IMG/VR virus record: IMGVR_UViG_3300010413_000023 | Span: 4,191 to 68,190 of that record | Direction: 5' to 3' (one strand) | Length of the DNA stretch: 64,000 nt | From: a virus | Part shown: positions 1 through 64,000 of the stretch, one piece after another | Numbering within the stretch: position 1 is the stretch's first letter | Layout of the letters: the number at the start of each line of letters is the position of its first letter | Program-made: the position numbers and the translations under genes | Notes under the pieces: model-generated | What the model saw: the letters and a program-made list of their open reading frames with translations, nothing else | The model's database searches: none | What the model was told of the DNA's origin: nothing

Positions 1-1
1 T

Positions 2-397
2 GCGGATGATAATGTCCGTCCAGCCACGAGCCTCGATGCCCGGTCGTGGATGTGCTTTGCTAATAAACAGCACCCGCCCCCTGCCAGCCCCTGATATGAG
101 CCGCCCTGGCGTTGTCTTGCTTTTCCAGTCGCGGGAAAGTGTCGCGTAACGCACCTTTGTGCCCTCGTGCAGGAAAAAATATATCCTGTCATCGGTCAGG
201 TTTGTTGCCTTGATCTCGGTTTTGCTCTGGAACATTTCGAGTTCGTGTTCTGGCTTGTTGCGCCAGGTTCGCGTCGTTTTCTGGTATTCGGTTTGCTCTT
301 TTTCGCCTTCTTCTTGGACCCCATCGGCCAGCATTGACAGCATCAATTCGATGTCGATCTTTTTCGGGCGAATCAGTTTCATTGTTACCGTTGGCAT
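2..397 (-). CDS. Putative phage neck/tail-completion protein (HK97 gp10-like), truncated at window edge
   Basis: Not in the ORF track. Manual translation from ATG at 397 gives MPTVTMKLIRPKK...YFFLHEGTKVRYA...HPRPGIEARGW, open to the window start; HEGT and HPRPG motifs resemble gp10-like neck proteins. Confidence 0.5.
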   Translation of the reverse strand, partial: MPTVTMKLIRPKKIDIELMLSMLADGVQEEGEKEQTEYQKTTRTWRNKPEHELEMFQSKTEIKATNLTDDRIYFFLHEGTKVRYATLSRDWKSKTTPGRLISGAGRGRVLFISKAHPRPGIEARGWTDIIIR

Positions 398-451
398 TGT
401 TTGAGCCTTTTCGGTTTGATCAGCTTTGTCTGAATGACGACTGGCATCTCA

Positions 452-1375
452 TCACCTGTATTGTATCTTCTCTGGTTCGTCGTATGTGTTCCCGGCAATG
501 ACCAGATCGGTATATCCCGGTCCGACGCTAATGTGATACCACGACGCCGCGCAGTTATACATATAGTTATCGGAGATCGTGATCCTGGTTGCGTTATCGG
601 CAATCGTTACCCCGCCAAATCCTCCGATATTGATAGTATTTCCCGATACCTCGATGTCTTCCCGCATTCCGGCCGGCGCGTCGTTCGCTGAAACCTGGAT
701 CGCATATCCTTTTGGCCTGGCCAAGGTGTTTCCCGATACTACAAGCTGTTTTGCTCCTCCGTGCCCCATACAAATTAATGAGTTATCATCATCAGTTATG
801 GTATTACCGGCAATAAGTCCTATAGTGACCCCGTTATAATGGATGGCATGCTGGTGGCCGTGATGGATGTGACAGTTTTGCACAGTGACATTGGAACAAT
901 GAACCGGCTGTATTCCATCCCCCTTGCTGTGATGTACCTCACAATCCTCTATCAGCGCTCCATTCACATAATCCAGATGGATAACTTCCGGAGTTAGAAT
1001 ATACTCCCCCTGGCCGTCTCTATTGCCATCAAATTGTATGCCGGACAAGTAAAAGTTGCTACAGTGGTTGACGTTGAGTATCCCATAGTTGGATTCTGGC
1101 GTATTGTCTGCCATCCTGATAATTGTGCCTGTCGTTCCCGTTCCGGTCAGAAACACGTCATCCTTTGTTATCGTGATTGGCTGGGTGACGATATACGTTC
1201 CTGCTCCCAGCGTGACCGTCCCACCGTCTCCCGATAGGTTATCTATCAGGCTCTGAATGTAAAACGGGCCATACTCGTTGACCGTAACGCCAGACCAGCT
1301 TGAGCCACCGCCGAATAGATAAAATGTCAAGGCGATCATTCTTCGCAGATTCATTATGGGCTGGCCCCACTCCAC
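452..1375 (-). CDS. Right-handed parallel beta-helix (pectate lyase-like) protein, possible virion spike/depolymerase
   Basis: GGTVTLGAGTYIV start of helix and repeated I.NC.IH / I.GNTI / VSGNT beta-helix rungs. Confidence 0.75.
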   Translation of the reverse strand: MEWGQPIMNLRRMIALTFYLFGGGSSWSGVTVNEYGPFYIQSLIDNLSGDGGTVTLGAGTYIVTQPITITKDDVFLTGTGTTGTIIRMADNTPESNYGILNVNHCSNFYLSGIQFDGNRDGQGEYILTPEVIHLDYVNGALIEDCEVHHSKGDGIQPVHCSNVTVQNCHIHHGHQHAIHYNGVTIGLIAGNTITDDDNSLICMGHGGAKQLVVSGNTLARPKGYAIQVSANDAPAGMREDIEVSGNTINIGGFGGVTIADNATRITISDNYMYNCAASWYHISVGPGYTDLVIAGNTYDEPEKIQYR

Positions 1376-2598
1376 TTGTGAAGCGCGGCGTACTCGTCGC
1401 CCGTCCCGCGTGCGAATACCTGAAACAGATCCATTGTATTGCCCACGTTGGTGGTAAATAGTCCTTGCCGCGTTCCCGTTTGTAATGCCGCATCTGCAAT
1501 AACCGATGTGGCCCCTACTATGGCATTGTTAAGGTAAAGCGAAAATGACGTTCCGTCCGAAATAACCCGAATATCACCCGCGCCAATCGCAACAGCCGCA
1601 GTGATGACGGTTGTCTCTACCCCCGCCACTCGTTTGATCAACTGACAGTTCGTGCCGTCGTGGACACCTCTGACATAGTTATCCGCGTCCACATAGCGGA
1701 GGACGATCCCGACCTCATCGCCTGCTCTGGTTATTGTTGTCCTCATAACGGCACTGATAACCCCGGTGTCTACCGTTGCGATGCCGATACCACCGGCCAA
1801 TGCGGTGCAGGTCGCCACGTTTCCGGCTATTGCCCATGTACCCACGCTGTCCGCCCACGCGGTGGATGTGCAACCCTGGCCATCAGGACCCGTTGCTTCC
1901 GTTGAGCCAAGCGCGCCATTGGCACGAGTAAAAGTATCGTAAGCGGATGGTATGGGCAACCAGAGCGTAATAGGCACCCTCACAAAGTCCTCTGTAAACG
2001 TGATCGCCACAATACCAGAACACAGGGCATTGACAACGGCAAGTGGCGTATTGGCCCCCGTCGTCAATGAGTAGAGCATTTTCCACTGCGTGTCATATCC
2101 GAACAGGTATGCTCCGGCAGTCCTCAACACCAAAGCGGTCACGGAAAAATTCGCCAGAACACCCAAATAAGGCAACGGCGTCACGGCAGCCAGTCGATAA
2201 TGTATCCCTGTCGTGATGGCCCGGAAAAAAGGCTCTCCACTGGTCGTTAGTGCCGCGATGTTACTCGATACGCCCCAGTACGTGTTGGCCTGACCGGTCA
2301 TTTTGAACAGAATGACCCGTCCAGATTGTCGCGCTATTGTCTCCAACACGTAAAATACCGGATCGCCGGTTGTTCCCGCTCCGTTTGCCGTCGAGTTTCC
2401 AGCCCCTACCGAAACCAGGTTCCCTGTATCCGTCAGAGTTCTGGTTCCGGGGCCGGGCGTCGCGGGCGTGCCGTTCACCGATCCGGCAGCGCGGGTATCC
2501 GTAAACTCGTCGTCGAGCAAATACTGCTCTCCGTGAACGCCGCCGCCCTGATCGGGCACGCTCAAAATGCCCAGGTTGTGAATCCCATACCGGCGCAT
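1354..2598 (-). CDS. Hypothetical virion-associated beta-sandwich protein
   Basis: 414-aa Gly/Thr/Ala-rich ORF with two D.FT..R motifs (DEFTDTR, DTFTRANG) typical of lectin-like virion proteins; lies in the structural operon. Confidence 0.5.
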   Translation of the reverse strand: MRRYGIHNLGILSVPDQGGGVHGEQYLLDDEFTDTRAAGSVNGTPATPGPGTRTLTDTGNLVSVGAGNSTANGAGTTGDPVFYVLETIARQSGRVILFKMTGQANTYWGVSSNIAALTTSGEPFFRAITTGIHYRLAAVTPLPYLGVLANFSVTALVLRTAGAYLFGYDTQWKMLYSLTTGANTPLAVVNALCSGIVAITFTEDFVRVPITLWLPIPSAYDTFTRANGALGSTEATGPDGQGCTSTAWADSVGTWAIAGNVATCTALAGGIGIATVDTGVISAVMRTTITRAGDEVGIVLRYVDADNYVRGVHDGTNCQLIKRVAGVETTVITAAVAIGAGDIRVISDGTSFSLYLNNAIVGATSVIADAALQTGTRQGLFTTNVGNTMDLFQVFARGTGDEYAALHKWSGASP

Positions 2599-2599
2599 G

Positions 2600-3109
2600 T
2601 TACAGCTCCCGTCTTGCTACGTGAACCTGTAAGGTAAAGTCGTCGCCCGCACTGATGCCTGCCGTGTCGTAGACGCGCAAGTCATACAGCGGCGGCAGAA
2701 ACACGGTGGGCGGAAACGGTGTCATCAGAAAGGTGGTGTTACGAAACGCACCGAGATCGGCCAGCGACGGCGCGAACATATAACGCCGGGTGAGCGATGC
2801 CGCCTGTGTCGCGCCTGCTACCACGCGCCCGATCACAGCGTCGGCAGCGTCACGGATGTCCACCACGATCTGGCGGTTGCCCGCGTTGGCGTCCGAGATA
2901 TATTCGACAAATATAAACAATACCTGGTACTCATACCCCGCCGGGACGGTGATCACTTTCGAGTTCTGATTCGCCGTCACGTCAGACAAGTGCCAGATTT
3001 GCCAGTCGGTGGCGTTGATCAAGGTGACAGGAATGCCACTGCTGGAATCGATCCGCGCCATCGTTCCATCATTGCCCAGAAGGCTATAACATATTGTACT
3101 TTTTGCCAT
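2600..3109 (-). CDS. Hypothetical protein (structural region)
   Basis: 169-aa ORF with AGGAG RBS, tightly packed with the next gene. Confidence 0.6.
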   Translation of the reverse strand: MAKSTICYSLLGNDGTMARIDSSSGIPVTLINATDWQIWHLSDVTANQNSKVITVPAGYEYQVLFIFVEYISDANAGNRQIVVDIRDAADAVIGRVVAGATQAASLTRRYMFAPSLADLGAFRNTTFLMTPFPPTVFLPPLYDLRVYDTAGISAGDDFTLQVHVARREL

Positions 3110-3158
3110 TTCTTACTCCTATAAAACGATCACGGCAGGCTTGGGAGTCTGCCCTTGG

Positions 3159-3836
3159 TTATTGACAAGCTCTTTTACTCATCATATCCGATAAAATCGC
3201 TTTCCAGTGTTTGCGCTTGCTGTTTGTCCGACAATGACAAGACACGCAAAGAGTAATCAGATTAGAAGGCCGCAAGTTCGCCTTATCATAATCGATATGA
3301 TGTACCTGCAATTTTGGTTCTTGTTTTCCACAAAGCATACATTGAAAACGATCCCTTTTTCGGATAAGTACCTTTAGTTCTTCATTGAACTCACGAGGAT
3401 ATGGGGTAGGTTCAATTCTTCGTGCCGCATATTTGCATTCTTTTGAACAGTACCTTCCTCGTTTCTCATCTCTTGCTCTTGCCTGGCGAGTGACAAATTC
3501 TACACCGCACCACTCGCAAATGCACTCCGCGCCACCGCCCTTCCAATGGAATGCAATTTCTCCAGTCATTGTAGACTGCCACCGAGAGCGACATTCTTGT
3601 GAACAGAAACGTATTGTGTGTGATGGTTTGTTGTAAATAACTTTTCCGCAAATTTCACAATGGTATTCTGCCGTTCCGCCATTTCTCCAAAGTGGATTAT
3701 TTGTCCCAACATTTCCCGCAACACAGCATTCCTTTGAACAAAACCTACCACGCCCCGCTTTCGCCCTAGAAGGAATAATCTCAAATGACTTTCCGCAAAA
3801 TTCACAAACCTTAGCGATTCTATACTTTTTTGTCAT
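3159..3836 (-). CDS. HNH homing endonuclease with tandem Cys-rich zinc-finger repeats
   Basis: Three CxxCG...(F/Y)CSxxC repeats, then RDRFQCMLCG..LQVHHIDY..NLITLCVSCH; start at MTKKY overlaps upstream stop (ATGA); AT-richer than flanks. Confidence 0.85.
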   Translation of the reverse strand: MTKKYRIAKVCEFCGKSFEIIPSRAKAGRGRFCSKECCVAGNVGTNNPLWRNGGTAEYHCEICGKVIYNKPSHTIRFCSQECRSRWQSTMTGEIAFHWKGGGAECICEWCGVEFVTRQARARDEKRGRYCSKECKYAARRIEPTPYPREFNEELKVLIRKRDRFQCMLCGKQEPKLQVHHIDYDKANLRPSNLITLCVSCHCRTNSKRKHWKAILSDMMSKRACQ

Positions 3837-4471
3837 CTGTATTCTTTCGTGCAGCGGCAATTTGTTAAACCAAGGCATGTTGTTTGTCCTGCAATTACGT
3901 TGCCCGATCCAGGTTGAGCAAAAAACCCTAAATTTTGCCATCCCATCGCGTCGGCGTCCGAACACGGGCCACAAGTCGAATCGTCGCCGACGGCGTGCCA
4001 CCGTTCTTGTGTCATCCCCTGGTCACGGGCTTGCATATCCTGAACCCGCCAGTACACCTCACGCGATGAATTGAGATACATTTTTGTGCGGGCTTCAATT
4101 TGCGCCGCTGTCAAGCTCCCGCTTTCGATCTGCTTGGCGAAATCCTTGAGATAGTTGTACTGTTCTCGAACCGAACCGCCGACCATACCCCACAAACGGG
4201 GCGTCATCTGTTCGCGTCCGCCCGCCGCCAGCATTGCCTGTTGAGCATAAGCATTCTTGATCTGGCGGGCAAATCCGGTTTGCCAATCGGCTACACTCAA
4301 GCGTTTATCGGCGAGCATTGTATTAAGCGTCGCAACCGGGTTTTCAACCGTCCGATCAACAATGCTGTCTACCAGCCCCAGGATCGTCTCGCGTCCGACA
4401 AACTGTCCCGTCGCAAGGTTGCGGTATCGCCCCGTTGTTGTTTCCCATACCCACTGGATAACGTTAGCCAC
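3833..4471 (-). CDS. Phage head morphogenesis protein (MuF/SPP1 gp7-like)
   Basis: Directly downstream of portal; C-terminal W...DDSTCGPC...NCRC motif. Confidence 0.7.
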   Translation of the reverse strand: MANVIQWVWETTTGRYRNLATGQFVGRETILGLVDSIVDRTVENPVATLNTMLADKRLSVADWQTGFARQIKNAYAQQAMLAAGGREQMTPRLWGMVGGSVREQYNYLKDFAKQIESGSLTAAQIEARTKMYLNSSREVYWRVQDMQARDQGMTQERWHAVGDDSTCGPCSDADAMGWQNLGFFAQPGSGNVIAGQTTCLGLTNCRCTKEYR

Positions 4472-6209
4472 CTGACGGTCTTGCCTCCAACATCCCCGCT
4501 AGTTCAGGAAACAACACGTTCCACGATGCCACCGCCTTGTCTATGTCATCCTCCGAGATTGTCGGATCAAGCTCCGGCAGTGGCGGCCCTGGTAGTGGTG
4601 CCAACCGTTCGATCTGCTTTTCGGCGTGAACGTGTACTGGCTGCATCCTCGCCACTTTCCCATTCTGCCACTTCTTGACACGTTCCCCCATCAGCCGTCG
4701 CGCTTTGTCCTGTGCCTCTGTGTCGTCTCGCTCGATGTCCGGCGTGATGTCCTCCGGGATGTATTCGGGCGGTATGGCGTTGTTGTCTACAAGATACTGC
4801 TGGGCCAGCATCGGATCGCCGGTGATGTCAAAGTACATCTTGGCGTTCTCAAAAAGCGTCTTGTGGATCTGCGCCTCCTCTTGCCGCTCTGCCGTTTCCT
4901 GCTGCTCGAATGCAAACTCTAACGACTCGGGCAGCACCTTGAAACGGAACTCGCGCTCGATGGCCTGCATCAAGACGCCGATGCCTTTCCCTTTCGACTT
5001 GGAGGCCATCACCGTGGCCTGTGCGCCCGTTCCCAGTGAACCCGCGCCAGCTAGTCCACCCAGGTCGAGCGGGTCGAGGCCGTATGCCGTGGCAACACGC
5101 TCTTTCAGTTCCTGGTACACTTGCGCCCGGTCGAACCCATCGGGCAGGCCGGAAAAGGAAATGAACTCGGCGCTAAACGTGCCCTCTGGGTTCAGGATGG
5201 GGATAAAGATCAGCCCCTTGTAAAATATCGCGCCCCTGCCCTTGCGATCCGACTCGCCTTGCTCGACTGCGGTTTTCATCGTCTGTTCTGAGGCGTTGAC
5301 GAAAATCATCCCCGCGCCGGGGTTCTCGCTCATTTTCTCGAACGAATACCGCTTGATGATCCTGTCCTCTTGCACGTCCCAGGCCGCGCGGGACAGGGCA
5401 CAAATGCCTTTGCCGACGAGACGGTGATCGATGCTGGGCATGTCCAGGATGCGGACAAAGTTATAGTCCCTCAACTTGTACAATCGCCCTGTGCTAGGGT
5501 TCTTGTACACGAGCGGGTATTCGTTCGATGCCGTGGGCTGCAACTGCACCGGGTCGAACACGCGCAAGTCAACGATGTCCCATGCGATGTCCGCGCCGCG
5601 TTCGATAGCCGCGAGGCCGCGTTCCGTCAATTGGTAGTCTTTGTCCACCGCCCAACCTGGGGCAGCGCGCACGACCTCGGCAACACCGCCGTTGTCTGAC
5701 TCAAGGTAAGAGCGCACAATACGAGTCAGAAAGTAATCCCATCCGACATTGCCTTCCAGGTTAAGCAGCCGGCTGTGCCATTTGTTGACGACGTTTCGCC
5801 CGCCCTCAAGCGTCCACTGCAGGCTCTGCGCTTTCTTGATCATCGTCGCTTCGGCCAGCATACACAAGGGAGCGATGACGGCAAACGTCTGCAAGTCTCG
5901 CTGCCGAGCCGGATCGGCATAGTCACGCAAGGGGATGTACTGGTCCAGCGTGCAGCCCGACCACCACAGGACTCCGCCCGAGGCGCTGGCGTTTGGATCG
6001 TCGGTCAATGGTGCTTGAATCGACGCGGGCACGGTGCGGGCTTTGTCCGCATTCAGCGCCGCCTCAAGCTCTGCCTTTGCCTGCTGGATGAATGGCGGCA
6101 GTTGCTGGGCGGGCGCTTCGGCCTTTGCCCGTTCCATCTGGTATTGCGCCTCGAACTTTTCCGCCATCTCGCGCGGCTGTCTCTGTTGTCGTCTTTTCGT
6201 CCGGCTCAT
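4464..6209 (-). CDS. Phage portal protein
   Basis: ~580 aa, between terminase and MuF-like gene; portal-like segments (VATAYGLDPLDLG, LMQAIEREFRFKVLP); likely start MSRTKRR after GGAG RBS. Confidence 0.75.
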   Translation of the reverse strand: MSRTKRRQQRQPREMAEKFEAQYQMERAKAEAPAQQLPPFIQQAKAELEAALNADKARTVPASIQAPLTDDPNASASGGVLWWSGCTLDQYIPLRDYADPARQRDLQTFAVIAPLCMLAEATMIKKAQSLQWTLEGGRNVVNKWHSRLLNLEGNVGWDYFLTRIVRSYLESDNGGVAEVVRAAPGWAVDKDYQLTERGLAAIERGADIAWDIVDLRVFDPVQLQPTASNEYPLVYKNPSTGRLYKLRDYNFVRILDMPSIDHRLVGKGICALSRAAWDVQEDRIIKRYSFEKMSENPGAGMIFVNASEQTMKTAVEQGESDRKGRGAIFYKGLIFIPILNPEGTFSAEFISFSGLPDGFDRAQVYQELKERVATAYGLDPLDLGGLAGAGSLGTGAQATVMASKSKGKGIGVLMQAIEREFRFKVLPESLEFAFEQQETAERQEEAQIHKTLFENAKMYFDITGDPMLAQQYLVDNNAIPPEYIPEDITPDIERDDTEAQDKARRLMGERVKKWQNGKVARMQPVHVHAEKQIERLAPLPGPPLPELDPTISEDDIDKAVASWNVLFPELAGMLEARPSGG

Positions 6210-6224
6210 ATTTTCTCCACAAAC

Positions 6225-6276
6225 AAAAAACGCCGATACTCTCACGGGTTCGTTAGACTCCGTGAAAATGTCGGCG
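6225..6276 (-). terminator. Hairpin plus U-tract immediately upstream of portal start (possible attenuator)
   Basis: Minus strand CGCCGAcattTTCACGG...CCGTGAGagtaTCGGCG followed by TTTTTTG. Confidence 0.5.
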
Positions 6277-6317
6277 CTCTGTTGTCAGGCTGCCAGGTAT
6301 GGGGTTGTTAGGTTCGT

Positions 6318-6629
6318 CTATTCAATCCGTTCCATCACACATTCAAAATACATTCCGGCGGGAACTAGCTCCCCTGCGTCCTCGCGTTTTGCCTTGAACG
6401 TGAAACGCAAATCAATGCTTGCGCCCTCGACGGTGTGCAGGGTTCGCGCCTGGAGAACTTCGCTTTCAAGTGCTTCTTTTGCCTTTTTTGCCATCAGTTC
6501 TACCAGTTGACACAAATGCCACTCGGCGGCGTTGTCGATCTCCGTCCCATCACCCCGAAACATTGGACAGCGTTTATGATGGTCATCGTTGCCGTAAAAA
6601 AGCTGCGTGTGTCGCGTTATGGGTTTCAC
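6318..6629 (-). CDS. Hypothetical protein
   Basis: ATGA-coupled with upstream ORF. Confidence 0.5.
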   Translation of the reverse strand: MKPITRHTQLFYGNDDHHKRCPMFRGDGTEIDNAAEWHLCQLVELMAKKAKEALESEVLQARTLHTVEGASIDLRFTFKAKREDAGELVPAGMYFECVMERIE

Positions 6630-6946
6630 TCTCTCGCCTTTCTCTTTTCAAACACGTCAACCTTGCCGGTAAAATAGTTCAACCTAGCGCCGTGCGTCTC
6701 CGTGTCAATATCTGGCGCGTCATCGAATCCTTCATACTGTTGGTTGTATTCTGTTATCCCAAACCACATCTGGCCGACGCCCATGCCACCCAGCCCACCG
6801 AGTAACACTTCCCCGTTTTTCGTGTCCTTGGCAATGACGAAAATGCCCATGCTGTACCGCAGTCCAGGGCCACGCTCCAACACGTCCTTGACATTTCCTA
6901 TTGCTACCTCTGCCACTTTGTCCGGCACATCAAATGCCTGTTCCAT
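6626..6946 (-). CDS. Hypothetical protein
   Basis: AAAGG RBS; coupled in operon. Confidence 0.5.
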   Translation of the reverse strand: MEQAFDVPDKVAEVAIGNVKDVLERGPGLRYSMGIFVIAKDTKNGEVLLGGLGGMGVGQMWFGITEYNQQYEGFDDAPDIDTETHGARLNYFTGKVDVFEKRKARE

Positions 6947-7078
6947 CTCTCGCCTTTCCTTTCTTTCTCAACTCACAAGTCCGTGGCTCAATTCCCCGCC
7001 ACCGTTCTATCGCGTCTACGATCAGCAGCAGCGCCTGGATGACGAGCTGCCAAAATTCGGAGTCGGTCACAGGCTTCC

Positions 7079-7477
7079 CTATTCGCCGTCCCTCTTTAGC
7101 ACGAAATTCAAAAACGCCAGGCGATACTCGTCCCGCGTTTGGGGCCACCGGTCATGTTCGTCGTACCAGTCCATTGCCCACATTGGCACAAGGTCGAGCG
7201 AGTCGAAATCCCAGGGTGTATAGTCGTCTTCTTCCACGCTCGTTGGTTGCAGTTTAATTTTATACTGCGCCATCTCGACCATATCCTCGTCATCCCAACT
7301 AGTCTCCATGTGATGATCGAATAGATTGATCTCGTCCTCGCAGACAACCCACGTTTCCCCGCCGGAGTTTGCCATTGTCGTCACGCTCTCGATTGCCTCA
7401 ACTTCCCTCTTTGGCGCAAGCGCCGCAATCAGCGCCGCGCCTGCCAGTTTGAAAAAGTTACGTCGGGTGGTTTTCAT
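7079..7477 (-). CDS. Hypothetical protein with Tat-like twin-arginine N-terminus
   Basis: MKTTRRNFFKLAGAALIAALAP, after GGAGGGG RBS. Confidence 0.55.
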   Translation of the reverse strand: MKTTRRNFFKLAGAALIAALAPKREVEAIESVTTMANSGGETWVVCEDEINLFDHHMETSWDDEDMVEMAQYKIKLQPTSVEEDDYTPWDFDSLDLVPMWAMDWYDEHDRWPQTRDEYRLAFLNFVLKRDGE

Positions 7478-7923
7478 TAACCCCTCCCCCAGTTCGTGCA
7501 ACCATCGTTTTTGTGGACATACATCCCGCGCAAGTTGCAAAACCCGTCAGGCGTTGATCCTTTCCGATAGTTCAAGCAATTATGGCGGCCTATCGGGGCA
7601 TCCGCTTCCTTCTCTCGTTTCGCCCACAAGTCGTTGAGCCAGTCGCACGCCGCTTGCGCATCGCCTTTTGTCGCATACGATGGCCCGAAATTGCCATCAA
7701 ACATTACATTGAAATGGCGGTCGTTTCCTTTTCGTACCGTAAACGGCCCCTTCTGCTTTTCCTCGAAATAGACGCAGCCGAAATCATCCTCCGTGGTCAG
7801 TCTCGGCACATGGGCTTCGCCGATAACCACTACGCCATCATGGCATTTTACCTTTTCACAAGCTCCGTAGGTACTAGCCATGCATAACATGTGCCAAAGC
7901 CTGCAATCCTTACAGTGTCCCAT
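7477..7923 (-). CDS. Cys-rich hypothetical phage protein
   Basis: CKDCRLW...GAC...TTEDDFGCVYF motif common in phage small ORFs. Confidence 0.5.
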   Translation of the reverse strand: MGHCKDCRLWHMLCMASTYGACEKVKCHDGVVVIGEAHVPRLTTEDDFGCVYFEEKQKGPFTVRKGNDRHFNVMFDGNFGPSYATKGDAQAACDWLNDLWAKREKEADAPIGRHNCLNYRKGSTPDGFCNLRGMYVHKNDGCTNWGRG

Positions 7924-8228
7924 TTTGAACCTTTCTAGCCGATATTCTCAATTAGTACAAGTGTCGTTCCGGTTCCGTCTCGGAACTCAATTGTAGATGT
8001 TGAAAACTGCGGATTCATGAAAACACGCCAAGTCTGATTGCCAATCTTGAGAGTTCCCATTCGATTGCTATCGTGGCTCGGTTGTGACGTTCCGCATACC
8101 GGACAAAACGCGGCATCAAAATCCAAATCTTCCAATTTGCTATTAAACCTACAATGGCAGACTCTGCATTCCTGCATCTCTCGCCTTTCTAGCTCACAGC
8201 CGCAGCCGGAGCGACTCTGCACAAAAAT

Positions 8229-8296
8229 AGCCTAGCCAAGCCGTGCCGTGCCGAACCTGAACGCGCCTAGACGAACCCCGACTAGCCCAGCCATGT
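8229..8296. repeat. 5-nt periodic (NNGCC/GGCNN) tract
   Basis: agcct agcca agccg tgccg tgccg aacct...agccc agcca, directly after terminase stop. Confidence 0.6.
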
Positions 8297-9759
8297 CACA
8301 GCCTCAAAAACAGGCATTGATGTGCCGCCATAGATAAAGCCACGGCAGCGTCCACCTTTTGCCGTTGTTCCCGCTTGACGATTCGCAACTTGCCATTGTC
8401 GTCAAGTTTCCGATCCGCGTTGTCAATGTGCTGCCTCAAGATTTCGTTCCCGTCGTGCATCAAGCGGCGTTGGCATATCAGAGATAACAGTTGTTGATCC
8501 GCCTCAAGCCTACGCCCCGCCTGGTTGAACTCTTTGAACCACGCGACACCTTCCCTTGCCAATCTGGTCGCCATGTCGTGCAATTGAAATGGGTCATATA
8601 CCACGCACACGATGTTGTATCGCTCGGCCAACATTTTCACTACCATTTCTGGCCCCGGGTCTGTCTCTGAACCCAGAAAGTCAATCGGGTGGCCGGACGG
8701 CTCCCAGACCTGGACAAACCTAACAACGACGATCTCGTCATCTTCCGGGCATCTCGTCACCCCGACAATGGCAAAACAATCGGCCTGCATTGTGTTCTGC
8801 ACTGCGGCATCCATAGCCAGGATCATCGGATCGTGCTCTGTCAATGGCGGGATGTGTGCGAGACACGAATCCCATAATAGCATACTTGGCAAGAATCGCT
8901 GCCCCGTGTCAATGTCCTCCCATTCTGCATTCAACAACACCCGCGCCTCTGCTGCTGTCAAAGTTTGTGCCCGTTTGTCTGCGAACCCCGGCTCCAGGTT
9001 CTCGGCGTTTTCAATTGTTAAGAGCGTCACCACAAAACTGTCACGCTTGAACGTCTCACGCGGATCGTCTTTTTGCAATGGCCCGAAATACTCATACAGC
9101 CAGTGCTTGCGCGGCGTGGTCGTGATGAATATCTGCGGCGGCTCGTCGTTTGGGCCTGGAATGCGAACACGCCCGTCAAACACCTTGAGTGCCGCCGCCG
9201 TCTTGTGCCGTCTGAACTCGTCCATGTGGACGAATGACAGGTTCGGCCCTTCCCAGGCTCCGACCTCGCTCTCCTTTGCCCCTCCGCACAACAGGACGCT
9301 TTGTGTGCCCAGCGCATTGTTGAACACGAGCGAAAAGGGCTTTGTCGGCTCCCAGGTGACGGCTTGCCGGTATCGCTGGCTCTCAACGACACAATCCCAG
9401 GGACACCACCGCCGGAACTCGGGCCACAGGCTCTTTTTGAAATGTTCAAGATCGGGCGAAACCATCGCCCCTGACATTCCACGCCGCAGTCGTTCCAGCG
9501 TCTTGATAATGCCTGCTACTGACTTGCCGCCGCCCTCGCCGCCCTTGAGCAAAATGTAACGGGGCGTGTCGCTGTAAACGGCCTGATGCTCCTCAGCCTT
9601 ATGCGGTTTGTAAGGTTTGCCGGTGTCCGAGTTGATGTAGACGCCCGGCCATCCGTTGTCACTCGTGATCTGTCGGAGGATCGCCAGCGCCTGCCCTTGT
9701 TCTTGCTTTGTCAAAAAGGGCCACAACTTCGGCAATTCCCGCGCCAATTCCTGTGACAT
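8296..9759 (-). CDS. terL: Terminase large subunit
   Basis: Walker A GGEGGGKS, Walker B FVHMDE, coupling motif TTTP, RNase H-like LAMDAA...YDPFQ...KVDAAVAL. Confidence 0.92.
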   Translation of the reverse strand: MSQELARELPKLWPFLTKQEQGQALAILRQITSDNGWPGVYINSDTGKPYKPHKAEEHQAVYSDTPRYILLKGGEGGGKSVAGIIKTLERLRRGMSGAMVSPDLEHFKKSLWPEFRRWCPWDCVVESQRYRQAVTWEPTKPFSLVFNNALGTQSVLLCGGAKESEVGAWEGPNLSFVHMDEFRRHKTAAALKVFDGRVRIPGPNDEPPQIFITTTPRKHWLYEYFGPLQKDDPRETFKRDSFVVTLLTIENAENLEPGFADKRAQTLTAAEARVLLNAEWEDIDTGQRFLPSMLLWDSCLAHIPPLTEHDPMILAMDAAVQNTMQADCFAIVGVTRCPEDDEIVVVRFVQVWEPSGHPIDFLGSETDPGPEMVVKMLAERYNIVCVVYDPFQLHDMATRLAREGVAWFKEFNQAGRRLEADQQLLSLICQRRLMHDGNEILRQHIDNADRKLDDNGKLRIVKREQRQKVDAAVALSMAAHQCLFLRL

Positions 9760-10324
9760 TCGTTTCCGTCTCTATCGGCCCACCATCTGGGCCGCTGACC
9801 TCTGTTTTGTTCCTTCTTCCGCCCGTCTCTTTTGCCAAGTCGTCAAGCGTGCCCCGATACTGGTCGATCAGCGCAGAGTTGAACCGCTCAATGTCCACAC
9901 GCTCGGCAAATTCACCCGCACCGATCTGTTTCACGTCGGGCAGCCACACGTTGTGGAATACGCCATCCTCGCCTTGCTCATAAATCTGTTCCTCCAGAAA
10001 TGTGGCGAGACGTTCTAGCTTTTCGACTCGTTCATGCTCAAGGGCAAGCCCAGAATGCATGATCTCGGTGGCACGGGCCGTTTTCTGTCGCTCAATTTGG
10101 GCATCGTATGACTCAGCACGGGCTTGCCATCCATAGTGAATCGACCAACGTTTCAGGGTGTCAATTGACTGCGTTGGGGGTGTAATGTCGTGTTGATCGG
10201 TGTACGCACGCTGTAATGACGCCAGTGAGCGCCCCGCACCCATTCGCAAATAGTCGTTACACGCCTGAATCGCCCGTCCCGACTCGCTTTTTTGCTTTTG
10301 TCCTGCTAACAGTTCCAGTATCAT
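9659..10324 (-). CDS. Putative terminase small subunit
   Basis: N-terminal HTH (RSLASL...TLKRWS...W..RA..YD) and C-terminal EVSGPDGGPIE; overlaps terL start. Confidence 0.7.
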   Translation of the reverse strand: MILELLAGQKQKSESGRAIQACNDYLRMGAGRSLASLQRAYTDQHDITPPTQSIDTLKRWSIHYGWQARAESYDAQIERQKTARATEIMHSGLALEHERVEKLERLATFLEEQIYEQGEDGVFHNVWLPDVKQIGAGEFAERVDIERFNSALIDQYRGTLDDLAKETGGRRNKTEVSGPDGGPIETETNVTGIGAGIAEVVALFDKARTRAGAGDPPTDHE

Positions 10325-10520
10325 TCTCTTGCTCTGCTTGCGGCTTGTTTTGCGTCGGAATTGCTGTCATATTCAACACAACGCCAGCCCGCTTGTAAAT
10401 CATCAATTCGGCTACGGCCTCGATGGCCTGTTCCGGCAGATCCAGGTAGACGCGCAACCCGTTATCCGCCAGCGTCTGAACTTTTGCCACAATCGCTACA
10501 AACTCGGTTGGCTCCGACAT
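10257..10520 (-). CDS. Hypothetical protein
   Basis: MSEPTEFVAIVAKVQTLADNGLRVYLDLPE; small ORF upstream of terS. Confidence 0.5.
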   Translation of the reverse strand: MSEPTEFVAIVAKVQTLADNGLRVYLDLPEQAIEAVAELMIYKRAGVVLNMTAIPTQNKPQAEQENDTGTVSRTKAKKRVGTGDSGV

Positions 10521-10659
10521 GCTCCATTGCCTTTCCGACGTTGTACGTCTCTCGCTCTTTGAACTCCTGCACTTTGCCCTTGTGCCAATTTTGGAGCGGG
10601 CGCAAATAGCCCACCACACGGCTGTACACCTCACATGGAACTTTGCGCTTCTCGCTCAT
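10462..10659 (-). CDS. Stand-alone NrdD C-terminal (glycyl-radical-loop-like) small protein
   Basis: CEVYSRVVGYLRPLQNWHKGKVQEFKER matches the class III RNR C-terminal RxxGY signature; GGAG RBS. Confidence 0.75.
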   Translation of the reverse strand: MSEKRKVPCEVYSRVVGYLRPLQNWHKGKVQEFKERETYNVGKAMEHVGANRVCSDCGKSSDAGG

Positions 10660-10714
10660 TCTCCTCTCCTGGTTTTTCCCCGCCTACAGTTCATCGTAGG
10701 CGGGGCAACTACTC

Positions 10715-11032
10715 CTAGTCTTCGCTTTTCAGCGTTCCGATGCGCTGGACAAAGACATCCAGCGTCTCCGGGTCGGCCACGTCCTTGTTGTGCAGAACCT
10801 TGTACCGGGCGTTCTCCTCACTGGTAGCGATCACGTAATCTGGTTGGCCCGCCGTGTCGGCCTCTTGATCGACGACGAACACCGCATACAATGCCTTGCT
10901 CTTGTTTCCCATATTCACTGCCATTTCTGCTAATTCCTTTCCTGTGTTTTTATAAAGCTCACGCTTTACCCCCTGTGCCATTTCTGGCCCGAATGTTTGT
11001 TCAAACTGCTTCAGAAAATCTTGCAAATCCAT
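10715..11032 (-). CDS. Hypothetical protein
   Basis: Start MDLQDF after AAAGGA RBS; followed by hairpin 10678-10705. Confidence 0.5.
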   Translation of the reverse strand: MDLQDFLKQFEQTFGPEMAQGVKRELYKNTGKELAEMAVNMGNKSKALYAVFVVDQEADTAGQPDYVIATSEENARYKVLHNKDVADPETLDVFVQRIGTLKSED

Positions 11033-11074
11033 TCCTTTCTGCCTTTCTAAATGGCTATGTGCCATTTTGTGCCA

Positions 11075-11767
11075 TCACATTCCAAATATCCGCGAAAATA
11101 GCCCGGTTGTCCTCTGTGCCGCCATTGCCTCTTGTGCGTCGGCAATGCGCCGCAACTGTTCGACTATGGTATCATCCGGCTGCGGTTGTGGTTGATCTGG
11201 GTCGCCTTCGACTTCAAGCAGAAAATCGTCAAAGTGGGCCATCGCCCCCCGCTTGTAATCGCAGGATGTCCACAGAAACACGGTGATCCAGTCGCTCTCG
11301 GCCTTTGCCGTGCAGGATAGTTGCACCCATTTGCCGTCAATCCAGGGAATGGGATCGTCTGGATTTTTATGATACTGATCATACCACTGACCCCAGTCTT
11401 CGGCTCCATCCTCTTGCCATCCAACGACAAGCCCAAACGGATCAATCCCGACGCGCATCCCGGCCCCGCTGTCGCCTGCGGTGTGTGTCAGTCCCATCGC
11501 CCAAACAGAGGCGCGGTAAATCTTGCCAGGTTCGACGGCAAAACGGCGATACAAAACCGCCTTGTGTTTGTGTCCGTTCGTGGTCTGGATAGATACCGCG
11601 TTGACGCCAGAGTGATGCTCCGGCTTATTCAGTTTTTCGTCAGCTTCGGGCCGTGAATAATCGCCACCAACCCAGGCGAGATGCCAGTCAACCGGGATCG
11701 TCAGTTCGGGTATGCCGTCCTGATCGTAAAATCCCGTCTCGAAACCATCATAAAAAATGGTGATCAC
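11075..11767 (-). CDS. Carbohydrate-binding (galactose-binding-like jelly roll) domain protein
   Basis: GFE..F...TIPVDW...LYRRFAVEPGKIYRASVW...MRVGIDP...AHFDDF pattern. Confidence 0.55.
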   Translation of the reverse strand: MITIFYDGFETGFYDQDGIPELTIPVDWHLAWVGGDYSRPEADEKLNKPEHHSGVNAVSIQTTNGHKHKAVLYRRFAVEPGKIYRASVWAMGLTHTAGDSGAGMRVGIDPFGLVVGWQEDGAEDWGQWYDQYHKNPDDPIPWIDGKWVQLSCTAKAESDWITVFLWTSCDYKRGAMAHFDDFLLEVEGDPDQPQPQPDDTIVEQLRRIADAQEAMAAQRTTGLFSRIFGM

Positions 11768-12756
11768 TATTCACCTCCACACACCTCTGCAACCTCTTGC
11801 GTATATGGCAGCCACGAGGCATCCATATAGCTGAATTTCCACATCATAACGGACAGCGCGTCCGTCCTGCATAGCGCAATCGCCGTGTCTCTCACGAGTG
11901 CCGCCGAGGGCGTGCCCGTTGCGATGTTGATAGACAAATGATAGGGCAGCCCCAACTGTTGCGCCGTGGCCGCGACATCCGCCGCCCAGGCTTGCCACGC
12001 TGCGACATCAGGGGTGCGTAAATAGTTCGTCTGGGTGAACACGGCATCGAGGTACTGATAATCGTACCCCAAAAGCCACGAGGGCGGGGCATTGACAACG
12101 AGTTTACAGCCGGGTAGCACCTGGTGCGCGTACTCTGCCATTGCATCGATCTGGGCCAAAGTTGGCCCCGTTCCCCCGTCCCAGTCGTGCGGCTCGTCCA
12201 CGCCGTAAAAGGCGATGATCGTGCCGTCATCTACAAATGGCTGCAACCCATTTGAGATGGCATCAAATCGCGCCTTCCAGGCGTCTATCGAGAAATTGCC
12301 GCTCGAATCAGACATACTCGAATGCCCGCCCACAGCCACGAACGCCTGCACCCCATTGTCGCGGGCCAGCTGCAGGTAGGTCGTTGAGTTGTTGAGACGA
12401 CTTGCCGTAAATGGCCAATCACTAGACGGTATCCAGTCGAACGGGCCAAACGGTTTCCCTGCCTGCGGCTGCGGGGTATTGGTTGGCATCGGTGTCGCCG
12501 TGCTGGTTGCCGTTGGTTCTGGCGTGTTGGTATTAGTACTGGTTGGCTCCGGGGTATTAGTCCTCGTCGCCGTCGGTTCTGGCGTCTGCAATGGCGAGCA
12601 TGTCGGGCAGGGTACGGATGTCGCACAAGCGATCTCGATTGACTCCCCCGGAGCAAGAACATATCTGGCAACTTGTGCCAATATCAGCACATTTGCGCCG
12701 GTGAATATGATCAGCCCGACGATCAATGCTATGTCGATAAACCTTCTTTCTCTCAC
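11767..12756 (-). CDS. Membrane-anchored glycoside hydrolase-like protein with Pro/Thr linker
   Basis: N-terminal TM helix, TPEPTAT repeats, TIM-barrel-like IIAFYGVDEP motif; likely GTG start at 12756. Confidence 0.55.
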   Translation of the reverse strand: MRERRFIDIALIVGLIIFTGANVLILAQVARYVLAPGESIEIACATSVPCPTCSPLQTPEPTATRTNTPEPTSTNTNTPEPTATSTATPMPTNTPQPQAGKPFGPFDWIPSSDWPFTASRLNNSTTYLQLARDNGVQAFVAVGGHSSMSDSSGNFSIDAWKARFDAISNGLQPFVDDGTIIAFYGVDEPHDWDGGTGPTLAQIDAMAEYAHQVLPGCKLVVNAPPSWLLGYDYQYLDAVFTQTNYLRTPDVAAWQAWAADVAATAQQLGLPYHLSINIATGTPSAALVRDTAIALCRTDALSVMMWKFSYMDASWLPYTQEVAEVCGGE

Positions 12757-12878
12757 ATTACCCCCCGATTTGCCCTCGTTTTGGCTTTGGACGTTCGACC
12801 CAAAACGCGCCAACCGGCTTGACCTTCTTTTGTGTCTCGAACAGATAGCCCCCAACAAGTTTGGGCTTTTCGCACTTT

Positions 12879-13973
12879 TTATCCATTGTTCCTCCATTCG
12901 TCAATCAAAATCGCCTGCTTTGACGGGTATTTCTGAATCGTCGCCAAATCGAACATAGCACACCCGCGCGCTCCGTTCGCTCTCAGCGTGGCGAACTCAG
13001 CCCTAAAATCGGCGTCTGTTTTCTGAATCTCGGTGCTGCCCCCCTGCCATTTGACAGGTGACAGGATCGGCGCGGTCCAGGTCGGCCAATACCCGGCGGC
13101 CTTCCATTCGTTGATGCGTTCCTGTAACCACTCGCCGTAATAGGTCATGGGGAACACAAAATCCGCATACCCATAGTCTAACCACGCGTGCCAATCCTGA
13201 CCATACGCAGTCAGAGCGCCATAGGTCGGATCGTCCCAGATCGAGATCGGGCTGGCGCACAGTTTGACGCCTGTGCCGATCAGTATTTCGCTGCACATCG
13301 CCACCGTTTCGGTGATCGCGTCAGGCGTCAGCCCTGACCCAGGATACCAATACCGCGACCAGCGGGTATAATCGAGACATATACCAGAAATGTGGTATTT
13401 TGCCAGATCAGCGCATAGCGTGGCGATCAGCTCGCGGGCGTCGGCGTTGCGATAGTCGAGCCAATGCTCGGTGATGCCGAGTTTGCCGATCATGTCCTGG
13501 TAGGGGTATGCCAGCCGCCAAAAGTATTTTGTCGGTATCGCCGGATAGACAACCATGCCCAGACGGGCGGCTTCATTGACGATCATCCCCAGGTCGTTGG
13601 AATTGCGGGGAATGCCCGCGCTGTTCTCGAACGATACCCCGCGCCCGGTGCCAACAAAAATAAAGATCGCATTGGCCCCGAGTGCGGCGGCCTGCTGGAC
13701 GCTCTCGACATTATAGTTGTTCGGGTTGGCATCCTGCAACCACAGGCCTTTTATCCCTGCCGGGATGCCGACCTGCGGCGCGGTTTCGAGGGCCAGGACG
13801 CGGGCGTCAAGGTTGTTTATGGCCTGTTGGAGCGTTGCACAGAGTTGGCTCAACACGCCAATGGACTGTGCATTATCGCTGCCCACGGCGCTGTTGTCGT
13901 TCGCCTGATTTTGTAGCTCCAGCAATGCGGTGTCTAGCTCGGTTGTGTCGGCCTCAATTTTTATGTCTACCAT
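12879..13973 (-). CDS. Glycosyl hydrolase-like 10 (GHL10/DUF187-like) protein with N-terminal coiled coil
   Basis: GLWL...WLD...YHISGICLDYTR...GQDWHAWL..GYADFVFPMTY signature. Confidence 0.7.
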   Translation of the reverse strand: MVDIKIEADTTELDTALLELQNQANDNSAVGSDNAQSIGVLSQLCATLQQAINNLDARVLALETAPQVGIPAGIKGLWLQDANPNNYNVESVQQAAALGANAIFIFVGTGRGVSFENSAGIPRNSNDLGMIVNEAARLGMVVYPAIPTKYFWRLAYPYQDMIGKLGITEHWLDYRNADARELIATLCADLAKYHISGICLDYTRWSRYWYPGSGLTPDAITETVAMCSEILIGTGVKLCASPISIWDDPTYGALTAYGQDWHAWLDYGYADFVFPMTYYGEWLQERINEWKAAGYWPTWTAPILSPVKWQGGSTEIQKTDADFRAEFATLRANGARGCAMFDLATIQKYPSKQAILIDEWRNNG

Positions 13974-14218
13974 TACTTTTTCTTTTTCCTCTGCATCGCT
14001 TTGATTTCGTCCCGCAACCGGTGCCACTCGGCGTTCATTGATGCAATGTCTCTCTGGTCAGACAGTGCCGATTCCATGCGATTCGCCATAGACTGAACCT
14101 CTTCAATCAGGCCGGGGAGCGATGCAAAATTCAGCGTTTTGCAGCAGTGACGCATTTCCTCCAGGACACCACACATCGTCCTGTTGATCCACGGTAGTTG
14201 AAATTCTCGTCTAGCCAA
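13973..14218 (-). CDS. Hypothetical coiled-coil protein
   Basis: 81-aa ORF, TTG start after GGGGG RBS, coupled to next gene. Confidence 0.5.
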   Translation of the reverse strand: MARREFQLPWINRTMCGVLEEMRHCCKTLNFASLPGLIEEVQSMANRMESALSDQRDIASMNAEWHRLRDEIKAMQRKKKK

Positions 14219-14230
14219 TGTTGCCCCCTA

Positions 14231-14295
14231 TTTTCCCGCCGGGCGCTCTAGTCTGCCGGCCTGTGGCCTCTGCTAGACAGGCCACCCGGCGGGTT
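14231..14295. repeat. Hairpin direct repeat, copy A
   Basis: TTTTCCCGCCGGG...TCTGCCGGCCTGTGGCCTCTGC.AGA...CACCCGGCGGGTT; similar copy at 14510-14575. Confidence 0.85.
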
Positions 14296-14306
14296 CTATT
14301 TCAAAT

Positions 14307-14500
14307 ATGCGGTGTGCTACTACGCCAAAGGTATCCCGTATGCACGTACCAGAATAGGGGTTTACTGTCCCGGCTTAGGAGTCCACGGGCCTGACCGCGT
14401 GCTTCGGCCTTTATCCCGTCCTCCACGTATAGCAGCAAGGCTATCACTGTAACGCCCACACTCATTATAAGATGGCTGCCTTTAAGCCAACTTCCCGCAT
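14307..14500 (-). ncRNA. Structured ncRNA mimicking the 23S rRNA uL11-binding domain (GTPase-associated centre, H43/H44) with a ~135-nt insert
   Basis: Minus strand GGAAGTTGGCTTAAAGGCAGCCATC (22/25 to E. coli 23S GGATGTTGGCTTAGAAGCAGCCATC, recalled) ... GCGTAGTAGCACAC (12/14 to GCGTAATAGCTCAC); closed by ATGCGG/CCGCAT stem. Confidence 0.75.
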
Positions 14501-14509
14501 TATTTTCCA

Positions 14510-14575
14510 TTTTCCCGCCGGGGGCCATTATCTGCCGGCCTGTGGCCTCTGCAAGATCCGCACACCCGGCGGGTT
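14510..14575. repeat. Hairpin direct repeat, copy B
   Basis: Shares terminal inverted arms CCCGCCGGG/CCCGGCGGG and 22-nt core with copy A. Confidence 0.85.
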
Positions 14576-14759
14576 ATGTTTCGTCTTTCCAATTGTATTC
14601 GGATCGCCGCTTATTGCGGATTTCGCCGCGCTGTATGAAATACCGCTTTAGCTTTCCTCTGTGCCTGTCGATCTGCTTCTTTGTGTATTTCATTGTTTCC
14701 CCTTCGCCGGGAGCGGTGATGAGCCGCCCCCGGCCAGAAAGGAGGAGAAAGATGATGGA

Positions 14760-15802
14760 TCATTTATTCAAGAACTTGAGAAAATCGGCGGCGGTTTGCA
14801 AGTCCTCAAAAAACGCATAGCGCCCGTCCGGGTAGAATATGGACGCGCCGCACCCTCTATTCTCGGACCTTGCCGCCCCGATCTGCCGTCCGAATGACGA
14901 ACCCAGTACCTTGTACGTGCCGGTCAGAATCGCGTGCCTGCGCTTGCCGTGCCGGTGGAATGGCCTGTCATACGTACCGATATGTGTATGCCCACCGACG
15001 CCAATGTCAAAATCGTAATCTCCTCTTGCCACCCCACCTCAATCGGATGTGTCGAGTTGACGACTGAGCCGTATTTCCATTTGTGACGCAGTTTGATACG
15101 CCAATTGTTGTCGCCGTGCGTGAGAGTGAAACACACCTCGTCTGAGTCGTACAATACCCGCACCCCCTCAAGGCATTGCCGTATCTGGTCGAACCCGGCC
15201 AGCTTTTTCGTCCAATTGTCGTGGTTGCCACAGACAATGGCGATCCATTTGTCCCGCAGCATCCCCAGCCAATCGGCGCACAGTCGAATCTCGCCGTCGA
15301 ATTGGAGCGCCTGATCGCGCTGTAGGTGGGCCAACTTGGCGTTGACCCAGTTGTCGATCCCGTCGCCGTGAAATTCAGCGAACAGATCAGGCGATGCGTT
15401 GACGATCTCGGCGTCCCGCTTGAGTGCCCGGTAATCCGTTTCGGCACTGCCAAAATGGCAATCGCTGAACCAGGCCACTCCATAATGGCGTTTTGCATCC
15501 GGCAATGTCACGCTCTGGTTACGTCGCAGCGCCTCACGTTCTTGCGCGATGTCCTGCGCGGAGTAGGCTTGCGACCACAGATCATCGGGCGTTCTCCCCT
15601 GGTATTCGTTTGTTAAGCCCTCGATAACCGGCTTGCTTTTTGCGGCTAGGTGTCGGGCAATTTCCCGGTCACGTGCGGCCTGCGCTTCCTCTAACGTGTC
15701 AAATGTGCCAAGTGTCCGCTCTTTCAAATACTTGCGCGGCAAACGGACGAGAAATCGTCCGTAACGTTCCAGGATATGCGTATCGACCGTCTTGTTTCTC
15801 AC
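14760..15802 (-). pseudogene. Calcineurin-like metallophosphoesterase with N-terminal AP2-like domain, split by a 1-nt frameshift near 15027
   Basis: DCHFG, GDGID, GNHD motifs in 14924..15802; final GHTH motif in another frame (14760..15032); one extra A in TGGCAAGAGGAGAT would fuse them. Confidence 0.7.
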
Positions 15803-16080
15803 GGCACTTTTACCGTGATCCCCAGGATCGAGGCGATCAGGCTGCCGATCCCGGACGCAATCATCACGAGACGGTTTTCCCTGACGTGCTCCTCTTTATG
15901 CCCGTCCCGCCACGTTTCAAGCGCCGTCATCCTGGTCAGGTTATTGTTGCTGATCTGGACGATCTGCGTTGACAGATATTTGAACTCTTGCCGCAGCTCG
16001 TCAACCGCCACCTGGATATGCTGCAAACGCTCCTCGAGCACGGCGTCACGCACACGACCATTGCTGTTGTCATCTGCCAC
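15799..16080 (-). CDS. Coiled-coil plus C-terminal TM protein (XhlA/holin-associated-like)
   Basis: Heptad region, RMTALE motif, hydrophobic C-terminus; next to holin-like gene. Confidence 0.55.
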   Translation of the reverse strand: MADDNSNGRVRDAVLEERLQHIQVAVDELRQEFKYLSTQIVQISNNNLTRMTALETWRDGHKEEHVRENRLVMIASGIGSLIASILGITVKVP

Positions 16081-16092
16081 GATGCGCCGCCT

Positions 16093-16398
16093 TTATTTTG
16101 TCTTTGATTTGTCGAAAGCGTGCGCGATCTGGCTCGATGCCCACCCCAGGAAACCAATTGCCAAAGCGCGCCAGTATGGCTCTAGCACCAGCCATACATC
16201 AGCAGGCACAAATTGCAGCAAGGCAACCGATCCGGCAGGGAGCACCAAAAAAAGCGCCAATACTACCCAGCGCTTGACCTCAGATTCAAGATTCTGGAAT
16301 GCCGGTATCTTTTCCAGCAAAAACGCGATGATTACCCCGGCGAAACCTCCGGTAGCAATCTGTGTTAGAAATTCGACAAGCGTCGGAAGTTCGTTCAT
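16093..16398 (-). CDS. Putative holin
   Basis: ~100 aa, three hydrophobic helices, basic C-terminal tail; AAGGAG RBS. Confidence 0.6.
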   Translation of the reverse strand: MNELPTLVEFLTQIATGGFAGVIIAFLLEKIPAFQNLESEVKRWVVLALFLVLPAGSVALLQFVPADVWLVLEPYWRALAIGFLGWASSQIAHAFDKSKTK

Positions 16399-16442
16399 GC
16401 TTTCTCCTTGGTTCCCCCCAGAGACACGTAAACCCTGCATCA

Positions 16443-16472
16443 ATTATACCACGTTTTGCCGTGGCGTGTCAA
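16443..16472 (-). promoter_or_regulatory. Consensus sigma70 promoter for the lysis/packaging operon
   Basis: TTGACA-18 nt-TATAAT with extended -10 TG. Confidence 0.8.
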
Positions 16473-16996
16473 GATGGAATATGTCAAGTATCGGCCCCTA
16501 GCCATCATACAGGGTTGGTAATTTGCCAACCTCCAGATAATAATAGATCAGCGCTCTAGCTGTCCATCCACGGGCCGCATACTTGGAAAATTCATCCCGC
16601 GTGATCCCTGTGATCTTGGACAGATCGCGGTTTTCGCGTGCGCTCCGATCTGCCGCCTTGGTAAAATAACGCATCACCTGCCCCATTTCACGACAGGCAC
16701 AGGCCAATGATCGGAGCGATGCGCCCACGCTCGCGGCTGATGCAATTGCAGTCTCGGCTAGATTTTTCATTGTGATACCTCCCATGCCGCAAACGCAGCC
16801 GATACCGCGCCAAATACCGTGCGCTCTATTTTCTCGATAAAATGCTCCATAATCCCATCGTCATCTTGGACATAAACGGCACACGATACCAACCCGCCGC
16901 GACCGTGCCCGATGCGATCAAATGTCAACCTCACATCATAGCCAGCCAGGCGCATCTTGTCAATCATCTGCCAGACTGGGCTGCTGTAAACCACTG

Positions 16997-17788
16997 TCAT
17001 TGTGCTACCTCCCATCCGTTGCCATTGCGGATCGCGTCGTCCGCCCAATATCGCGCAGTCGAGCCGGGCACTTGTGCCAATCCACGCGAAACCAGGATTT
17101 CATTGACGCGATTTGCGTCAAGATTCGCGCGATCACCGTTCAGGCTTGCCGCAATTTCGCGCCATTCTGCGATGCCTATGCGCCGGGGTGGTGCGAGCTG
17201 GTCTGGTTCTGTTGCGATTTCGTCATCATTTCGTAACGGTTTCGCAATCATTCCGCGCAACTCAAGCCACTGGTTGTACTGTTTGCGCTCGTCGTTGTGC
17301 CGTTCGAGATTCCATTTGTCCCAATCGTCGCCAAAATGTGACAGATAAAACGCGAATTCCATTACGTTGGCGTAGAAATCGACAGGCGAGAACAACATCA
17401 GCGCTAACGGCCCCCAGTTTTGCACGACTGGAACCCAGACCGCCGTCAATGTCGTCATTTTTGTGTAAACGACCAGGATCGTGCCCAGGGTTGCTAGGAA
17501 TGAGACAACAAGCGCAAACTTGTCTTTGCCGTTTGCCTGTTCGTCCCGCATCTTTTTGAACACCTCGACGGCAGAGGCCAGCGTTCCGATCTCACCGCCG
17601 ATGATCATCATCCACGAACCGTACCCTTGCGTAACGCCCCCGATGTCGCCAGCAGAGAATGCCTCACCGCCAAACAGAACAACGCCGATCATATAGGCAC
17701 AGGCGGGCAGCAATAACGCCCAGAACAAAAACCCGTGCAACATCGGCTCCGGTTTCCAATATGGACGTGGTACAAATTCGTCGTTCAT
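16997..17788 (-). CDS. Multi-pass membrane protein with C-terminal HTH-like segment
   Basis: Four hydrophobic segments; C-terminal STARYW. Confidence 0.55.
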   Translation of the reverse strand: MNDEFVPRPYWKPEPMLHGFLFWALLLPACAYMIGVVLFGGEAFSAGDIGGVTQGYGSWMMIIGGEIGTLASAVEVFKKMRDEQANGKDKFALVVSFLATLGTILVVYTKMTTLTAVWVPVVQNWGPLALMLFSPVDFYANVMEFAFYLSHFGDDWDKWNLERHNDERKQYNQWLELRGMIAKPLRNDDEIATEPDQLAPPRRIGIAEWREIAASLNGDRANLDANRVNEILVSRGLAQVPGSTARYWADDAIRNGNGWEVAQ

Positions 17789-18042
17789 CTCTCCCCCTCC
17801 CATCTTCTCACCCTTGTCCCCAGCCCGTGCTCTGGCCCGTCAAGCCCGAATGCGATACCGACCGACAATATCGCCCTATTGAACCCCTGGCGATAAAGGG
17901 CGACCAGTTTTGTGACGGGCACATTCTCAAAACCAGGATCTTCCATAATCTGTTGCAACAGGGCATCGTCAACCCCGCCTGCCGTATGGGTTGACTTGAG
18001 AATGTTATATACGTCTTCACGGAAATAAACATCAAGTGCCAT
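17785..18042 (-). CDS. Hypothetical protein
   Basis: GGGGG RBS; ATGA coupling. Confidence 0.5.
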   Translation of the reverse strand: MALDVYFREDVYNILKSTHTAGGVDDALLQQIMEDPGFENVPVTKLVALYRQGFNRAILSVGIAFGLDGPEHGLGTRVRRWEGER

Positions 18043-18090
18043 CTTACCCCCTTTCGTTCGTCGTTCGTTCGTTCGACCCGTACATGCGGA

Positions 18091-19194
18091 TCAATCAATA
18101 TCGGCCCCCGGATGGGGGAGTGTTCCCCTCAGCGCAGAGCGCCCACCACTCAATAGCAAAATACCGTCCTGGTGATGGTCTTCATTTTTCCATGCTGCCC
18201 ACGATCTTGAGAAAAACTCGTTGCGAAATTTCTCCCAACGCTCGCGTCCATACCCAAGATAGCTATTGGCCGTGGCCTCGTTGAATGCGGCCCCATTCAG
18301 GACAGCGCGTGCAAAGCTGTGCATTTCTGGAGCGTCGAGAAAGTCCAGTCGCTTGTCGTTGCCGTTTTCGTCCTCGACCGCGACCCGAACGTGTCGATCC
18401 CCGATTTTGTCGCGCCATTGCACGAAACGAGGAAACACTAGCCCCAGCAGCCCCCCCGACTGGATAAACTCAGACCATTGGATCGTGTCCAGGATAAAGT
18501 TCAGGTTTGGCGCGATCATTTCCTTGAACATTGCGTAACACAGCACCACTCCGGCAACGGGCGGCGGGATCAACAACATCGCAGCAAGATAGCGCGCACG
18601 CGACCAGATAACCGCAAAGTCCACCGTGTATTCGATGGTGACAACCGTCCAGGTTAGCAGGCAGCCAATGATCGCTATGGCGGTGACAATGCCGAATTTT
18701 CTAAGCGCGGCGATAAACCATACGCCGATCAATGCCAGATAGACAACAAGCGGCGACAGCGTAAACGGCCTGAACAGCGGCTCAATCGTTTCGAGTATCA
18801 TTGTCAGCATCGCATCGCGGGCGATCAGCCACTCCCACCACCCGGAGGCAAAGACAAAAAACGCACCGATAAACGAGCCGACTATGGCCCACCTCAAGAG
18901 GTTGATCCGTTTAGTCTCAGGCATCTGCCACCCGAAAAACGCGCAGATCCAAAATACGAGCCGCGAGAACTTTGCACTGATAATGAACAGTGCAAGTGCA
19001 ACAATGGCAACCAGGCCAATCCATCCGACGGCCAGCATAAACAGCGCCACGAGTAGGATGCTCAGATCCCCGGCAATGGCAAAGACTATCGCCTGAATGA
19101 CATAGGTCGCGTACTGGCTTTTGTCGGTTTGCGTATTGCGTACTTTTGTTCCTGATGGCCCAAGATCCCCACCGCCTGGATAACCGTATCCCAT
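18091..19194 (-). CDS. Polytopic membrane protein
   Basis: About six long hydrophobic segments; GGGAG RBS. Confidence 0.6.
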   Translation of the reverse strand: MGYGYPGGGDLGPSGTKVRNTQTDKSQYATYVIQAIVFAIAGDLSILLVALFMLAVGWIGLVAIVALALFIISAKFSRLVFWICAFFGWQMPETKRINLLRWAIVGSFIGAFFVFASGWWEWLIARDAMLTMILETIEPLFRPFTLSPLVVYLALIGVWFIAALRKFGIVTAIAIIGCLLTWTVVTIEYTVDFAVIWSRARYLAAMLLIPPPVAGVVLCYAMFKEMIAPNLNFILDTIQWSEFIQSGGLLGLVFPRFVQWRDKIGDRHVRVAVEDENGNDKRLDFLDAPEMHSFARAVLNGAAFNEATANSYLGYGRERWEKFRNEFFSRSWAAWKNEDHHQDGILLLSGGRSALRGTLPHPGADID

Positions 19195-19512
19195 TTACTC
19201 CCTCACTTTCTCCAGAATCGCAAACGGGCAATGATCGGCGTGGCTTCGTTCTGGCGGATTCTGTAACGCCAAACAGACATCACAAAAATAATATCCTCGT
19301 GGCGCATTCGTTGAACGCTCGAATGATATGTGTCGTTCCTCAAGCTGGACAAGTGCATCCTTCAGCCTCTCATTCTCTGCCCGCGCCTCCTCCAGCGCGG
19401 CGAGCAGGTCGGGGACAGAATCCATCATCGCAAAAACGTCAACACAAGTGACGCCCCACGTTTTAAGCGTTTTTACAGACTTCCTTATCTCGTCAATCCT
19501 GTCCTGGTTCAT
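19195..19512 (-). CDS. Hypothetical protein (Ead/Ea22-like coiled coil)
   Basis: VPDLLAALEEARAENERLK; C..C...H..HCP. Confidence 0.45.
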   Translation of the reverse strand: MNQDRIDEIRKSVKTLKTWGVTCVDVFAMMDSVPDLLAALEEARAENERLKDALVQLEERHISFERSTNAPRGYYFCDVCLALQNPPERSHADHCPFAILEKVRE

Positions 19513-19513
19513 C

Positions 19514-19837
19514 TTAGTCCCCTTTCTCTATTGCCTTTCTCAGCGTCTCGATTGCCCGACCATCCTCTATCATTGCCGCTGTAAATCTGAATACGCTCCA
19601 GCCCAACAATGTCGCCTCGTTGTACTTTTCGCAATCTTTCTCGAAGCCCCCACCGCGAACGTGCCGGCCGCCTGCCCACGTCCCGCCCTCGACCTCGGCG
19701 GCGATCATCTCGGTTGGCCACGCAAAATCAAAACGCCAGCGACGAGTAGGAGAAAAACGCCATTCGCGTTCCGGCGTTGGCAGCTCTGCTATGATATTGA
19801 TCTGGTAGTCGAGCATTTCCTCGGCGGTGGATTTCAT
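19514..19837 (-). CDS. PD-(D/E)XK endonuclease (DUF559/Vsr-like)
   Basis: EWRF..RRWRFDFAW....AAEVEGG.W..GRH...D.EKYN.A...GW..FRF. Confidence 0.8.
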   Translation of the reverse strand: MKSTAEEMLDYQINIIAELPTPEREWRFSPTRRWRFDFAWPTEMIAAEVEGGTWAGGRHVRGGGFEKDCEKYNEATLLGWSVFRFTAAMIEDGRAIETLRKAIEKGD

Positions 19838-20205
19838 ACCAACTCGCCCGCCTTTCTGACTTTCTCCACGAGCCTTCGCGTCCAGGACGGCAGCTCGTCC
19901 ACCCGTCGCTCCAATTCGCTCAACAGTTCAACCAGCGCCTTGGCGTATAGGGCGTCGTTGAACAGAATTTCGCGCCTGTTTATGGCATTGGCGAGTAGGC
20001 GGCGAATGGGGTGCTGGGTCACCATTCTCCCTCATTCAAACTTTTCGACCATATCGGCACCACAATGTCACAAAATAGAACATCCCCAAATCCCCAGGCG
20101 ATCAGATCGTCAGTCGAATAGTACGCCGTGCCGCGCTCGCCGGTCGTCTGGTCTAACGTCTGAACGAGGAACCGGCCGGCGTGGTTGGCGTGGCCGAGGG
20201 GGAAA

Positions 20206-21198
20206 TTACCAGTCATAACCTGGCACCTCCTCAGGCGGCGCTTGCCGTAACTCGTATTCGCACAATTTGAGGTACTGCGGCGCGAAATGCAAGGGCCACA
20301 TAAACCCGGCCTGCTCGAACCGTTGTTTGCTCATTTCCAGAATAAGCAATTCCTGCGTCACGTCGATCATTTCCCCGTTGATCTTGATCGGCGTGTCTCT
20401 CGGCTCAGTCAGCCATGGCCTCCATACCCCGAAATATTTGTCAACCGTCTGCTCGACGGCTGAGGACCATTGAACATCACCCGGCTGTGGGATCTTGATG
20501 TTGCGGATGTCCACCTGCCGACCTGCCTGCGCGCCCAGCCACACCGGGCAGCCAACGCGCATGGCCAGTTCTTTCACCCTGATAATGGCCTCTGATACCT
20601 GCGTAACGCGGTCGGCTACCACGTCAATCGGCACGATCTGGATGTAGTCCATACACAGCAGCGTCGGGGTTTTGCCATAATCCTCTTTCATTCGTTCGAT
20701 TGCCCGGAAAACGACCTCCGTTGTCATTCGTGGCATCCGAATGTCGGCACGGGCCAGGCTATGCCCGATCATCCAAACCGGCAATTGTACGCCGTGGATC
20801 GATTGCTCAATCACCGCCTGCATATCGGCGCGCCCCCACGCCACATCGGACGGGGTAAACTGTCCGCTGATGCCGAGAATGTTCCGCAGTTCCTCGATCA
20901 CCTGCTCCCAGGTCACATACACCACGCATTCAGTGTCTTGCGTCCCGCGTTCAACGATCCGCTTTGCCTCTGCCCGCGCCTGGAACGACAAAAGAGACGA
21001 TTTGCCGTGACCAGGACGACCAACAACGGCAGCCACATCACCGGGATGTAACGGGATCATTCGCTTGTCCACAACCGGAACGCCAAATGGAACGCCGGGC
21101 GTTGTGTGGATGCGCTCTGCCCAGTCTTTCCACGCCACGGCCTGTGCTGCGGGCGGGTAAACAAAATCGCGGTAATCGAACGTCCGGGCTTGGGTCAT
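20206..21198 (-). CDS. DnaB-like replicative helicase (C-terminal ATPase domain)
   Basis: Walker A GRPGHGKS, YVTWEQ, Walker B DYIQ, AQAGR, EQTVD, KQR. Confidence 0.85.
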   Translation of the reverse strand: MTQARTFDYRDFVYPPAAQAVAWKDWAERIHTTPGVPFGVPVVDKRMIPLHPGDVAAVVGRPGHGKSSLLSFQARAEAKRIVERGTQDTECVVYVTWEQVIEELRNILGISGQFTPSDVAWGRADMQAVIEQSIHGVQLPVWMIGHSLARADIRMPRMTTEVVFRAIERMKEDYGKTPTLLCMDYIQIVPIDVVADRVTQVSEAIIRVKELAMRVGCPVWLGAQAGRQVDIRNIKIPQPGDVQWSSAVEQTVDKYFGVWRPWLTEPRDTPIKINGEMIDVTQELLILEMSKQRFEQAGFMWPLHFAPQYLKLCEYELRQAPPEEVPGYDW

Positions 21199-22199
21199 TG
21201 GCTGCGGCCTCGCATTTCTATCACGGGCGATCCTCTTGCCGTGAGCTGTCCCGCCGCTATTTTGGCGATCACCATCGTCACATCTGGCTCGAATGCGCCC
21301 GCGTATGGTGACGAATACGCCCCTGGTATTTTGAACGCCACACCTGAGTATTTTTCCGGCATCACCCGCAGCGCCTCGATCATCTGCGCGGATGACGCCC
21401 CTATGTTCTCTGCGATGGTTTTCAGTTTCCTCGGCCAGTGGTGCTGATTCGATTCCGGCATATCAGACAAACGCACCCCCAGGATACAGGCACAGTAGGC
21501 ATCTGCCACCGTCACCCACTCGTCAGGCGCTGCGTTTTCGTGGGTCTTGATCACCCCTTCGCCAACGTCACGGCCGGCAATGGCTTGTAAGGATTTTAGT
21601 CGCTCCTCTTTTGTCGGCTGCTGTGCTGGCGTTGTTGGTGTTGACCATTCGATCTCGTCATCCGGTAGGATTTCGGATTCCGATTTTTCGCCGTCAGGCG
21701 GAGTATTTTTCTCTGATGTAGTCTCTGTAGTAGTCTCTGGTATTGGTGTTGCCAAGTTGTCAATGCCATCATGACAACTTGGCAATGCCATATTGACAAC
21801 TTGACAATAGGCTTTTTCGACTTGCTCCAGTTCGTCATAGTCGATGCGATACCATAGCGTCTTGTCATATCCTTTTTGGTTGTAATTGCCGGTGATGATC
21901 AGCGCCTTACGAGTGACCCGCTTGTCTGTCTCTGTCGCTTCGTGTGGCTTTCGCAATGACTCGATAACGCGCCACACGGTGCGCTCGCTCCAGAACGGAA
22001 AATTTTCTTGCCACTCAGATCCGGTATTCCAAACCCACCATTGCCCATTCTGCTTGTGATGGGCATCCTTTACCTCTTTGAACTTTTCAACCCAGTAATG
22101 GATCTGCTGCAAGACAATCGCCTCGTTGAGGCCAATCGCGGCGGCCAGTTTTGGCATAACCATAAGGGGATGCCCGTCAATCAGTAGTTTTGATGCCAT
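21195..22199 (-). CDS. Phage replication initiator (winged-helix N-terminus)
   Basis: LAAAIGLNEAIVLQQIHYW...WVWNT..EW...FPFWSERT...NYN..GYDKTLWYRIDY; PIPETT linker. Confidence 0.8.
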   Translation of the reverse strand: MASKLLIDGHPLMVMPKLAAAIGLNEAIVLQQIHYWVEKFKEVKDAHHKQNGQWWVWNTGSEWQENFPFWSERTVWRVIESLRKPHEATETDKRVTRKALIITGNYNQKGYDKTLWYRIDYDELEQVEKAYCQVVNMALPSCHDGIDNLATPIPETTTETTSEKNTPPDGEKSESEILPDDEIEWSTPTTPAQQPTKEERLKSLQAIAGRDVGEGVIKTHENAAPDEWVTVADAYCACILGVRLSDMPESNQHHWPRKLKTIAENIGASSAQMIEALRVMPEKYSGVAFKIPGAYSSPYAGAFEPDVTMVIAKIAAGQLTARGSPVIEMRGRSQ

Positions 22200-22509
22200 G
22201 TTTTCTCCTGTGACAAGATTCGCAGAGCACGATCAAGTCAGTATCTAACTCGTAACCCAGTCGTTCATAGGTCAAATGGTGAACGTGTAAAACCGTATCG
22301 GTCTTGCCGCATTCCTGGCAAACAAATCCGGTAAGCTCAAGTTTGCGCTTTCTTGTTTCCTGCCAGTAGGACGACGCCAGATAGTCGTCATAATAGACAA
22401 AGGGTGGCTTGTGTGGCTCGATAATGTCGAGCTCGACATCCAAAATCTTGGCGTGTCGGGCAATCATATTAGCCCTTGCGGCCTCGATAATAGCAGAAAA
22501 GTCGCTCAA
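22177..22509 (-). CDS. HNH endonuclease
   Basis: YLASSYW..RK...CQECG....LHVHHLTYERLG.E...DL..LCESCH. Confidence 0.8.
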   Translation of the reverse strand: MSDFSAIIEAARANMIARHAKILDVELDIIEPHKPPFVYYDDYLASSYWQETRKRKLELTGFVCQECGKTDTVLHVHHLTYERLGYELDTDLIVLCESCHRRKHGIKTTD

Positions 22510-23429
22510 TGGTTTTTCCTCGCTTGTTTCAGAAATTCGGCAAACTCTGACGCGCTGCCACCATAAATGGTAAAAAAGTCGTCTGGCTTGCAAGTCAGTT
22601 CTACCACCCGCGCTCTATCCCCAAACCATCCAGCCATCTCATTCGCCCTGTCTGTGGCGTCGGGATCAAGACAGATCATCACCTCGGCGAATTGTGAGAA
22701 CTTGGTGACCCAGGCGCGCTTGAAACCGGCTTTGCCCATCGTCGCCACGACATTGCCCCCGATGCGGTCCTTGACGATGATTCGTTTGATCTCTCCCTCG
22801 ATTACCAAGATGCTCGACTTGTCTGGGCTGTACACGTCATCCGCGCCAAAGAGGGTATTCCCAAGTCCTGCCATGTGAGGACGATAGCGGTCATTGTCGT
22901 TGGTGATCAACCTGTGCCGGATGTTGACGAGATTGCCCCCGTTGATCACGGGTATGGTCAGGCTCATCCGCTCGCGTGGTTGGTCAGTCTTGCAGTGATG
23001 GCACACGCCGAGTTTGTACTGGTCGATCAATCTATCGTCGACGCCTTTCTCATACCAAAAGTCTCGCATTTCCTCATCTCGGGCTTGGTTGTAATATCTG
23101 ATGTGGTCGGTACATTGGTGCATTCGTTCCAGAGCGGTGAGGCGTTTGTCGTGTTCGGCCTGTTTTTGTTCCAGAGCCGCAATCCGCATTTCGAGGAGTT
23201 TTTCAGGGCTTGGCGGTTTGGCGTCGTTCTCGTCAATGAATCCCTTGGCGTTACACTTGCGACACCAGTATGAACCCGACGAGAAAATCAGGAACCCGTC
23301 CTCTGTCGCTTGTCCACAGAACGGGCAGGCGCTCGATGCTTCTTGCGCTGTCTTTCGTCTGAACTGCAACCCCGGCCAGCGTGTTTCAGCCTCAACTATT
23401 CGTTGCTCAATTGCCAATGGTTCGCCCAT
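22506..23429 (-). CDS. DNA primase (zinc ribbon + TOPRIM)
   Basis: CPFC...C.KC zinc finger; IPVI...NIRHR; VIEGE; CLDPD; KPDD. Confidence 0.85.
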   Translation of the reverse strand: MGEPLAIEQRIVEAETRWPGLQFRRKTAQEASSACPFCGQATEDGFLIFSSGSYWCRKCNAKGFIDENDAKPPSPEKLLEMRIAALEQKQAEHDKRLTALERMHQCTDHIRYYNQARDEEMRDFWYEKGVDDRLIDQYKLGVCHHCKTDQPRERMSLTIPVINGGNLVNIRHRLITNDNDRYRPHMAGLGNTLFGADDVYSPDKSSILVIEGEIKRIIVKDRIGGNVVATMGKAGFKRAWVTKFSQFAEVMICLDPDATDRANEMAGWFGDRARVVELTCKPDDFFTIYGGSASEFAEFLKQARKNH

Positions 23430-23906
23430 CTCTCGCCCGCCTCACCCCCGTGAAAAGACTAGTGATCAGTCCTCATCATATTCGATGTCGTAAACGAGAT
23501 CGCTTCCGCACTCGGGACAATACATAAAATTGTCGGGATCGTCCTCCGTGCAAACAAGCTGAGACTCATGTCCCTGCCAACCACAAGCGTCGCATTCGAG
23601 TTGGTAAAAGTCATCCATCCCTCGCCCCTTTCGTTAATAGTTGTATGCCTGGATGGCTTCGCAATCGCTCTGCTAGAAAACAATAATACGGCTCGACAAT
23701 CCCGGCCAGGTATAGTGCCTCATCTGGAAAAAGCACCGTCGTACCGTCAACTTGTAAGGAATTGGCGATCTCGAAATGGTGATCTGGTGCTATCGGATAT
23801 TTGCCTAACACCTTGAGCATTCCCGCTTTCTGTGCTGGCGTAAAATCAAATTGCAGTTTATCCATCCCCTCTCCCCTTTCTGAACCCGCCCAGTTGTGAG
23901 TCGGTG

Positions 23907-24366
23907 CTAGTTATCGAACCAAAACACAAGCCGCACATCCTGTAATGCGTCTGGGTAATCACCACGTACGCGATCTTTGAATCCACAGATCGAATTGCCA
24001 AACAGCCACACGCCAAATTCATTCCATTTGAGTAGCCGTTGATCGCTCTGATCGTGCAATCGGCAACCCCACGGCCTGTAACCTAGTTTCTCGTCAAACC
24101 ATTTGATGAGTTCATCAATTTCGTCCAGTGTCAGCCAAGAATCGGTGTGCCCATCAAGCCCCTCGTCTTCGCGGTGCATCCAGGTCGTGAATGAAGCATT
24201 CTCTGGAAACCCGCGCGGCTCAACCATTGGCTCTGGCGATCCATTGTACGCCCGGACGCCTGCCATTTTGGAAAAAACGGTATAGTTTCTCCAAATGTCG
24301 GCAGGCGCATAATAGTGCCACGAATCTGCAACCTTGATCTCGATATGCGCGTGAATGTCGCACCCC
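23907..24366 (-). CDS. Conserved phage hypothetical protein (GCDIH...RLVFWFDN family); start uncertain
   Basis: GCDIHAHIE...RNY..F..MAGVR...PRGFP...H.DSWLTL.E...RLVFWFDN; the expected Met before GCDIH reads AGG here. Confidence 0.55.
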
Positions 24367-25433
24367 CTCTTATCCCTTCCTTTCCTAGAAACAAAAAACT
24401 CGCTTGCTCGCGGGGCCCGTTGGCGGATCTGCATTGCCACTAGGTACAATGCAGACACGGGCCTCGCCAGAAAGCGAGTCATCCTAGTGTTTGGTATGAA
24501 CCCGCGCCAACGGGTTATCATCTACAATTTTACCACATCTTTCGGCTGATGTCAACCCCCAAAATCTACCCATCCGCCCACCCCTCAAACCGTCGCAACT
24601 GTGGCAGCAACAGATACCACAGCATTCTGTCCCAGATTGCCGTCTTTGTCTCGGGCGGCAGTTCGACACACGCCGGCCTGTCCCTGGCGATGAATAGGAT
24701 GCACATCAGCAGGATGCCGATGGGAATGCCGATAAATAGACCAAGTGCGAATGTGATCATAGCCCCGGCGTCTCCTCGATAATGTGGGCCTCGGCGAGGA
24801 GACGATCAACGAAGGTGATGATTGCACACCTGCACAAACCGATTCGATCTACCGCTGCCTGATAATTTGGCGTATCCGAATAGACGAGCAATTCCAGATC
24901 GGCCCGTGCCGTAATAATGTCTGAGATCAAGTCATTCAATTTCCTCCGCTGTTCCTCATTCATTGTCCGCCTCCCAATCGGTGAAACGGACGTGACCGCA
25001 AGCCGGGACAAGCTCGCCATTTTCTCTCTCGACAACAGACATCGCATCACCGTCACTGTCGGCATAGACGAGATGAAAATAACCCGGTTCTGGATCGCCC
25101 CAACGACCGCCTAGCCACGCCTGGAATATGCACCGTCTCAGCCCTGCGCGGGGATCGGGAACTGTCTCGCACAATTCAGCCTGGAAAAACTCAGTCGGCG
25201 TCGTGTATCTGTTCCGCAGTTCCTCAAGCAATGATGCCAATGCCTCGCCTTCGGTGTCAGCCCAACATTGTATGGCGTCCAGGTGGGGCACCTTGTGACT
25301 GCCACGGAACAAGGCGCGGGCAACAAATCCTGTCCTGTTTCCCTCCTCTTGCACCGTGATGCGAAATACCGGCGGATCGGTACTATAAAAATCAAATGGA
25401 ATAGTTGTATCATCAAAGTTGTAAGTTGTCATC

Positions 25434-25655
25434 TCATTCCCCTTTCTGTTCCCACTCCCACCTCGCCCCCGGCACGCAAATCTCGCGACCGGCTCGGGTG
25501 ATGCGGTTAGCGCGGGCTAACCAGTTCAGCCAGCGGTGTATTGTACTTGTCGAATGTGCTCCAATTCCTTGCATCATTTGTGCGACCGTCGGGGTATTCC
25601 CCTGGTGTTCCCGTTTGTATGAAACGAGAAAATCGAACAATGCGTTAGCGTCCAT
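25434..25655 (-). CDS. LexA-like N-terminal winged-helix DNA-binding protein
   Basis: FL..Y..EH.G..PTVAQM..GIG..STSTIHRWL..L. Confidence 0.75.
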   Translation of the reverse strand: MDANALFDFLVSYKREHQGNTPTVAQMMQGIGAHSTSTIHRWLNWLARANRITRAGREICVPGARWEWEQKGE

Positions 25656-25667
25656 CTGTTCCCCTCT

Positions 25668-25696
25668 ATTTTATCACAGAATAACTATTCTGTCAA
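25668..25696 (-). promoter_or_regulatory. Sigma70 promoter with embedded palindromic operator
   Basis: TTGACA-17-TAAAAT; palindrome ACAGAATA-AC-TATTCTGT (25676-25693) spans the spacer; directly upstream of the LexA-like gene. Confidence 0.75.
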
Positions 25697-25710
25697 TATG
25701 ACAGTTTGTG

Positions 25711-26469
25711 TCATATTAGCGCCAACTGTTCCGGCACATTCTCCCGGTACAAATGCGCCTGCGATTCGTGCATAAACAGGCGCTCGATACGGGGATCTTT
25801 GCCGTTCGATGTATTCAAATCTGTTTTTGTTTCCATCTCTCGCACGCAAACAAACTCATCAGGCGCGGCATATTCCGAGATAATGGTCGTATGCCCGACA
25901 GTGACCCAGCTCCTAACTGTCTGCCAAAATTCACTTGTATCAAATTCAAAAGAAGATCCGCTATATCCTTCTGTGTTTTTATATGGCGGATCGGCGTAAA
26001 TAAGGCATTCGGATTGTGGGGGTGGGCTGCGATAGTCGGAAAAGAAGAAAAGAACTGAATAGAGCGAAGATAATTTTCTTAGCAGCTCTTTTCTCGATCC
26101 GTTTGCATATCCGTTTATTCTGTCCTTTCTGTTGCTTATTGCATAGCCTCCAAAAAGTCGCCCACTATGACTACACCCAAACCCGATAAATGCCGTCAAT
26201 GCCGGATCGAACTTGCCTGCTTTGGCATCCTGGTACATTTCCTCTGTCACCACACGCGGCGGCTGCCAACCGTTCTGCAGCGCCTTCCACATCTCGATCA
26301 ACTCGAAACACCCATCGCTAGCGTACATCGGGCCGACGTTGTGGACGTGGATCGTCACCCAACACGAACCGCAAAACGGCTCCCAGTAGGCTTGCCCAGG
26401 CTTGCGGATTTGATTGATGACGTAGGCAATTTCTTTGCCCAGCCGCGACTTGCCGCCTAGATACCGCAT
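25711..26469 (-). CDS. DNA adenine methyltransferase (D12/Dam-like)
   Basis: MRYLGGKS, EPFCGS (motif I), YADPPY (motif IV). Confidence 0.9.
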   Translation of the reverse strand: MRYLGGKSRLGKEIAYVINQIRKPGQAYWEPFCGSCWVTIHVHNVGPMYASDGCFELIEMWKALQNGWQPPRVVTEEMYQDAKAGKFDPALTAFIGFGCSHSGRLFGGYAISNRKDRINGYANGSRKELLRKLSSLYSVLFFFSDYRSPPPQSECLIYADPPYKNTEGYSGSSFEFDTSEFWQTVRSWVTVGHTTIISEYAAPDEFVCVREMETKTDLNTSNGKDPRIERLFMHESQAHLYRENVPEQLALI

Positions 26470-27091
26470 AGCCCCAATCTCTCCGCTATCAGCACGGCAA
26501 TCAAGGCCAACGTGCAAATGATGGTGATAATGGTGGCAATGGTGCGTTCGCGTTTGGTGGTCATTGTTGCGCCTCCTCAAAACTTGGAAACCGTAACGCG
26601 TCAATCATGGCCAACAGCAATTGGCGGGCCTCGTCTTTTGACAGACTGTGAACGACGCCACCTCCGATATTGATCTCGATGCGCTGTTCACCGTCGCGTC
26701 TGGTGTAGGACTCGACCTTGATGTCGGTCATTGTTCTCCCCTTGTCGTGGCCTGTAGTCGCTCCGTCGCCTCCACCAGCTCGCGTACACTTTGCCGTATA
26801 TCGTCCAGTACGGCAAGTATGGCCGTCAGGTGCTCGTCGTCCTCTGCGGCAAGACGGGCCAGGTTGGTGTAGTAGTCGATCTGGGTTTCGATGTCGGTTA
26901 GCATTTCTCCTCCAACTTGGCAAACGTGATCTGACGCCCGTCCGCCATCGTCACGCATAGCGGAACGTCACCCGAGAGCCACCGTTTCCAGTTCGGGCCG
27001 ATGCGGTGCTGTCCAATTTCGACCCGCTGGCCGTCGGTGTCCGTGTACCATTCAAAAACTGTCTTGGCGTCGGTATGGGTGTAGTAGAGGG

Positions 27092-27364
27092 TCATCTCCC
27101 GACTTTCTCCATAATGTGCCCACAGTGAGGGCACCAGTTGACATGACCGTCAATGAGACGATAGCGGGCGGGTGTTCGTCCCCCGCGTTGCCCCGGCTGT
27201 GACCAGCGTGCAGGCTCCGACTTGATGATAAACGCCTTTTCGTATCTGTGGATGTAAACCGCTACCTGCCGGTAACAGATGAAAACACGCGCCGCGATCT
27301 CGGCTATTGAGCTATCTGGATGTTCAGCTAGATCAATGAAAATGAGTTTTGCCGTTTCGTTCAT
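27092..27364 (-). CDS. Winged-helix protein with C-terminal CPHC
   Basis: SIAEIA..VFI.YRQV..YIHRYEK; GGRTPARYRL. Confidence 0.5.
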   Translation of the reverse strand: MNETAKLIFIDLAEHPDSSIAEIAARVFICYRQVAVYIHRYEKAFIIKSEPARWSQPGQRGGRTPARYRLIDGHVNWCPHCGHIMEKVGR

Positions 27365-28610
27365 CGCCCCAGCTCCCTCCGTATCTTTTCCGCCGCCCGG
27401 TAGACGGGCTTCATTACGATCAGGTGACACAGATACGCGATCCCACGTTCCAATGCCGCCGCCTTTGCCGCTATGTACTCAGGATCTTGGAACTGGCACA
27501 ATGGCGACGTATCGTCACAGTCGGGCAGCGGGCAATGCTCACATACCACGATCTGTTCGGGCGTGTCGTGCGTTTCGGGAACATACGGCACATAGGGCGT
27601 TTCGTGCAGGCGGTCGGCGCGGGTGTTGGGGATCATTCGTCGCTGCCTTTCCCCTCGTCACTCTCCAACACCATCCCGGCGTACCCATTCCAAGCCTTGC
27701 CGCTGCAAATGGTAAACTCGTCCCTGAATGACTCGAACAAATCAGGGACGATCTTGCCCTTTGCCGTCTCGCGCAGCCCTGGCAGTTCAACCCAAATGCA
27801 GCGTTCCCAGGATGCCGGGCCGACATAACGCGCCTCGTGCGGATCGCCGTTGATGGTGCATTCGATCTCGTCACCGGGCTGCAAAGTTTCCAGGTTGACG
27901 TTGTGCAACTGGATGTGAAAGGTAGCCATTACTCCGTCCAATACCAGCCGACGATCACCGTCACCGGCTGCGCTTCGTCGCCATAGTGAAAATCGTGACG
28001 CTCAAAGCGGTAATGTGTGAAGTTCGAGCCGGGCAGCGTGTTGGTCAGTTTGCTGGATTCGATCTTGCAGCCTGAATGGAAAAAGCGGATCAGCGCATAG
28101 CTGTCATCGTCAACGTGTGGCGGATTTTCTTCAAGATACCCCATCATTTCTGCTGCATAAATTCCCCACGCCGTCACCGGGTAAAAGTTGTCGTCCTCAA
28201 GTACAAATACGATCTTGGCTTTCTCTGTCATCGTCCCTCACCTTTCACCACTGCCGCCTGCACCGTGGCCGTCATCCAGTCCCGATTCATGTCCGTTTCG
28301 ATGTCGCAGGCCAGAATGTTCAAGACGGCAAAAATGATAATTGCTGCTATGAGCCAGCATCTGTGTTTCATCGTTTCGCCCCTTTCAAATTCGCGCCGGG
28401 CTGCCGCCGTTCCCTCACTATCCCGCGTCCTCTATGTGAGGCCCGTCATGTGGTTGCCAGTGGCATTGCCCTCGTTCACCGCCGCGTACAGTCCAGCGCG
28501 ATGATTAAACTTTTCCCCACTCTTGCCCGTCCCGAACGCCTGGGGGTCGTTCGTCTCGCCCCTGCCTTTCGGCTAACCCCAATGTGGTGGACGGGCAACA
28601 GATGGGAAAA

Positions 28611-28898
28611 TTATCGACACAAACTATGATCTAGCCCGCTAAATAGAGCCGCCCCGATATTGCCCGCGCCCCTGATTGGCTCGCCCTCGATACAGGGGTT
28701 TCGCCCCGCGTCGAGTTCCCACTTTGAGAAAACAACCCAGACCGGCGTATCGGCGTCCAGGTTCTCACAGGTATAGTGTACCGACGCGTTGATATTCTCG
28801 AATGGGTTTTCGAGGTAGAATGGGGCATTCGGCTTGAGGTCGCCTTTGGCGACCTGCTCTGCAACTTGTAGCCCGTGAATTACGATTGTGTTTTCCAT
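28611..28898 (-). CDS. Hypothetical protein
   Basis: GAGG RBS; downstream of strong promoter. Confidence 0.45.
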   Translation of the reverse strand: MENTIVIHGLQVAEQVAKGDLKPNAPFYLENPFENINASVHYTCENLDADTPVWVVFSKWELDAGRNPCIEGEPIRGAGNIGAALFSGLDHSLCR

Positions 28899-28975
28899 TC
28901 TCGCCTCTTTCCCGTGTTGTCCAGGTCACTCGCCTGGACTGTGCCCGGATTATGGCTCCGGGCGGGCCTGATTGG

Positions 28976-29155
28976 TTATGGTAATGTGTAGGTTTGGGGC
29001 TTGAATGTGATGGTAAAGTCGGTGATACCCCAAGCCGTGAGTGTGGTTTTTTGGTTGGAGATAAAGGCTTTCGCCTCTTTCTCCGTGTGGAATTTGTAAT
29101 TGTTTGAAATTGTATTGTATGAGATTGTGACGTTGTAATCCGTGAGTTTCTGCAT
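28976..29155 (-). CDS. Hypothetical protein, first gene after promoter P29
   Basis: CAGAAAGAGGGACAAG-ATG start. Confidence 0.5.
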   Translation of the reverse strand: MQKLTDYNVTISYNTISNNYKFHTEKEAKAFISNQKTTLTAWGITDFTITFKPQTYTLP

Positions 29156-29197
29156 CTTGTCCCTCTTTCTGTTTGCGTCCCCCTGTTTGTTGAATAC

Positions 29198-29226
29198 AGT
29201 ATAACACATATTCTATCCAATGTCAA
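29198..29226 (-). promoter_or_regulatory. Sigma70 promoter P29
   Basis: TTGACA-17-TATACT with TG extension. Confidence 0.8.
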
Positions 29227-29263
29227 GGGTTTTTGCAATTAAAAAACAAAGTCTCAACTTTAG

Positions 29264-29452
29264 CTAAAGTTTTAGTACTAAATTTTTAGTAGCAAGATAG
29301 GCAATCAGCGCCTCGCGGCGTTCGTCCGGGGTGGTGTTCTCGGTGATGAAATTGCGCTCCTCGTCTGTCACGGCAAAACGGATAAACTGCGACCGGCGTC
29401 CATCCGTCCTGGCTGGCCGGCCTGCCCCCTTGCGCTTTCCTCCTCGTGGCAT
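29264..29452 (-). CDS. Small DNA-binding protein (RHH/CopG-like)
   Basis: MPRGGKRKGAGRP AT-hook-like start plus IRFAVTDEE strand-helix. Confidence 0.6.
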   Translation of the reverse strand: MPRGGKRKGAGRPARTDGRRSQFIRFAVTDEERNFITENTTPDERREALIAYLATKNLVLKL

Positions 29453-29775
29453 CTCTCCCATTCCTTTCAGTCGAAAAATGGGCGGCTAACCGATGTTGAT
29501 ATGCCCGCCGCCCGGAGGCTGATTAGCACTTCACAATACCCGAAGTCGGCTGATCCGTTACCTCAACAGCCAGACCGCCAGTGCTCCAAAATCGTTTGGT
29601 GATGGTGTACACTTTGCCCGCCTCATGGATCTCGTCGCCGACCTGCGGGGTTGAATGCAAAAAGCCGTACTCAAAGAGAAATTCTGTTTTCCCCCAGCTA
29701 TCGGCCAAATGAACGCCGACAAGGTACGATTTGATTTTGTCCATCTTTATCCCCTTTCTGAAAAATCCCCCGGTA

Positions 29776-30099
29776 TTATGATCCGCCAAGTGATTGCAAA
29801 AGGTACTGAATGGCGTAAAATTCTGGGTTGATAAGGCGGGCTATGGCAGCCGCTAACAGGATAGTAGCGATGCTAAAGATCATCACCATCAGATAATCAA
29901 CACCGTCGTCTTCGTGGTATGCCAGGGTAGTCGATTTCGCGGCCTTAAAGAGCAAAACGGCCAATGTGACGCACACCCCAACCCCAATGAGATTTTGAGC
30001 CGCTATGATGTAGACTTGCTTGATCAAGATTCGCCATACCTCAGGCGATGCCGTCTTGACGAATGTGACCAATTCTCCTAACACGTCTTTCCATTCCAT
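29776..30099 (-). CDS. Two-TM membrane protein
   Basis: Two hydrophobic helices, INPEFYAI; flanked by 21-bp direct repeats. Confidence 0.6.
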   Translation of the reverse strand: MEWKDVLGELVTFVKTASPEVWRILIKQVYIIAAQNLIGVGVCVTLAVLLFKAAKSTTLAYHEDDGVDYLMVMIFSIATILLAAAIARLINPEFYAIQYLLQSLGGS

Positions 30100-30285
30100 C
30101 TGTTCCCATCCTTTCTGAAAAATCCCCCGGCGGCTATATTGGCGGTTAGCTCGACCGCCGGGGGTTGCCTTATCACTACATTTTAGAGCGTCAGCTCACA
30201 GTTCACCGCGATAACGGCTCCCTTGGGGTTTCAGCCGGTCGCGGGTATGCGGTTGGGTGTGCAATGGGTGAGGGGTGGCTCCTTT

Positions 30286-30636
30286 CTAGTCGATCAGCTT
30301 GACCGATACCGACGGATTGCCTTGTGTGAATGGAATCTCTGTGATCTCTGCATCGCTGCAAATAGCGCGGTAGTCGAATACCTCTTTGCGATGCTTGTTT
30401 TTGATCAATTCCAGGTGGTGCTGTTGGCCGAACTCGGCGCACTCGAGCTGATCATAAAAAGCGCCTTCATAGTCGTATGCCTTGCGTCCTGCCGAATAAC
30501 TGGCCCGGACGTTGCCGACAGTCTGGGTTTTGCCCAGCTCCAGGACAGCGGCGGCGATCTCAGTTTCCAGTGCGTCAAGTTCACGCCGTCGTGTTTCCCA
30601 TTGTAACATTTTGCCTGCTAATTCTGATGCGTCCAT
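30286..30636 (-). CDS. Hypothetical phage protein (coiled coil)
   Basis: AAAGGGG RBS; next to recombinase. Confidence 0.55.
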   Translation of the reverse strand: MDASELAGKMLQWETRRRELDALETEIAAAVLELGKTQTVGNVRASYSAGRKAYDYEGAFYDQLECAEFGQQHHLELIKNKHRKEVFDYRAICSDAEITEIPFTQGNPSVSVKLID

Positions 30637-30830
30637 CGTTTCCCCTTTCTAGTCGTCCAGCGGATCGGCGTACTGTGCCCATTCGCGCTTGGTGTACTCG
30701 ACCGATTCCCCGCATGTATCGCACGTGAGCGTGACCGCATAGAGTGTCCCCGGTTCTTTGTGGAGCTTGCCGCCGCAAATGCAGTCAAATATGGCGGCTC
30801 TCTCCGTGGCGTCTGCTGCGCGGATGAAAG

Positions 30831-31658
30831 TCATTGTGTCACCTCGGCGGGTGACGTTTCCGTTTTTGCGAACTTTGACAATTGATGGTCCACCAATACG
30901 GCCCAGGAATTTTGCACTGTACGCTGATCCTTGTCAAGCATTTGTTCGATCACGTTTACGGCGTGTTCTTTGTGCTTGTAGCCAATAGCCAGGGCTGCAA
31001 CGGTGTACAATTCCCGCCAGTCTTCGGGCGCTGGATAGTTTTGGATAAACTCGGCTGTCAGCTCTGCGGGCGGTTCCGGCGTAATGTGAGGCAATTTCGT
31101 TTCTGTCTCTGTCGATTTTGGCTGCGTCGGCGTCACGTCAATGATCAAATCACCATCACCGTCAACCGGGGCTCCCAGCTCCTCTGGGGTGTAAACGCCA
31201 GTCTGGAACACGTCGGGGCAGTACCACTTGACGCCATTGGACATTGCCCTGGCAAAAAGCATATTGCGAGGGTACTTGTCGAGATTCTGCGTTCCAGCCT
31301 TGCGGGCATCGTCAAGCGTAAACTCACTGCGTCCGAGTTCCTGCACGCCCTCGAAAAATGCAATCTCACACCTGGTTGCTGTCATCTCAACGATGCGGTA
31401 ATCGTACTTGGCAGAACGCTTGACGGCCTGCGCCATCATATTGGCCGATACCGACACTTTGCCCTTGATGACATAAATCCCCGTCATTGAGGCAATGGGG
31501 CCAAATCCTAACTCGCGTCCGGCCAGCACCTTGACGACGGCCTGCTCTGCGTTCGTGTCGTCTGCAAACCGTTTCGACTCAGCCAAAACACGACCCAGCG
31601 TCAAGGTATCTTGCAAACTCATTTGCTGCGTGGTAACTAGTGCTGTACTCTCACTCAT
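30831..31658 (-). CDS. Single-strand annealing recombinase (RecT/Redbeta-like)
   Basis: KVLAGRELGFGP..SM.GIYVIKGK..SANMM...FT..DARKAG...KYPRNMLFARA. Confidence 0.75.
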   Translation of the reverse strand: MSESTALVTTQQMSLQDTLTLGRVLAESKRFADDTNAEQAVVKVLAGRELGFGPIASMTGIYVIKGKVSVSANMMAQAVKRSAKYDYRIVEMTATRCEIAFFEGVQELGRSEFTLDDARKAGTQNLDKYPRNMLFARAMSNGVKWYCPDVFQTGVYTPEELGAPVDGDGDLIIDVTPTQPKSTETETKLPHITPEPPAELTAEFIQNYPAPEDWRELYTVAALAIGYKHKEHAVNVIEQMLDKDQRTVQNSWAVLVDHQLSKFAKTETSPAEVTQ

Positions 31659-31682
31659 GTCTCCTTTTCCTTTCTGTTCCCC

Positions 31683-32042
31683 CTAAAATAATGTACCCAG
31701 GCTGTCGGCCTGGGTGTCGGCGGCATCCCTGGCATACATCCTGTCGATGTATGCCTGCCGCGTCCAGTGCTTTTGGAAATCGCCATAAAGGCGATCCCAT
31801 CCCCGCAGCGTGTGAACCAACAACTTGCGCTCAATCTGCAAAAACAGGTGAAACGGCTCGCGTTCCCAGGTGATGCCTTTTTGGTGGTTGTATGCGTTGA
31901 AATCTATTTCACTTACCAGATCCACCTGCGTCGTCTCCGCGTCCATTGCCTCGACCGTTGTGCCCACGATGCGGGCCAATTCGCGTTCGCTGGCTTTGTT
32001 TCGTTCGATGCGGTTGTTGAGTCTGTCGATTATGTCGCTCAT
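31683..32042 (-). CDS. Hypothetical protein
   Basis: AGGAGG RBS. Confidence 0.5.
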   Translation of the reverse strand: MSDIIDRLNNRIERNKASERELARIVGTTVEAMDAETTQVDLVSEIDFNAYNHQKGITWEREPFHLFLQIERKLLVHTLRGWDRLYGDFQKHWTRQAYIDRMYARDAADTQADSLGTLF

Positions 32043-32083
32043 CTTTCCTCCTGTGCCCGGATAGGCTCCGGGCGGGGTGTGGG

Positions 32084-32659
32084 CTAACCCTGACCTGTTC
32101 TTTGCTCTACGAACAACGATATGTCATGCGGAAAGCGAGAGTTCGCAAAAATGTTGTTGTCTATCATGGATACCATGGTACGAATCCTAGCTATTGCAGC
32201 ATCATACTTTGCAGCATTTTGTGCAATTTGCTTATCTGACATCAAGAGTGCCTCGTGCAAGTTTGCTATCTCGACGATAACGCGGCAGGCGGAAACCAGC
32301 TCCGGCATACAGAGCGCAAGAGTTGCATTGGCGCGCCTTTCGTCTTGTGAGGCAAAACCCAAAACGGTGAATACGTCGATCCCGGTCTTGTCTACGATGG
32401 TAATGCCATCCAGATGCCAGGGCCTAGGGGAAAAGGTGTCAATGTTGATTTCGCTGTCTTGACGCTTGACGTGGCAAATCTCACTCGTTCTCACATAGAT
32501 GATCGATCCGTCCTCTATGTTCTTGATTCCAACAAGCCCACCGTGAAGATTAACAACAACAAACTTTTGATGACAGAGATAGTAGCGCTTTTTCCCGTTT
32601 CGCGTTATCTCTATCACGTTTTTGTTCTCGACAATATCACCTATTTCAAATGGATTCAT
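32084..32659 (-). CDS. Hypothetical protein
   Basis: Contains phage SP.PW...ANA.L....PEL motif; AT-rich. Confidence 0.5.
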   Translation of the reverse strand: MNPFEIGDIVENKNVIEITRNGKKRYYLCHQKFVVVNLHGGLVGIKNIEDGSIIYVRTSEICHVKRQDSEINIDTFSPRPWHLDGITIVDKTGIDVFTVLGFASQDERRANATLALCMPELVSACRVIVEIANLHEALLMSDKQIAQNAAKYDAAIARIRTMVSMIDNNIFANSRFPHDISLFVEQRTGQG

Positions 32660-32914
32660 TTTCTAACTCCTCTTTCATCAATCTGATAAGATTTTCCTTC
32701 TCGCTATCGGATTCAGACGACATGTAAAGTGCCCGATATTTGTCAAGTATTTTTATGGTATTAACTATGCTAACAACTCTGTACAGCGGTGATGGTCCGA
32801 GCATAGGTACTCCAAAAGAAGCAAACACAAGTTTCTTCCAGAACTCAATGCTATCTAATATTTGCTTCTCATCATCGCTCATGGGAAGTTGTTCAAAGTG
32901 AAATTCATTCTCTT

Positions 32915-33256
32915 TCATAGCCCCAAGTACTCCCGTGCGTACCGCAGCCGACCGTCGTGTTCGTGTCCCTCAAAGTATGCCGCCAGTTGCCGGACTTGCT
33001 CGTGCTGTGAACCGGCCCGCTGTGCTACGTGGGCAACCAAGTCAACGAATTGTGACGGTGAAAGTTGGCACAAGCACTGTTCTACGTGGAAGGAAAGCCG
33101 CCCCGACCGAAGCGCCCAAACCAGTGAATCAACAACCCCTGCGACCCGGTAATCTGAATGTCCCTCAAGCGCCAACCGGACAAAGTGCACTTCCATCCGA
33201 ACGCCCCGCCGAAATCCTAACTCTTGCCGTAATTGTTGTGCGTATGATTGTCCCAT
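32915..33256 (-). CDS. Hypothetical protein, first gene after promoter P33
   Basis: CAGAAAGAGGGACAAG-ATG start identical to 29155. Confidence 0.55.
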   Translation of the reverse strand: MGQSYAQQLRQELGFRRGVRMEVHFVRLALEGHSDYRVAGVVDSLVWALRSGRLSFHVEQCLCQLSPSQFVDLVAHVAQRAGSQHEQVRQLAAYFEGHEHDGRLRYAREYLGL

Positions 33257-33293
33257 CTTGTCCCTCTTTCTGCTCGTTTGGTTAACTGTATAC

Positions 33294-33322
33294 ATTGTAT
33301 CACACAATCAGCAGAATGTCAA
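33294..33322 (-). promoter_or_regulatory. Sigma70 promoter P33
   Basis: TTGACA-17-TACAAT with TG extension. Confidence 0.8.
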
Positions 33323-33360
33323 GGGTTTGCGCAACTAAAAAAGAAATTCTCAATAAAGTA

Positions 33361-33522
33361 CTAAATTTTTAGTTCCTCGGCATCTAGGGCGCGTTCGACC
33401 AACAGCCGGATCATCTCGCTCCGGCTCCAACGTTGTTCGCGTTTTTGCTGTTCCTCGATGCGCTGAACCATTGACGGTGTAAACCTGATTGGTATGACCT
33501 CGGTCCGTTTTTCCTGTTCCAT
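33361..33522 (-). CDS. Ribbon-helix-helix (CopG/Arc-like) regulator
   Basis: VIPIRFTPSM..RIEE....SRSEMIRLLVERAL. Confidence 0.75.
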   Translation of the reverse strand: MEQEKRTEVIPIRFTPSMVQRIEEQQKREQRWSRSEMIRLLVERALDAEELKI

Positions 33523-33714
33523 CTCTCCTATCCTTTCCCCACCCATCCCCAGGCGGTCATTCGGCGGCCTGCTCTGGCTGTTCCTCTGCCGGTTTCATCC
33601 CCTCGGCAAGCGAAATTACAGCCGCCTCGATCCATTGTTCTGGCGTCAAGTCTGACAATCGCGCCAGTTCGATGGCCAGGCGCATGGTGTCGGTGTCTAG
33701 GTCGATACGGGTGG

Positions 33715-33990
33715 TCATTGTTCTTCCTGTTCCATGTCTAGCTTCTCACTTGATACGGTATACGACTCATAGTGATCTTCGTATTCGTCAACGTGTACCC
33801 TGACGCGGTATGCCTGTTCTGTCTCAAGTTCGCCGCAAATGTACGGCGTTTCATCCTCGTTGGTTTCTCTGAGAAAGTCGAGATAGGCCATTGGCACTTG
33901 TTCGCCGGTTACGTTCCAAATGTCGAACGAATGCGGAACACCCGGATCGTCAACGTGCGAATGTAGCCAAATCGTTAGTTCGACTTTCAT
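33715..33990 (-). CDS. Acidic hypothetical protein
   Basis: ATGA-coupled; GGGGG RBS. Confidence 0.5.
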   Translation of the reverse strand: MKVELTIWLHSHVDDPGVPHSFDIWNVTGEQVPMAYLDFLRETNEDETPYICGELETEQAYRVRVHVDEYEDHYESYTVSSEKLDMEQEEQ

Positions 33991-34190
33991 TGTTCCCCCT
34001 TGTACTCGACGCCCGAGTCAACCAGGATGCGCCCCGTGTCGAGCATTTCGGCCATCATCCGAATGGCTGCACTCAGGTTCGGCCCGCGCAATGTTGACAG
34101 TCCGTGGTCGTCTGAAAAACGCGATAGGCGTTCAATGGTTGCCGCGTCCAGGTTGACGCTTGTGTTCTGATATGTCATGTGTCCCTCCAT
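33987..34190 (-). CDS. Ribbon-helix-helix-like regulator, divergent from tnpB
   Basis: TSVNLD..TIERL.RF...NLSAAIR. Confidence 0.6.
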   Translation of the reverse strand: MEGHMTYQNTSVNLDAATIERLSRFSDDHGLSTLRGPNLSAAIRMMAEMLDTGRILVDSGVEYKGEQ

Positions 34191-34201
34191 TTCTAATATC
34201 T

Positions 34202-34231
34202 ATTATACAATGGAATGCCGTCACCTGTCAA
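34202..34231 (-). promoter_or_regulatory. Consensus sigma70 promoter (leftward early operon)
   Basis: TTGACA-18-TATAAT. Confidence 0.8.
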
Positions 34232-34357
34232 TAGTATTTTCGTGGATATATCGCCTGACTACTTATGCGCCACTTTGCCAAAGTTCGCGTGCTACGTAAA
34301 TTCCTTATTTCGGCATTTGCGTAGCATGACAAAAGCCGCCAGATGGGGGCTAGATAT

Positions 34358-34386
34358 TTGACAATAGACCTATTTTATGGTATGAT
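34358..34386 (+). promoter_or_regulatory. Sigma70 promoter for tnpB/CRISPR unit
   Basis: TTGACA-17-TATGAT with extended TG. Confidence 0.85.
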
Positions 34387-34389
34387 TTA

Positions 34390-34522
34390 GCTGTGAGACA
34401 AAGAGAAGCCGCGATCATTTTTGAATACCACAAAAGCACAGGCTTTTTCAACAAAGCCCGGTATCATAATTTTCTCTTTGTCTCACAGCAACAGAGAACA
34501 AAACAATGATACCGGGCTTTGT
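34390..34522 (+). promoter_or_regulatory. Structured 5' leader with two interleaved perfect inverted repeats
   Basis: 18-bp IR 34390-34407/34472-34489 and 17-bp IR 34451-34467/34506-34522 in A-B-A'-B' order. Confidence 0.75.
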
Positions 34523-34539
34523 CATGTTAGGCTGAAAAT

Positions 34540-35730
34540 ATGAGAGCATATAAAGCGGAACTCGATCCAAACAACAAACAAATTGGTTTTTTTCGTCAAT
34601 GCGCCGGCGCGTCCCGTTTTGTATTCAACTGGGGATTGGCTAGGTGGCAGCAATTATATGAGGAAGGGGAAAAGCCAAGTCGGTATGGTTTGTGTAAAGA
34701 GTTCAATTCAATCAAAGACGAGCAGTGTCCGTGGATTCGAGCCTTGCCCTATGCCGTTGTCGAGGCAGCCTTCTATGATCTTGGTTTTGCATTCCAGAAT
34801 TTTTTCAGACGTGTCAAACAAGGGGCCGATAAAGCTGGTTATCCAAAATTCAAACAGCGATCAGGGAAACGATCTTTTGCTGTGCGAAGCGCAACCGTTG
34901 AGCGCGACAGAATCAGGATCACCAGCCTGGGCTGGGTGCGTCTCAAAGAAAACGGCTATTTGCCTATCGAGGGCAAGCACACGGTATATGCTAGAATCTC
35001 AGAACGTGCCGGACGTTGGTATGTAGCTATTGGAACAGAACATGAAGCAGAGCCAACAGAACTGACCGATCTTGTAATTGGCATTGACCTGGGCCTCAAG
35101 ACGCGGGCCGTATTCTCAAATGGGACATTTTTTGATGCGCCCAAAGCGACATACGAGTATGAGAAAAAGCTGGCGCGGGCAAGCCGTGAACTGTCACGCC
35201 GGAAGCGGGGCGGGCAGAATTGGAAGAAAACAAAGCTCAGAGTTCAGCGCCTGCACGCCAAGATCGCAGACGTTCGCAAGCATTGGTTACACCAGATCAG
35301 CCATTATGCAACGTATGAGTTGAGGCCAAGCGTGATTGTCCTGGAAGACCTTAACGTGTCCGGGATGGTGAAAAACAGGCACTTGGCGAAAGCTGTCAGT
35401 GATGCTGGATTTTATGAACTACGGAGACAGATCGAATACAAAGCTGCGTGGCTTGGTATCGAGGTTGTCATAGCAGACCAATGGTTTGCCAGTAGCAAAA
35501 CGTGTTCTGTGTGTGGTTGGAAAAACACAGACCTGGCACTCTCGGATCGCGTTTTCAAATGCCCAGAGTGCGGGCTTGAGATGGACAGGGACTTGAATGC
35601 GGCGCATAATCTGGCCGCTTTAGTGAACCGTCAAACAGACGGGGATTGCCTGGGGAGTTGCGGTGATGTAATGTCGTACTGTGAACCAGGAACTCGGCAG
35701 CCGAAAGCAGGCATAAGAACCGGGATGTGA
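34540..35730 (+). CDS. tnpB: RNA-guided endonuclease TnpB / compact Cas12-like effector (CRISPR-associated)
   Basis: N-terminal RAYKAELDPN HTH; RuvC-I GIDLG, RuvC-II VLEDL, Zn finger CSVCG...CPECG, RuvC-III DRDLNAA all intact; 396 aa. Confidence 0.93.
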   Translation: MRAYKAELDPNNKQIGFFRQCAGASRFVFNWGLARWQQLYEEGEKPSRYGLCKEFNSIKDEQCPWIRALPYAVVEAAFYDLGFAFQNFFRRVKQGADKAGYPKFKQRSGKRSFAVRSATVERDRIRITSLGWVRLKENGYLPIEGKHTVYARISERAGRWYVAIGTEHEAEPTELTDLVIGIDLGLKTRAVFSNGTFFDAPKATYEYEKKLARASRELSRRKRGGQNWKKTKLRVQRLHAKIADVRKHWLHQISHYATYELRPSVIVLEDLNVSGMVKNRHLAKAVSDAGFYELRRQIEYKAAWLGIEVVIADQWFASSKTCSVCGWKNTDLALSDRVFKCPECGLEMDRDLNAAHNLAALVNRQTDGDCLGSCGDVMSYCEPGTRQPKAGIRTGM

Positions 35731-35774
35731 TCGGGGTAAATCCCGATCATCACCTACGAACTGTGGGATTCAAC
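35625..35774 (+). ncRNA. omegaRNA/tracrRNA-like scaffold overlapping tnpB 3' end
   Basis: ACCGTC..GACGG hairpin, GCCTGGGGAG...GTGAACCAGGAA TnpB right-end-like motif, hairpin 35728-35749, end ...TGTGGGATTCAAC complementary to the repeat; boundaries approximate. Confidence 0.65.
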
Positions 35775-35798
35775 GTGGGCTTAATAACTGCATATAGG

Positions 35799-36073
35799 GT
35801 TGAACCCACATGCGCGTGGGGGATTGGTCTTGCGATCACTCTTTACAGGTTGATCGAAAGTTGAACCCACATGCGCGTGGGGGATTGGGTGCATCCTGAC
35901 AAAGCGGCGGTTGTCTATGCGTTGAACCCACATGCGCGTGGGGGATTGGTGTAGCACGAAAAACGAACTTTGACAAAAGCCAGTTGAACCCACAGGCGCG
36001 TGGGAGATTGGGAAGCCGCATCAGAAATGGTGCGACTTTTGTCAGTTGAACCCACATGTGCATAGGTGACTGA
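35799..36073. CRISPR. CRISPR mini-array, 5 repeats (29 bp) and 4 spacers (32,32,33,33 bp)
   Basis: GTTGAACCCACATGCGCGTGGGGGATTGG at 35799, 35860, 35921; 2-mismatch copy at 35983; degenerate copy at 36045; internal CCCAC/GTGGG hairpin. Confidence 0.95.
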
Positions 36074-36101
36074 AAGCCGCACCCTTTCGAGCACGGCTTT
36101 C
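36072..36101. terminator. Possibly bidirectional terminator hairpin after array
   Basis: GAAAGCCG-caccctttcgagca-CGGCTTTC. Confidence 0.55.
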
Positions 36102-36219
36102 CTTACTGTTCCGCCTATGGGCGGTCAGCTATTGTGACGCACATGCTAGCCTATGCGCCACGATATGACGGCGCTGGTATGCCGTCGGCCCGGCCATACT
36201 ATGTACCGGGGGAGTATTG

Positions 36220-36741
36220 TTACGCTAAATGAAGCGCTTTTGTTTTTTCACCTGCCATGTATGACCACGGGCAATTGTCGGTTGTGAAATATCCGAGACG
36301 GTATAATTCAGCATCCACACGCTCCAGTGTTTTGCTGTGCAGTCTCATTTTAGGGCCATTGGCATCGATCCATGTTGCCATGTTCCAACTGCCAGTATAA
36401 GCACGGCTTGCGCCCAGCCAATCGACCACCATTTCCCGCACATAAATTTCAGGCATTGGCAAACAGCCGTTTTCAGCCTTACTGCCCCCATGACTATGAT
36501 CGCTACGTGTGATCCAATATTCCCAGTGATGTGGATTACAGTTTTGATGATGTAGCCACGCCGCTGCAAATCCATGTGGATCGCTTTTGTCTCCAAAGAA
36601 TTGCCGATCATAGTGTGGCAATTCTGATCTTGAGAATTTGCTTATATCATGGACGATAGCACGCCATAGCGGAAACCCTGTCCGAATTGCCGCGATCAAA
36701 ACGAACCATTTGTGTTTTAGTGTTGCAAAAAAGTATCTCAT
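36220..36741 (-). CDS. HD-domain-like phage protein (DUF5662-like)
   Basis: HKWFV...HDISKF...AWLHHQNCNPHHWEYW...MP..YVREMVVDW.GA. Confidence 0.75.
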   Translation of the reverse strand: MRYFFATLKHKWFVLIAAIRTGFPLWRAIVHDISKFSRSELPHYDRQFFGDKSDPHGFAAAWLHHQNCNPHHWEYWITRSDHSHGGSKAENGCLPMPEIYVREMVVDWLGASRAYTGSWNMATWIDANGPKMRLHSKTLERVDAELYRLGYFTTDNCPWSYMAGEKTKALHLA

Positions 36742-36808
36742 TTTTCCCTCTTTTGTTGCCGGTTGCGCTTTCGGGCGGGGGTTTCCCTACTCACGCAACC
36801 GGGACAAC

Positions 36809-39268
36809 CTAGATGTCGTGTCCGCGTTTCAGTAGATCGATGCCTTTCGGCGTCAACCTGTCGAGCTGGGCCTGTAGCTTGTCGCGTTCGTCGCGCATGA
36901 TGCGTTGTTCCTCGCGGGCGTCCCATTCGCGGCGTCCGAGTTGGAGCAGGAATGTTTCGCGTTGTGAGTCGGTCATGTTGATGTAGTCGTCCAGTTCGGC
37001 GTCGCTCAAGACGGTGGTGTTGCGAATGGCGCGTTCGTCCTCATTATCCTCGCCATACCGGAAATCGACGCTCACCGTGCGGCTGCGCCCGTGCGACTTG
37101 ACGCGCATCCCCTCAAAAATGACCATTGGTGGGGGGCGTCGTTCTGTGAGTCGTTCCGACGGTAGGTGTTTCCATTCCTCGACGCCAGCCACGCCACAGG
37201 CAATGCAGAACACCAGCGCATAATCTGCGTCCTCACCCTGCACGTTCACCGTGCCTGTGCCGCGTTTCATCTGCGCGCCGCACACCGGGCAAATTCGTGT
37301 TGAATCCACGAGGCGCGACGTGCCGGTATTGGCCGTCACGTAATAGATATTGTCCCATTCAGCCGCCGCGCTGCCCAGGTCCTGCCCTTTTGCCGTTCCG
37401 GGTATCAAGTCGCCGTCCGGCTCAAGTGTGAGCATCGTCGCAATCGCGCCGCCGTCCGACACGCGGAACAACAACGATGACTGATAGGTCGCATTATCGT
37501 GCTCGTCGAACACGGCCTGAATGTGAGCGATAGTGACGTTTGCCGCAGCGCCTGCGCCGTCGGTATCCGTAGCAAACCCGAGACGTACCCCGTTGCCGTC
37601 AGTCGTATCGGGATTGTAGAATGAGTTAAACACCGGTGCGGCTGCGTTTGAACGTTGGTAAACGGCTACGCCGCCAGCCGTGGTGACGTGTAGGGCTGCC
37701 AGAGGCGTTGCCTCGCCGATGCCGACGCGCCCGTCTGAACCACGAACCCACAGGGCATTCGGCACGCCCACGGCCTCGATACGGGTATCCACGTCCGCAC
37801 CGCCCTCGTTGAATACGTTATCCGTCGCCCCGAAATGGACGAACTCACCCAGGGCAACGCCTGCCTTTCTGATGTAATAACGGATGATCGTACCCTCAGC
37901 CGCCGCAGCGGGGTTTTCCCATTCGACCAGCATCGAGGCGGCGTCCTCCATTGCCCCGCCCGCGTCCTCAAGACGGTAGAGGATGCGCCCGGCAAAACCC
38001 GCAGCCGCCGCTCCACTTGTGGCATGTTCCATCGTTTGCCATGTTGAGTAGGTATTGGTGATGGCATCGCTGACGTATTGCGTCGTACTGCCCTCGGCGT
38101 CGATCACATATTTGATCGCGGGCGCGCCGTCGTATATTTTGAGCACAGAGTTGGCGTCTGTGCCGGGTAGGTTGATCTGCAAGTCCGACTGCGTTGCCAC
38201 GCCGCTATCGTCCAGGAAAATCACCGCCGTGTCGTCATTCGTCCCACCCACGAGCCGGATCTGTGGCGAATCGGATGCACCATCGTCCAGCACGAGATTC
38301 TGAGAACCGGTCAACACGCCCGTCGCGCCAACCAACCAGGGCGTGCCTGGATCGCCGTCGCTTGCAGCCAACGCAGCGGGCGGGTAAACGATGCGCCAAG
38401 CCCCTTCCCAAACTTGCCACACCTGATCGGTATCAGTTTCGGCAAAGTGGGTCAGCTCGGCAAGGTCGCCAACGACGAGTAGTAAACGCTCGGCATTCGT
38501 CCCGATGATCCACGGCGCGTTCCACGAAACCAGATCCCACAGGAAACGCCAGTCATAAATGTCATCCTCGGTGATCGTCGTCTGTCCGTTTTCAAGGTCA
38601 ACCAGGCATACCGGGATCGTATTTGCCGATAGGTCAGGGATTGGTGCAGCGGCTGCAAGGGGCACGATCAACCCGTCATCCGAGTCCAGCGTATTAGACG
38701 CCCCATCCACAAAAACGAGCGTGAAACGGTGCCCGGCTACACCCGGCACGCTCGCCGCCAGATTGATATTCGCGCCGGGAAAACGGTGAACGTCGGCATA
38801 GCCGAAAACGTATTGCCCCCGTTCGACGTGGACGGTCAGATCCGGCGTCGCCTGTGCCCGCCCGCGCATCTCGACGATGTTTCTCAAGTCAATCGGCGCG
38901 GGGTCTGCCCCCGATGCGGCGTTGTGCGATTCGCCGTGGTTGCCCGTCGTAAAATTGTCAACCGTGTCCTGGCTGATCACATCCTGGTACAACGTCCAGT
39001 TGACGGCGAGCACCTGCTCAAATTCGTCTGTTGGAAAACGCCGCCCCACGACGATGGGAAAATCCTCGGGGATGCCGGGAGCGATGATGTTGAACACCTT
39101 TGATACTTTGCTCTGGTCGGCACTATACCGGCACCAGATATACCCCGGCTCACCTGCAACATTCACCGTCCCGCCGCCATTCCCGGCCAGGGCGTTGCGG
39201 TATTTCGCGATCGTCTGTTTTGAGTCTAGCAGTTTCTGCCATTCCAAGATGGCGCGTTCTTCGCTCAT
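36809..39268 (-). CDS. Tail fibre / receptor-binding protein
   Basis: Distal position in tail operon; GRVGIG..TP.AALHV fibre motif, DLGS....WDNIY; C-terminal CPVC...CIAC. Confidence 0.7.
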   Translation of the reverse strand: MSEERAILEWQKLLDSKQTIAKYRNALAGNGGGTVNVAGEPGYIWCRYSADQSKVSKVFNIIAPGIPEDFPIVVGRRFPTDEFEQVLAVNWTLYQDVISQDTVDNFTTGNHGESHNAASGADPAPIDLRNIVEMRGRAQATPDLTVHVERGQYVFGYADVHRFPGANINLAASVPGVAGHRFTLVFVDGASNTLDSDDGLIVPLAAAAPIPDLSANTIPVCLVDLENGQTTITEDDIYDWRFLWDLVSWNAPWIIGTNAERLLLVVGDLAELTHFAETDTDQVWQVWEGAWRIVYPPAALAASDGDPGTPWLVGATGVLTGSQNLVLDDGASDSPQIRLVGGTNDDTAVIFLDDSGVATQSDLQINLPGTDANSVLKIYDGAPAIKYVIDAEGSTTQYVSDAITNTYSTWQTMEHATSGAAAAGFAGRILYRLEDAGGAMEDAASMLVEWENPAAAAEGTIIRYYIRKAGVALGEFVHFGATDNVFNEGGADVDTRIEAVGVPNALWVRGSDGRVGIGEATPLAALHVTTAGGVAVYQRSNAAAPVFNSFYNPDTTDGNGVRLGFATDTDGAGAAANVTIAHIQAVFDEHDNATYQSSLLFRVSDGGAIATMLTLEPDGDLIPGTAKGQDLGSAAAEWDNIYYVTANTGTSRLVDSTRICPVCGAQMKRGTGTVNVQGEDADYALVFCIACGVAGVEEWKHLPSERLTERRPPPMVIFEGMRVKSHGRSRTVSVDFRYGEDNEDERAIRNTTVLSDAELDDYINMTDSQRETFLLQLGRREWDAREEQRIMRDERDKLQAQLDRLTPKGIDLLKRGHDI

Positions 39269-39269
39269 T

Positions 39270-42200
39270 CTACACCGCCAATAAATAGATACGATAGGCG
39301 ATCAATGCCGCGCTATCGTCATCCAGGTTGCCCGTTTTGTCTGCCCAACCGATACTGACCGGCTCGTCGTAATAGATGGCGACTTGATCGATAACACCGC
39401 CGCCGCTTCTATCCGTCGTGGCAATGATGAACCCATCGCCCGTGTTGCCATCTGCTGCCGATACGTATATATCCGCATCGCCAGGGAATGTATCGCCATA
39501 TTCAACCCACGACGTACCGCCGTTGTTGCTATAGTACAGGAAATCTTCTTCGGCAAAATACCAATACAGGTTGGCGATGTCCGTCCACCCGATGACGCCC
39601 AATCCGTCTACAGGCCACGTGAACGTCGCGTCACCCACGTCGGTTGTTACCGGCACGCCCACGTCGAGAAACGTGTCAATGGTACGGAGGATGTCCACCC
39701 CGCCAACTGTAGACTGCCAGATCAGGATGCCGTCATCGTCGTCATAGGTCGAGTCTTCCCAAAACGTGAGTGGATGGACGTTGCCAGAGTTGTCGGCTAG
39801 ATATGCCGTCCACGCGCCCGATGTGTCTTGCGTATCCTCGATAAACAGGATGCCCAGGTTGACGATACCGATGATCACGCAGCGGGGTTCAGTTGCACCA
39901 ACATCCAAATGCTTGGACACGGCAAAGGGCTGCCCTCCGTCGATGGCCTCGCCGCCGATGCCACGCCCTCGCCAGTCTGCGGGCGTAGACGATGCGCCGT
40001 TGGATTTATTGTCAATCACCCAAATCTCGCCGCCGAACGTCTCTCCCATCGCGGCTACGTAATCGGGCAGCAGCGCGCAAAAGTCGATCCCGCGCACCGA
40101 GTCCGATGTTACCGTGGCGATGCCGTCGATGTCGGTCAGGGAAAGCAGTTGTGTCCACGTGCCCGTACCCAGCAAATCGTCATTGTAATACACCCCATCA
40201 TTCGTCCCGGCCCACCACTCGCCGGGGGCATTCGGGTCTTCGACAAGCGTCCAGACGTAACGGGCATCGGAACCGGACGCGCCCAGCCCGTCGTTCAGTT
40301 CCTCCCATACCGGCGTCGTGTCCAGCAGGTTGTAAGTGATCCACACCCCGTCATCCGTGGCCACGAGGGCAATGCCGTCAAATCCGGGTGGCTTTTCAGG
40401 CGGCGTCTGTGTCTCGCCAGTGGTCGGCTCCAGCTCGTCAAGGATGGGCACAGTCACGCCGTCCGGGCCATCTGTCTCGTATTCGCAGCGGTATGTGGTC
40501 ATCAACACGCCCTGCGCGGCGTCATAGTCAAACGTCACCCCACGCACCAAAAAATCGGCGTTGGTGAACGTGTACCGTTCCAGCGCCAAGTCAACGTCGA
40601 TATATTCCTGCGGCCACAGGTCGCCAAACCGCCAATTGCCCGCCATTTGCAAAGTCAGCTCTGGCCAGCGGTTGTTGGCATAAGCGTACAGGTCGCCCGA
40701 TAGCGTATTGAGCTGCGCCTGTCCCGTCACTGCCAGGTTGTTGCTCGCCTGGTTTGTGCCGATATACCCCGAGACGTTGCCCGGCGCGATGGACAGGTAC
40801 GGCGTGATCACCCCGGCGTTGTACAGCACGCCCCCGGCCTCGACGATATTGGCGGGAAACTCGTTGATCTCTCTGAGTTGCACCTGCCCGATCCAGTCGC
40901 CCGCGTCCAGGTCAAACAGCGTGGTTGCTCCACCTGCGGTTTGTACTTGCCTATCAATGACGAACGATGCCCGTTCGTACCGGTCCATCAACACGCGGCC
41001 CACGACGCGGGCCTGCAGGAAATTGTCGAGCGACGCGCGGAACAGATCCCCGGCAAGGAAATCCTGCCCGGCGATCTCCCGCGTGTCCGATGCTCCGTCG
41101 AGTTGGATGTCTGCGTACACGTCCGTAATGGCGGCAAGGTTGGAATGCCACACCGTGAACCACCACGCGGCCCGCGAGATGGTCAAATCTTGCGCGTCCG
41201 TCCATTCCGTTGGCGTGTCGTCGTTCGTGACGGGCACGGGATAGTTCTCGCGTCTGCTGGCCTGTTCTGCCAAAGAAATCACGTCAAACGTGACATCCCC
41301 TGTTTCGCTGTCCTGGGTGACGGTGCCGTCTGCAATGTGCCCGACCATGACGATGTTCTCTGCCCCGTCAATCGGACCTAGACTTTCCTTTGTCCCGGCA
41401 TACCAGTCATCCGCGAACAAGATGACCAGCGCGCCCGGTTCCACGCTGTACTCGGCGGCCTGTGAGCCAAAGATGCGGATCGACGTTGACCACGATCCAG
41501 ACGTAAAATCACCGCTGATGGACGATACGTCAAAGTCGGTGATCGGTACGTAATTCGCCCTTGGCGTCGGGTCCGTTCCCGTCTGGTATTGGTCAGGCCG
41601 GCGCAAAGTGAACACGTACCGCACCCCGCGCCGGAACTCGATGATCGGATCGGCCACGTCACTCAGAACAGAAAGCGTCGTGCGATACCCGGCAAGCCCA
41701 GACAGGTTGGTGTAGGTTTGCGCTGCCGGGTCTTCGAGTGCCGATACCCAGCCCGCGCCGCCATCCTCGCCAGCACTTGCCCATGCGTTTACCGTGCCGC
41801 CGGGCGACAGAGTATAACTATCCGACCAGTCAAAATCAACGTCCACGCTGCCCACGTCAGGATCGATGAATGCTACCCGATGCGGGCCCATGATCGGCGT
41901 CGGCGGGTAGACGGCCTCTGAGTCTGCCAACTGCGCCCAGGTATAGCCATCCGCACCGAGCGAGTCCCGAAAATAGCCCCACGCCTTGAACCACGACAAC
42001 ACGCCCCCGGCCTCCGTCGTCTTGGGATACCTTGGGATATACCTGAACTCGTCAAGTACCACGATTTTATCGCCGTTCTGCACGTCGCCCAGTTCGCCCG
42101 AGTTGTAGATGTACAGCGTCTCGGCCCCCGCGCCAATGGTTTGATCACCGTGGACGGTGAACACGCCCCGGTTGCGCCCGCCCGTTGTGGCACTGTCGAT

Positions 42201-42422
42201 CAACACCGTCATCCCGTCGAGCAGCGTTGTGCCGTTGGCAGAGACGACCACGATCTCGTCGTTCGTCGTGCCGGGTGCGCCGTTGACGGTTCCAGACCAG
42301 ACGTAACCCGACCACGTTCCGGCATCAGAGTCATACATCTCTGCCTGCTGGATGATGAGGTACAATTTTGTCTGATGCGGCACCGATCTGAGTTTGAGTA
42401 AATCGGCCGGTGAAATTGTCAT
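39270..42422 (-). CDS. Large tail/baseplate hub protein with C-terminal beta-propeller
   Basis: 1050 aa, two genes downstream of tape measure; Asp-box-like YSNNGGTSW. Confidence 0.6.
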   Translation of the reverse strand: MTISPADLLKLRSVPHQTKLYLIIQQAEMYDSDAGTWSGYVWSGTVNGAPGTTNDEIVVVSANGTTLLDGMTVLIDSATTGGRNRGVFTVHGDQTIGAGAETLYIYNSGELGDVQNGDKIVVLDEFRYIPRYPKTTEAGGVLSWFKAWGYFRDSLGADGYTWAQLADSEAVYPPTPIMGPHRVAFIDPDVGSVDVDFDWSDSYTLSPGGTVNAWASAGEDGGAGWVSALEDPAAQTYTNLSGLAGYRTTLSVLSDVADPIIEFRRGVRYVFTLRRPDQYQTGTDPTPRANYVPITDFDVSSISGDFTSGSWSTSIRIFGSQAAEYSVEPGALVILFADDWYAGTKESLGPIDGAENIVMVGHIADGTVTQDSETGDVTFDVISLAEQASRRENYPVPVTNDDTPTEWTDAQDLTISRAAWWFTVWHSNLAAITDVYADIQLDGASDTREIAGQDFLAGDLFRASLDNFLQARVVGRVLMDRYERASFVIDRQVQTAGGATTLFDLDAGDWIGQVQLREINEFPANIVEAGGVLYNAGVITPYLSIAPGNVSGYIGTNQASNNLAVTGQAQLNTLSGDLYAYANNRWPELTLQMAGNWRFGDLWPQEYIDVDLALERYTFTNADFLVRGVTFDYDAAQGVLMTTYRCEYETDGPDGVTVPILDELEPTTGETQTPPEKPPGFDGIALVATDDGVWITYNLLDTTPVWEELNDGLGASGSDARYVWTLVEDPNAPGEWWAGTNDGVYYNDDLLGTGTWTQLLSLTDIDGIATVTSDSVRGIDFCALLPDYVAAMGETFGGEIWVIDNKSNGASSTPADWRGRGIGGEAIDGGQPFAVSKHLDVGATEPRCVIIGIVNLGILFIEDTQDTSGAWTAYLADNSGNVHPLTFWEDSTYDDDDGILIWQSTVGGVDILRTIDTFLDVGVPVTTDVGDATFTWPVDGLGVIGWTDIANLYWYFAEEDFLYYSNNGGTSWVEYGDTFPGDADIYVSAADGNTGDGFIIATTDRSGGGVIDQVAIYYDEPVSIGWADKTGNLDDDSAALIAYRIYLLAV

Positions 42423-42423
42423 G

Positions 42424-42840
42424 TCACGATTCCACCAAATGACTAAACGCGATCCGCACGTTGCTGTAAACTACCGGCCTCTGTGTCCTTGGTATCAGCG
42501 TCATAGATTGTCCCATTGTCGGCCTATCCATCACCGCGCTGTATTCGTCGAAAGTCTGCCCGGCCCCGCCACGATCCGTCGCCGTGCTTATGTATACCTC
42601 TGCGCTGGCCTCGTCTGCCGTGATAAAGTCCAAGAATTTGTTGACATCGTGCTGTGAAAGCGTGTCCCAGTTCCATTCAGCCACGCCAAAACCGAATCCC
42701 TTTTTTACGCCATCCCCTGCCGTCTCTACCCGGCTGTACGGTGTAAAAGACCAGCTATCCGGCTGCGGTATCGACTGGAACTGCAAAGCGTGAATCGTTC
42801 CGGCTGTTAGGCCAAGTCCAAAGTCAAGACATTCGCTCAT
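42424..42840 (-). CDS. Putative distal tail protein
   Basis: 138 aa immediately after tape measure. Confidence 0.5.
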   Translation of the reverse strand: MSECLDFGLGLTAGTIHALQFQSIPQPDSWSFTPYSRVETAGDGVKKGFGFGVAEWNWDTLSQHDVNKFLDFITADEASAEVYISTATDRGGAGQTFDEYSAVMDRPTMGQSMTLIPRTQRPVVYSNVRIAFSHLVES

Positions 42841-42846
42841 ATTATG

Positions 42847-45156
42847 TCACCTCGCCACACTGATACGCTGGGCCAATTTCAACGCCGCCGCCCACACGAT
42901 TTGCTGTACTGCGGCGGCATCCACGCCGCCTGTATTCGCGCCGTTGACGTTCACATCTAACCCGCCACCGATGTCTAACCGGTTATTCCTCAGCGGCACG
43001 AACGCGGCAAGCTCCGGCCCCGCCTCGCCTGCGACAAAGCGGGTTGGACGGTTCACGATGTCCATGCCGCCCTCTGCCCTAAAGAACTCGTGACGCCTGC
43101 GCCATGCCTCATCAGCATCATAGATGGGCGCGGCGTTCGTCTCGCTTCCCAGGAAATTGCCACGCTGACGGGCCTGCTCGTCTCGCGTCAATCCGAACGA
43201 CGAGCCGGCCACCGTTTGCATTGCGGCTGTGGCTGCCTGTGCGATGGCGGCCCCTGCACTGGCGATCTCTGTCGTGGCAATGTTGGTCATTGCGTCCAAA
43301 TTAGCCTTCAATTTTTCCAGTTCCTTCTGATACCAGATGTCCAAATCCTCAAGCGCCCTCTCTCTGGCGCGTACCAAGTCTTCGTTTTGCCGTTCCCATG
43401 ACAGCTTGCGGTCTTCTTCCTGGCGTTGCAAGGATAGTTTCAGATCGGCCTCTTGTTGCGCCTCGGCCTCTTGCTGTGCTGCGAGTGCCTCGGCGTTTTG
43501 TTGTCTCGCCTTTTCCATCGCCAGGGCTGCGTCCTCGTCGATCCGCATTTGCTTTTCCGTCAGGTCTCGTTCCAGCGTTGCCTTTTCGATCTGTTTGTTG
43601 CGCTGTTCGTCTCGCAGGTCGCGTTGTTTCTGTCGCAGTGCGGCGGCGATGGCAACCGCGTCATTTCGGCGGGCAGCTTCGGAAATGGTATCATCGGCCT
43701 TCTGGTTGATCTGGAACAGGGCTTCACGGTGCGAGCGTTCTAAATCCTCGCGCGCTCGTTGCGCCTCGCGGGTTGCGTCCAGCTTTTGTTTGGCGATGTT
43801 GTTTTCAACTTCTATCAGCCGTGCAGCGTTGGACGCTTCGATCTTTTCCCGGGCCTTGGCATTGTCGCGGGCCATGTCCTCGCGCTTGCGGGCGAGGTTG
43901 CGATCTGCGTCCTCGATCTGGCGGGCGCGCTGGATGGCAATGTCCTCGTCTCGGCGGGCATTGTCCAGGGCGATCTTTTCCAGTTTCTCGGCGCGCTTCT
44001 TGTTGAGTTCGTCAACTTGTGCCGCCGAATCCTCTGCCGCGTCGCCCATGTCGGTGATCGCGTTCTCGGCGTTTTCAATCGCCGCCGTCCCGGTCGTCAA
44101 TATCTGGAACGTTTCGTCGAATTTCTTTTTGAACAGTTCGGCCTGAATGGTTGGATCTTTGATGACATCGCCCAGGTTAGCTACAACCTCTTTCCAACCG
44201 GCAAAATACGAGATGCCGTATTTCACCGCCATGAGTAATCCTTCGATACTCTTGGTCAATGCATTTGTAGCGGGCAAAGTGACGGTTTTGAGGCCATCAC
44301 TAAACTGCTTTAGATTGACATCCAGTTGTTTGAACGGATCGGTGGCATACTCGGCCATGTTGCCCGCCCGCTCGATAAAGTTGCCACCGTCGGCAAGCAC
44401 GGCGTTAAGGGTGGCGATCTGTCTTTCCTGGGTAGTCATTTGATCCGTTGTTTTTCCAAGACTCGCCGCATATTGATCGACGGCCTGTCCAACCTTGACA
44501 TAAACTTCGGCATTGTCAATCAGTAATGGTGAACCTTTGATGATACCACGGATCAACGTCTCGAAAACGTAGCCGATGTCTTTCCCCGTCGCCCGGGCTG
44601 AAACTTCCGCGATCTGGTACAAGCGGGGCAGTTGATCGGCGATCTGCGAACCACCCGCAAGCAATGCGCTGTTTGCCGTCCTAATAAGGGCTGCCGTGTC
44701 CACCGTACCGCGTGAGACAGAACGCAGATCCGCGATCAGTTTTTGAGCATTGACGCCAGACGATGCGGCAAGGTTCTGAAACGAGTTTCGCATGTCCTCA
44801 AGTGCCGCCGCCGCCTCGCCAGCTTCAAGAGACTTTTTGATAGCTACGCCCACACCGGCAATTGCGGCAGTGACGATGGTCGCAGTTGCGCCAATACTCT
44901 TGAGCGCAGCAACCGTTTTCATTCCAGCCGACTCGCTATTCTTGGCTACCTGATCGAACTGCGCCGCGCCCTTCCGAAATTCATCGGTCAGGCCATACAT
45001 ATCACGCCCAGCTGCCTGCGTTGTCTTACCAATCGCAGACGCCATCCGCGACGTTTTCTTTTCCATCTGGTCGATGGTCTGGTTGTACTTTGCGGCGTTG
45101 CGCTCAAAGTCTTGTATTCTGAGTACGGCATCAAGCCCTATTTGTGGAAAAGCCAT
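42847..45156 (-). CDS. Tail tape measure protein
   Basis: Long helical/coiled-coil Ala/Glu/Arg-rich protein; SPLLIDN; C-terminal GG..VNRPT..VAGEAGPE. Confidence 0.85.
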   Translation of the reverse strand: MAFPQIGLDAVLRIQDFERNAAKYNQTIDQMEKKTSRMASAIGKTTQAAGRDMYGLTDEFRKGAAQFDQVAKNSESAGMKTVAALKSIGATATIVTAAIAGVGVAIKKSLEAGEAAAALEDMRNSFQNLAASSGVNAQKLIADLRSVSRGTVDTAALIRTANSALLAGGSQIADQLPRLYQIAEVSARATGKDIGYVFETLIRGIIKGSPLLIDNAEVYVKVGQAVDQYAASLGKTTDQMTTQERQIATLNAVLADGGNFIERAGNMAEYATDPFKQLDVNLKQFSDGLKTVTLPATNALTKSIEGLLMAVKYGISYFAGWKEVVANLGDVIKDPTIQAELFKKKFDETFQILTTGTAAIENAENAITDMGDAAEDSAAQVDELNKKRAEKLEKIALDNARRDEDIAIQRARQIEDADRNLARKREDMARDNAKAREKIEASNAARLIEVENNIAKQKLDATREAQRAREDLERSHREALFQINQKADDTISEAARRNDAVAIAAALRQKQRDLRDEQRNKQIEKATLERDLTEKQMRIDEDAALAMEKARQQNAEALAAQQEAEAQQEADLKLSLQRQEEDRKLSWERQNEDLVRARERALEDLDIWYQKELEKLKANLDAMTNIATTEIASAGAAIAQAATAAMQTVAGSSFGLTRDEQARQRGNFLGSETNAAPIYDADEAWRRRHEFFRAEGGMDIVNRPTRFVAGEAGPELAAFVPLRNNRLDIGGGLDVNVNGANTGGVDAAAVQQIVWAAALKLAQRISVAR

Positions 45157-45160
45157 TCCA

Positions 45161-45418
45161 CTATCCTTTGCCCTTTTTGGGCGATGGGATCGGGTATTCC
45201 ACCTGCACCCATTCGATCTCGTTTATCGTCTGGTAGGTTGCGATGATTTGTGCTCTGTCTAGATCGTCAAACTTGTCATAAAATTGTGATTCAGATAGCC
45301 CCATTTGCAGGGCTATCTTGCACACGATAAAGCGTAAACTCGTTGTTAGTGGTGCTTCCCTTTTCTCATTGGCGTATCTGTTTACATAAACTTCAAGAGG
45401 CAGTTTCAGCCATTTCAC
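45161..45418 (-). CDS. Tail assembly chaperone, downstream (T) segment
   Basis: Overlaps upstream chaperone in +1 frame, directly before tape measure. Confidence 0.55.
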   Translation of the reverse strand: MKWLKLPLEVYVNRYANEKREAPLTTSLRFIVCKIALQMGLSESQFYDKFDDLDRAQIIATYQTINEIEWVQVEYPIPSPKKGKG

Positions 45419-45929
45419 GTTGAAAGCTGTTTTTCACGTCTTCGACGACCTCTTGAGAGATGCCCAGCAGTTCGTCAAGTGCCTCACTCACCACCACCGC
45501 GTCGTCGGCAAGCCCCAACACAACCCATTCGAGATAGTCCAACTTGCGCCCTTGCGGGCCTTGGCGGGGCTGCCACGATGCGTCAATCATTCGCGCAAAC
45601 TCGCCAAACTCGGCATCCGCATCAAGCCAATCGGGTACTTTCACATCCTTGAGTGAGTACAGATAGGTATAGTCGTTGATCTCGGCATAGCGTTGTTGGT
45701 CGAGCGCGTCACATTCGCCTTTCCAGGCGTCGTATTCCGGGCCTTCGACTGCTAGAAGCTCGGCCTCTTCTTTTGGCTGATTCTTGCCCCGATACTGTTC
45801 GATTGTGATCGTCGGCTGCGGCGGGTAATGGTATTTAGCCGACACCAGCCTATTGATCTTCATATTCGGCGGGCGGTACACGCGCACTGGCCCGATTGAT
45901 TGCAAAACCACGTCTTTGTATGCTGCCAT
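45393..45929 (-). CDS. Tail assembly chaperone (G)
   Basis: Between tail tube and tape measure. Confidence 0.6.
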   Translation of the reverse strand: MAAYKDVVLQSIGPVRVYRPPNMKINRLVSAKYHYPPQPTITIEQYRGKNQPKEEAELLAVEGPEYDAWKGECDALDQQRYAEINDYTYLYSLKDVKVPDWLDADAEFGEFARMIDASWQPRQGPQGRKLDYLEWVVLGLADDAVVVSEALDELLGISQEVVEDVKNSFQREMAETAS

Positions 45930-45983
45930 TTTGTTGTTGCCTTTCTAGATAGGGCGGGCCGTTACACCCGCCCATCACTCAAA

Positions 45984-47528
45984 TTATGAAGGCCGCATTT
46001 TCTGAACGTCCGCGATACCGGCGATGGCATTGGCCTGCCCACACGCCAGGGCGACGTTGATGTCACACACGTACAGCCCGTTGAGGCCGTTGTTCGTGAC
46101 CAGATTTTTGCGCTCCCACGATCCGCCGCCGTTGAGCGTGCGGAAAAAGTAAAAGTCGGAACCCAAACCATACCTAGTGCTCACCGACTCCGTACCGTGG
46201 ATCAAAACCTTGTGTTGCTTCATACCGGGCTTGGCGTTACGAACGCGCCGCACGGCGGTTGACGCCGTGGTCGATCCCTGGAACGCGCTTGCCGTCCAGT
46301 TTTCGCCCGCATCGTTGGTGATCCACAGGCACTCGCTGTTGGCGTCGATCTGGCCGCCGACGATGGCACGATACGAGCTGTCCACCTGGACGGTATACAG
46401 GTTATACGTATCCGCCGAGGCCGGGCCGGTCACGTCAGACCACGAGGTGCCCTGATCGACTGTCCGGATCACGGTGTTGTTGTCACCAACGGCATAGAGG
46501 ATTTCGCCATCCGATGAATGGATGTCCCACAACTCCTCGGTCGTGCCGGTCGTGGTTGGGGCGATCTGCGTCCACGAGTTGCCACGGTCCTGGCTGTAGT
46601 AGACGTAGCCGCCATTGCCGACAGCCCACAGGAACCCGGCCGAGTATTTGTACATCGCATTGACGTAGCAGCACCCGGCTGTTCCGCCTCCGTCTACCTC
46701 TGTCCAGGTGTCGCCCCAGTCGTCCGAGACGGAAAAACGCGCGCCGTATGATGTCGAAACGTTGCCGCGACACACGACGATGCGGGGGGCCGTCTCGCCT
46801 GCCAGGATGACGCACGAACTCACGTGCGCGTTGGTATCGGCAAAGGGATCGGTCGCGCAGATCGTCCACGAGGCCGCGCCGTTCTGAGTATACCATACGT
46901 TTGCCGTGGCCACACCATAGGCCGCATTGGCAACCGCAACACCCCAGTAACAGTCTTTGATCGCCGCGCCGCAGTCGCCCTCGCACCGTCCATCCTCCAA
47001 CATGGCGATGTCGTTAAGTCCCTGAGTCTCGGTGATGCCCGTGTTCGACCGGACAACCGACACCTTGACGATGGTAATGATCGCCTCGCCAGTCCAGTCG
47101 GTTGACAGTTGAATACCGCCATAGTCCTCGTCGCCGATAAAGTCCAGGTTCTCTTCGCTTTGAGTATTCTTGCTGGCCTGGTAAAAGTGGCGGATCTTGG
47201 TATAGCCTTCCGGATCGCCAGGCACCGAACACGCGCCATAGTACACCTGAAAGTCAGTCGGACATTCAAGCTCGAGCAGCGTATCCAGTTCTCGGTTCGT
47301 CCAGGCTACGACCGTAAAGGTCGGTTCGTTCACGTCGCCAGGGATCGTCTCGACGATCACCTTTTTGCCGTATTCGTCCGCCGATTTGCACTTGACGTAA
47401 ACCGGATCATCGTAATCCTGACTCCAGTTTGTCAGCGCATGGCACGCAAACAGCTCGAACTCATTACCTACACCGTCCGGCTGAATCCATGTCATTGTAC
47501 TTTTGTTTGTAAAGATGGGCTTGGTCAT
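45984..47528 (-). CDS. Major tail tube-like protein fused to BNR/Ycf48-like beta-propeller
   Basis: Position before chaperones; C-terminal repeats TQNGAASW, SDDWGDTW, SQDRGNSW, TVDQGTSW, TNDAGENW, TLNGGGSW. Confidence 0.65.
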   Translation of the reverse strand: MTKPIFTNKSTMTWIQPDGVGNEFELFACHALTNWSQDYDDPVYVKCKSADEYGKKVIVETIPGDVNEPTFTVVAWTNRELDTLLELECPTDFQVYYGACSVPGDPEGYTKIRHFYQASKNTQSEENLDFIGDEDYGGIQLSTDWTGEAIITIVKVSVVRSNTGITETQGLNDIAMLEDGRCEGDCGAAIKDCYWGVAVANAAYGVATANVWYTQNGAASWTICATDPFADTNAHVSSCVILAGETAPRIVVCRGNVSTSYGARFSVSDDWGDTWTEVDGGGTAGCCYVNAMYKYSAGFLWAVGNGGYVYYSQDRGNSWTQIAPTTTGTTEELWDIHSSDGEILYAVGDNNTVIRTVDQGTSWSDVTGPASADTYNLYTVQVDSSYRAIVGGQIDANSECLWITNDAGENWTASAFQGSTTASTAVRRVRNAKPGMKQHKVLIHGTESVSTRYGLGSDFYFFRTLNGGGSWERKNLVTNNGLNGLYVCDINVALACGQANAIAGIADVQKMRPS

Positions 47529-47568
47529 ACCCACACCTCCTTGCGGGCACGCAGCCCGCATCGCAATA

Positions 47569-48690
47569 TCAGAATCCCAAAAAACGCATCCTTTCTACCG
47601 TGTCGGTTTTTCCCAACATAAAACCCGTCCCCAGCCTGTGCCGGTTGGCCCACTGCCACGCCCACCACGCGCCGTCCATTTCTCCAAAGGGACAATTCAG
47701 GCGCTCGGCCGTCAGGGTGGTCGGAATGCGCGTGTCGCGCTGCCATACGGCATCGAACATAGCACACCCGCACGGCTGGATAGCCATGTACGTGTGCGCC
47801 AATCTGATGACGGCCTGCTCCCAACCCGGTATAGACGTGGTGCCCGCAAGATAATTCACGCTCGTAGTCGAGCCGTGATAGCACCCGCATACTGTCGGGT
47901 ATGAGCATGTCCATTCAGCGTCGTCATCGTCATAAGTGGCCAGGGATATTCGTACCTCGGAGATCTCCGAGTTGAATACAAAAACGCAGCCCGTGTAATC
48001 GTCCCCCTCGCAGGCTGTCGTACAAGAACAGCAGTCGCATGTCGGGGCAAGCGTGATCGTCGCCTGGTCGGACGTGTCCAGGTATTCGCGGTACACGGTC
48101 AGATCCGCGAGCTTGAGCCACGTTGCCGCCGGGAATGAATCGTCATACTCGATACATTCCGTCCAGTCTTCCAGGTCATCCCATTCGATCAGTTTGCATT
48201 GGCTGATCGAGATGACATAGTTCGCGCCCACCGTGGTGATCTCGTCGGGCACGATCTCGAGCCCGGTCGAGTCCTCGACCACTACCACCTCCGATGTGCC
48301 GTTGGTAAACGACGCCGACGCAACGGTGATCGTTGCCGGGTCGGTGGTAAAGTCGGACGCGGACGGCGTGACCTCGGTGCGCCCACGAACGCCCCCGCCG
48401 GTGATGTAGCCGTATTTCAGCGTCATAGGGTCTTGCCACTGCAGGCCTGTATCGGTCAGGTAGCGCCCGCCAACCCAAAATTTCATCACGCCGGCAAGCG
48501 TGCCCTCGGCGTCTGATAGCGCCTGCGCCAACAGATCGCGCCACCACTGGGGCCAGCAGTAGTCGCACCCGTTGATCGTTTCGTCTGGGTTTTGCACGCC
48601 ATTGAACAAACAGATCGGGATGCCCAAAATCTGCCGGTATCTATCCAGCGTCAGGTATGGTTGTGGTGATGCGGTTAATGATCGGGCCAT
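47569..48690 (-). CDS. Putative head-tail adaptor/connector
   Basis: YLTLDRYRQILG start, ALSDAE..L, VNYLAG....EQAVIRLA adaptor-like pattern. Confidence 0.55.
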   Translation of the reverse strand: MARSLTASPQPYLTLDRYRQILGIPICLFNGVQNPDETINGCDYCWPQWWRDLLAQALSDAEGTLAGVMKFWVGGRYLTDTGLQWQDPMTLKYGYITGGGVRGRTEVTPSASDFTTDPATITVASASFTNGTSEVVVVEDSTGLEIVPDEITTVGANYVISISQCKLIEWDDLEDWTECIEYDDSFPAATWLKLADLTVYREYLDTSDQATITLAPTCDCCSCTTACEGDDYTGCVFVFNSEISEVRISLATYDDDDAEWTCSYPTVCGCYHGSTTSVNYLAGTTSIPGWEQAVIRLAHTYMAIQPCGCAMFDAVWQRDTRIPTTLTAERLNCPFGEMDGAWWAWQWANRHRLGTGFMLGKTDTVERMRFLGF

Positions 48691-48693
48691 TTG

Positions 48694-49017
48694 TCACCCT
48701 CGCAATCGTGCGAAATAGCGCACGTCAAGTACTAGCGCCCCGGCAGCCGATGCCAGCCACACCGCGAGCGCCTCTAATATATTCAAGTCCGTAAATGCGT
48801 AGACGGGAACGCACAGCACGAATGCCACGACAAGCGACATACACCAGAAACAATCGAACAGCGCGCCAATGACGTTATGCGGCACAATTCGCGCCCCGAG
48901 TTCGATGTCCTCCTCGACGCCAAGACGGTCACGCAGCCACTGGAACGGCGCTTCGGTGTACAGCAAAGATGACACCCGCCACGTCGCAAACGAGAGCAAA
49001 ACGAACCAGGCGATCAC
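48694..49017 (-). CDS. DUF1360-like membrane protein
   Basis: ATWRVSSLL..E.PF.WLR...LFDCFWCMSL. Confidence 0.7.
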   Translation of the reverse strand: MIAWFVLLSFATWRVSSLLYTEAPFQWLRDRLGVEEDIELGARIVPHNVIGALFDCFWCMSLVVAFVLCVPVYAFTDLNILEALAVWLASAAGALVLDVRYFARLRG

Positions 49018-51938
49018 CCAAACACCGCCTCTTGAATCTGTCCAAATGCCGCCGGGCCGATACCCTTGATGTCGCGGATCTTCTTGCCCTTATTGGCAAT
49101 CACGTCCTGCCTGATCGCGCCTTTTGTCTCGAACCCCGCCGCCAATAGCTTGTTGACAATCGTCTCGCTCAGCCCCAAAGACGCAACGGGAACGTCTTGC
49201 GTTGTGACGGGCGCTGGCGCTGGTTCTGGCTCCGGTTCTGCCCTCGCTGCACGGACGGGCACTTGCCCCTCGACAGGAAATGCCAACTTTTGCACGACGG
49301 GCGGCTTTTTGGGCAGTTCGGGCACCTTTTCTTCCGGCGCAGGTGGGATGTATCGCTCAAAATCCTTGTGACGCACCACCCACTCGTCGCCACGTTCCAG
49401 CGTCAAGATCGTACCCTGACTGAACGTGTATTTTTTGCCCGGCACGGCTTTGGAGTTCATCGAGCGCGTGCCCTGTTGTGGGGCAATGCAGATCGCCATC
49501 ATTTGCTCGCCGTCGGGCAGCATGTCGCCCTGGAACTCTAGCGGCTTGATAACTTTCGCCGGTGCTTTTTTACCACATCCTTTACATGGCATGTCCTTTT
49601 CCTTTCTCGCAATGTATGCGTATACACTATAAATTCTCTCTTTGACCTCGGGCGTGCCGTACCCGGCATTGTCACCATCACTTTTGCTCGAACCCCCCGC
49701 AAGCGATGTCCAGTGCCGGTACACACCCCACGGAAATGATTCGAGATACGCAGCCCCGATGCCCAGCATGTGCATCTTGAGGCCGAATATCCAATCTTCC
49801 CATTCCACGTCGTCGTCGTAGCCCCCCACCGCCGCCCACCATTCTTTCGCAAAGAGGCACGTATCCTGATAGATCGCCTCTTTGTTGATGTGCTCCCACG
49901 TCCAGCGCCCCGAGTGATAGTAGACGGTTTTACCAGGCACGTCCTCGGTGAAACAATCGGCATAGACCAAACAGTCTTGGTTAGCTAGCCACGTCTGATA
50001 GAATAGGCGCAACGTGCCAGGATACATCAAGTCATCGGCGTCAAGGGGCACGATCAAGGGGGCTTTTGCCGCCTCAGTCGCCAGGTTGCGGGCATAGGCT
50101 GCTCCCTTTCGCCCACCGGTGTCCACGACTTTTACCCACGGATGCCCCATTGCCGCCACGTCCAGCGGCTCGCCGGTGTCGTTTGCCACGATGCACTCAA
50201 ACTCACGGAACGTCTGGGCATACACGCTGTCAAGCGCATCCATCAAATACAGGTCGTGCCCCGGCCCCACAGGGATGATCACGGCGATGTGCGGCTGTTC
50301 GTAGGAGCGCACGGGCCACGAATCGTTCGGGGCTTTGCCCAAAAACCCGAACGGCGTCAGGTCTGGAAATGCCCGCCATGGGTAATAGAAATTCCACGAC
50401 AGCGGGCCCTCGGGGTCATCCTCGCCCCCCTCTTTGGCTGTCTTGTTCTCGCCGTGCCAGCGGTAGACGAAAACGGGTTCATCCACCAGGTATTCACACC
50501 GCAGCCCCGCCGACATCGCCCGGCACCAGAACTCGGCGTCCTCATTTTTGCGCTGCCTCTGCCGGTAGCCACCAATTGCTCGCGTCGAACGTGTCCGGGC
50601 AATGCACGTGGACGGGATCTGGTTGGCGTGGTCAAGTTGCGCCTTGTAGTCCACCGCGCCGCCGTTCGTCTCCTTTTTACCGTAAATGCTATACATTCCC
50701 GTCGCTACGTCTACCCACGGGCGTGCCTCTATGGCGTCGTACAGTTTGCGAATGCCACTCAGGGCCATCACGTTATCGGCGTCCAGGTTGATCCAGTACC
50801 TGCCATGTGCCGCGTCGTGTCCGGTGTTGAGTGCCGCGCACAAGCCCCCGTTCCGATAGTGACGAATAACGCGCAGTCCCTCATACGCCTTCAGCACGTC
50901 CTGGGTGTTGTCCGTGCTCGCATCGTCAACGACGATCACTTCCATTGACGGCGCGTCCGTTTGCGCTTTGAGCGAGTCCAGGCATTCGGGCAAATAGTGG
51001 GCATAGTTGTATGTCGGGATAATGACGCTCACTTCAACTGGATATTGATCCGCCTGCCACGCCTCATAGATAACCTGTGCGTACTGAGCCATTAGGTCGC
51101 GCCATTGGTAGCGGGCCTGAACGTGCATGCGCCCATTGTTGCCCAGCTCGGCGCGATTGTCCAGGCAAAAGTGCAGCCCGCGCAGCAGGTCATCATAGTC
51201 GCCCGGCTTGGCCAGATATCCCGTTTTGCCGTGGATGACGAGTTCGCCCGTTGCGCCCCAGTCCCAACCCAGGACGGGAATGCCGAGAGCCATCGCCTCG
51301 CGGCTGGCAATGTCGCCCGTCTCGCGGGCCGTCGCCAGCCACACCGATGCCCTGGCCAGCGTCTTTTTGAACTGATCGTGTGGCTGCGCGCCGATCACCT
51401 TGACGTTTTGCGCGGGCCGTCCGTATGTGGTGACGAACTGCGTATTGAGCGCCCTCATTGCCAGCTCGTTGACGGGCCTCGGATCGCTCACCACGTCAAC
51501 GCGGGGTTTTGCCCACAGGACGTACCCGCCAGGCGCTTGCGGTTTGAACTCGTCAAAGTCGATACCGTGCGGGATGACATCCACCCGCTTTTTCATATCG
51601 CGTCGGATCGGCTGGGCAACCCACTCGGACGGGACGATGATCCGGTGCGCCTCGCGTAATGCCTCGATCACCTGGATGTTGTACTGCCAGTAGTCGCGGT
51701 GCCAGTCCATATCCCCGGTCCAATAAAGCCCGTGATTGACGCAAATGAGCGGCTTTTTCGTCTGGACAAGCGAACCAGCATGAACCATCACGACATCGGC
51801 GCCAGCTTCTGAATTGACAAGCTCAATCCCGTATTCAGGCAACCACCTGCCCTGGGCATTGATCACGCGCCAAATGCCGCCAGAACCGACACCATCCTCG
51901 GTATATTCGCTTGGGTGAGGTGAGATAAAAAGTTTCAA
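49014..51938 (-). CDS. Multidomain glycosyltransferase (GT-B/GT4 + two GT-A/GT2) with C-terminal HhH
   Basis: VIPHGID...EAMALGIPV (GT4); VSVIIPTYN..VVDDASTD..LDAD (GT2); VIIPVGPGH..LDADD (GT2); IKGIGPAA (HhH). Confidence 0.9.
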   Translation of the reverse strand: MKLFISPHPSEYTEDGVGSGGIWRVINAQGRWLPEYGIELVNSEAGADVVMVHAGSLVQTKKPLICVNHGLYWTGDMDWHRDYWQYNIQVIEALREAHRIIVPSEWVAQPIRRDMKKRVDVIPHGIDFDEFKPQAPGGYVLWAKPRVDVVSDPRPVNELAMRALNTQFVTTYGRPAQNVKVIGAQPHDQFKKTLARASVWLATARETGDIASREAMALGIPVLGWDWGATGELVIHGKTGYLAKPGDYDDLLRGLHFCLDNRAELGNNGRMHVQARYQWRDLMAQYAQVIYEAWQADQYPVEVSVIIPTYNYAHYLPECLDSLKAQTDAPSMEVIVVDDASTDNTQDVLKAYEGLRVIRHYRNGGLCAALNTGHDAAHGRYWINLDADNVMALSGIRKLYDAIEARPWVDVATGMYSIYGKKETNGGAVDYKAQLDHANQIPSTCIARTRSTRAIGGYRQRQRKNEDAEFWCRAMSAGLRCEYLVDEPVFVYRWHGENKTAKEGGEDDPEGPLSWNFYYPWRAFPDLTPFGFLGKAPNDSWPVRSYEQPHIAVIIPVGPGHDLYLMDALDSVYAQTFREFECIVANDTGEPLDVAAMGHPWVKVVDTGGRKGAAYARNLATEAAKAPLIVPLDADDLMYPGTLRLFYQTWLANQDCLVYADCFTEDVPGKTVYYHSGRWTWEHINKEAIYQDTCLFAKEWWAAVGGYDDDVEWEDWIFGLKMHMLGIGAAYLESFPWGVYRHWTSLAGGSSKSDGDNAGYGTPEVKERIYSVYAYIARKEKDMPCKGCGKKAPAKVIKPLEFQGDMLPDGEQMMAICIAPQQGTRSMNSKAVPGKKYTFSQGTILTLERGDEWVVRHKDFERYIPPAPEEKVPELPKKPPVVQKLAFPVEGQVPVRAARAEPEPEPAPAPVTTQDVPVASLGLSETIVNKLLAAGFETKGAIRQDVIANKGKKIRDIKGIGPAAFGQIQEAVFG

Positions 51939-52744
51939 GTCGCCCCCTCACTTTCTTGCAGCGCGATGTGTTTTTTGATGTATCGTAGCAACCCATCACC
52001 CGCGTCTATGTCGAACCTATCCATCAAGAAAGGAAACACGCGCTCATCCTTGAACACGCTCAGTTCGATCTCGAATCCATCCCCGAAATCGCCAATAGCA
52101 AGATTGATGCGTGATGCTCCTGTTTCTGCCCTGATCTTTTTTAGCGTATCGATCCAGTAGTCGGTGCAAAGATGGCTGCCGGAACGATCTTTTAATGCTC
52201 GCAATTCGTCAGCCGTGATCATGAGTTCTGTTCCTCGCTTTCCCGCAACCATTCCGGCAATGGCCCGTCAATCGTTTCGCGGTATCGCGCCTTCATTCTG
52301 TCAACGTCTTTGACGATCCAATTTGCGAATGATGCCCCGTTTTCCGGTTCGTCAAAACAAGAACTGATCGAGATCAGATCGAATGCCACGGTGATTTTAC
52401 AGTGAAAGTCATCCGCAAGATCGGAAACCTCAAGAATGACGCTCTTGGCTCCAGTTCGCTTTTTGATGTCATTTAGTTCGTCAATGCCTAACATCGAAAC
52501 CCCCGTTCTTTCTTTTCTTGTTCGTTTGCTGTGATAACGCTATCTGCTATTCGTATATCGTCGGAAATCTCAATCACTGCCTTAACCCAATACGTGATGG
52601 ATGTTCCGTCTCGATAATATCCAAACCTGTTCTTTGCGAAAAAGCTCGCATGGGCAACCGCGTCATCGTAATTCATTGCCACCAGATAGATCGACGGGGT
52701 AGTATCAGGCCCGAGACGAATTTCATAGAGTTTACCTGTCGCGA

Positions 52745-53080
52745 TCATTGCCCCCGTCCTTTCTTTTCTGTTTTAATCCATCCGTTGCGGAACAACACAT
52801 CTGTCAAAGCCAACGACAACATATCGAGATCGTCGTGTTGTTCGTCGCCTTGCAAAGATTTTATTTTGAAGGCGTCCACAATGCCATGCAATACTTCATG
52901 GAGCAAAGTTCCCCACACGTCCTCATCAGACAAATCGTCTGCATAGATGCGAATCGAACGTGTCCAGTAGTCAAGCTGTCCCCATAACGACTCGCGTTTG
53001 TAAATGTCCACATCGGATGGCTTTTCGACGTACTCAATCGTATACTCTATGCCCAGAATCACAACGCTATCTGGTCTCAT
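52745..53080 (-). CDS. Small HEXXH metallopeptidase-like phage protein
   Basis: LWGQ.DY....IRI.......TLLHEVLHGI. Confidence 0.7.
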   Translation of the reverse strand: MRPDSVVILGIEYTIEYVEKPSDVDIYKRESLWGQLDYWTRSIRIYADDLSDEDVWGTLLHEVLHGIVDAFKIKSLQGDEQHDDLDMLSLALTDVLFRNGWIKTEKKGRGQ

Positions 53081-53576
53081 TCCCCCGTCCTTTCAGTTCC
53101 TTCTTGATCGCGTGACACATCGCCATGTGTACGTCCTCAAGCACCTCGTAATCGGTTGACTTGGCGCGAATGTGGTACACGTCTGGATAGTTCGTCTTGA
53201 GCATGTCGCTCGTGAACAATACCATCCGTTCGCCGACGGCATAGGCCAAGGTGGCAATATTCGCGCTTGTCCCGCTGCCCGAAAAGGCGATGACGAGCGC
53301 TTCCAATTCCTGCGCTTGCTCCGCGAATGAATAACTATGCCCGCTGTCATTGTCGATCTGCGTAAATTTTGACGGTGAGAGCAGGTCGAATGCCGGGATG
53401 CCAATGCTTCTCAAGTCCGCAGCGAAATGGATCGCCGTCGCCGCGCTGCCCCCATTTCCGCACGTCACCACCATTTTGGCGGTTTCGATCAGGTTGCACA
53501 CGTGCTCCAATTTATCGACCGCGAATGAATCATTGAGAGCGTCTTTCAAATCATAAAAATGTTCTGCTATAGACAT
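53067..53576 (-). CDS. gmhA: Phosphoheptose isomerase (SIS domain)
   Basis: CGNGGSAATAIHFAADL, FSGSGTSANI, EDVHMAMCH. Confidence 0.85.
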   Translation of the reverse strand: MSIAEHFYDLKDALNDSFAVDKLEHVCNLIETAKMVVTCGNGGSAATAIHFAADLRSIGIPAFDLLSPSKFTQIDNDSGHSYSFAEQAQELEALVIAFSGSGTSANIATLAYAVGERMVLFTSDMLKTNYPDVYHIRAKSTDYEVLEDVHMAMCHAIKKELKGRGNETR

Positions 53577-53594
53577 CTGTCGCCTTTCTACCGC

Positions 53595-54185
53595 TTACAC
53601 GCGGCTGAAAACCTGGATATTTCGAGGCAGAAAATCAAACGCCTCGCTCACGATATTTTGAAATGCGTGACGGGTTTCGCCCGTCATCGCCGCGTTTAAG
53701 TTGCACCGGTAGCCACCCAGCAGCCCGCGCCAGTAGTCAGGCGGCTGCAAGTTGATGTGTCCCGTCCCGTCCTGCCCAGGTGGCGCGCTGGAAAATAGCA
53801 CGTTATCCCCTGCGTGCCTGGCAATCGTCCAGGCCAATGTGCCCGCCGCCGGTCGTGGCAAGTGTTCCGCCACTTCGAGACAGATCACCAGGTCGAACGC
53901 CTGCCCAAAATCGGCGGGCTCCGTCAGGTCGTGCTGGGTAAACGTGATGCACTCCGGTATGAATGCCCGCGCCTCCTGGTACAACTCGACTGCCCAACAC
54001 GCCGCGCCCATTTGATGAAATGCGAAAGACCACCAGCCGTCACCCGCTCCCAGGTCGAGCACCTTCTTTGGCAGTCCATACGTGCCAACCCACCAGCCCG
54101 CCATAAATTCGATCCATCTGTGCTGCCATTCCAGAGACTTGAACCATTCATCTGATTTATAGTACGATGTGTCGTAATCGCTCAT
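53595..54185 (-). CDS. Class I SAM-dependent methyltransferase
   Basis: VLDLGAGDG, FDLVICLEVAEHL, SAPPGQ.G.GHIN. Confidence 0.85.
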   Translation of the reverse strand: MSDYDTSYYKSDEWFKSLEWQHRWIEFMAGWWVGTYGLPKKVLDLGAGDGWWSFAFHQMGAACWAVELYQEARAFIPECITFTQHDLTEPADFGQAFDLVICLEVAEHLPRPAAGTLAWTIARHAGDNVLFSSAPPGQDGTGHINLQPPDYWRGLLGGYRCNLNAAMTGETRHAFQNIVSEAFDFLPRNIQVFSRV

Positions 54186-54338
54186 TGCGCGTCCTCATAG
54201 TCGTCGAGTCGCCACCACGTCTTGCATTGCGGACAAATCCAGTTTGACCACGCCTCATCTTCAATGCCCATGCAATCCGCTTCCATTTCTGATTCAGTTC
54301 CGACCCATCCACATTCAGGACACTTGTACTGTTTAGTA

Positions 54339-55058
54339 TCATAATCGCTCATAAGTCGCCTTTCTAGCGTACATATTCCCAAAATACACAGTGCCGTGCT
54401 CTGCCAGCAGCCGCATAATCCGATCTGTCATCTCGTCATACCCGCACCATCCGATTGGTACGAGGCTCTCGCCCAACACGTTGCAAAACTCGGCCTGTGG
54501 CTCGATCTCCAAAATCCGCGCCATACACGCGCACGCCTGTTTCCAGAAATACGGATGGAACTCGAACGATAGCGGCACGAGCTGTGAGAGTCCGCATAAT
54601 ACTTGATGCTCGTACCCTTCCACGTCAATCTTGATGAACGAGGGCACGCCATAACGGGCAATCAGGCTGTCAAGCGTGACGATTTTGACCGTCTCCGTCC
54701 AATCCTTTGGTGTGTTCGCCCAGGGGCCGCCTTGCTGCCAATAGTGATCCGGTACGAGCGTCGAGATCGTCGTACCGCCATAACATGCCATCTCAGCTGT
54801 TCCCGCCTCAGATCCACACGCTACCTCGATAACCTCGACCTGATCGTCGTCGATGAATGTAGCCCTCAATTGCGCCGCGCACGCCGCTTGCGGCTCGACG
54901 GCAATTACCCGCGCATTCAAGCACCTATAGGCCCACGTCATTTTGCCGATGTTCGCCCCAATGTCGAATACCAACGCGCCGGGCTGGATGAACTCTCCCA
55001 GGATGCCGGGAAAGTTTTTGTTGCTCCAGTAATCGGGCCAGTCATTCGGGATCGGCAT
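54339..55058 (-). CDS. FkbM-family methyltransferase
   Basis: FDIGANIG, AVEPQ, TLDSL, FIKIDVEGYE. Confidence 0.9.
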   Translation of the reverse strand: MPIPNDWPDYWSNKNFPGILGEFIQPGALVFDIGANIGKMTWAYRCLNARVIAVEPQAACAAQLRATFIDDDQVEVIEVACGSEAGTAEMACYGGTTISTLVPDHYWQQGGPWANTPKDWTETVKIVTLDSLIARYGVPSFIKIDVEGYEHQVLCGLSQLVPLSFEFHPYFWKQACACMARILEIEPQAEFCNVLGESLVPIGWCGYDEMTDRIMRLLAEHGTVYFGNMYARKATYERL

Positions 55059-55767
55059 TTTCGACCTCGACTTTCTCAAACGCCACCACATGCCCAACGA
55101 TGCCAACCTGCTCCCAGCCGTCGGTCATCAGATCGTCAATCGCCCGCGTGACATCGTGCTTTGGATCACGGTAATCGTGAAACGCCATCACGCCGCCCAC
55201 CTTGACTTTATCCCGCCAGGCCATTATGTCAGCCCTGACGCCCGCGTCGGAATGCGAGCCGTCCACGTATACCATGTCTAGTTCGCCTTCCACTTCGCTC
55301 ACCATTTCCGCCGAGTCACCCGTCAGGTATGTATACCTCCACTTCGGGATCTTGGCGAAATTGACGTACTCTCGCGTGTCCTCATCTTCTTTCAGGTCAA
55401 TGCTCCACACCAGGGCATTGCCGTGCAGCGTCAGGCCGTACAGGATCCGCAGCAGGCTATTGCCCAGTCCCGTGCCGATCTCGACGATGCGGGCCGGGTC
55501 GGGGCACGACGCCGCCAAGCCCTCGATAAATGCGCCCTCATAATAGCTGCAATACGTCACGTCTCGCGGGGGCAGTCGTAGCACTGCGGGCGAAAAGTCC
55601 ACTTCTGACAAGACGATAAACCGGTGTAAACTCGCCACCCACAGGTCATCGTCGTCAATCTCGAATGGCACGTTTTTCTGCACCAACAGTTTTTCACCTG
55701 GATGCGCCCGGCTGTTGACAGAAAAACTCCCGCTCCGTTCACCTTTGTAAACAAGCCACTTTACCAT
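55042..55767 (-). CDS. Methyltransf_24-like SAM methyltransferase with extra N-terminal domain
   Basis: IVEIGTGLG.S, YVDGSH, GGVMAFHDY. Confidence 0.85.
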   Translation of the reverse strand: MVKWLVYKGERSGSFSVNSRAHPGEKLLVQKNVPFEIDDDDLWVASLHRFIVLSEVDFSPAVLRLPPRDVTYCSYYEGAFIEGLAASCPDPARIVEIGTGLGNSLLRILYGLTLHGNALVWSIDLKEDEDTREYVNFAKIPKWRYTYLTGDSAEMVSEVEGELDMVYVDGSHSDAGVRADIMAWRDKVKVGGVMAFHDYRDPKHDVTRAIDDLMTDGWEQVGIVGHVVAFEKVEVENADPE

Positions 55768-56288
55768 AATATCCTTTCATAGGCGATCAATCGCCCGACC
55801 TGCCCGAACAACCGCCATTGGTGCTGTACCGCCAACTGTTCGACGGCCTGCATTACTCCGAGATGTACGAGGCAATAGTCATCAAAAGCCATTATCCCGC
55901 CAATCTTGACCAGCGGGCCAAATGCCAGGATGTCGGCACGAACCCCCTCGAACGTGTGCGCGCCGTCCACGAAAACCAGATCGGCCATCACCTCACACTG
56001 CGCTGCCACGTTGACCGACGGCATCTGGTAGAACGTCACGCGCTCGTCTGGTATTCCCGCGTCTTTGATACGGGCGCGCCCCTCGACGCAATCGCCCACG
56101 TCCACAGTGTAAATATGCCAACCCCGATGCAATGCCAGCCCGTAGGCCATCGCCGTCGTACTGTTCCCCTTGCCTGTGCCGATCTCGATTGCCACTGCCG
56201 GATCGGGCAAACTTGACGCGATGCCCTCCAGCCACGCAGCCTCGGCACGGGGTAGAAAGTCGGCGTCATTGACGGGTAATCTGTTCAT
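55761..56288 (-). CDS. Methyltransf_24-like SAM methyltransferase
   Basis: IEIGTGKGNS, FVDGAH..EGVRADI, GGIMAFDDY; paralogous to neighbour. Confidence 0.85.
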   Translation of the reverse strand: MNRLPVNDADFLPRAEAAWLEGIASSLPDPAVAIEIGTGKGNSTTAMAYGLALHRGWHIYTVDVGDCVEGRARIKDAGIPDERVTFYQMPSVNVAAQCEVMADLVFVDGAHTFEGVRADILAFGPLVKIGGIMAFDDYCLVHLGVMQAVEQLAVQHQWRLFGQVGRLIAYERILW

Positions 56289-57070
56289 GCTGGCCCACAC
56301 GCTTTCAGGTAGTCGTGTGCCCTGCCCACGAGATGCGCCCAGGGCGCGTGTACCACGCCCGGGCCAATCGGAAACAGGATTTGCGGCCCGTTCTCGCCAA
56401 GTGGCGAATTGATGTACTTGCCGCTCATACCCACCTCTGCAAGCCCCGGATTGACGTTTTCTGGATGCCAACCGTATGCCTCAAAAAAGCGAATGTGCGC
56501 CACGTATGGCTGCGTAGACACAATGTACGTGTCTCGCGGGCCATAGGGATTGTTAAGGCACCAGTCACGAATCAGGCGATACCACATATACGAACCCCCA
56601 CAGCGGGGCAGATTGTAATCCACGACGCAGCCGTTGTTGCCCGGCACGCGATAGGACAGGCGAACAAAGCCGACCTCGGTGTGTGCGTCCAATACGTCCA
56701 CCATCGGGCGGAGATCCAACTCACGGAACAGCGCCCAATCGTCGAAAACTAAGGCGTGTATGTCCGCGCCTTGCTCTTTGGCGAACTTGATGCCGACGTT
56801 GATGTTCCCGCCGGTATTGAACGTGCCGGGCGCGGTGTTCATCGCGTGCGCCGTTATGTCTGGAGCAAATTCAGCAAACCGGGCCTTGAGCACCTCGACG
56901 TGATCGCGCCCTGTGTCGTCATCCGTCTGCCCGCTGCCATCGTCGCAAATGTGAAAGTGCAGGTTGGGGTATTTGAGATACCGTTCCAGACTTTCAATCG
57001 TCGCCAGTGACGCGGCGGTGCGTTTATAGGTTGCAAAGAGAACCCAAACGGGTGGCCAGTTGTTAGACAT
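56285..57070 (-). CDS. GT-A (GT2-like) glycosyltransferase
   Basis: ATYKR, ICDDGS, N.N.G, FDDW. Confidence 0.75.
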   Translation of the reverse strand: MSNNWPPVWVLFATYKRTAASLATIESLERYLKYPNLHFHICDDGSGQTDDDTGRDHVEVLKARFAEFAPDITAHAMNTAPGTFNTGGNINVGIKFAKEQGADIHALVFDDWALFRELDLRPMVDVLDAHTEVGFVRLSYRVPGNNGCVVDYNLPRCGGSYMWYRLIRDWCLNNPYGPRDTYIVSTQPYVAHIRFFEAYGWHPENVNPGLAEVGMSGKYINSPLGENGPQILFPIGPGVVHAPWAHLVGRAHDYLKACGPA

Positions 57071-57294
57071 CTTGCGCCTTCTTTAATTTATCTATTGGGA
57101 AATCGGGCAATCGGATTGTTTTGCCACAAGCTCCACAGTCAAAGCAGGCACACAAATCCTCCGTTTCGCCAGCGTAGAAACAGGCAAAATTGCCAACCCG
57201 TAAATCGCTCTCGTCAATTTCTAGCAGAGCGTCACAGTATTGGCACCTTATCGTTGTTCTAAAAACGCTTGGCAGTTCAAGTATTTTCATTCCC

Positions 57295-57807
57295 TTACAC
57301 TTTCCTTTCCCATCGCTCACCCTTGTCGGGCGGCTCGTGTGTTCGTGAAATCTCGGCGCACAGTCGCGCCTTTTGCTCCGGCTCGTCGCCATTCCAGACG
57401 ATCCGCAATTCTCTCACCTGTCGCATCCGGTCACAGTCGAGCATCTGTGTCAAAATTTCGTACTCGCTGCCGTTGCAGTCCAGGTACAGCAGGTCAACCT
57501 CGGCAATGTGGGCATAGACGAACCAGTGATTCATCGACACAACCGTGCAACCCTCGCTCGGCTCACCGCTGCCGTGCAGCGTCGCGCTCGAACCATTGCA
57601 CAGATGCAACGTGTCCGGCCGGTCGTTGCCGCCGATAGCGAATGGTAGAAGCGTCACGTTGTCAAGCCCTTCCAGCCGCTTGAATGCGATGCCCCGCATC
57701 GTCGTTGACGGCTCGAATGTCTGGACGATGACGCCGGGGGCTTGCGCTGCCTGCCATGCCCACGAACCATCGCCCGAGCCGACTTCGAGAATAAGACGGC
57801 TATCCAT
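57295..57807 (-). CDS. FkbM-like methyltransferase
   Basis: LEVGSGDG, FEPS, LYLDCNGSEYEIL. Confidence 0.75.
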   Translation of the reverse strand: MDSRLILEVGSGDGSWAWQAAQAPGVIVQTFEPSTTMRGIAFKRLEGLDNVTLLPFAIGGNDRPDTLHLCNGSSATLHGSGEPSEGCTVVSMNHWFVYAHIAEVDLLYLDCNGSEYEILTQMLDCDRMRQVRELRIVWNGDEPEQKARLCAEISRTHEPPDKGERWERKV

Positions 57808-58258
57808 CTATCACCACACTTTCCATGATCCGCTTTTCCTCGGCCTCCCAAATTCGCAGCCTCATCGCCGAACTAGACCAATTATGCTGCCGTTCGTGCC
57901 AATGGATGCGTTTTGCCGCGTCGGGGGCCGTGATCTGCTTTCCCTTCCAGTCGCTGCCGATGATCCGCACGTCCGGCTGTAAGTCCTCAAGGATCGCCTC
58001 AAGTTCGGCTTCGGTGTTGTAGACCTTGATGTCAGCCACGTACTTGATGGCCTGGAGCACCATAATGCGCTCGTCGATGGTTTGCACCGGCTCGTTTTTG
58101 TCGGGCCGTTCGTACTGCGGGTTGGCGTGCAGGCCCACAACAAGGATGTCGCACTGCCCTGCCGCATCGGCCAGCATCAGGATGTGGCCGGGGTGCAAAC
58201 AGTCAAAGGCTCCACAGGTGAACCCGACGACAGGGACCGCAAATGCCACGCTTCCCAT
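57800..58258 (-). CDS. Cytidylyltransferase-family nucleotidyltransferase (TagD/HldC-like)
   Basis: GAFDCLHPGH (HxGH), LVVGL, K..PVQ...ER, GSDW, SSSAMR. Confidence 0.85.
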   Translation of the reverse strand: MGSVAFAVPVVGFTCGAFDCLHPGHILMLADAAGQCDILVVGLHANPQYERPDKNEPVQTIDERIMVLQAIKYVADIKVYNTEAELEAILEDLQPDVRIIGSDWKGKQITAPDAAKRIHWHERQHNWSSSAMRLRIWEAEEKRIMESVVIDG

Positions 58259-58926
58259 GCTCCGTGGTTCCACGTCATCTCGTGAGTCTTGGCAAGCGCA
58301 CCTTGTATCCCCACCTGAATCGCATTCGCATTTTCCACGACACTGTGCCATTGTAGCATTATCCTCTCTATTCGCCGGATCAAACCCGATCCGATCACGT
58401 ATGGTAAAAGCTCGAACTCCATCCCCTCGATATTGATCGCCGCCAGGGCAATGCGCTCGATCTTTTCCCGTTCGATAAACTCGCGGACGTTGACGATCTC
58501 GGCGTCCCGGCCCGTCTGTCCACCGTATTTCCCGCCTGGTATGAATGACGCCCCGTCCCGCTGATCGTCGTACAGTTTGAACGTGCCCGACGTGACGCCC
58601 AGCCCGAAATTGTGCAAGTGGACGTTCTCGAATTTGCCCAGCCGCCCCTTGGCGACATTGTATGCCCGCACTGCTGGCTCGAATCCGTGATAAACGCACC
58701 CTGGGTACTTTTTCACCATCCGGCTGATCCATTCGCCCTCGTATGAACCGACATCGAACACGACATCGCCGGGGGCCAGTTCGTCCCAGACGCAATACCG
58801 CGTGTTCTCGCCGTCGCATTCATACCAGCCGCCTGACCATACGTACCACTCAGGCCACGTCGGATCTCGCTTTTTCCAGAGCTTTAGTTTAGCTTGCGTT
58901 TCTGGAGCGATACCAGTTGATGACAT
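58177..58926 (-). CDS. FkbM-like methyltransferase
   Basis: FDVGSYEG, GFEP, INIEGMEFELL. Confidence 0.8.
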   Translation of the reverse strand: MSSTGIAPETQAKLKLWKKRDPTWPEWYVWSGGWYECDGENTRYCVWDELAPGDVVFDVGSYEGEWISRMVKKYPGCVYHGFEPAVRAYNVAKGRLGKFENVHLHNFGLGVTSGTFKLYDDQRDGASFIPGGKYGGQTGRDAEIVNVREFIEREKIERIALAAINIEGMEFELLPYVIGSGLIRRIERIMLQWHSVVENANAIQVGIQGALAKTHEMTWNHGAWEAWHLRSLSSGSPVEPLTVCTPATS

Positions 58927-59857
58927 TTTCCAGCCCTTCCTCAAGTGCCACCTGATACTTCCAGCCCAGAGCATTTGCCTTGTGCGAATCGGTGCGCCTG
59001 CTCACATCGCCCGTCGTGCTGTTACAATCTATCGTTACATCTGCTTTACTACCCGTGTACGCATAGATCAGTTCCGCCAGCCGCCCGATGGTAACTTGAG
59101 TCTCGCCGTTCGTGCCCAGGTTGTATGCCTGTCCACATTCGCCGTGTTCTGCTACAGCCATCATACCCCGCGCACCATCGTCGGCATAGAGAAATTCACG
59201 CTTTTGCACGCCACCCCAAACGGTGAACTTGTCCAATGTCAGGCACTTTTTAATCAGCGCCGGGATGACGTGGGCTCGTTCGTCGAAATAGTCGCGGACG
59301 CCGAATAAATTGGTGGGCCGCACAATGCACCACCTGGTATTGGTTTCCTCGAATGACCACTCACACACGCGCTCACCCATCCGCTTGGCCCAGGCATAAC
59401 CGGCGTTTGCCGGTTCTGGTTCGCCCTCGTGCCCGAATGCCTCGTGTGCCGGGTTGTTGTGTTCGCCCGAATACACACACACGCTCGACACCTGGACGAA
59501 CACGGGAATGTTACGCTGTGCCGCGACCACCGCCGGGATCGTCTGGAGCTGCACGTTTTTGTAGAACTGTGAGGTGTGGTTGCTCTGGTTGAAATAGACG
59601 CCCCCGACTGCCGCCGCCAGGTTGAATACCGCAAATGGGTTAAGCTTATGATAGGAAAACATTTCCATCCAGTTTGGATAATAGGACGCATCACCCACGT
59701 AGTACTCGCACCCAGCCACGCGATACGTGCCCCTGGATTCGTCATCAAAGCCGAACACTTGCGCGCCCTCGTTGCGTAGAAACTCGCAGAGACGGCTGCC
59801 GACCATGCCCATTGCGCCGGTGACGATGACTTGGTTTGCGTTCCAAAAGTCAGACAT
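58889..59857 (-). CDS. NAD-dependent epimerase/reductase (GDP-L-fucose synthase-like)
   Basis: VTGAMGMVG, NLAAAVGG, SSVCVY, YAWAK, HVIPALI, REFLYADD. Confidence 0.85.
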   Translation of the reverse strand: MSDFWNANQVIVTGAMGMVGSRLCEFLRNEGAQVFGFDDESRGTYRVAGCEYYVGDASYYPNWMEMFSYHKLNPFAVFNLAAAVGGVYFNQSNHTSQFYKNVQLQTIPAVVAAQRNIPVFVQVSSVCVYSGEHNNPAHEAFGHEGEPEPANAGYAWAKRMGERVCEWSFEETNTRWCIVRPTNLFGVRDYFDERAHVIPALIKKCLTLDKFTVWGGVQKREFLYADDGARGMMAVAEHGECGQAYNLGTNGETQVTIGRLAELIYAYTGSKADVTIDCNSTTGDVSRRTDSHKANALGWKYQVALEEGLENVINWYRSRNAS

Positions 59858-60230
59858 TTGATAACCTTTCTATTGGCGGCACGATGTCGCGTTTCCAGTT
59901 CAGTGTGAATTCAACTTCGAGAATCTCCACTGTTGTCGTCTTAGAGTGCTGATTCAGGATATAGCCGAACAACTGGAATTGCATAAACCGAACACTGAGG
60001 CCTGCGTCAGATTTGAATACCTCGACAGCTCGCAACCCCAACAAGTGCAAGATAAAGTGCCTCGCCGGTCTATTAGACCACTCAGGCGACATACAGGCAC
60101 CTGCGGAAATTTGTTGCCATGTGATTTTGAATAGATAAAACGACTCTGTCCTATGGTGGGAATATTGATACAAAAGCCGATGCGTCCACCACAGAGCAAT
60201 AATCAAAAAGTAAGTCCAAAAGTCAGACAT
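59850..60230 (-). CDS. Hypothetical protein (inserted ORF)
   Basis: Bounded by 17-bp direct repeats; AT-richer. Confidence 0.4.
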   Translation of the reverse strand: MSDFWTYFLIIALWWTHRLLYQYSHHRTESFYLFKITWQQISAGACMSPEWSNRPARHFILHLLGLRAVEVFKSDAGLSVRFMQFQLFGYILNQHSKTTTVEILEVEFTLNWKRDIVPPIERLSNV

Positions 60231-60428
60231 TGTTCCAACTTTCTAGATAATAAACTTCTCTGTTGAGGAAAGCGGCATTGTCAAGCATGTGCTGTTCGTC
60301 ATCCACAACCAGATCCCTTGAATTATCAAATATCTTTTGTAACGCTTCCTGGTGTGGTTCCATTCTTTCCCGATTGATGATGGCTAGACGCCAACCGCCT
60401 CGGCACTTACGTATTCCAAACACGTCTT

Positions 60429-61595
60429 TCATTCCTTCACACTTTCTAGGATAGCCTCTGCCATCCGCTTGAGTTGCAATTGTGTCAGGTACTGGTGGCA
60501 CCCGACATAAAAACCTTGACTCCCGATATACTCGGCAATGGGTAGCATTCCTTCATATCGCCGCTTGTACTCTGAGTATGCGGGCTGTTGCAGCGGAATG
60601 CACCCAAACGACGGGCGCGCCTCGACGCCTGCGGCTTCCAGCGTGACAATCAGCTTGTCCCTGTTGCCGTTCTTGAGCACCATCGGGTACACCATCGGCA
60701 CATCGCCGTCACGAAACGAGGGCAGTTGCAGCTTGTCCTGTGCGTCCTGTAGCAAGTTCGTCAATGTCGTCGCGTTCGCCTTGCGATGGGCAATGTTCTC
60801 GGTCGCCTTGTTGAGCTGCACGCGGGCCAGTGCCGCGCTCCATTCCATTGGCTTGAAATTGTAGCCCACGAACTGCGCCAGGAAACGCGGATCGCCGTCT
60901 TTGAGTCGCGGGCAGCCCGTCGTTGAACGTGTGCAGGTCTTACAGGTACACATGCGCCCGTGGGCGCGGAGCTGTTTGGCCACCCTGGCAATGTCGGCAT
61001 TATCCGTCACCAATGCGCCCAACTCGCCCGCCTGGATGGTGTGGGCAATGTAGAACGAGAACGCGCCCCAGGTTGACAATGTGCCAGCTTTCAAGCCCTT
61101 GACGAGCGTGCCGTGTGCCTCACACGCATCCTCGCACAGGACACCGCGCCCGTTGCGCCAGCGGATCGCATTGTTGAGAGCGTCCATGTTAGCAGCGAAC
61201 CCGAACAGGTGAACGGGTAGAATCGCATCGGCGTCGTTGAACGTCACATAATCGGCTTGCATCGTGTACGTGTGCCTGTCAATGTCGGCGAACAACGGTT
61301 CCATTCCGCACAACTTGACGGCGTTGGCTGTGGCGACGAACGTCAGCGCGGGTATGAGCACCCCGGCCCCTTCCGGCACCCAGCCCAGGTATTCGAGCGT
61401 CTTGAGTCCCACCATCAGCGCAGCCGTGCCGCTGGATAGGGCAACCGCGTGCTTGACGCCCAGCCACGCCGCAAACTCCTCCTCAAACGCCCGCACCTCT
61501 TTGCCTTCCGAGATGCGTCCCGAATCCATTACACGTATAATGGCGTCACGTTCAGACTGCCTGAATTGAAAGTCACCGATTGGTATGCGTTCCAT
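60429..61595 (-). CDS. DegT/DnrJ/EryC1/StrS PLP-dependent sugar aminotransferase/dehydratase
   Basis: FEEEFA..LGVKHA..SSGTAAL, TFVATAN, EDACEAHG, FSFYIAH, GYNFK; His at the usual PLP-lysine position as in E1/ColD-type dehydratases. Confidence 0.88.
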   Translation of the reverse strand: MERIPIGDFQFRQSERDAIIRVMDSGRISEGKEVRAFEEEFAAWLGVKHAVALSSGTAALMVGLKTLEYLGWVPEGAGVLIPALTFVATANAVKLCGMEPLFADIDRHTYTMQADYVTFNDADAILPVHLFGFAANMDALNNAIRWRNGRGVLCEDACEAHGTLVKGLKAGTLSTWGAFSFYIAHTIQAGELGALVTDNADIARVAKQLRAHGRMCTCKTCTRSTTGCPRLKDGDPRFLAQFVGYNFKPMEWSAALARVQLNKATENIAHRKANATTLTNLLQDAQDKLQLPSFRDGDVPMVYPMVLKNGNRDKLIVTLEAAGVEARPSFGCIPLQQPAYSEYKRRYEGMLPIAEYIGSQGFYVGCHQYLTQLQLKRMAEAILESVKE

Positions 61596-61871
61596 CTCTA
61601 TCGCCTTTCTAGTTTTACCGGAGCACGTACACGACGCGATAAAATCCTTTGTCAATTTCCCCTCAAGCGTTTGGCCTTTATGCCTGAAACGTGAAACCCT
61701 TGAGTAAACGTTTCGATCTCCATTCGAGGGGCATTGCGTAACGCCTTTTCAATTAAACACAATACTGTTTCTGCGTCTACCACGACAATCTGATCTCCAT
61801 TGTCTGTACGTGTCAATATCAGGTTGCCACGCTCATTGATACTCATTTCGTGTTTGCCATATAGGTTCATC

Positions 61872-62405
61872 TTACTTCCTTTCTAACACCTTGACTTCCC
61901 TAACCTTTGCCAGCCGTTCCGGTTCCCATTGCGCCAGTCCGACGTTCTTTTTGACGGCGTACCACTGGCATCCGGCTGCGCGAGCTGCGAGCATGTCGCT
62001 CTCGCTGTCGCCAATGAACAGGCATTCGCGCAAGTCGAGATGGTGTGCTATGGCGAGACGGTACAATAGGCCGGGGCGCGGCTTGCGGCAATAACAGCCG
62101 TCGCTCTCAAGGTGCGGGCACCAGACGAATGAGTTGATCATCGCCCCTGAGACGGCAAGCATTCCCGTCAAGGTTTCGTTGACTTCCTCAACGTCCTGAT
62201 TGGTACACAACCCCTTGCCAACACATTGCTGATTTGTTGCCACGCAGACGAGCCACCCGGCCTCGTTTATGGCCCTGATGCGATCCGCCACGCTGGGCAG
62301 GATTTCGATCTGCTCCGGTTTGGTGACGTACTCGCCGTCTACCTGTTTGATCAATGTGCCGTCGCGGTCGAGAATAACGGCGCGATTACGTATCGAACCT
62401 GTCAC
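61872..62405 (-). CDS. gmhB: D,D-heptose 1,7-bisphosphate phosphatase (HAD IIIA)
   Basis: LDRDGTL, ATNQ, CPH...CYCRKPRPG, IGDSESD. Confidence 0.85.
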   Translation of the reverse strand: MTGSIRNRAVILDRDGTLIKQVDGEYVTKPEQIEILPSVADRIRAINEAGWLVCVATNQQCVGKGLCTNQDVEEVNETLTGMLAVSGAMINSFVWCPHLESDGCYCRKPRPGLLYRLAIAHHLDLRECLFIGDSESDMLAARAAGCQWYAVKKNVGLAQWEPERLAKVREVKVLERK

Positions 62406-62605
62406 GGTATCGCCCCCTTTCAAATCGACAACAAGAGAAGTTATGTTTTGTTGCCAGTCCAGCATTACCGTCGTCATTTCCTACAGCATAGGCAATGGAG
62501 CCTGGCAATGGGCCTCGCTGAAATAGATTTTGGCAGAGATAGCATGCCCCGTGTGTCTTTGTTAGGTCAATCCAGTGTTTGCAATTTCCACAACACTTTT
62601 CGTCC

Positions 62606-63535
62606 TCAACAGTAGACATCTTTTACCCCATATCTTTCTACCCTAAACGGGATTTCGGTCAACCCAAGTGCATCGATCACGCCTTGCCTATCATCGGGCT
62701 TGACGAGAAAGAACCAACAGCCCCCACCACCCGCGCCCAGCAGTTTGCCGCCGAGAGCACCAGCTTCGCGGGCCGCGTCGTACTGTGCGTCCAGCGTCTT
62801 CGAGCCAACCCCGCCAATCACCCTTTTGAGTTCCCATCCGGTATGGAGGAACCCGCCAAGCATTTCCACACTGATGCCGTCTAGCCGTGCCTCGACATAA
62901 TCCGCCAGGTCGTGCAGCCGTCGCAAATGACCGGTTGACTTTTTCCATGTCTTGAGAATGGTGTCAGCCGGTCGCGTCAATCCGGTATACAACAACAGGC
63001 CGCACTGTTCGACTATGGCGACAAGCGCGGGCGGGACGGGTTTCGCCGTCGCCCTGCCAAACGTGTCGATGTGGTAGACGTTGAATCCGCCGAACGTCGC
63101 GGGCAAGTGATCTTGTACGCCACAGTTGCTCACCTGCGACTCGATCAGGTAGGCATTGCGGGCCAGTTCCGCCCGGTGCCCGGCACGGTCACTCCTGAAC
63201 AGTTCATAGACGCACACGGCAAGGGCAGATGACGAACCCAGGCCCGTACCCTTTGGCAGGTCCGACACAATGGACAGCGTGCAGGGGTCGAGATCGCCAT
63301 AGTCGAGTGCGGCCTGCTGGATAATCGTGTGCTGTGCAGTTGTTAAAGAGCCAAGTTCCTCGACAATACTGTATGATAACCGATAGCCGCCCGTGGGCCT
63401 CGGATTGTGTACGAGATAGATGTGGCGGTTGATTGCCATAGAGATGATCGTCGCGCCGTAGTGCTCGTAATATTCTGGTAAATCACAACCCCCGCCGAAC
63501 AATGACACGCGGAGGGGGGCTTTTATAATTCGCAT
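62606..63535 (-). CDS. hddA: GHMP kinase, D-glycero-alpha-D-manno-heptose-7-phosphate kinase-like
   Basis: APLRVSLFGGGCD, PKGTGLGSSS, GVQD, GGKLLGAGGGG. Confidence 0.85.
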   Translation of the reverse strand: MRIIKAPLRVSLFGGGCDLPEYYEHYGATIISMAINRHIYLVHNPRPTGGYRLSYSIVEELGSLTTAQHTIIQQAALDYGDLDPCTLSIVSDLPKGTGLGSSSALAVCVYELFRSDRAGHRAELARNAYLIESQVSNCGVQDHLPATFGGFNVYHIDTFGRATAKPVPPALVAIVEQCGLLLYTGLTRPADTILKTWKKSTGHLRRLHDLADYVEARLDGISVEMLGGFLHTGWELKRVIGGVGSKTLDAQYDAAREAGALGGKLLGAGGGGCWFFLVKPDDRQGVIDALGLTEIPFRVERYGVKDVYC

Positions 63536-63549
63536 ACCCCCGAACCTTT

Positions 63550-63891
63550 CTAGAGATCGTATTCCTCAAGGGCATCGTTGAGCCAACTAACAAGATGACG
63601 TAAATCTTGCGAGCTAATGGCATCGAATGCAAAATAGCTATGATCAAACGAGATGCTCCGATTTCCGCCGTCATTCGGGTGGAATGCAAACCGGGGCTTC
63701 TCCTTTTTTGGCGCTTCGGGCAATGGCATCCAATGGGTTGCAGCCTTGCCAGAAACGTTTTCTTTGTCACCGACAAAAGTTTCGCCGTTCCACAGTTGTA
63801 TCGCCGACGTATCGTCTTCGTACAGAACGAGAACGTTCGCCGTCTCGCTTTTACTCGGCAACCTGTCGTTGATTCTGATCCACCAGCTCAT
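63550..63891 (-). CDS. DUF551-like phage protein
   Basis: WIRINDRLP...THWMPLPEAP. Confidence 0.7.
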   Translation of the reverse strand: MSWWIRINDRLPSKSETANVLVLYEDDTSAIQLWNGETFVGDKENVSGKAATHWMPLPEAPKKEKPRFAFHPNDGGNRSISFDHSYFAFDAISSQDLRHLVSWLNDALEEYDL

Positions 63892-64000
63892 TTTTAACCT
63901 TTCTAGTTGATGGTGCGGGCACCACCAAGCACCCGCACCACGCAAACAAACAACAAAACGATACTGTTACCTGAAATAGTAGGACGTAACAGCGGCCCTT

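Follow-up and report, generated by a model that had tools for sequence, protein, structure and literature searches.

Nucleases of the size of TnpB that are accompanied by a downstream array of repeats have been described as V-U* (PMC10691335) and as TranC, which is known from bioRxiv 10.1101/2025.09.28.678669 and from the PDB entries 9jfo and 9jfq. In these systems the repeats derive from omega-RNA, and Cas1, Cas2 and Cas4 are missing. Short spacer arrays are also carried by viruses and, according to PMC6858448, the mini-array spacers of the archaeal portogloboviruses SPV1 and SPV2 target close relatives. The targeted loci are situated near the arrays, for reasons that are given as unknown, and their orthologues in the carriers are altered by point mutations or deletions. 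As for CreR, bioRxiv 10.1101/2023.03.10.532045 reports that the type I-E RNA and a PAM-flanked site some 140 bp upstream of casA have 15 consecutive nucleotides in common and that the V-A site is flanked by TTTA and lies right against the −35 box of cas12a. Finally, the review PMC13565253 includes, among the theoretical forms of transposon homing, one in which co-infecting phages are cleaved.

The phage locus analyzed here is a system of the kind that those sources describe as V-U* or TranC (PMC10691335; bioRxiv 10.1101/2025.09.28.678669), with a TnpB-sized nuclease, a downstream array, no Cas1, Cas2 or Cas4, and a repeat that comes from the omega-RNA; a predicted anti-repeat suggests a split guide. 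The clade to which it belongs may already be listed among the V-U* branches or TranC. It departs from TranC in that its protein is far closer to the structures of ISDra2 TnpB (E 1e-54) than to LaTranC (E 3e-21) or Cas12f, and in that it belongs to a phage-borne clade with one to seven repeat units. As in the SPV mini-arrays, the array is short, adaptation genes are missing, the spacers resemble regions near the array and the carrier's own loci are altered, here by gaps of 14, 5 and 7 nt. However, the SPV arrays depend on a host type I effector, belong to archaeal viruses and have had their targeted relatives found, whereas in our case the phage itself encodes the effector, the array comes from omega-RNA, the host is a bacterium and the searches for a targeted relative found none. 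With free-standing phage homing endonucleases and non-restorative TnpB homing, as presented in PMC13565253, the locus would share an intergenic nuclease gene specific for the relatives' allele of the same region and the distinction of self from non-self by local sequence differences. Unlike homing endonucleases, it would recognize its target through several RNA guides instead of through the protein, and both transfer and cleavage are proposals of the present work.

The window, that is, the whole stretch of 64,000 nt that was analyzed, corresponds to bases 4191–68190 of a complete virus record of 68,190 bp with direct terminal repeats. Nearly all its long ORFs are on the minus strand, those for the terminase large subunit and a RecT-like protein among them, and the TnpB cassette runs in the opposite direction. 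The minus-strand operon starting at 34190 is driven by a leftward sigma-70-type promoter that matches 12 of the 12 consensus positions (34202–34231, minus strand). The tnpB promoter (34358–34386, plus strand) matches 11 of 12 and consists of TTGACA, a 17-nt spacing and TATGAT with TG upstream. It is followed by a 5′ leader of 150 nt (34390–34539, plus strand) that is strongly structured (fold z −5.7) and contains nested inverted repeats. Two of these, 34390–34407/34472–34489 and 34451–34473/34500–34522, are interlocked, and the leaders of the related loci L010 and L114 have in common another, shorter hairpin, which is followed by CCCTCCG. The tnpB gene itself (34540–35730, plus strand) encodes a protein of 396 amino acids. 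On the other side of the cassette, a terminator hairpin (36066–36100, minus strand) lies 3′ of a DUF5662 gene (36220–36741, minus strand) and is an inverted homologue of spacer 4 of the array. Matches to Rfam were all sub-threshold and irrelevant.

The Pfam domains HTH_OrfB_IS605, OrfB_IS605 and Cas12f1-like_TNB were identified in the TnpB protein, which also matched PHROG 506 at 1e-113. The RuvC triad (D183, E269 and D351) and the zinc finger are conserved, and these traits of TnpB/OMEGA systems, together with the N-terminal HTH and an omega-RNA extending over the 3′ end of the gene, were all present. The transposon context of such systems (TnpA, defined ends and several copies) was absent: no Y1 transposase was found in the phage, no end structures were identified and the repeat is confined to one array, occurring nowhere else in the phage genome. 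A direct repeat at the cassette borders (34314–34339 versus 36054–36079), seen by eye, was discarded as not significant (reached by 308 of 2000 and by 748 of 1000 shuffles). A soil metagenome from another study contained a 185-nt contig identical to the part of tnpB at 34726–34908 and almost nothing else of the window in that run.

The omega-RNA scaffold (35645–35798, plus strand) overlaps the 3′ end of tnpB and includes the anti-repeat at 35750–35774, which is predicted to pair with the array repeat. It leads into the array (35799–36073, plus strand), where five repeats of 29 nt alternate with four spacers (32, 32, 33 and 33 nt); the fourth repeat has two changes and the fifth is degenerate. 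Spacers 3 (35950–35982) and 4 (36012–36044), both on the plus strand and of 33 nt, are the ones with homology at the cassette flanks, and spacer 4 on its own makes up a hairpin that has a GAAA loop and a T-rich tail. The closest relative found was L010, a viral contig whose TnpB is 51% identical and which has four related 29-nt repeats at the same place. A search with a motif of the scaffold built from its conservation yielded five further viral loci. The number of guide units per member is one in L133 and L136/L138, two in L114, four in L010, five in the window and seven in L134, and the arrays of the window, L010 and L134 hold the same repeat family 3′ of the nuclease gene. The corresponding segments are 35645–36073 in the window, 3666–4020 in L010 and 4122–4312 in L114, with further ones in L133, L134 and L136/L138. 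In the last 90 nt of tnpB and the DNA downstream of it, the nucleotide sequence is conserved where the proteins diverge; the scaffold is conserved in six loci, with compensatory changes in 9 of 18 predicted pairs. The array repeat is the counterpart of the 3′ ends of the single-guide omega-RNAs in L114 and L133. The L114 hairpin GTGGGATTCCCAC appears opened in the window, where its two sides would be the anti-repeat and the start of the repeat, which are predicted to pair. The repeat homology, the covarying scaffold, the anti-repeat and the absence of Cas1 and of a Y1 transposase show that the array belongs to TnpB.

Repeats of 29 nt with spacers of 32–33 nt are also the geometry of type I-E arrays, and this counts for the alternative that the locus is a type I-E-style mini-array used by a host Cascade and unrelated to TnpB. 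Against it, the repeat, searched by its core, had no exact match in IMG/VR or in 185,579 species genomes, and it is homologous to single-guide omega-RNA ends of the same TnpB clade.

The initial annotation of this stretch had reported that spacers 3 and 4 partially match the region between the divergent promoters, and the alignments on which it was based were reproduced. The reverse complement of spacer 3 matches 34274–34295 at 21 of 22 positions with a gap of 5 nt; 34321–34337 matches both ends of the same spacer, 6 nt and 11 nt, across a gap of 14 nt; and 34327–34339 matches the reverse complement of spacer 4 at 12 of 13 positions. As the promoters are at 34231–34202 and 34358–34386, these sites lie between the two −35 boxes, the nearest of them ending 18 nt before that of tnpB (the annotation had given about 20 bp) and the other starting 43 nt upstream of the leftward one. 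The left spacer 3 site (34274–34295, minus strand) belongs to an intergenic inverted repeat, of whose left arm it forms the outer part; the core of this inverted repeat (34290–34326) has arms at 34290–34304 and 34312–34326 that are 87% complementary and form a 13-bp stem. The right site (34321–34337, plus strand) is without the 14 central nucleotides of the spacer. Overlapping it, a short hairpin (34327–34351, plus strand) is homologous to the reverse complement of spacer 4, first at the 12 of 13 positions already mentioned and, beyond a 7-nt gap, in part; the minus strand reads here as a weak hairpin and then TTTTGTCA. Spacer 4, again as its reverse complement, also matches the array tail at 36066–36099, where the terminator hairpin is, with a score of 15.5. 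Four homologous sites, among them one in the related locus L134 (TATG), have TTTG, TTTA, TATG and TATC as 5′ flanks, the first two being one base from the match at the spacer 3 sites; for the TAM of the clade this is a lead only.

The distribution of short words joins these matches. The 8-mer GTAGCACG is present twice in the 68-kb genome, at intergenic position 34288 and in spacer 3, and the 9-mer TGACAAAAG three times, at 34327, in spacer 3 and in spacer 4. Spacers 3 and 4 thus overlap, sharing TGACAAAAG at their 3′ ends in opposite orientation, and we merged them at this 9-mer into a tile of 54 nt. The tile is colinear with 34321–34348 and is interrupted there by gaps of 14 nt and 7 nt, one of them central to each protospacer. 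Nine of the 14 nt absent from the right arm are present in the left arm, which also lacks AAAAA. Since the left arm retains most of these 14 nt, the gap in the right arm looks like a derived deletion in the window phage.

Chance was evaluated at several scales. In the 349-nt intergenic region none of 2000 shuffles, the control that the initial annotation had asked for, reached the spacer 3 score of 16; among 33-mers drawn at random from the phage genome, 4 of 3858 did. Spacer 4 was weak against the intergenic region alone (64 of 2000 shuffles), and the 15.5 of its reverse complement at the array tail was reached by none of 5000. When the whole window was scanned, the best match of spacer 3 was the intergenic region (16, the next being 15) and that of spacer 4 the array tail (15.5, the next being 13); spacers 1 and 2 had their best matches elsewhere and at the background of 13–13.5. 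The tile gave its top match of the whole window in the region between the promoters, a score attained by none of 2000 shuffles. By an arithmetic estimate, the probability that two of the four best matches fall inside about 450 of 64,000 nt is about 3e-4. Of six spacers that belong to another phage and are unrelated to these, one likewise scored 16 somewhere in the genome of the window phage. As a score of 16 is unremarkable genome-wide, the significance comes from the location and from the agreement of the parts, not from any single alignment. The homology of spacers 3 and 4 to the cassette flanks, with this layout, is accordingly what we observe.

It could still be proposed that AT-rich or promoter-like words resemble each other by chance, given that scores of 15–16 arise genome-wide and that −35 boxes match a word within spacer 3, TTGACA. 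The location, the tiling and the statistics of the rare words speak against this, and with the location and tiling tests a resemblance by pure chance is unlikely. To chance and the type I-E-style array together we assign the lowest probability among the alternatives considered.

The explanation that we prefer, with a probability of about 0.5, is that spacers 3 and 4 come from a variant allele of a related phage or of an ancestor and serve for exclusion of, or homing into, rivals, while deletions keep the carrier immune. In this explanation a single contiguous segment of about 54 nt would have given rise to both spacers, each of them copying a different strand; the segment would be a minus-strand intrinsic terminator and the adjoining arm of the inverted repeat in a variant allele of the cassette region. 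Read on the coding strand of the phage, such an allele would present a hairpin, then a U-rich tract and then a palindrome arm, and its likeliest source would be a closely related phage or a recent ancestor. The complex of TnpB and its guide, if competent for cleavage, would cut the allele in co-infecting relatives, so that the rival would be excluded or its locus converted in the style of a homing endonuclease. The carrier itself would not be cut: the spacer 3 target is short of 14 nt in its right arm and of 5 nt in its left arm, and the spacer 4 target is short of 7 nt in the left hairpin and differs at about one quarter of the positions in the right one. Its copies would thus be broken exactly where pairing of the guide is needed.

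TnpB nucleases recognize the allele at their own insertion, and the preferred reading fits this logic. The initial annotation had offered, as one of its two interpretations, spacers taken from rival phages with escape deletions in this copy. Of the readings compared, this one agrees best with the tiling and with the 14- and 7-nt gaps; a rival with intact protospacers, its other component, was not found. In addition, no Cas1 was found in the complete 68-kb record, which we count against the preferred reading in what concerns spacer acquisition. A broader proposal, which we put forward tentatively and regard as doubtful, is that in a phage ISDra2-like TnpB the single flank-directed guide became an array whose oldest guides aim at the rivals' alleles of the insertion region, so that the cassette would be a homing or exclusion element and a living intermediate between the selfish targeting of its flanks by TnpB and an antiviral targeting like that of CRISPR.

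If the preferred reading is true, it would link the ancestral cutting by TnpB beside its own insertion with the spacer arrays that viruses direct against relatives. [quoted passage not shown] If it fails, the locus would serve as a caution that partial spacer matches at the promoter of the nuclease itself need not mean autoregulation.

The same homology and deletions would be expected if the spacers had been captured from the phage's own ancestor beside the array and the resulting self-targeting had been resolved by deletions, leaving relics without a target; this alternative differs from the preferred reading only in the source of the spacers. Spacers 3 and 4 occupy the distal, oldest end of the array, where repeats 4 and 5 are decaying, as such relics would. 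However, spacer 4 differs from both copies in its own genome at about one quarter of the positions, which is much for a recent self-capture, and in L134 the only changes in a self-matching spacer, the fifth, are synonymous, which is more like the allele of a relative. We hold capture from the phage itself to be improbable.

Slightly better placed, and nevertheless unlikely in our opinion, is an origin without any targeting, in which spacer 4 is the arm of a hairpin that encloses the last repeat and serves to insulate or terminate the cassette, and the terminator-like and promoter-like words common to spacer 3 and the intergenic region come from a local duplication at the birth of the array. 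The stretch 36005–36112 folds on both strands into a long and imperfect hairpin (z −4.2 for the plus strand and −5.5 for the minus strand), made up of spacer 4, the last repeat in its decayed form and the tail, with which the spacer pairs; spacer 4 was also flagged as terminator-like. In L010 a terminator of about 55 nt is directly repeated on the two sides of the cassette (0 of 1000 shuffles), and PMC10691335 proposes that arrays arise from serial duplication of omega-RNA segments. The geometry does not agree with this origin, because both spacers have exactly the 33 nt of the spacer length of the array and lie exactly between repeats. Moreover, spacer 3 has no notable structure (−0.9 kcal/mol), and the inverted orientation of spacer 4 is not expected from a tandem duplication.

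The other interpretation of the initial annotation was autoregulation by partial pairing, that is, that the crRNAs of spacers 3 and 4 would guide TnpB, in the manner of CreR, to partly matching sites where binding without cutting would tune tnpB, the leftward operon or both. The resemblance to CreR and CreA is that a guide partly matches near the effector's own promoter and that a T-rich motif lies 5′ of the site; here the sites lie between two strong divergent promoters, and TTTG or TTTA stands one base before both spacer 3 sites. Autorepression of Cas12a by partly matching crRNA-like RNAs beside the −35 box has been documented (bioRxiv 10.1101/2023.03.10.532045). Two other members of the clade are in agreement: there is a partial resemblance between the terminal guide of L114 and the −35 region of that locus (37 of 2000 shuffles, a marginal value), and spacer 5 of L134 covers the first codons of a gene of the same phage. 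However, the contiguous TAM-proximal pairing, after a mismatch at guide position 1, is of 6 nt at the right site and 8 nt at the left one, and to continue it would need a bulge of 14 nt or 5 nt, respectively. Both sites are outside both core promoters, at the 18 and 43 nt from the −35 boxes given above, and the window TnpB keeps its catalytic residues. Pairing of guides to the promoter is not kept in L010 or in L134 (0 of 6). Compared with CreR and CreA, the pairing in the window is broken after 6–8 nt and the design is not conserved in the related loci. Autoregulation is therefore poorly supported by the short TAM-proximal pairing, by sites off the promoters and by this lack of conservation, and we judge it quite improbable, a little less so than resemblance by chance or a type I-E-style array.

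The initial annotation had also suggested a search of related phages for full protospacers, and no full protospacer of spacer 3 or 4 appeared in any collection. The whole array had no match among 50,697 phage records, and exact strings from spacer 3 (31 nt) and spacer 4 (26 nt) were absent from IMG/VR. A gapped pattern that fits both the spacer and the carrier forms gave 0 matches in IMG/VR. Its sole match in metagenome contigs, L094, was rejected as chance, being an unrelated coding region of low G+C content with a 4-nt gap and without similarity to the window phage. When the spacers and the intergenic region were compared by BLAST with 89 loci, there were only chance matches of 12–14 nt. The relatives reached through the DUF5662 gene had protein identities of at most 55% among the best 80 of 93, which makes them too distant for this purpose. 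Because no phage with intact protospacers was found, we infer the source of the spacers, be it a rival or an ancestor.

The assembled contigs of the source sample, in which rare variants are invisible, contained neither a form lacking the cassette nor any contig joining across it. In the probable source run contigs break from 34240 to 34297, inside the intergenic palindrome, which may reflect population variation or an assembly effect and proves nothing. A contig of the source run holds a second, gapped copy of the promoter-region stretch, 33254–33353, about 3.7 kb away in the phage. A contig piece of 36 nt over 35898–35933, with flanks that are not alike, was discarded because at 80% likeness it is within chance.

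Support from the clade for the preferred reading was mixed. In L134 the start of a primase-like ORF (8883–8915 in reverse-complement coordinates, G002) is matched at 31 of 33 positions by spacer 5 of the same phage, with TTATG as 5′ flank and the two mismatches at guide positions 18 and 21. Both differences are synonymous, which would be expected if the spacer came from a close relative. The L134 TnpB retains its catalytic residues despite this self-match. None of the six L134 spacers matched the flanks of its cassette or its own upstream region. The terminator flank of the L010 cassette is similar to spacer 3 of that array in reverse complement; the match is marginal (21 of 3000 shuffles) and is not the best of that spacer genome-wide. 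Against the stretch upstream of tnpB, two of the three L010 spacers were at background and the third (55 of 2000) matched the end of the upstream gene, not the promoter. Cross-targeting was not seen among the window phage, G001 and G002.

Some minor observations were made in these loci. The 12-mer TGTAGCACGAAA is common to spacer 3 of the window (35950–35961) and spacer 2 of L010 (3915–3926), at different positions of the spacers; the chance of this is about 1e-3 by an arithmetic estimate, and a common target was not found. The L114 cassette lies between the ends of ORFs with similar C-terminal peptides (2760–2880 and 4340–4490), as if its insertion site had been duplicated. Finally, past the terminator of the L134 array, at 2420–2470 in reverse-complement coordinates, TTGTCA is found four times with a spacing of 11 nt before a promoter-like site, and this word is TTTTGTCA, which marks the homologous sites in the window.

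Follow-up and report, generated by a model that had tools for sequence, protein, structure and literature searches.

A phage TnpB gene with a short CRISPR array downstream: a candidate multi-guide RNA-guided nuclease

Introduction

What is a TnpB gene doing directly in front of a short CRISPR array in a phage genome? The pair lies in a window of 64,000 nucleotides (positions 4,191 to 68,190 of IMG/VR record IMGVR_UViG_3300010413_000023), which is the stretch of DNA analysed here, and the 68-kb phage genome is complete. TnpB genes are frequent in phages, with 427 matching INPHARED records, and some 40–50 independent TnpB–array associations are in print. As to how an array comes to stand beside TnpB, a PNAS 2023 survey leaves two routes, duplication of an omegaRNA segment or insertion near a pre-existing array. 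A reading made from the letters of the window alone (the sequence-only reading) had proposed a domesticated TnpB tied to a CRISPR array. We compared the locus with its relatives and with known systems, and we consider it reasonably likely, judging from sequence comparison, that a domesticated, non-mobile TnpB module serves the phage as a multi-guide RNA-guided DNA nuclease.

Results

An ISDra2-like nuclease without mobility genes

The tnpB product (table 1) matched Pfam HTH_OrfB_IS605, OrfB_IS605 and Cas12f1-like_TNB, and scored 304.8 bits on NCBIfam NF040570 guided_TnpB (cut-off 100) over profile positions 1–388 of 389. It missed the equivalog-level profiles of mobile-element TnpBs (NF038281, 297.9 bits with cut-off 425; NF038280, 241.7 bits with cut-off 350). 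The RuvC triad D183/E269/D351 and the zinc finger C322/C325/C341/C344 (CxxC...CxxC) were invariant in a 28-sequence alignment and sit in the GxDxG, xEDL and DRDxNA motifs of the structure alignment, where the ISDra2 TnpB structures 8H1J/8EXA are co-linear with residues 2–359 (189 bits). Profile scores, invariant residues and structure alignment thus agree with the description of a 396-aa TnpB with intact triad and zinc finger given in the sequence-only reading.

That reading had also noted the absence of tnpA, cas1 and cas2, and profile scans extended this to the whole 68,190-bp genome: no Y1 TnpA (PF01797) or serine recombinase (PF00239) matched anywhere, the record holds no Cas1 or Cas2, and TnpB is present in one copy. 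The upstream regions of 14 family loci were unlike one another, with no common or recognisable left end, and at loci L054 and L056 just 14 nt separate tnpB from the upstream gene. Pfam detected no Cas family among 43 flanking ORFs from 11 of 13 family loci, a scan that left out two ORFs of L017 and L054; L047 has no flanking ORFs. A search for an empty insertion site by way of the neighbouring DUF5662 gene returned 80 loci at no more than 55% identity, none of them close enough to mark out an insertion.

Table 1. Features of the tnpB–array module (positions in the window).
Feature	Position	Strand	Basis or remark
Sigma-70-type module promoter, TTGACA-17-TATGAT	34358–34386	+	11/12 matches, extended −10 TG
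Structured 5′ leader, two interleaved 17–18-bp hairpins	34390–34522	+	Folding
tnpB, 396 aa, ISDra2-like RNA-guided nuclease	34540–35730	+	ORF, profile matches, alignments
Internal promoter-like site, TGGACA-17-CATAAT	35582–35610	+	10/12 matches; just 5′ of scaffold RNA
omegaRNA-like scaffold, stems S0, S1, S2 and hairpin 35726–35752	35630–35750	+	Conservation, covariation
'Repeat 0', remnant of ancestral omegaRNA terminal hairpin	35751–35774	+	Homologous to L021 terminal hairpin
Linker, A+T-rich, leader-like, ends ..CTGCATATAGG, abuts repeat 1	35775–35798	+	Motif comparison
Mini-CRISPR array, five 29-nt repeats, four spacers	35799–36073	+	
Repeat R1	35799–35827	+	Identical to R2, R3
Spacer S1, 32 nt	35828–35859	+	
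Repeat R2	35860–35888	+	Identical to R1, R3
Spacer S2, 32 nt	35889–35920	+	
Repeat R3	35921–35949	+	Identical to R1, R2
Spacer S3, 33 nt	35950–35982	+	
Repeat R4, 2 mismatches	35983–36011	+	
Spacer S4, 33 nt	36012–36044	+	
Repeat R5, degenerate	36045–36073	+	
Hairpin AAGCCG...CGGCTT past last repeat, possible transcript end	36074–36101	+	Read from sequence

Promoters and leader

The near-consensus promoter that had been assigned to tnpB as its own stood up to inspection (table 1), and similar promoters were read by eye upstream of tnpB in other family members. The 5′ leader folded with a minimum free energy of −48.3 kcal/mol (z = −4.89), a value matched by one of 200 shuffles. It is unique to the phage, with nothing similar in the relatives' loci compared, and Rfam gave no credible match, returning only sub-threshold, microRNA-like chance matches. 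The internal promoter-like site could yield a separate transcript of scaffold plus array, as suggested by L021, where a scaffold copy without an ORF has a promoter-like site of its own and is followed by a three-repeat array. The hairpin past the last repeat was not called by a terminator scan, its T-run being weak.

A conserved scaffold RNA and a short array

The omegaRNA-like scaffold overlaps the 3′ end and stop codon of tnpB and is conserved at the nucleotide level with L017, L018, L020 and L021. In a consensus structure from ten scaffolds, 16 of 21 pairs showed compensatory changes, which indicates that the scaffold RNA is under structural selection. A visual check of the conserved 'NAAxNL' coding stretch for a sequence that could form a pseudoknot with the repeat tail gave no consistent pairing.

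The array begins 68 nt past the tnpB stop codon, and the 29-nt repeats and four 32–33-nt spacers described earlier were borne out. Spacers measured 32–33 nt in 17 of 17 cases from eight family arrays. The array of L017 is irregular (spacers of 34, 29, 32 and 23 nt), as is one upstream of tnpB in L021, an irregularity more in keeping with duplication or decay than with an integrase. The motif ..CTGCATATAGG that ends the linker also precedes repeat 1 in L017, L010 and L047, and ..TTTAGT or ..TTTAGG takes that place in L018, L054 and L036; the linker is a putative leader. In IMG/VR the 29-nt repeat, searched for exactly or with tolerance in the loop and one stem base, matched nothing besides the phage itself, and a 22-position degenerate version retrieved the L010 contig only. 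Across 185,579 species genomes a tolerant repeat pattern, too strict for repeats as divergent as those of L010, gave two single chance matches inside coding sequence and no arrays.

Between scaffold and linker, positions 35761–35774 could base-pair with the repeat's 5′ half, which makes them a candidate anti-repeat. The anti-repeat/repeat duplex reached −33.4 kcal/mol, lower than every one of 300 shuffles (−23.5 ± 3.0), and also appeared in the predicted fold. We rejected a plain tracrRNA anti-repeat as the identity of this segment: comparison with L021 shows it to be a remnant of the ancestral terminal hairpin, and its predicted pairing with the repeat stands. The signal was significant in the phage locus only, marginal in L019 (19 of 300 shuffles) and L054 (25 of 300), and missing in six of nine arrays, which argues that trans pairing is not a family-wide feature. 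Palindromic repeats pair with each other anyway.

The array recurs beside related TnpBs

A tree of 78 TnpB relatives placed the phage protein in a clade of 12 rows (SH-aLRT 96). Eight of these have an array of 29-nt repeats immediately 3′ of tnpB and oriented like it; of the other four, one has a repeat at the contig end and three end in one repeat-like hairpin with its tail. One further array belongs to L036, in a pair neighbouring the clade, so that the conserved effector–array adjacency typical of V-U candidates was found in eight of 12 clade members and in L036 outside it. The other 64 rows, 50 of which have at least 330 nt downstream, carried none. A script flagged L073 (19/22 at period 63); by eye this was not a CRISPR-like repeat and was counted as none. 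The array survey covered relatives other than the closest proteins, P0002–P0012 (66–84% identical, on short contigs). Lack of the array in close homologues had been named beforehand as a refuting outcome, and what we found instead was its recurrence 3′ of tnpB in the clade. The array-bearing TnpBs of the clade are 45–64% identical and stand in unrelated genomic contexts, and the neighbours of the phage locus and of L010 are not homologous and differ in their orientation to the module. Taken together, these comparisons argue that the link between tnpB and array is not chance.

The repeat itself is homologous to the end of the omegaRNA, matching its terminal hairpin and tail. In L018, L020 and L036 repeat 1 sits at the terminal-hairpin position, after a scaffold of 136–144 nt; single-guide scaffolds measure 134–159 nt in L021, L056 and L025, and 175 nt in L024. 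Because the phage scaffold is 54 nt longer than that of L021, its repeat 1 falls outside this canonical register. With recurrent linkage and the homology of repeat and omegaRNA end, the proposed tie between a domesticated TnpB and a CRISPR array gains support.

Single-guide forms are nested among array forms in the tree. L054, with an array, and L056, with a single guide, encode TnpBs 98% identical, have identical flanks and differ at one of the last 14 nt; this allelic pair is distinguished only by array versus single guide. A Mantel test linked TnpB distance to distance over the final 14 nt (r = 0.54; none of 5000 permutations reached it), and the 3′ half of the repeat, by this measure, tracks the TnpB phylogeny. 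Plain co-inheritance would also give a Mantel correlation.

Spacer targets

The sequence-only reading had proposed a database search with the spacers, and it brought no protospacer to light in INPHARED, in PLSDB or in IMG/VR, where exact 22–24-mers of spacer 1 from the phage, L010 and L054 hit only L010's own contig. The phage's own genome held no spacer match at up to eight mismatches, and 32 spacer queries from ten arrays found no target in 1.3 Mb of relatives' loci. Therefore no PAM and no target class were derived.

Comparison with known systems

The closest counterpart in architecture is Cas12r, found in Lalka phages of Thermus. Together with a 29-bp-repeat array this TnpB-like nuclease is reported to interfere with plasmids and phages, and its authors propose for it type I-E-mediated spacer supply and a role in mobile-element conflict (bioRxiv 10.64898/2026.04.20.719267). 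Both are phage-encoded nucleases derived from TnpB, and behind each comes a short array whose 29-bp hairpin repeats are partly degenerate and whose spacers measure 31–33 nt; cas1 and cas2 are missing, and Cas12r has strong expression of its own. Lalka27a (PQ109076) has a 29-nt repeat and a 61-nt period. However, BLASTP against LalCas12r and LlkCas12r gave a best E of 3, that is, no detectable sequence similarity, which indicates likeness in architecture, not descent. At 564 aa LalCas12r is longer than the 396-aa phage protein, and on guided_TnpB it reaches 48 bits where the phage protein has 305. The gap to the Cas12r array is given as 15 bp, with crRNA alone sufficient, whereas the phage locus retains a conserved omegaRNA-like scaffold of about 170 nt. 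Cas12r is also called thermophile-specific by its authors, and the only holder of the full phage DNA is labelled a marine sediment metagenome. This metagenome is probably the phage's own source sample; among the sequencing runs listed for the sequence there was no RNA run.

TranC nucleases such as LaTranC and CauTranC9 (Jin et al., Cell 2025) are described as TnpB-sized or slightly enlarged and standing beside short arrays. Their guide comes from an omegaRNA split in two, a tracrRNA scaffold and a crRNA that bears the repeat, and Caudoviricetes carry some of them. An anti-repeat in the scaffold that pairs with the crRNA repeat characterises TranC; the phage locus has a candidate for one, although this is not general in its TnpB clade. 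LaTranC (9JFO/9JFQ) matches the RuvC half alone (79 bits, residues 236–363), and repeats of the tested TranC clades are reported as 32–38 bp, against 29 in the phage. Models named for other Cas12 types fit in part: PADLOC's Cas12u4 and one of its Cas12f models match residues 43–363 at 262 and 260 bits, the likeness to Cas12n/V-U4 and Cas12f, but without the N-terminal part of the profiles. Structure 9J09, named Cas12n in the literature, matches residues 198–367 alone (101 bits), and the NCBIfam scores are 76 bits for Cas12f2 (cut-off 450) and 70 bits for C2c8 (cut-off 350).

ISDra2 TnpB is the best full-length structural relative, equal in size and catalytic motifs, and its scaffold RNA likewise extends across the gene's 3′ end, with a hairpin and tail coming last before the guide. 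The phage module differs in having no tnpA, left end or extra copies, and in an array of four spacers replacing the single guide.

Type I-E arrays have 29-nt repeats and 32–33-nt spacers. The phage array resembles them in its 29-nt repeat with internal hairpin and 7–8-nt 3′ tail ending in G, in its 32–33-nt spacers and in its degenerate terminal repeat, and its repeat-then-spacer orientation fits a 5′ PAM system. In contrast to type I-E, Cascade, Cas3, Cas6e and Cas1–Cas2 are absent nearby and throughout the phage, and the repeat varies in its 3′ half with the TnpB lineage.

These comparisons argue that the module is of the same kind as Cas12r and TranC and probably represents a separate lineage, closest to ISDra2 TnpB. 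An independent, undescribed recruitment of CRISPR had been suggested; the lineage is unrelated to Cas12r by sequence, but 'undescribed' says too much, as the kind of system is already in print with Cas12r and TranC.

Discussion

Proposed mode of action

We read the module as most likely a type V-like, 'TranC/Cas12r-like' system at a very early stage. The promoter at 34358 would drive a single transcript of tnpB, scaffold and array, to which the 35582 site may contribute, and TnpB would bind the scaffold. Each 29-nt repeat would give a hairpin and a 3′ tail (..GTGGGGGATTGG). In single-guide relatives the hairpin and the tail ..GTGGGGGATTGG end the omegaRNA directly before the guide, so the first 16–20 nt of each spacer would be expected to act as guide. 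The 3′ part of the hairpin remnant (35761–35774) may anneal to each repeat over its 5′ half and join scaffold and crRNA in trans, making up a split guide. The RuvC site would cut matching DNA adjoining a 5′ motif. Given the 29-nt repeat and 32–33-nt spacer geometry, the spacers probably come from a type I-E integrase of the host acting in trans, with Cas1–Cas2 inserting them. The putative use would be conflict with competing phages or other mobile elements.

Other explanations

The I-E geometry could also mean that the virus-borne mini-array feeds a host type I-E Cascade, through Cas6e processing and Cascade–Cas3, and that TnpB is a historical neighbour that leaves the spacers unused. A 29-nt hairpin repeat ending in G, 32–33-nt spacers, a final repeat that has degenerated and A+T-rich sequence ahead of repeat 1 do look like an ordinary array with its leader, and viral mini-arrays without cas genes are known from the literature. 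We nevertheless think this unlikely: the repeat's 3′ arm and tail vary with the TnpB lineage, and single-guide siblings have a matching omegaRNA end, and arrays always stand directly 3′ of a scaffold RNA, even one without an ORF. The repeat was not found in an array beside cas genes either, a weak test with so strict a pattern. Dual use of the array by Cascade and TnpB is possible. Similarly doubtful is an array that arises as a by-product, in which the I-E-like terminal hairpin of the omegaRNA occasionally gains units through an integrase or replication slippage, and TnpB uses at most the unit at the canonical position, the remainder being neutral and short-lived. Such turnover would suit the shortness of the arrays (2–5 repeats), the allelic array and single-guide forms L054 and L056, the irregular arrays of L017, L021 (upstream) and L110, and the nesting of single-guide among array forms. 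It sits badly with arrays that persist at 45–64% protein identity with well-kept repeats, with identical repeat copies (three in the phage, four in L054, three in L036), with a strong promoter of the module's own and with a leader-like motif conserved before repeat 1; Cas12r reportedly uses downstream units.

A guided TnpB that binds or nicks phage or host DNA, controlling expression or replication in the manner of nuclease-dead TnpB derivatives, has precedents in print, namely domesticated regulatory TnpBs (PMC10705468) and Sigma-TnpB, and the module lies at the early/late boundary, adjoining a divergent consensus promoter. With a catalytic triad that is intact and invariant in the clade, and spacers that find no match in the phage's own genome at up to eight mismatches, we consider a regulator very improbable. 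Hardly credible is the landing of an IS200/IS605-type mobile element beside a pre-existing phage array with no functional link. TnpB is common enough in phages for this (the 427 INPHARED records), and the PNAS 2023 survey leaves insertion near pre-existing arrays possible, but the phage has neither tnpA nor a second tnpB copy, the family's upstream regions share no left end and leave only 14 nt in L054/L056, and the linkage recurs in the clade with matching register and tail.

Origin of the array

A more tentative idea is that in this clade CRISPR arrays may have arisen more than once, and not long ago, out of the hairpin at the right end of a phage-borne ISDra2-like TnpB element. The terminal hairpin and tail of the omegaRNA would resemble a type I-E repeat enough for insertion by host Cas1–Cas2, and a single-guide omegaRNA would become a multi-guide array, the full scaffold being kept in cis or as an ORF-less gene. 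If true, this would be a stage preceding the protein growth and clean tracrRNA/crRNA split of TranC and Cas12, and one array would by design serve both a type V-like effector and an adaptation module of class 1. The clade offers direct test material for the origin of arrays, with array and single-guide forms as close kin, an allelic pair, a repeat in omegaRNA-end register and a free-standing scaffold gene. It would also carry over to an unrelated TnpB lineage the idea proposed for Cas12r, in which a phage nuclease borrows the type I-E integrase of its host. At 396 aa, and with guides that may be short and crRNA-like, the nuclease is worth considering as a compact editor.

The tnpB gene had been called the only convincing plus-strand gene of the window. 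Six other plus-strand ORFs of at least 150 aa are without a Pfam match, which agrees with this, but the statement is too strong for 19328–20218 (+, 296 aa), which occupies a gap among minus-strand genes and could be a real gene.

A tnpB gene followed by a repeat array in a tailed phage

The window (bases 4191-68190) belongs to a virus record of 68,190 bp that has direct terminal repeats and is rated complete. The genome is that of a tailed phage, with large and small terminase, a DnaB-like helicase, a helicase loader, a primase and RecT as well as several methyltransferases and a block of sugar-nucleotide enzymes, and nearly all its genes lie on the minus strand. The sequence-only reading had called tnpB the only convincing plus-strand gene. 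Its strand is as stated, but its sole status is soft: a 296-aa ORF that matched no family occupies an interval between minus-strand genes, cannot be dismissed, and may be a second plus-strand gene.

The 396-aa protein scored 304.8 bits against the NCBIfam model guided_TnpB (cut-off 100), and its residues 2-359 aligned with the ISDra2 TnpB structures 8H1J and 8EXA (189 bits). D183, E269, D351 and the four zinc-finger cysteines did not vary across 28 aligned relatives. Five 29-nt repeats follow, starting 68 bases past the stop codon; three copies share one sequence, another departs from it at two positions and the final copy is degenerate, and the spacers measure 32, 32, 33 and 33 nt. Gene, catalytic and zinc-finger residues, promoter and repeats were therefore correctly described in the sequence-only reading. 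It had also found no cas1, cas2 or tnpA in the window, and this holds for the whole phage genome, in which we detected a single TnpB copy and no Cas1, Cas2, Y1 transposase or serine recombinase.

A perfect promoter faces away from the module, so that the module sits between early and structural regions, at a pair of divergent promoters. In the tnpB leader, the two interleaved hairpins cannot both form easily, and the pair might act as a switch regulating the module; nothing like it was found in the relatives or in Rfam. Two relatives carry a small ORF between a strong promoter and tnpB, which by eye is helix-turn-helix-like in L017 and ribbon-helix-helix-like in L020.

Positions of the module and of related features (window coordinates unless a relative locus, L, is named)
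Feature	Position	Strand	Remark
Promoter pointing away from module	34231-34202	-	12/12 consensus; towards small early-type ORFs
Module promoter	34358-34386	+	11/12 consensus positions, extended -10
tnpB leader	34390-34522	+	two interleaved long hairpins, 18 + 17 bp; z = -4.9
tnpB, 396 aa	34540-35730	+	three TnpB Pfam domains
Degenerate ancestral-hairpin copy	35751-35774		
DUF5662 gene	36220-36741	-	adjoins module
DUF5662 gene	L021:4148-4765		adjoins module
ORF, 296 aa	19328-20218	+	
Sugar-gene block	49014-63535	-	
Small ORF upstream of tnpB	L017:240-430		
Small ORF upstream of tnpB	L020:2860-2990		
ORF-less scaffold copy	L021:1355-1650		upstream of tnpB
Linker, four repeats, trailer	L054:4300-4660		
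Terminal hairpin	L056:4280-4320		
tnpB locus of a different lineage	L110:2955-4620		

Array linkage across the clade

We collected nine tnpB-bearing loci from IMG/VR and 79 from metagenomes (best 80 of 575 confirmed stretches, 31-64% identity); a large protein collection held more than 120 further proteins with 54-84% identity to the window TnpB. Arrays were called by script and checked by eye, as direct repeats matching at 19 or more of 22 bases with a period of 55-68, at most 500 nt past the stop codon. A maximum-likelihood tree built from the 78 proteins with 300 aa or more placed the window TnpB in a 12-row clade (SH-aLRT 96). A same-strand array lies directly 3' of tnpB in eight of these rows (window, L017, L018, L019, L020, L010, L047 and L054), so homologues do keep the array, a check that the sequence-only reading had proposed. 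L023 shows one repeat before its contig ends, and a downstream array is absent from L021, L056 and L024. One extra array was found outside the clade, in L036, which forms a neighbouring pair with L025. The remaining 64 rows yielded none (50 with at least 330 nt of downstream sequence, 14 with too little to tell).

Repeats are 29 nt long in all family arrays. All 17 spacers in eight arrays measure 32-33 nt, and the L017 array is irregular (34, 29, 32 and 23 nt). Genomic context varies: the large neighbours of the window module and of L010 are not homologous, and orientation to the neighbours differs. We listed flanking ORFs for 13 family loci and scanned 43 of them, from 11 loci, against Pfam (none came from L017 or L047, and one L054 flanking ORF was not included). 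Phage-type genes were seen, and no Cas family was detected among these 43 ORFs.

Correspondence of the repeat to the omegaRNA end

Nucleotide-level conservation among clade members covers the last 100 nt of tnpB and the sequence beyond. The consensus fold of ten such scaffolds has 21 base pairs, 16 of them with compensatory changes. One of the ten is an ORF-less copy in L021 with its own promoter-like site (9/12 plus TG), which leads directly into three degenerate repeats separated by spacers of 32 and 38 nt; the L021 tnpB downstream has a normal single-guide 3' end. Retention of a scaffold that lacks a reading frame and once more leads into an array is an argument that selection acts on the RNA and that the RNA works with the array.

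In L021, L056, L024 and L025, the conserved 3' RNA region ends in a single hairpin and tail built as in the repeats. In L021, for example, the terminal hairpin and tail (..CACCCACACAATGTGGGTGATTGG) are followed by unrelated sequence, which is the classic order of omegaRNA scaffold, then guide. Repeat 1 occupies the terminal-hairpin position in L018, L020 and L036, where the element ends 136-144 nt from the GCCTGKGGAG motif; among the four single-guide forms, the hairpin ends 134-159 nt from this motif in L021, L056 and L025, and 175 nt from it in L024. L054 and L056 represent alternative alleles of a single locus: their TnpBs are 98% identical, and their upstream and downstream flanks are the same. 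The place of the single 23-nt terminal hairpin of L056 is taken in L054 by about 390 nt made up of linker, four repeats and trailer; their last 14 nt differ at one position, and the 5' halves differ. Across 14 loci, the more distant two TnpB proteins were, the more their repeats or terminal hairpins tended to differ over the final 14 nt (Mantel r 0.54, reached by 0 of 5000 permutations); this relation, being expected also from shared descent alone, shows co-inheritance and not function. A degenerate copy of the ancestral hairpin persists in the window. Between it and repeat 1 lies an A+T-rich linker of 24 nt with CTGCATATAGG at its end, a motif also seen ahead of repeat 1 in L017, L010 and L047.

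Relation to known systems

Cas12r of Thermus Lalka phages is reported as a TnpB-like nuclease with a 5' ARG PAM; its short array has degenerate 29-bp repeats and 31-33-nt spacers that target integrative elements, and the authors propose spacer insertion by a host type I-E system (10.64898/2026.04.20.719267). We confirmed the repeat geometry on the Lalka27a sequence, whose Cas12r is a 564-aa protein without similarity to the window TnpB (E = 3). TranC clades are described with repeats of 32-38 bp and a TnpB-sized member in a Caudoviricetes genome (10.64898/2026.03.27.714800), and LaTranC structures match only the RuvC half of the window TnpB. Nearest in sequence is the ISDra2-type TnpB. In a myxophage Cas12m array, the repeat reportedly resembles the host I-E repeat (10.64898/2026.09.14.751636). 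Published surveys count 40 V-U groups, or about 50 independent TnpB-array associations, and leave the array origin open between omegaRNA duplication and insertion beside an array (PMC10691335, PMC12669027); our clade may already be among these groups.

The family is best filed as a new lineage within a known class, the phage-borne CRISPR-associated nucleases that derive from TnpB and have type I-E-like arrays. The TnpB-CRISPR interpretation of the sequence-only reading is supported in its core by the recurrent array linkage in the clade and the repeat-omegaRNA correspondence. What makes the family particularly valuable is that forms with an array and forms with a single guide are close kin, and that the scaffold is retained.

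Possible guide assembly

From anatomy, comparison and precedent we infer a multi-guide mechanism. For array units past the first, the repeat-plus-spacer RNA would have to join the scaffold in trans, or act alone. We compared the best scaffold-repeat duplex with those of 300 shuffled scaffolds. The window duplex reached -33.4 kcal/mol against -23.5 +/- 3.0 kcal/mol, and none of the shuffles was equally low. Pairing in this duplex is with the remnant hairpin, which at its 3' end (GUGGGAUUCAAC) complements the 5' half of the repeat. L019 and L054 gave a weak signal at the same relative place (19/300 and 25/300 shuffles), and six arrays gave none in this comparison, which makes a TranC-type anti-repeat plausible for the window phage and no family rule. 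Hairpin repeats by nature also pair with one another. An alternative would be guide use of the crRNA by itself, as reported for Cas12r, whose 44-nt crRNAs need no tracrRNA (10.64898/2026.04.20.719267); another is that only the first array unit would be used as guide. A look-up of sequencing runs turned up no RNA run containing the sequence.

Neighbouring genes and a further tnpB locus

L110 belongs to a different TnpB lineage (38% identity) and adjoins a DUF5662 gene. Downstream of its tnpB, short repeats consisting of the tail alone (..ATGGATGGTTGG) recur irregularly with guide-length gaps, and a second, ORF-less copy of the scaffold comes next; by its layout the locus resembles a multi-guide omegaRNA array born of duplication. 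A DUF5662 gene also adjoins the module in the window and in L021, at differing orientation and distance, and the family is widespread among IMG/VR phages (at least 80 loci). Elsewhere in the window, a long block holds glycosyltransferase, methyltransferase, nucleotide-sugar epimerase, aminotransferase, heptose-phosphate kinase/adenylyltransferase-like and HAD genes. In L023 and L025, TnpB has sugar genes of a similar kind on its flanks, and these genes may have a role in DNA or surface modification.

Follow-up and report, generated by a model that had tools for sequence, protein, structure and literature searches.

The virus record IMGVR_UViG_3300010413_000023 is a complete phage of 68,190 bp (~68 kb) with direct terminal repeats, and the stretch of it analysed here, the window, is 64 kb long. 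Within its gene block a tnpB-like open reading frame is the sole plus-strand unit, and it is followed on the same strand by an RNA scaffold that overlaps its 3' end, a hairpin, a degenerate CRISPR repeat in inverted orientation and a CRISPR array. The flanking genes are phage-like and include a RecT-like gene and large unannotated minus-strand genes; a 769-aa minus-strand coiled-coil protein encoded near tnpB looks like a tape-measure protein. The coordinates given in a first-pass annotation of this DNA are all correct, and the features of the locus are as follows.

34358..34386, plus strand: putative sigma-70-like promoter, TTGACA-17-TATGAT with TG, 11/12 consensus positions (a consensus match only)
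34390..34522, plus strand: two long inverted repeats in a structured 5' leader, one of 18 bp (perfect) and one of 23 nt (91%)
34540..35730, plus strand: tnpB-like gene, 396 aa, from Pfam domains, RuvC residues D183/E269/D351 and homologues
35582..35610, plus strand: promoter-like site in the tnpB 3' end, directly 5' of the scaffold, 10/12 consensus
35628..35724, plus strand: omegaRNA-type scaffold core overlapping the tnpB 3' end, from covariation in 17 loci
35628-35642, plus strand: scaffold helix P1
35649-35653 with 35686-35690, plus strand: scaffold helix P2 (the GCCTGG and CCAGG of the first-pass annotation), and an inner hairpin
35693-35697 with 35720-35724, plus strand: scaffold helix P4
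35727..35750, plus strand: hairpin H, 9-bp stem and 6-nt loop, from the predicted fold
35749..35774, plus strand: anti-repeat, a degenerate CRISPR repeat copy in inverted orientation, from alignment, duplex energy and fold
35775..35798, plus strand: 24-nt linker or leader end, the predicted loop of the anti-repeat:repeat-1 hairpin, containing AACTGCATATAG
35799..36073, plus strand: CRISPR array, 29-nt repeats at 35799, 35860, 35921, 35983 and 36045, with spacers of 32, 32, 33 and 33 nt

The product of the tnpB-like gene matches the Pfam domains HTH_OrfB_IS605 (E 2.5e-15), OrfB_IS605 (E 1.6e-22) and Cas12f1-like_TNB (E 3.3e-25), all beyond the curated cut-offs, and the RuvC triad D183/E269/D351 is invariant across 30 homologues and aligns with the ISDra2-type motifs. 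The nearest solved structures are 8iaz (E 2e-59) and ISDra2 TnpB, which is matched over its full length (E 1e-54), while LaTranC is matched in the C-terminal RuvC/zinc-finger part only (E 3e-21) and Cas12f proteins give weak matches, again to the C-terminal part only (E 1e-8 to 6e-5). Searches of the complete phage for Y1_Tnp (TnpA) and for Cas1, the latter as a marker for cas genes, gave no hit, and neither transposon ends nor a second tnpB copy were found in it. With no TnpA, a single copy and no defined ends, the locus lacks the hallmarks of an IS200/IS605 insertion sequence. The promoter-like site at 35582..35610 overlaps the codons of the conserved DRDLNAAHN motif, and for that reason is only a weak hint of a promoter at that position.

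The 3' end of tnpB had been described as carrying RNA motifs like those at TnpB right ends, and these motifs belong to a scaffold that is conserved in 17 related loci. The consensus from the 17-locus alignment comprises six helices and 25 pairs; standard pairs fill 94.2% of the alignment cells, as against 70.1% after column shuffles and 37-48% when the pairing partners are slid, and compensatory changes are found in 20 of the 25 pairs. The covariation marks the scaffold as a real structured RNA under strong RNA-level constraint. No Rfam family reaches its gathering score anywhere in the window. The scaffold carries GCCTGGGGAG at 35648-35657 and TGAACC at 35682-35687. The latter had been cast as a pseudoknot strand to be paired in trans by a crRNA, a role that does not suit its surroundings, since TGAACC is part of the conserved GTGAAnCAGGAA, whose CCAGG pairs with CCTGG inside the scaffold. 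After P4, the order in most loci is a hairpin H of variable sequence, a variable tail and the first repeat. Hairpin H of the window is nearly identical in L019, and a hairpin of different sequence occupies the same position in L012, L018, L024, L051 and L188 (by eye). P1 together with GGATTG (35623-35652), considered as a look-alike of the repeat in direct orientation, was significant in 2/13 loci only and was set aside as a coincidence.

The array has type I-E geometry, that is, a 29-nt palindromic repeat and spacers of 32-33 nt. Repeat 1 occupies 35799-35827, the repeat core (CCCAC...GTGGG) is palindromic, and the fifth repeat, at the end far from tnpB, is degenerate at 66%. The AACTGCATATAG motif of the linker recurs exactly in L016 and with one mismatch in L012. 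No spacer target was found when the window array was compared with 50,697 GenBank phages, neither spacer 1 nor spacer 2, each searched in IMG/VR by its first 22 nt, had an exact match there, and the arrays of L051, L016 and L188 had no match in the GenBank phages. Furthermore, 52 spacer-length pieces were cut from 15 loci, and the pieces 20 nt or longer were searched against the window and every fetched locus; only two short partial matches appeared, 16 and 19 nt long (E 0.006 and 0.02, respectively), and both are put down to chance. With no protospacers found, no TAM or PAM can be derived. No further arrays with the repeat of the window were found in IMG/VR. A look for RNA runs that carry the locus gave none, and among the DNA contigs of four runs only the probable source contig and short fragments of relatives turned up. 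Spacer turnover between L188 and L191 was considered as evidence of acquisition and rejected as not clean, because the two loci share 98.5% identity as far as repeat 1 and cannot be aligned beyond it, the downstream flank included.

The 28-mer at 35747-35774 had been noted as resembling the reverse complement of the repeat, and this holds for 35749-35774: aligned to the reverse complement of the 29-nt repeat, this segment matches at 22 of 27 columns, with two gaps of 1 nt. The local score of 20 is reached by 2e-4 of 9082 background 28-mers from the window, as against a direct-orientation score of 13 for the 28-mer (background fraction 0.05). Owing to the palindromic repeat core, a direct copy too would give part of the match and some of the complementarity is free, so that the orientation of the anti-repeat is decided by the flanks only (TTCAAC versus GTTGAA). 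The duplex of the 28-mer with the repeat is predicted at -28.3 kcal/mol, an energy reached by 0.0011 of 11560 background windows. In the minimum free energy fold of 35720-35830, repeat positions 1-21 are the partners of 35753-35774 (19 bp, bulges included; z -2.9 relative to shuffles), which agrees with the earlier remark that the segment faces repeat 1, starting at 35799, across 24 nt: the predicted pairing closes over a 24-nt loop. For the scaffold cofolded with an RNA of repeat 2 and spacer 2, the predicted energy is -79.4 kcal/mol, compared with -51.8 and -11.3 for the two alone, a gain of ~16. The 5' end of the anti-repeat overlaps the 3' strand of hairpin H. Shuffles were mononucleotide, and the tail lengths of 60-80 nt in the comparisons of scaffold tails with repeats were the analyst's choice.

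Related loci were fetched from metagenomic (80), cellular (80) and viral (89) sources, with 5 viral loci added by means of a scaffold 15-mer. In 14 loci tnpB is followed directly on its 3' side by an array of 29-nt repeats with a period of 61-63 nt, namely in L012, L016, L017, L018, L020, L021, L026, L049, L051, L176, L177, L188, L191 and the window. Reading of the sequences added L022, where the array stands behind the scaffold of an upstream tnpB fragment, L182, with a degenerate array, L024, with one unit at the contig end, and the further viral examples L296, L324 and L344. A single repeat-like unit followed by unique sequence is found in L019, L029, L068 and L262 and at the second gene of L022. 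Among the relatives that have an array, L016 is the closest, at 64% identity; L188 and L191 are near-duplicates.

In a FastTree phylogeny of 111 TnpB rows, the window falls in a clade of 14 members with SH-like support of 99, made up of 11 array and 3 single-unit loci, and all 17 loci of this clade and its sister trio have one to six repeat-like units directly after the scaffold. Linkage of gene and repeat units is therefore conserved, and across the array loci the repeats diverge along with the TnpB protein. Similar arrays also occur outside the main clade, in L188/L191 and L051, which points either to repeated capture or to tree error, the tree being from FastTree only. Twelve relatives at 45-47% identity were read and have the classical ...GGAGAACGG omegaRNA 3' end and no array, and none of the best 80 cellular-genome loci (at most 45% identity) has an adjacent array of this type by the array criteria used, so that to date the clade is known from contigs of viral and metagenomic origin only. 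In the tree, single-unit loci fall within the array loci and could be arrays that collapsed secondarily, so that the change may have gone in either direction. The first-pass annotation had called the locus a snapshot of guide-RNA splitting, which is a fair description of its anatomy, and the concept itself is already in print for TranC.

The conservation of the complementarity was examined with the 80 nt upstream of repeat 1, compared with the cognate repeat and against shuffles in 16 array loci. Inverted similarity reaches p<0.05 in 6/16 of them and direct similarity in 0/16; the inverted score is equalled by 0/500 shuffles in the window and by fractions of 0.002 in L051, 0.012 in L191, 0.022 in L020, 0.028 in L018 and 0.044 in L024. 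In these last five loci the inverted, cognate-specific repeat copies end 8-25 nt before repeat 1. In L051, whose protein is only 39% identical, there is a full-length inverted copy with both flanks, ending 19 nt before repeat 1 and scoring 22 inverted versus 12 direct. Duplex energies give z-scores of -5.7 for the window, -3.4 for L051 and L191, -2.4 for L020 and -2.3 for L012, with no signal in L016, L017, L018, L021, L022, L026, L049, L176 and L177. Taken over 15 loci, the tails prefer their own repeat (sum -335 versus -297.5 ± 12.2 kcal/mol, permutation p 0.00115), and a test of ungapped runs against the 3', guide-proximal half of the repeat gives p 0.0025 over 18 loci. Complementarity is supported by these tests at the level of the family (p about 0.001-0.003), while an individually significant anti-repeat is absent from 10/16 array loci, L016 among these, and pairing may accordingly be dispensable or lineage-specific. 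The anti-repeat appears to be a family feature in part.

The segment after hairpin H complements the 3' strand of the repeat stem and covaries with it, being CACCTAC in the window, CACCCAC in L019 and L012, and ACACCCCT in L018 (by eye). In L019 the two strands of the terminal stem are joined by a 5-nt loop, and in the window the remaining anti-repeat, the linker and the 5' half of the repeat lie between the same strands and themselves pair in the predicted fold. The arrangement of the window therefore resembles the terminal hairpin of L019 with its loop opened up.

Two models had been put forward for the anti-repeat: (a) a tracr-like element that pairs with plus-strand pre-crRNA, and (b) an array read on the minus strand, with crRNAs that end like the 3' end of the omegaRNA. 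The single-unit loci bear directly on this choice, because in them a plus-strand unit, consisting of a hairpin and ...TTGG or ...TTTG, stands at the 3' end of the scaffold. The unit of L029 agrees with the repeat of its sister L177 at 21/29 positions in direct orientation (hand count), and the L068 unit and the L049 repeat have the GGAAGCTGG handle in common. Since unique sequence follows the plus-strand unit in L019, L029, L068 and L262, the guide would lie 3' of the plus-strand repeat. Together with the position of the degenerate repeat at the distal end, the single-unit loci suggest that crRNAs are plus-strand molecules in which the guide follows the repeat on its 3' side, the order seen in TnpB and type V systems. 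Model (a) is favoured on these grounds, and in addition by the inverted cognate copies of other loci, with the reservation that they are individually significant in 6/16 array loci only. A further proposal, that the enzyme takes a cis guide from 35775-35798, fits poorly, because the unit that precedes it lacks the conserved ...TTGG handle, and 35775-35794 has no second match in the window at three or fewer mismatches.

With the ISDra2 TnpB-omegaRNA system, the locus shares a close protein, a scaffold overlapping the gene 3' end and a guide predicted at the 3' end. It differs from ISDra2 in that no TnpA, second copy or transposon ends were found in the phage, and in that the scaffold terminates 3' in a CRISPR repeat unit instead of a transposon right end. 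In type V-F systems, the tracrRNA of Cas12f is encoded between effector and array, its anti-repeat pairs with the repeat, and the guide is 3' of the repeat; Cas12f itself is larger and acts as a dimer. The putative anti-repeat between effector and array resembles the Cas12f architecture, unlike the protein, to which Cas12f proteins are matched weakly.

According to reviews and a preprint, the TranC systems (transposon-CRISPR intermediates; Jin et al., Cell 2025, doi 10.1016/j.cell.2025.09.004) comprise TnpB-derived effectors that adjoin CRISPR arrays and that arose repeatedly from IS605/IS607 TnpB lineages, with the reRNA functionally split into a tracrRNA and a crRNA. The window locus, set beside the TranC clades by description, is like them in having a TnpB-sized effector next to an array and a candidate tracr-like scaffold. 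It is unlike clades 3, 9, 11 and 20, whose repeats are given as 32-38 bp in a preprint (bioRxiv 10.64898/2026.03.27.714800), in having a repeat of 29 nt, and unlike LaTranC, which matches it C-terminally only, in that its TnpB matches ISDra2 TnpB over the full length. That preprint also describes CauTranC9 as an ultra-compact effector (clade average 414 aa, no domain expansions) from a Caudoviricetes genome, with 5 repeats of 38 bp and a native array that targets phages. Compared by description, the window locus shares with it a compact phage-borne effector and 5 repeats, and differs in repeat length (29 nt versus 38 bp).

A second comparison is with Cas12r of Thermus Lalka phages (Trofimova et al., bioRxiv 2026, 10.64898/2026.04.20.719267), which is described as a 564-aa TnpB-like effector with proven interference, next to a short array in which the 29-bp I-E-like repeats are degenerate and the spacers ~32-33 bp long. 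By the same account, Cas12r recognizes a 5' ARG PAM, works with crRNA alone, for which a single repeat is enough, and is separated from the array by a 15-bp intergenic region; the phage is without adaptation genes, and the authors propose that the adaptation module of a host I-E system serves the array. On this description the two loci are alike in that a phage TnpB-like gene is followed directly by an I-E-like array, and in the lack of adaptation genes from the phage, for which Cas1 was the marker searched here. They are unlike in protein size and guide RNA, since the window protein has 396 aa, and a covarying scaffold of ~100 nt is retained together with the anti-repeat, in place of the 564-aa, crRNA-only arrangement described for Cas12r. 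The window locus combines TranC traits (TnpB size and a retained scaffold) with Cas12r traits (I-E-shaped repeats in a phage).

We read the locus, with a probability of roughly 0.6, as a type V-like CRISPR module of the TranC kind that derives from a TnpB and is carried by a phage, and not as an insertion sequence. Under this reading, one plus-strand transcript from the putative promoter at ~34358 would run through tnpB, scaffold, hairpin H, anti-repeat, 24-nt linker and array. The anti-repeat would pair with repeat 1 in cis, forming a natural single-guide hairpin, and with repeats 2-4 in trans, in which case the scaffold would act as a tracrRNA. Each repeat-spacer unit would provide a guide at its 3' end, along with the ...GATTGG handle and the terminal stem's 3' strand, whereby the end of a TnpB guide RNA would be rebuilt, and the RuvC-intact TnpB would cut DNA matching the guide, presumably that of competing mobile elements. 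Extension of the array would fall to a host type I-E Cas1-Cas2, an idea suggested by the 29-nt palindromic repeats, the 32-33-nt spacers and a phage without Cas1, and in line with what the Cas12r authors propose for their own system. The analysis itself shows the anatomy, the conserved structure of the scaffold, the conserved linkage of gene and array, and the complementarity; the polarity of transcription, processing, RNP assembly, cleavage and growth of the array are proposed steps. More tentatively, as something possible rather than probable, the repeat could be the terminal hairpin and handle of the omegaRNA itself in type I-E shape, into which host I-E Cas1-Cas2 could write guides, and the clade would also be a natural series of splitting or re-fusion.

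An unlikely reading, though one with a real chance of being right, makes 35749-35774 a degenerate 'repeat 0', or what decay has left of the terminal hairpin of the ancestral omegaRNA, without a role in pairing, and has TnpB use the hairpin and handle of each repeat directly, with crRNA alone for the repeat part as in Cas12r, or the first unit only, in cis. It draws on L019, where a near-identical hairpin H is followed by CACCCAC-ACAAT-GTGGGTG and then ATTGG, and where the analyst's reading aligns CACCTAC-GAACT-GTGGG-ATT of the window to that hairpin in the same order; on the 10/16 array loci that lack a significant anti-repeat; and on Cas12r, which is described as working without a tracrRNA and with a single repeat. 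Set against this are the flanks beyond the palindrome, which match in the inverted orientation only in the window (20 versus 13) and L051 (22 versus 12), the cognate specificity of the tails (p 0.00115), and the strong RNA constraint on the scaffold, which must then join the crRNAs of spacers 2-n somehow. That the resemblance is mere chance beside a palindromic repeat is barely credible: such a view has in its favour the shortness of the element (26 nt) and scores inflated by the palindromic core, but the background rate is 2e-4 per window and the feature recurs in distant loci.

Two further readings detach the array from the polarity or the partner assumed for the TranC-like module. With its 29-nt palindromic repeats, its 32-33-nt spacers and a phage that lacks adaptation genes, the array might be a type I-E mini-array read by host Cascade, with tnpB adjacent owing to a shared leader or promoter or to TnpB homing, for example. 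This is improbable in view of the repeat-like unit that stands exactly at the omegaRNA 3' end in 17/17 clade members, single-unit forms included, of the joint divergence of repeat and TnpB, of the cognate specificity of the anti-repeats, and of the best 80 cellular loci (at most 45% identity), which are without such an adjacent array. Transcription from the minus strand, with crRNAs that mimic the ...GGGATTCAAC 3' end of the scaffold, is very improbable. The similarity of 35747-35774 to the reverse complement of the repeat would by itself be equally compatible with it, but the single-unit relatives are plus-oriented and end in ...TTGG, the degenerate repeat lies far from tnpB, and it is the ...TTGG/...TTTG handle that is kept at repeat 3' ends across the family, and not TTCAAC-like ends.

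Splitting of the omegaRNA is already a published concept, through TranC, and phage TnpB-like effectors with I-E-like repeats have also been described, as Cas12r; because the general principle is in print, the value of the locus is that of a well-resolved example and a test bed, and not of a new concept. If the module works as proposed here, its 396-aa protein would be among the smallest CRISPR-linked nucleases, with a tracr-like scaffold that is easy to read. It would also be a second independent case, beside Cas12r, of a phage TnpB-type nuclease with I-E-shaped repeats, and would point to parasitism of host adaptation machinery. The relatives are material for asking how the one-piece guide RNA of a transposon became the two-piece guide of a CRISPR system. 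They may form a natural series, from single-guide forms (L019, L029, L068 and L262) through arrays without an anti-repeat (L016 and L017) to arrays with a full anti-repeat (the window, L051 and L191), and each step of guide-RNA splitting or re-fusion could thus be tested with natural sequences.

Two viral contigs encoding TnpB relatives, L188 and L191, are 98.5% identical across 3.85 kb, up to repeat 1, and 3' of that point have nothing in common except the repeats themselves. Their anti-repeat segments, the inverted degenerate repeat copies between scaffold and repeat 1, also differ, with that of L191 being the better fit to the repeat. In marine-sediment run X1, the probable source of the window contig, short contigs matching window positions 35590-35702 carry related scaffolds that differ from the window at 35666/35667 and 35671/35672, and a repeat with different flanking sequence is also present (match to window 35898-35933). 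Relatives therefore coexist in this sample.

The junction of leader and first repeat reads (A/T)AGG in most loci. The motif AACTGCATATAG is exact in the window (35775-35798) and in L016 (1687-1698), has one mismatch in L012 (about 3773-3785), and lies 0-16 nt upstream of the first repeat. This could constitute a leader or integration signal, or else a -10 element.

In and around the tnpB gene and its array, the window has the following features.

34202-34231, minus strand: sigma-70-like promoter, divergent from tnpB, matching 12/12 consensus positions
34358-34522, plus strand: sigma-70-like promoter and leader, identified by consensus match (11/12 positions, with TG)
34390-34407 with 34472-34489: leader inverted repeat 1, 18 nt, perfect
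34451-34473 with 34500-34522: leader inverted repeat 2, 23 nt, 91%
36017-36034: terminator-like hairpin and T-run, inside 'spacer 4', just 5' of the degenerate last repeat
36220-36741, minus strand: gene for a DUF5662 protein (Pfam E 4e-35), directly downstream of the array

Both long inverted repeats of the tnpB leader are 3' of the near-consensus promoter, and the second ends 17 nt upstream of the tnpB start codon; this may be a regulatory leader. The minus-strand promoter-like site points towards two small ORFs on the same strand, at 33987-34190 and 33715-33990. At the distal end of the array, because the terminator-like hairpin with its T-run falls inside 'spacer 4', the last unit may be where the transcript ends, with no true spacer in it. 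The product of the DUF5662 gene belongs to a PHROG of unknown function.

Some loci contain more than one tnpB. In L022 (2133-3700), an upstream tnpB fragment has its scaffold followed by four repeats and then by a second, complete tnpB, which bears a single repeat-like unit at its own 3' end; two tandem tnpB copies are also present in L025, L178, and L179. Further TnpB-CRISPR associations may be represented by two loci whose TnpB relatives are more distant (36-37% identity), each followed by an array of another kind: in L069 (3800-4110) there are five repeats of about 37 nt, spaced at a 66-nt period, and in L254 (3860-3990) a repeat of about 40 nt occurs twice, at a 76-nt period.
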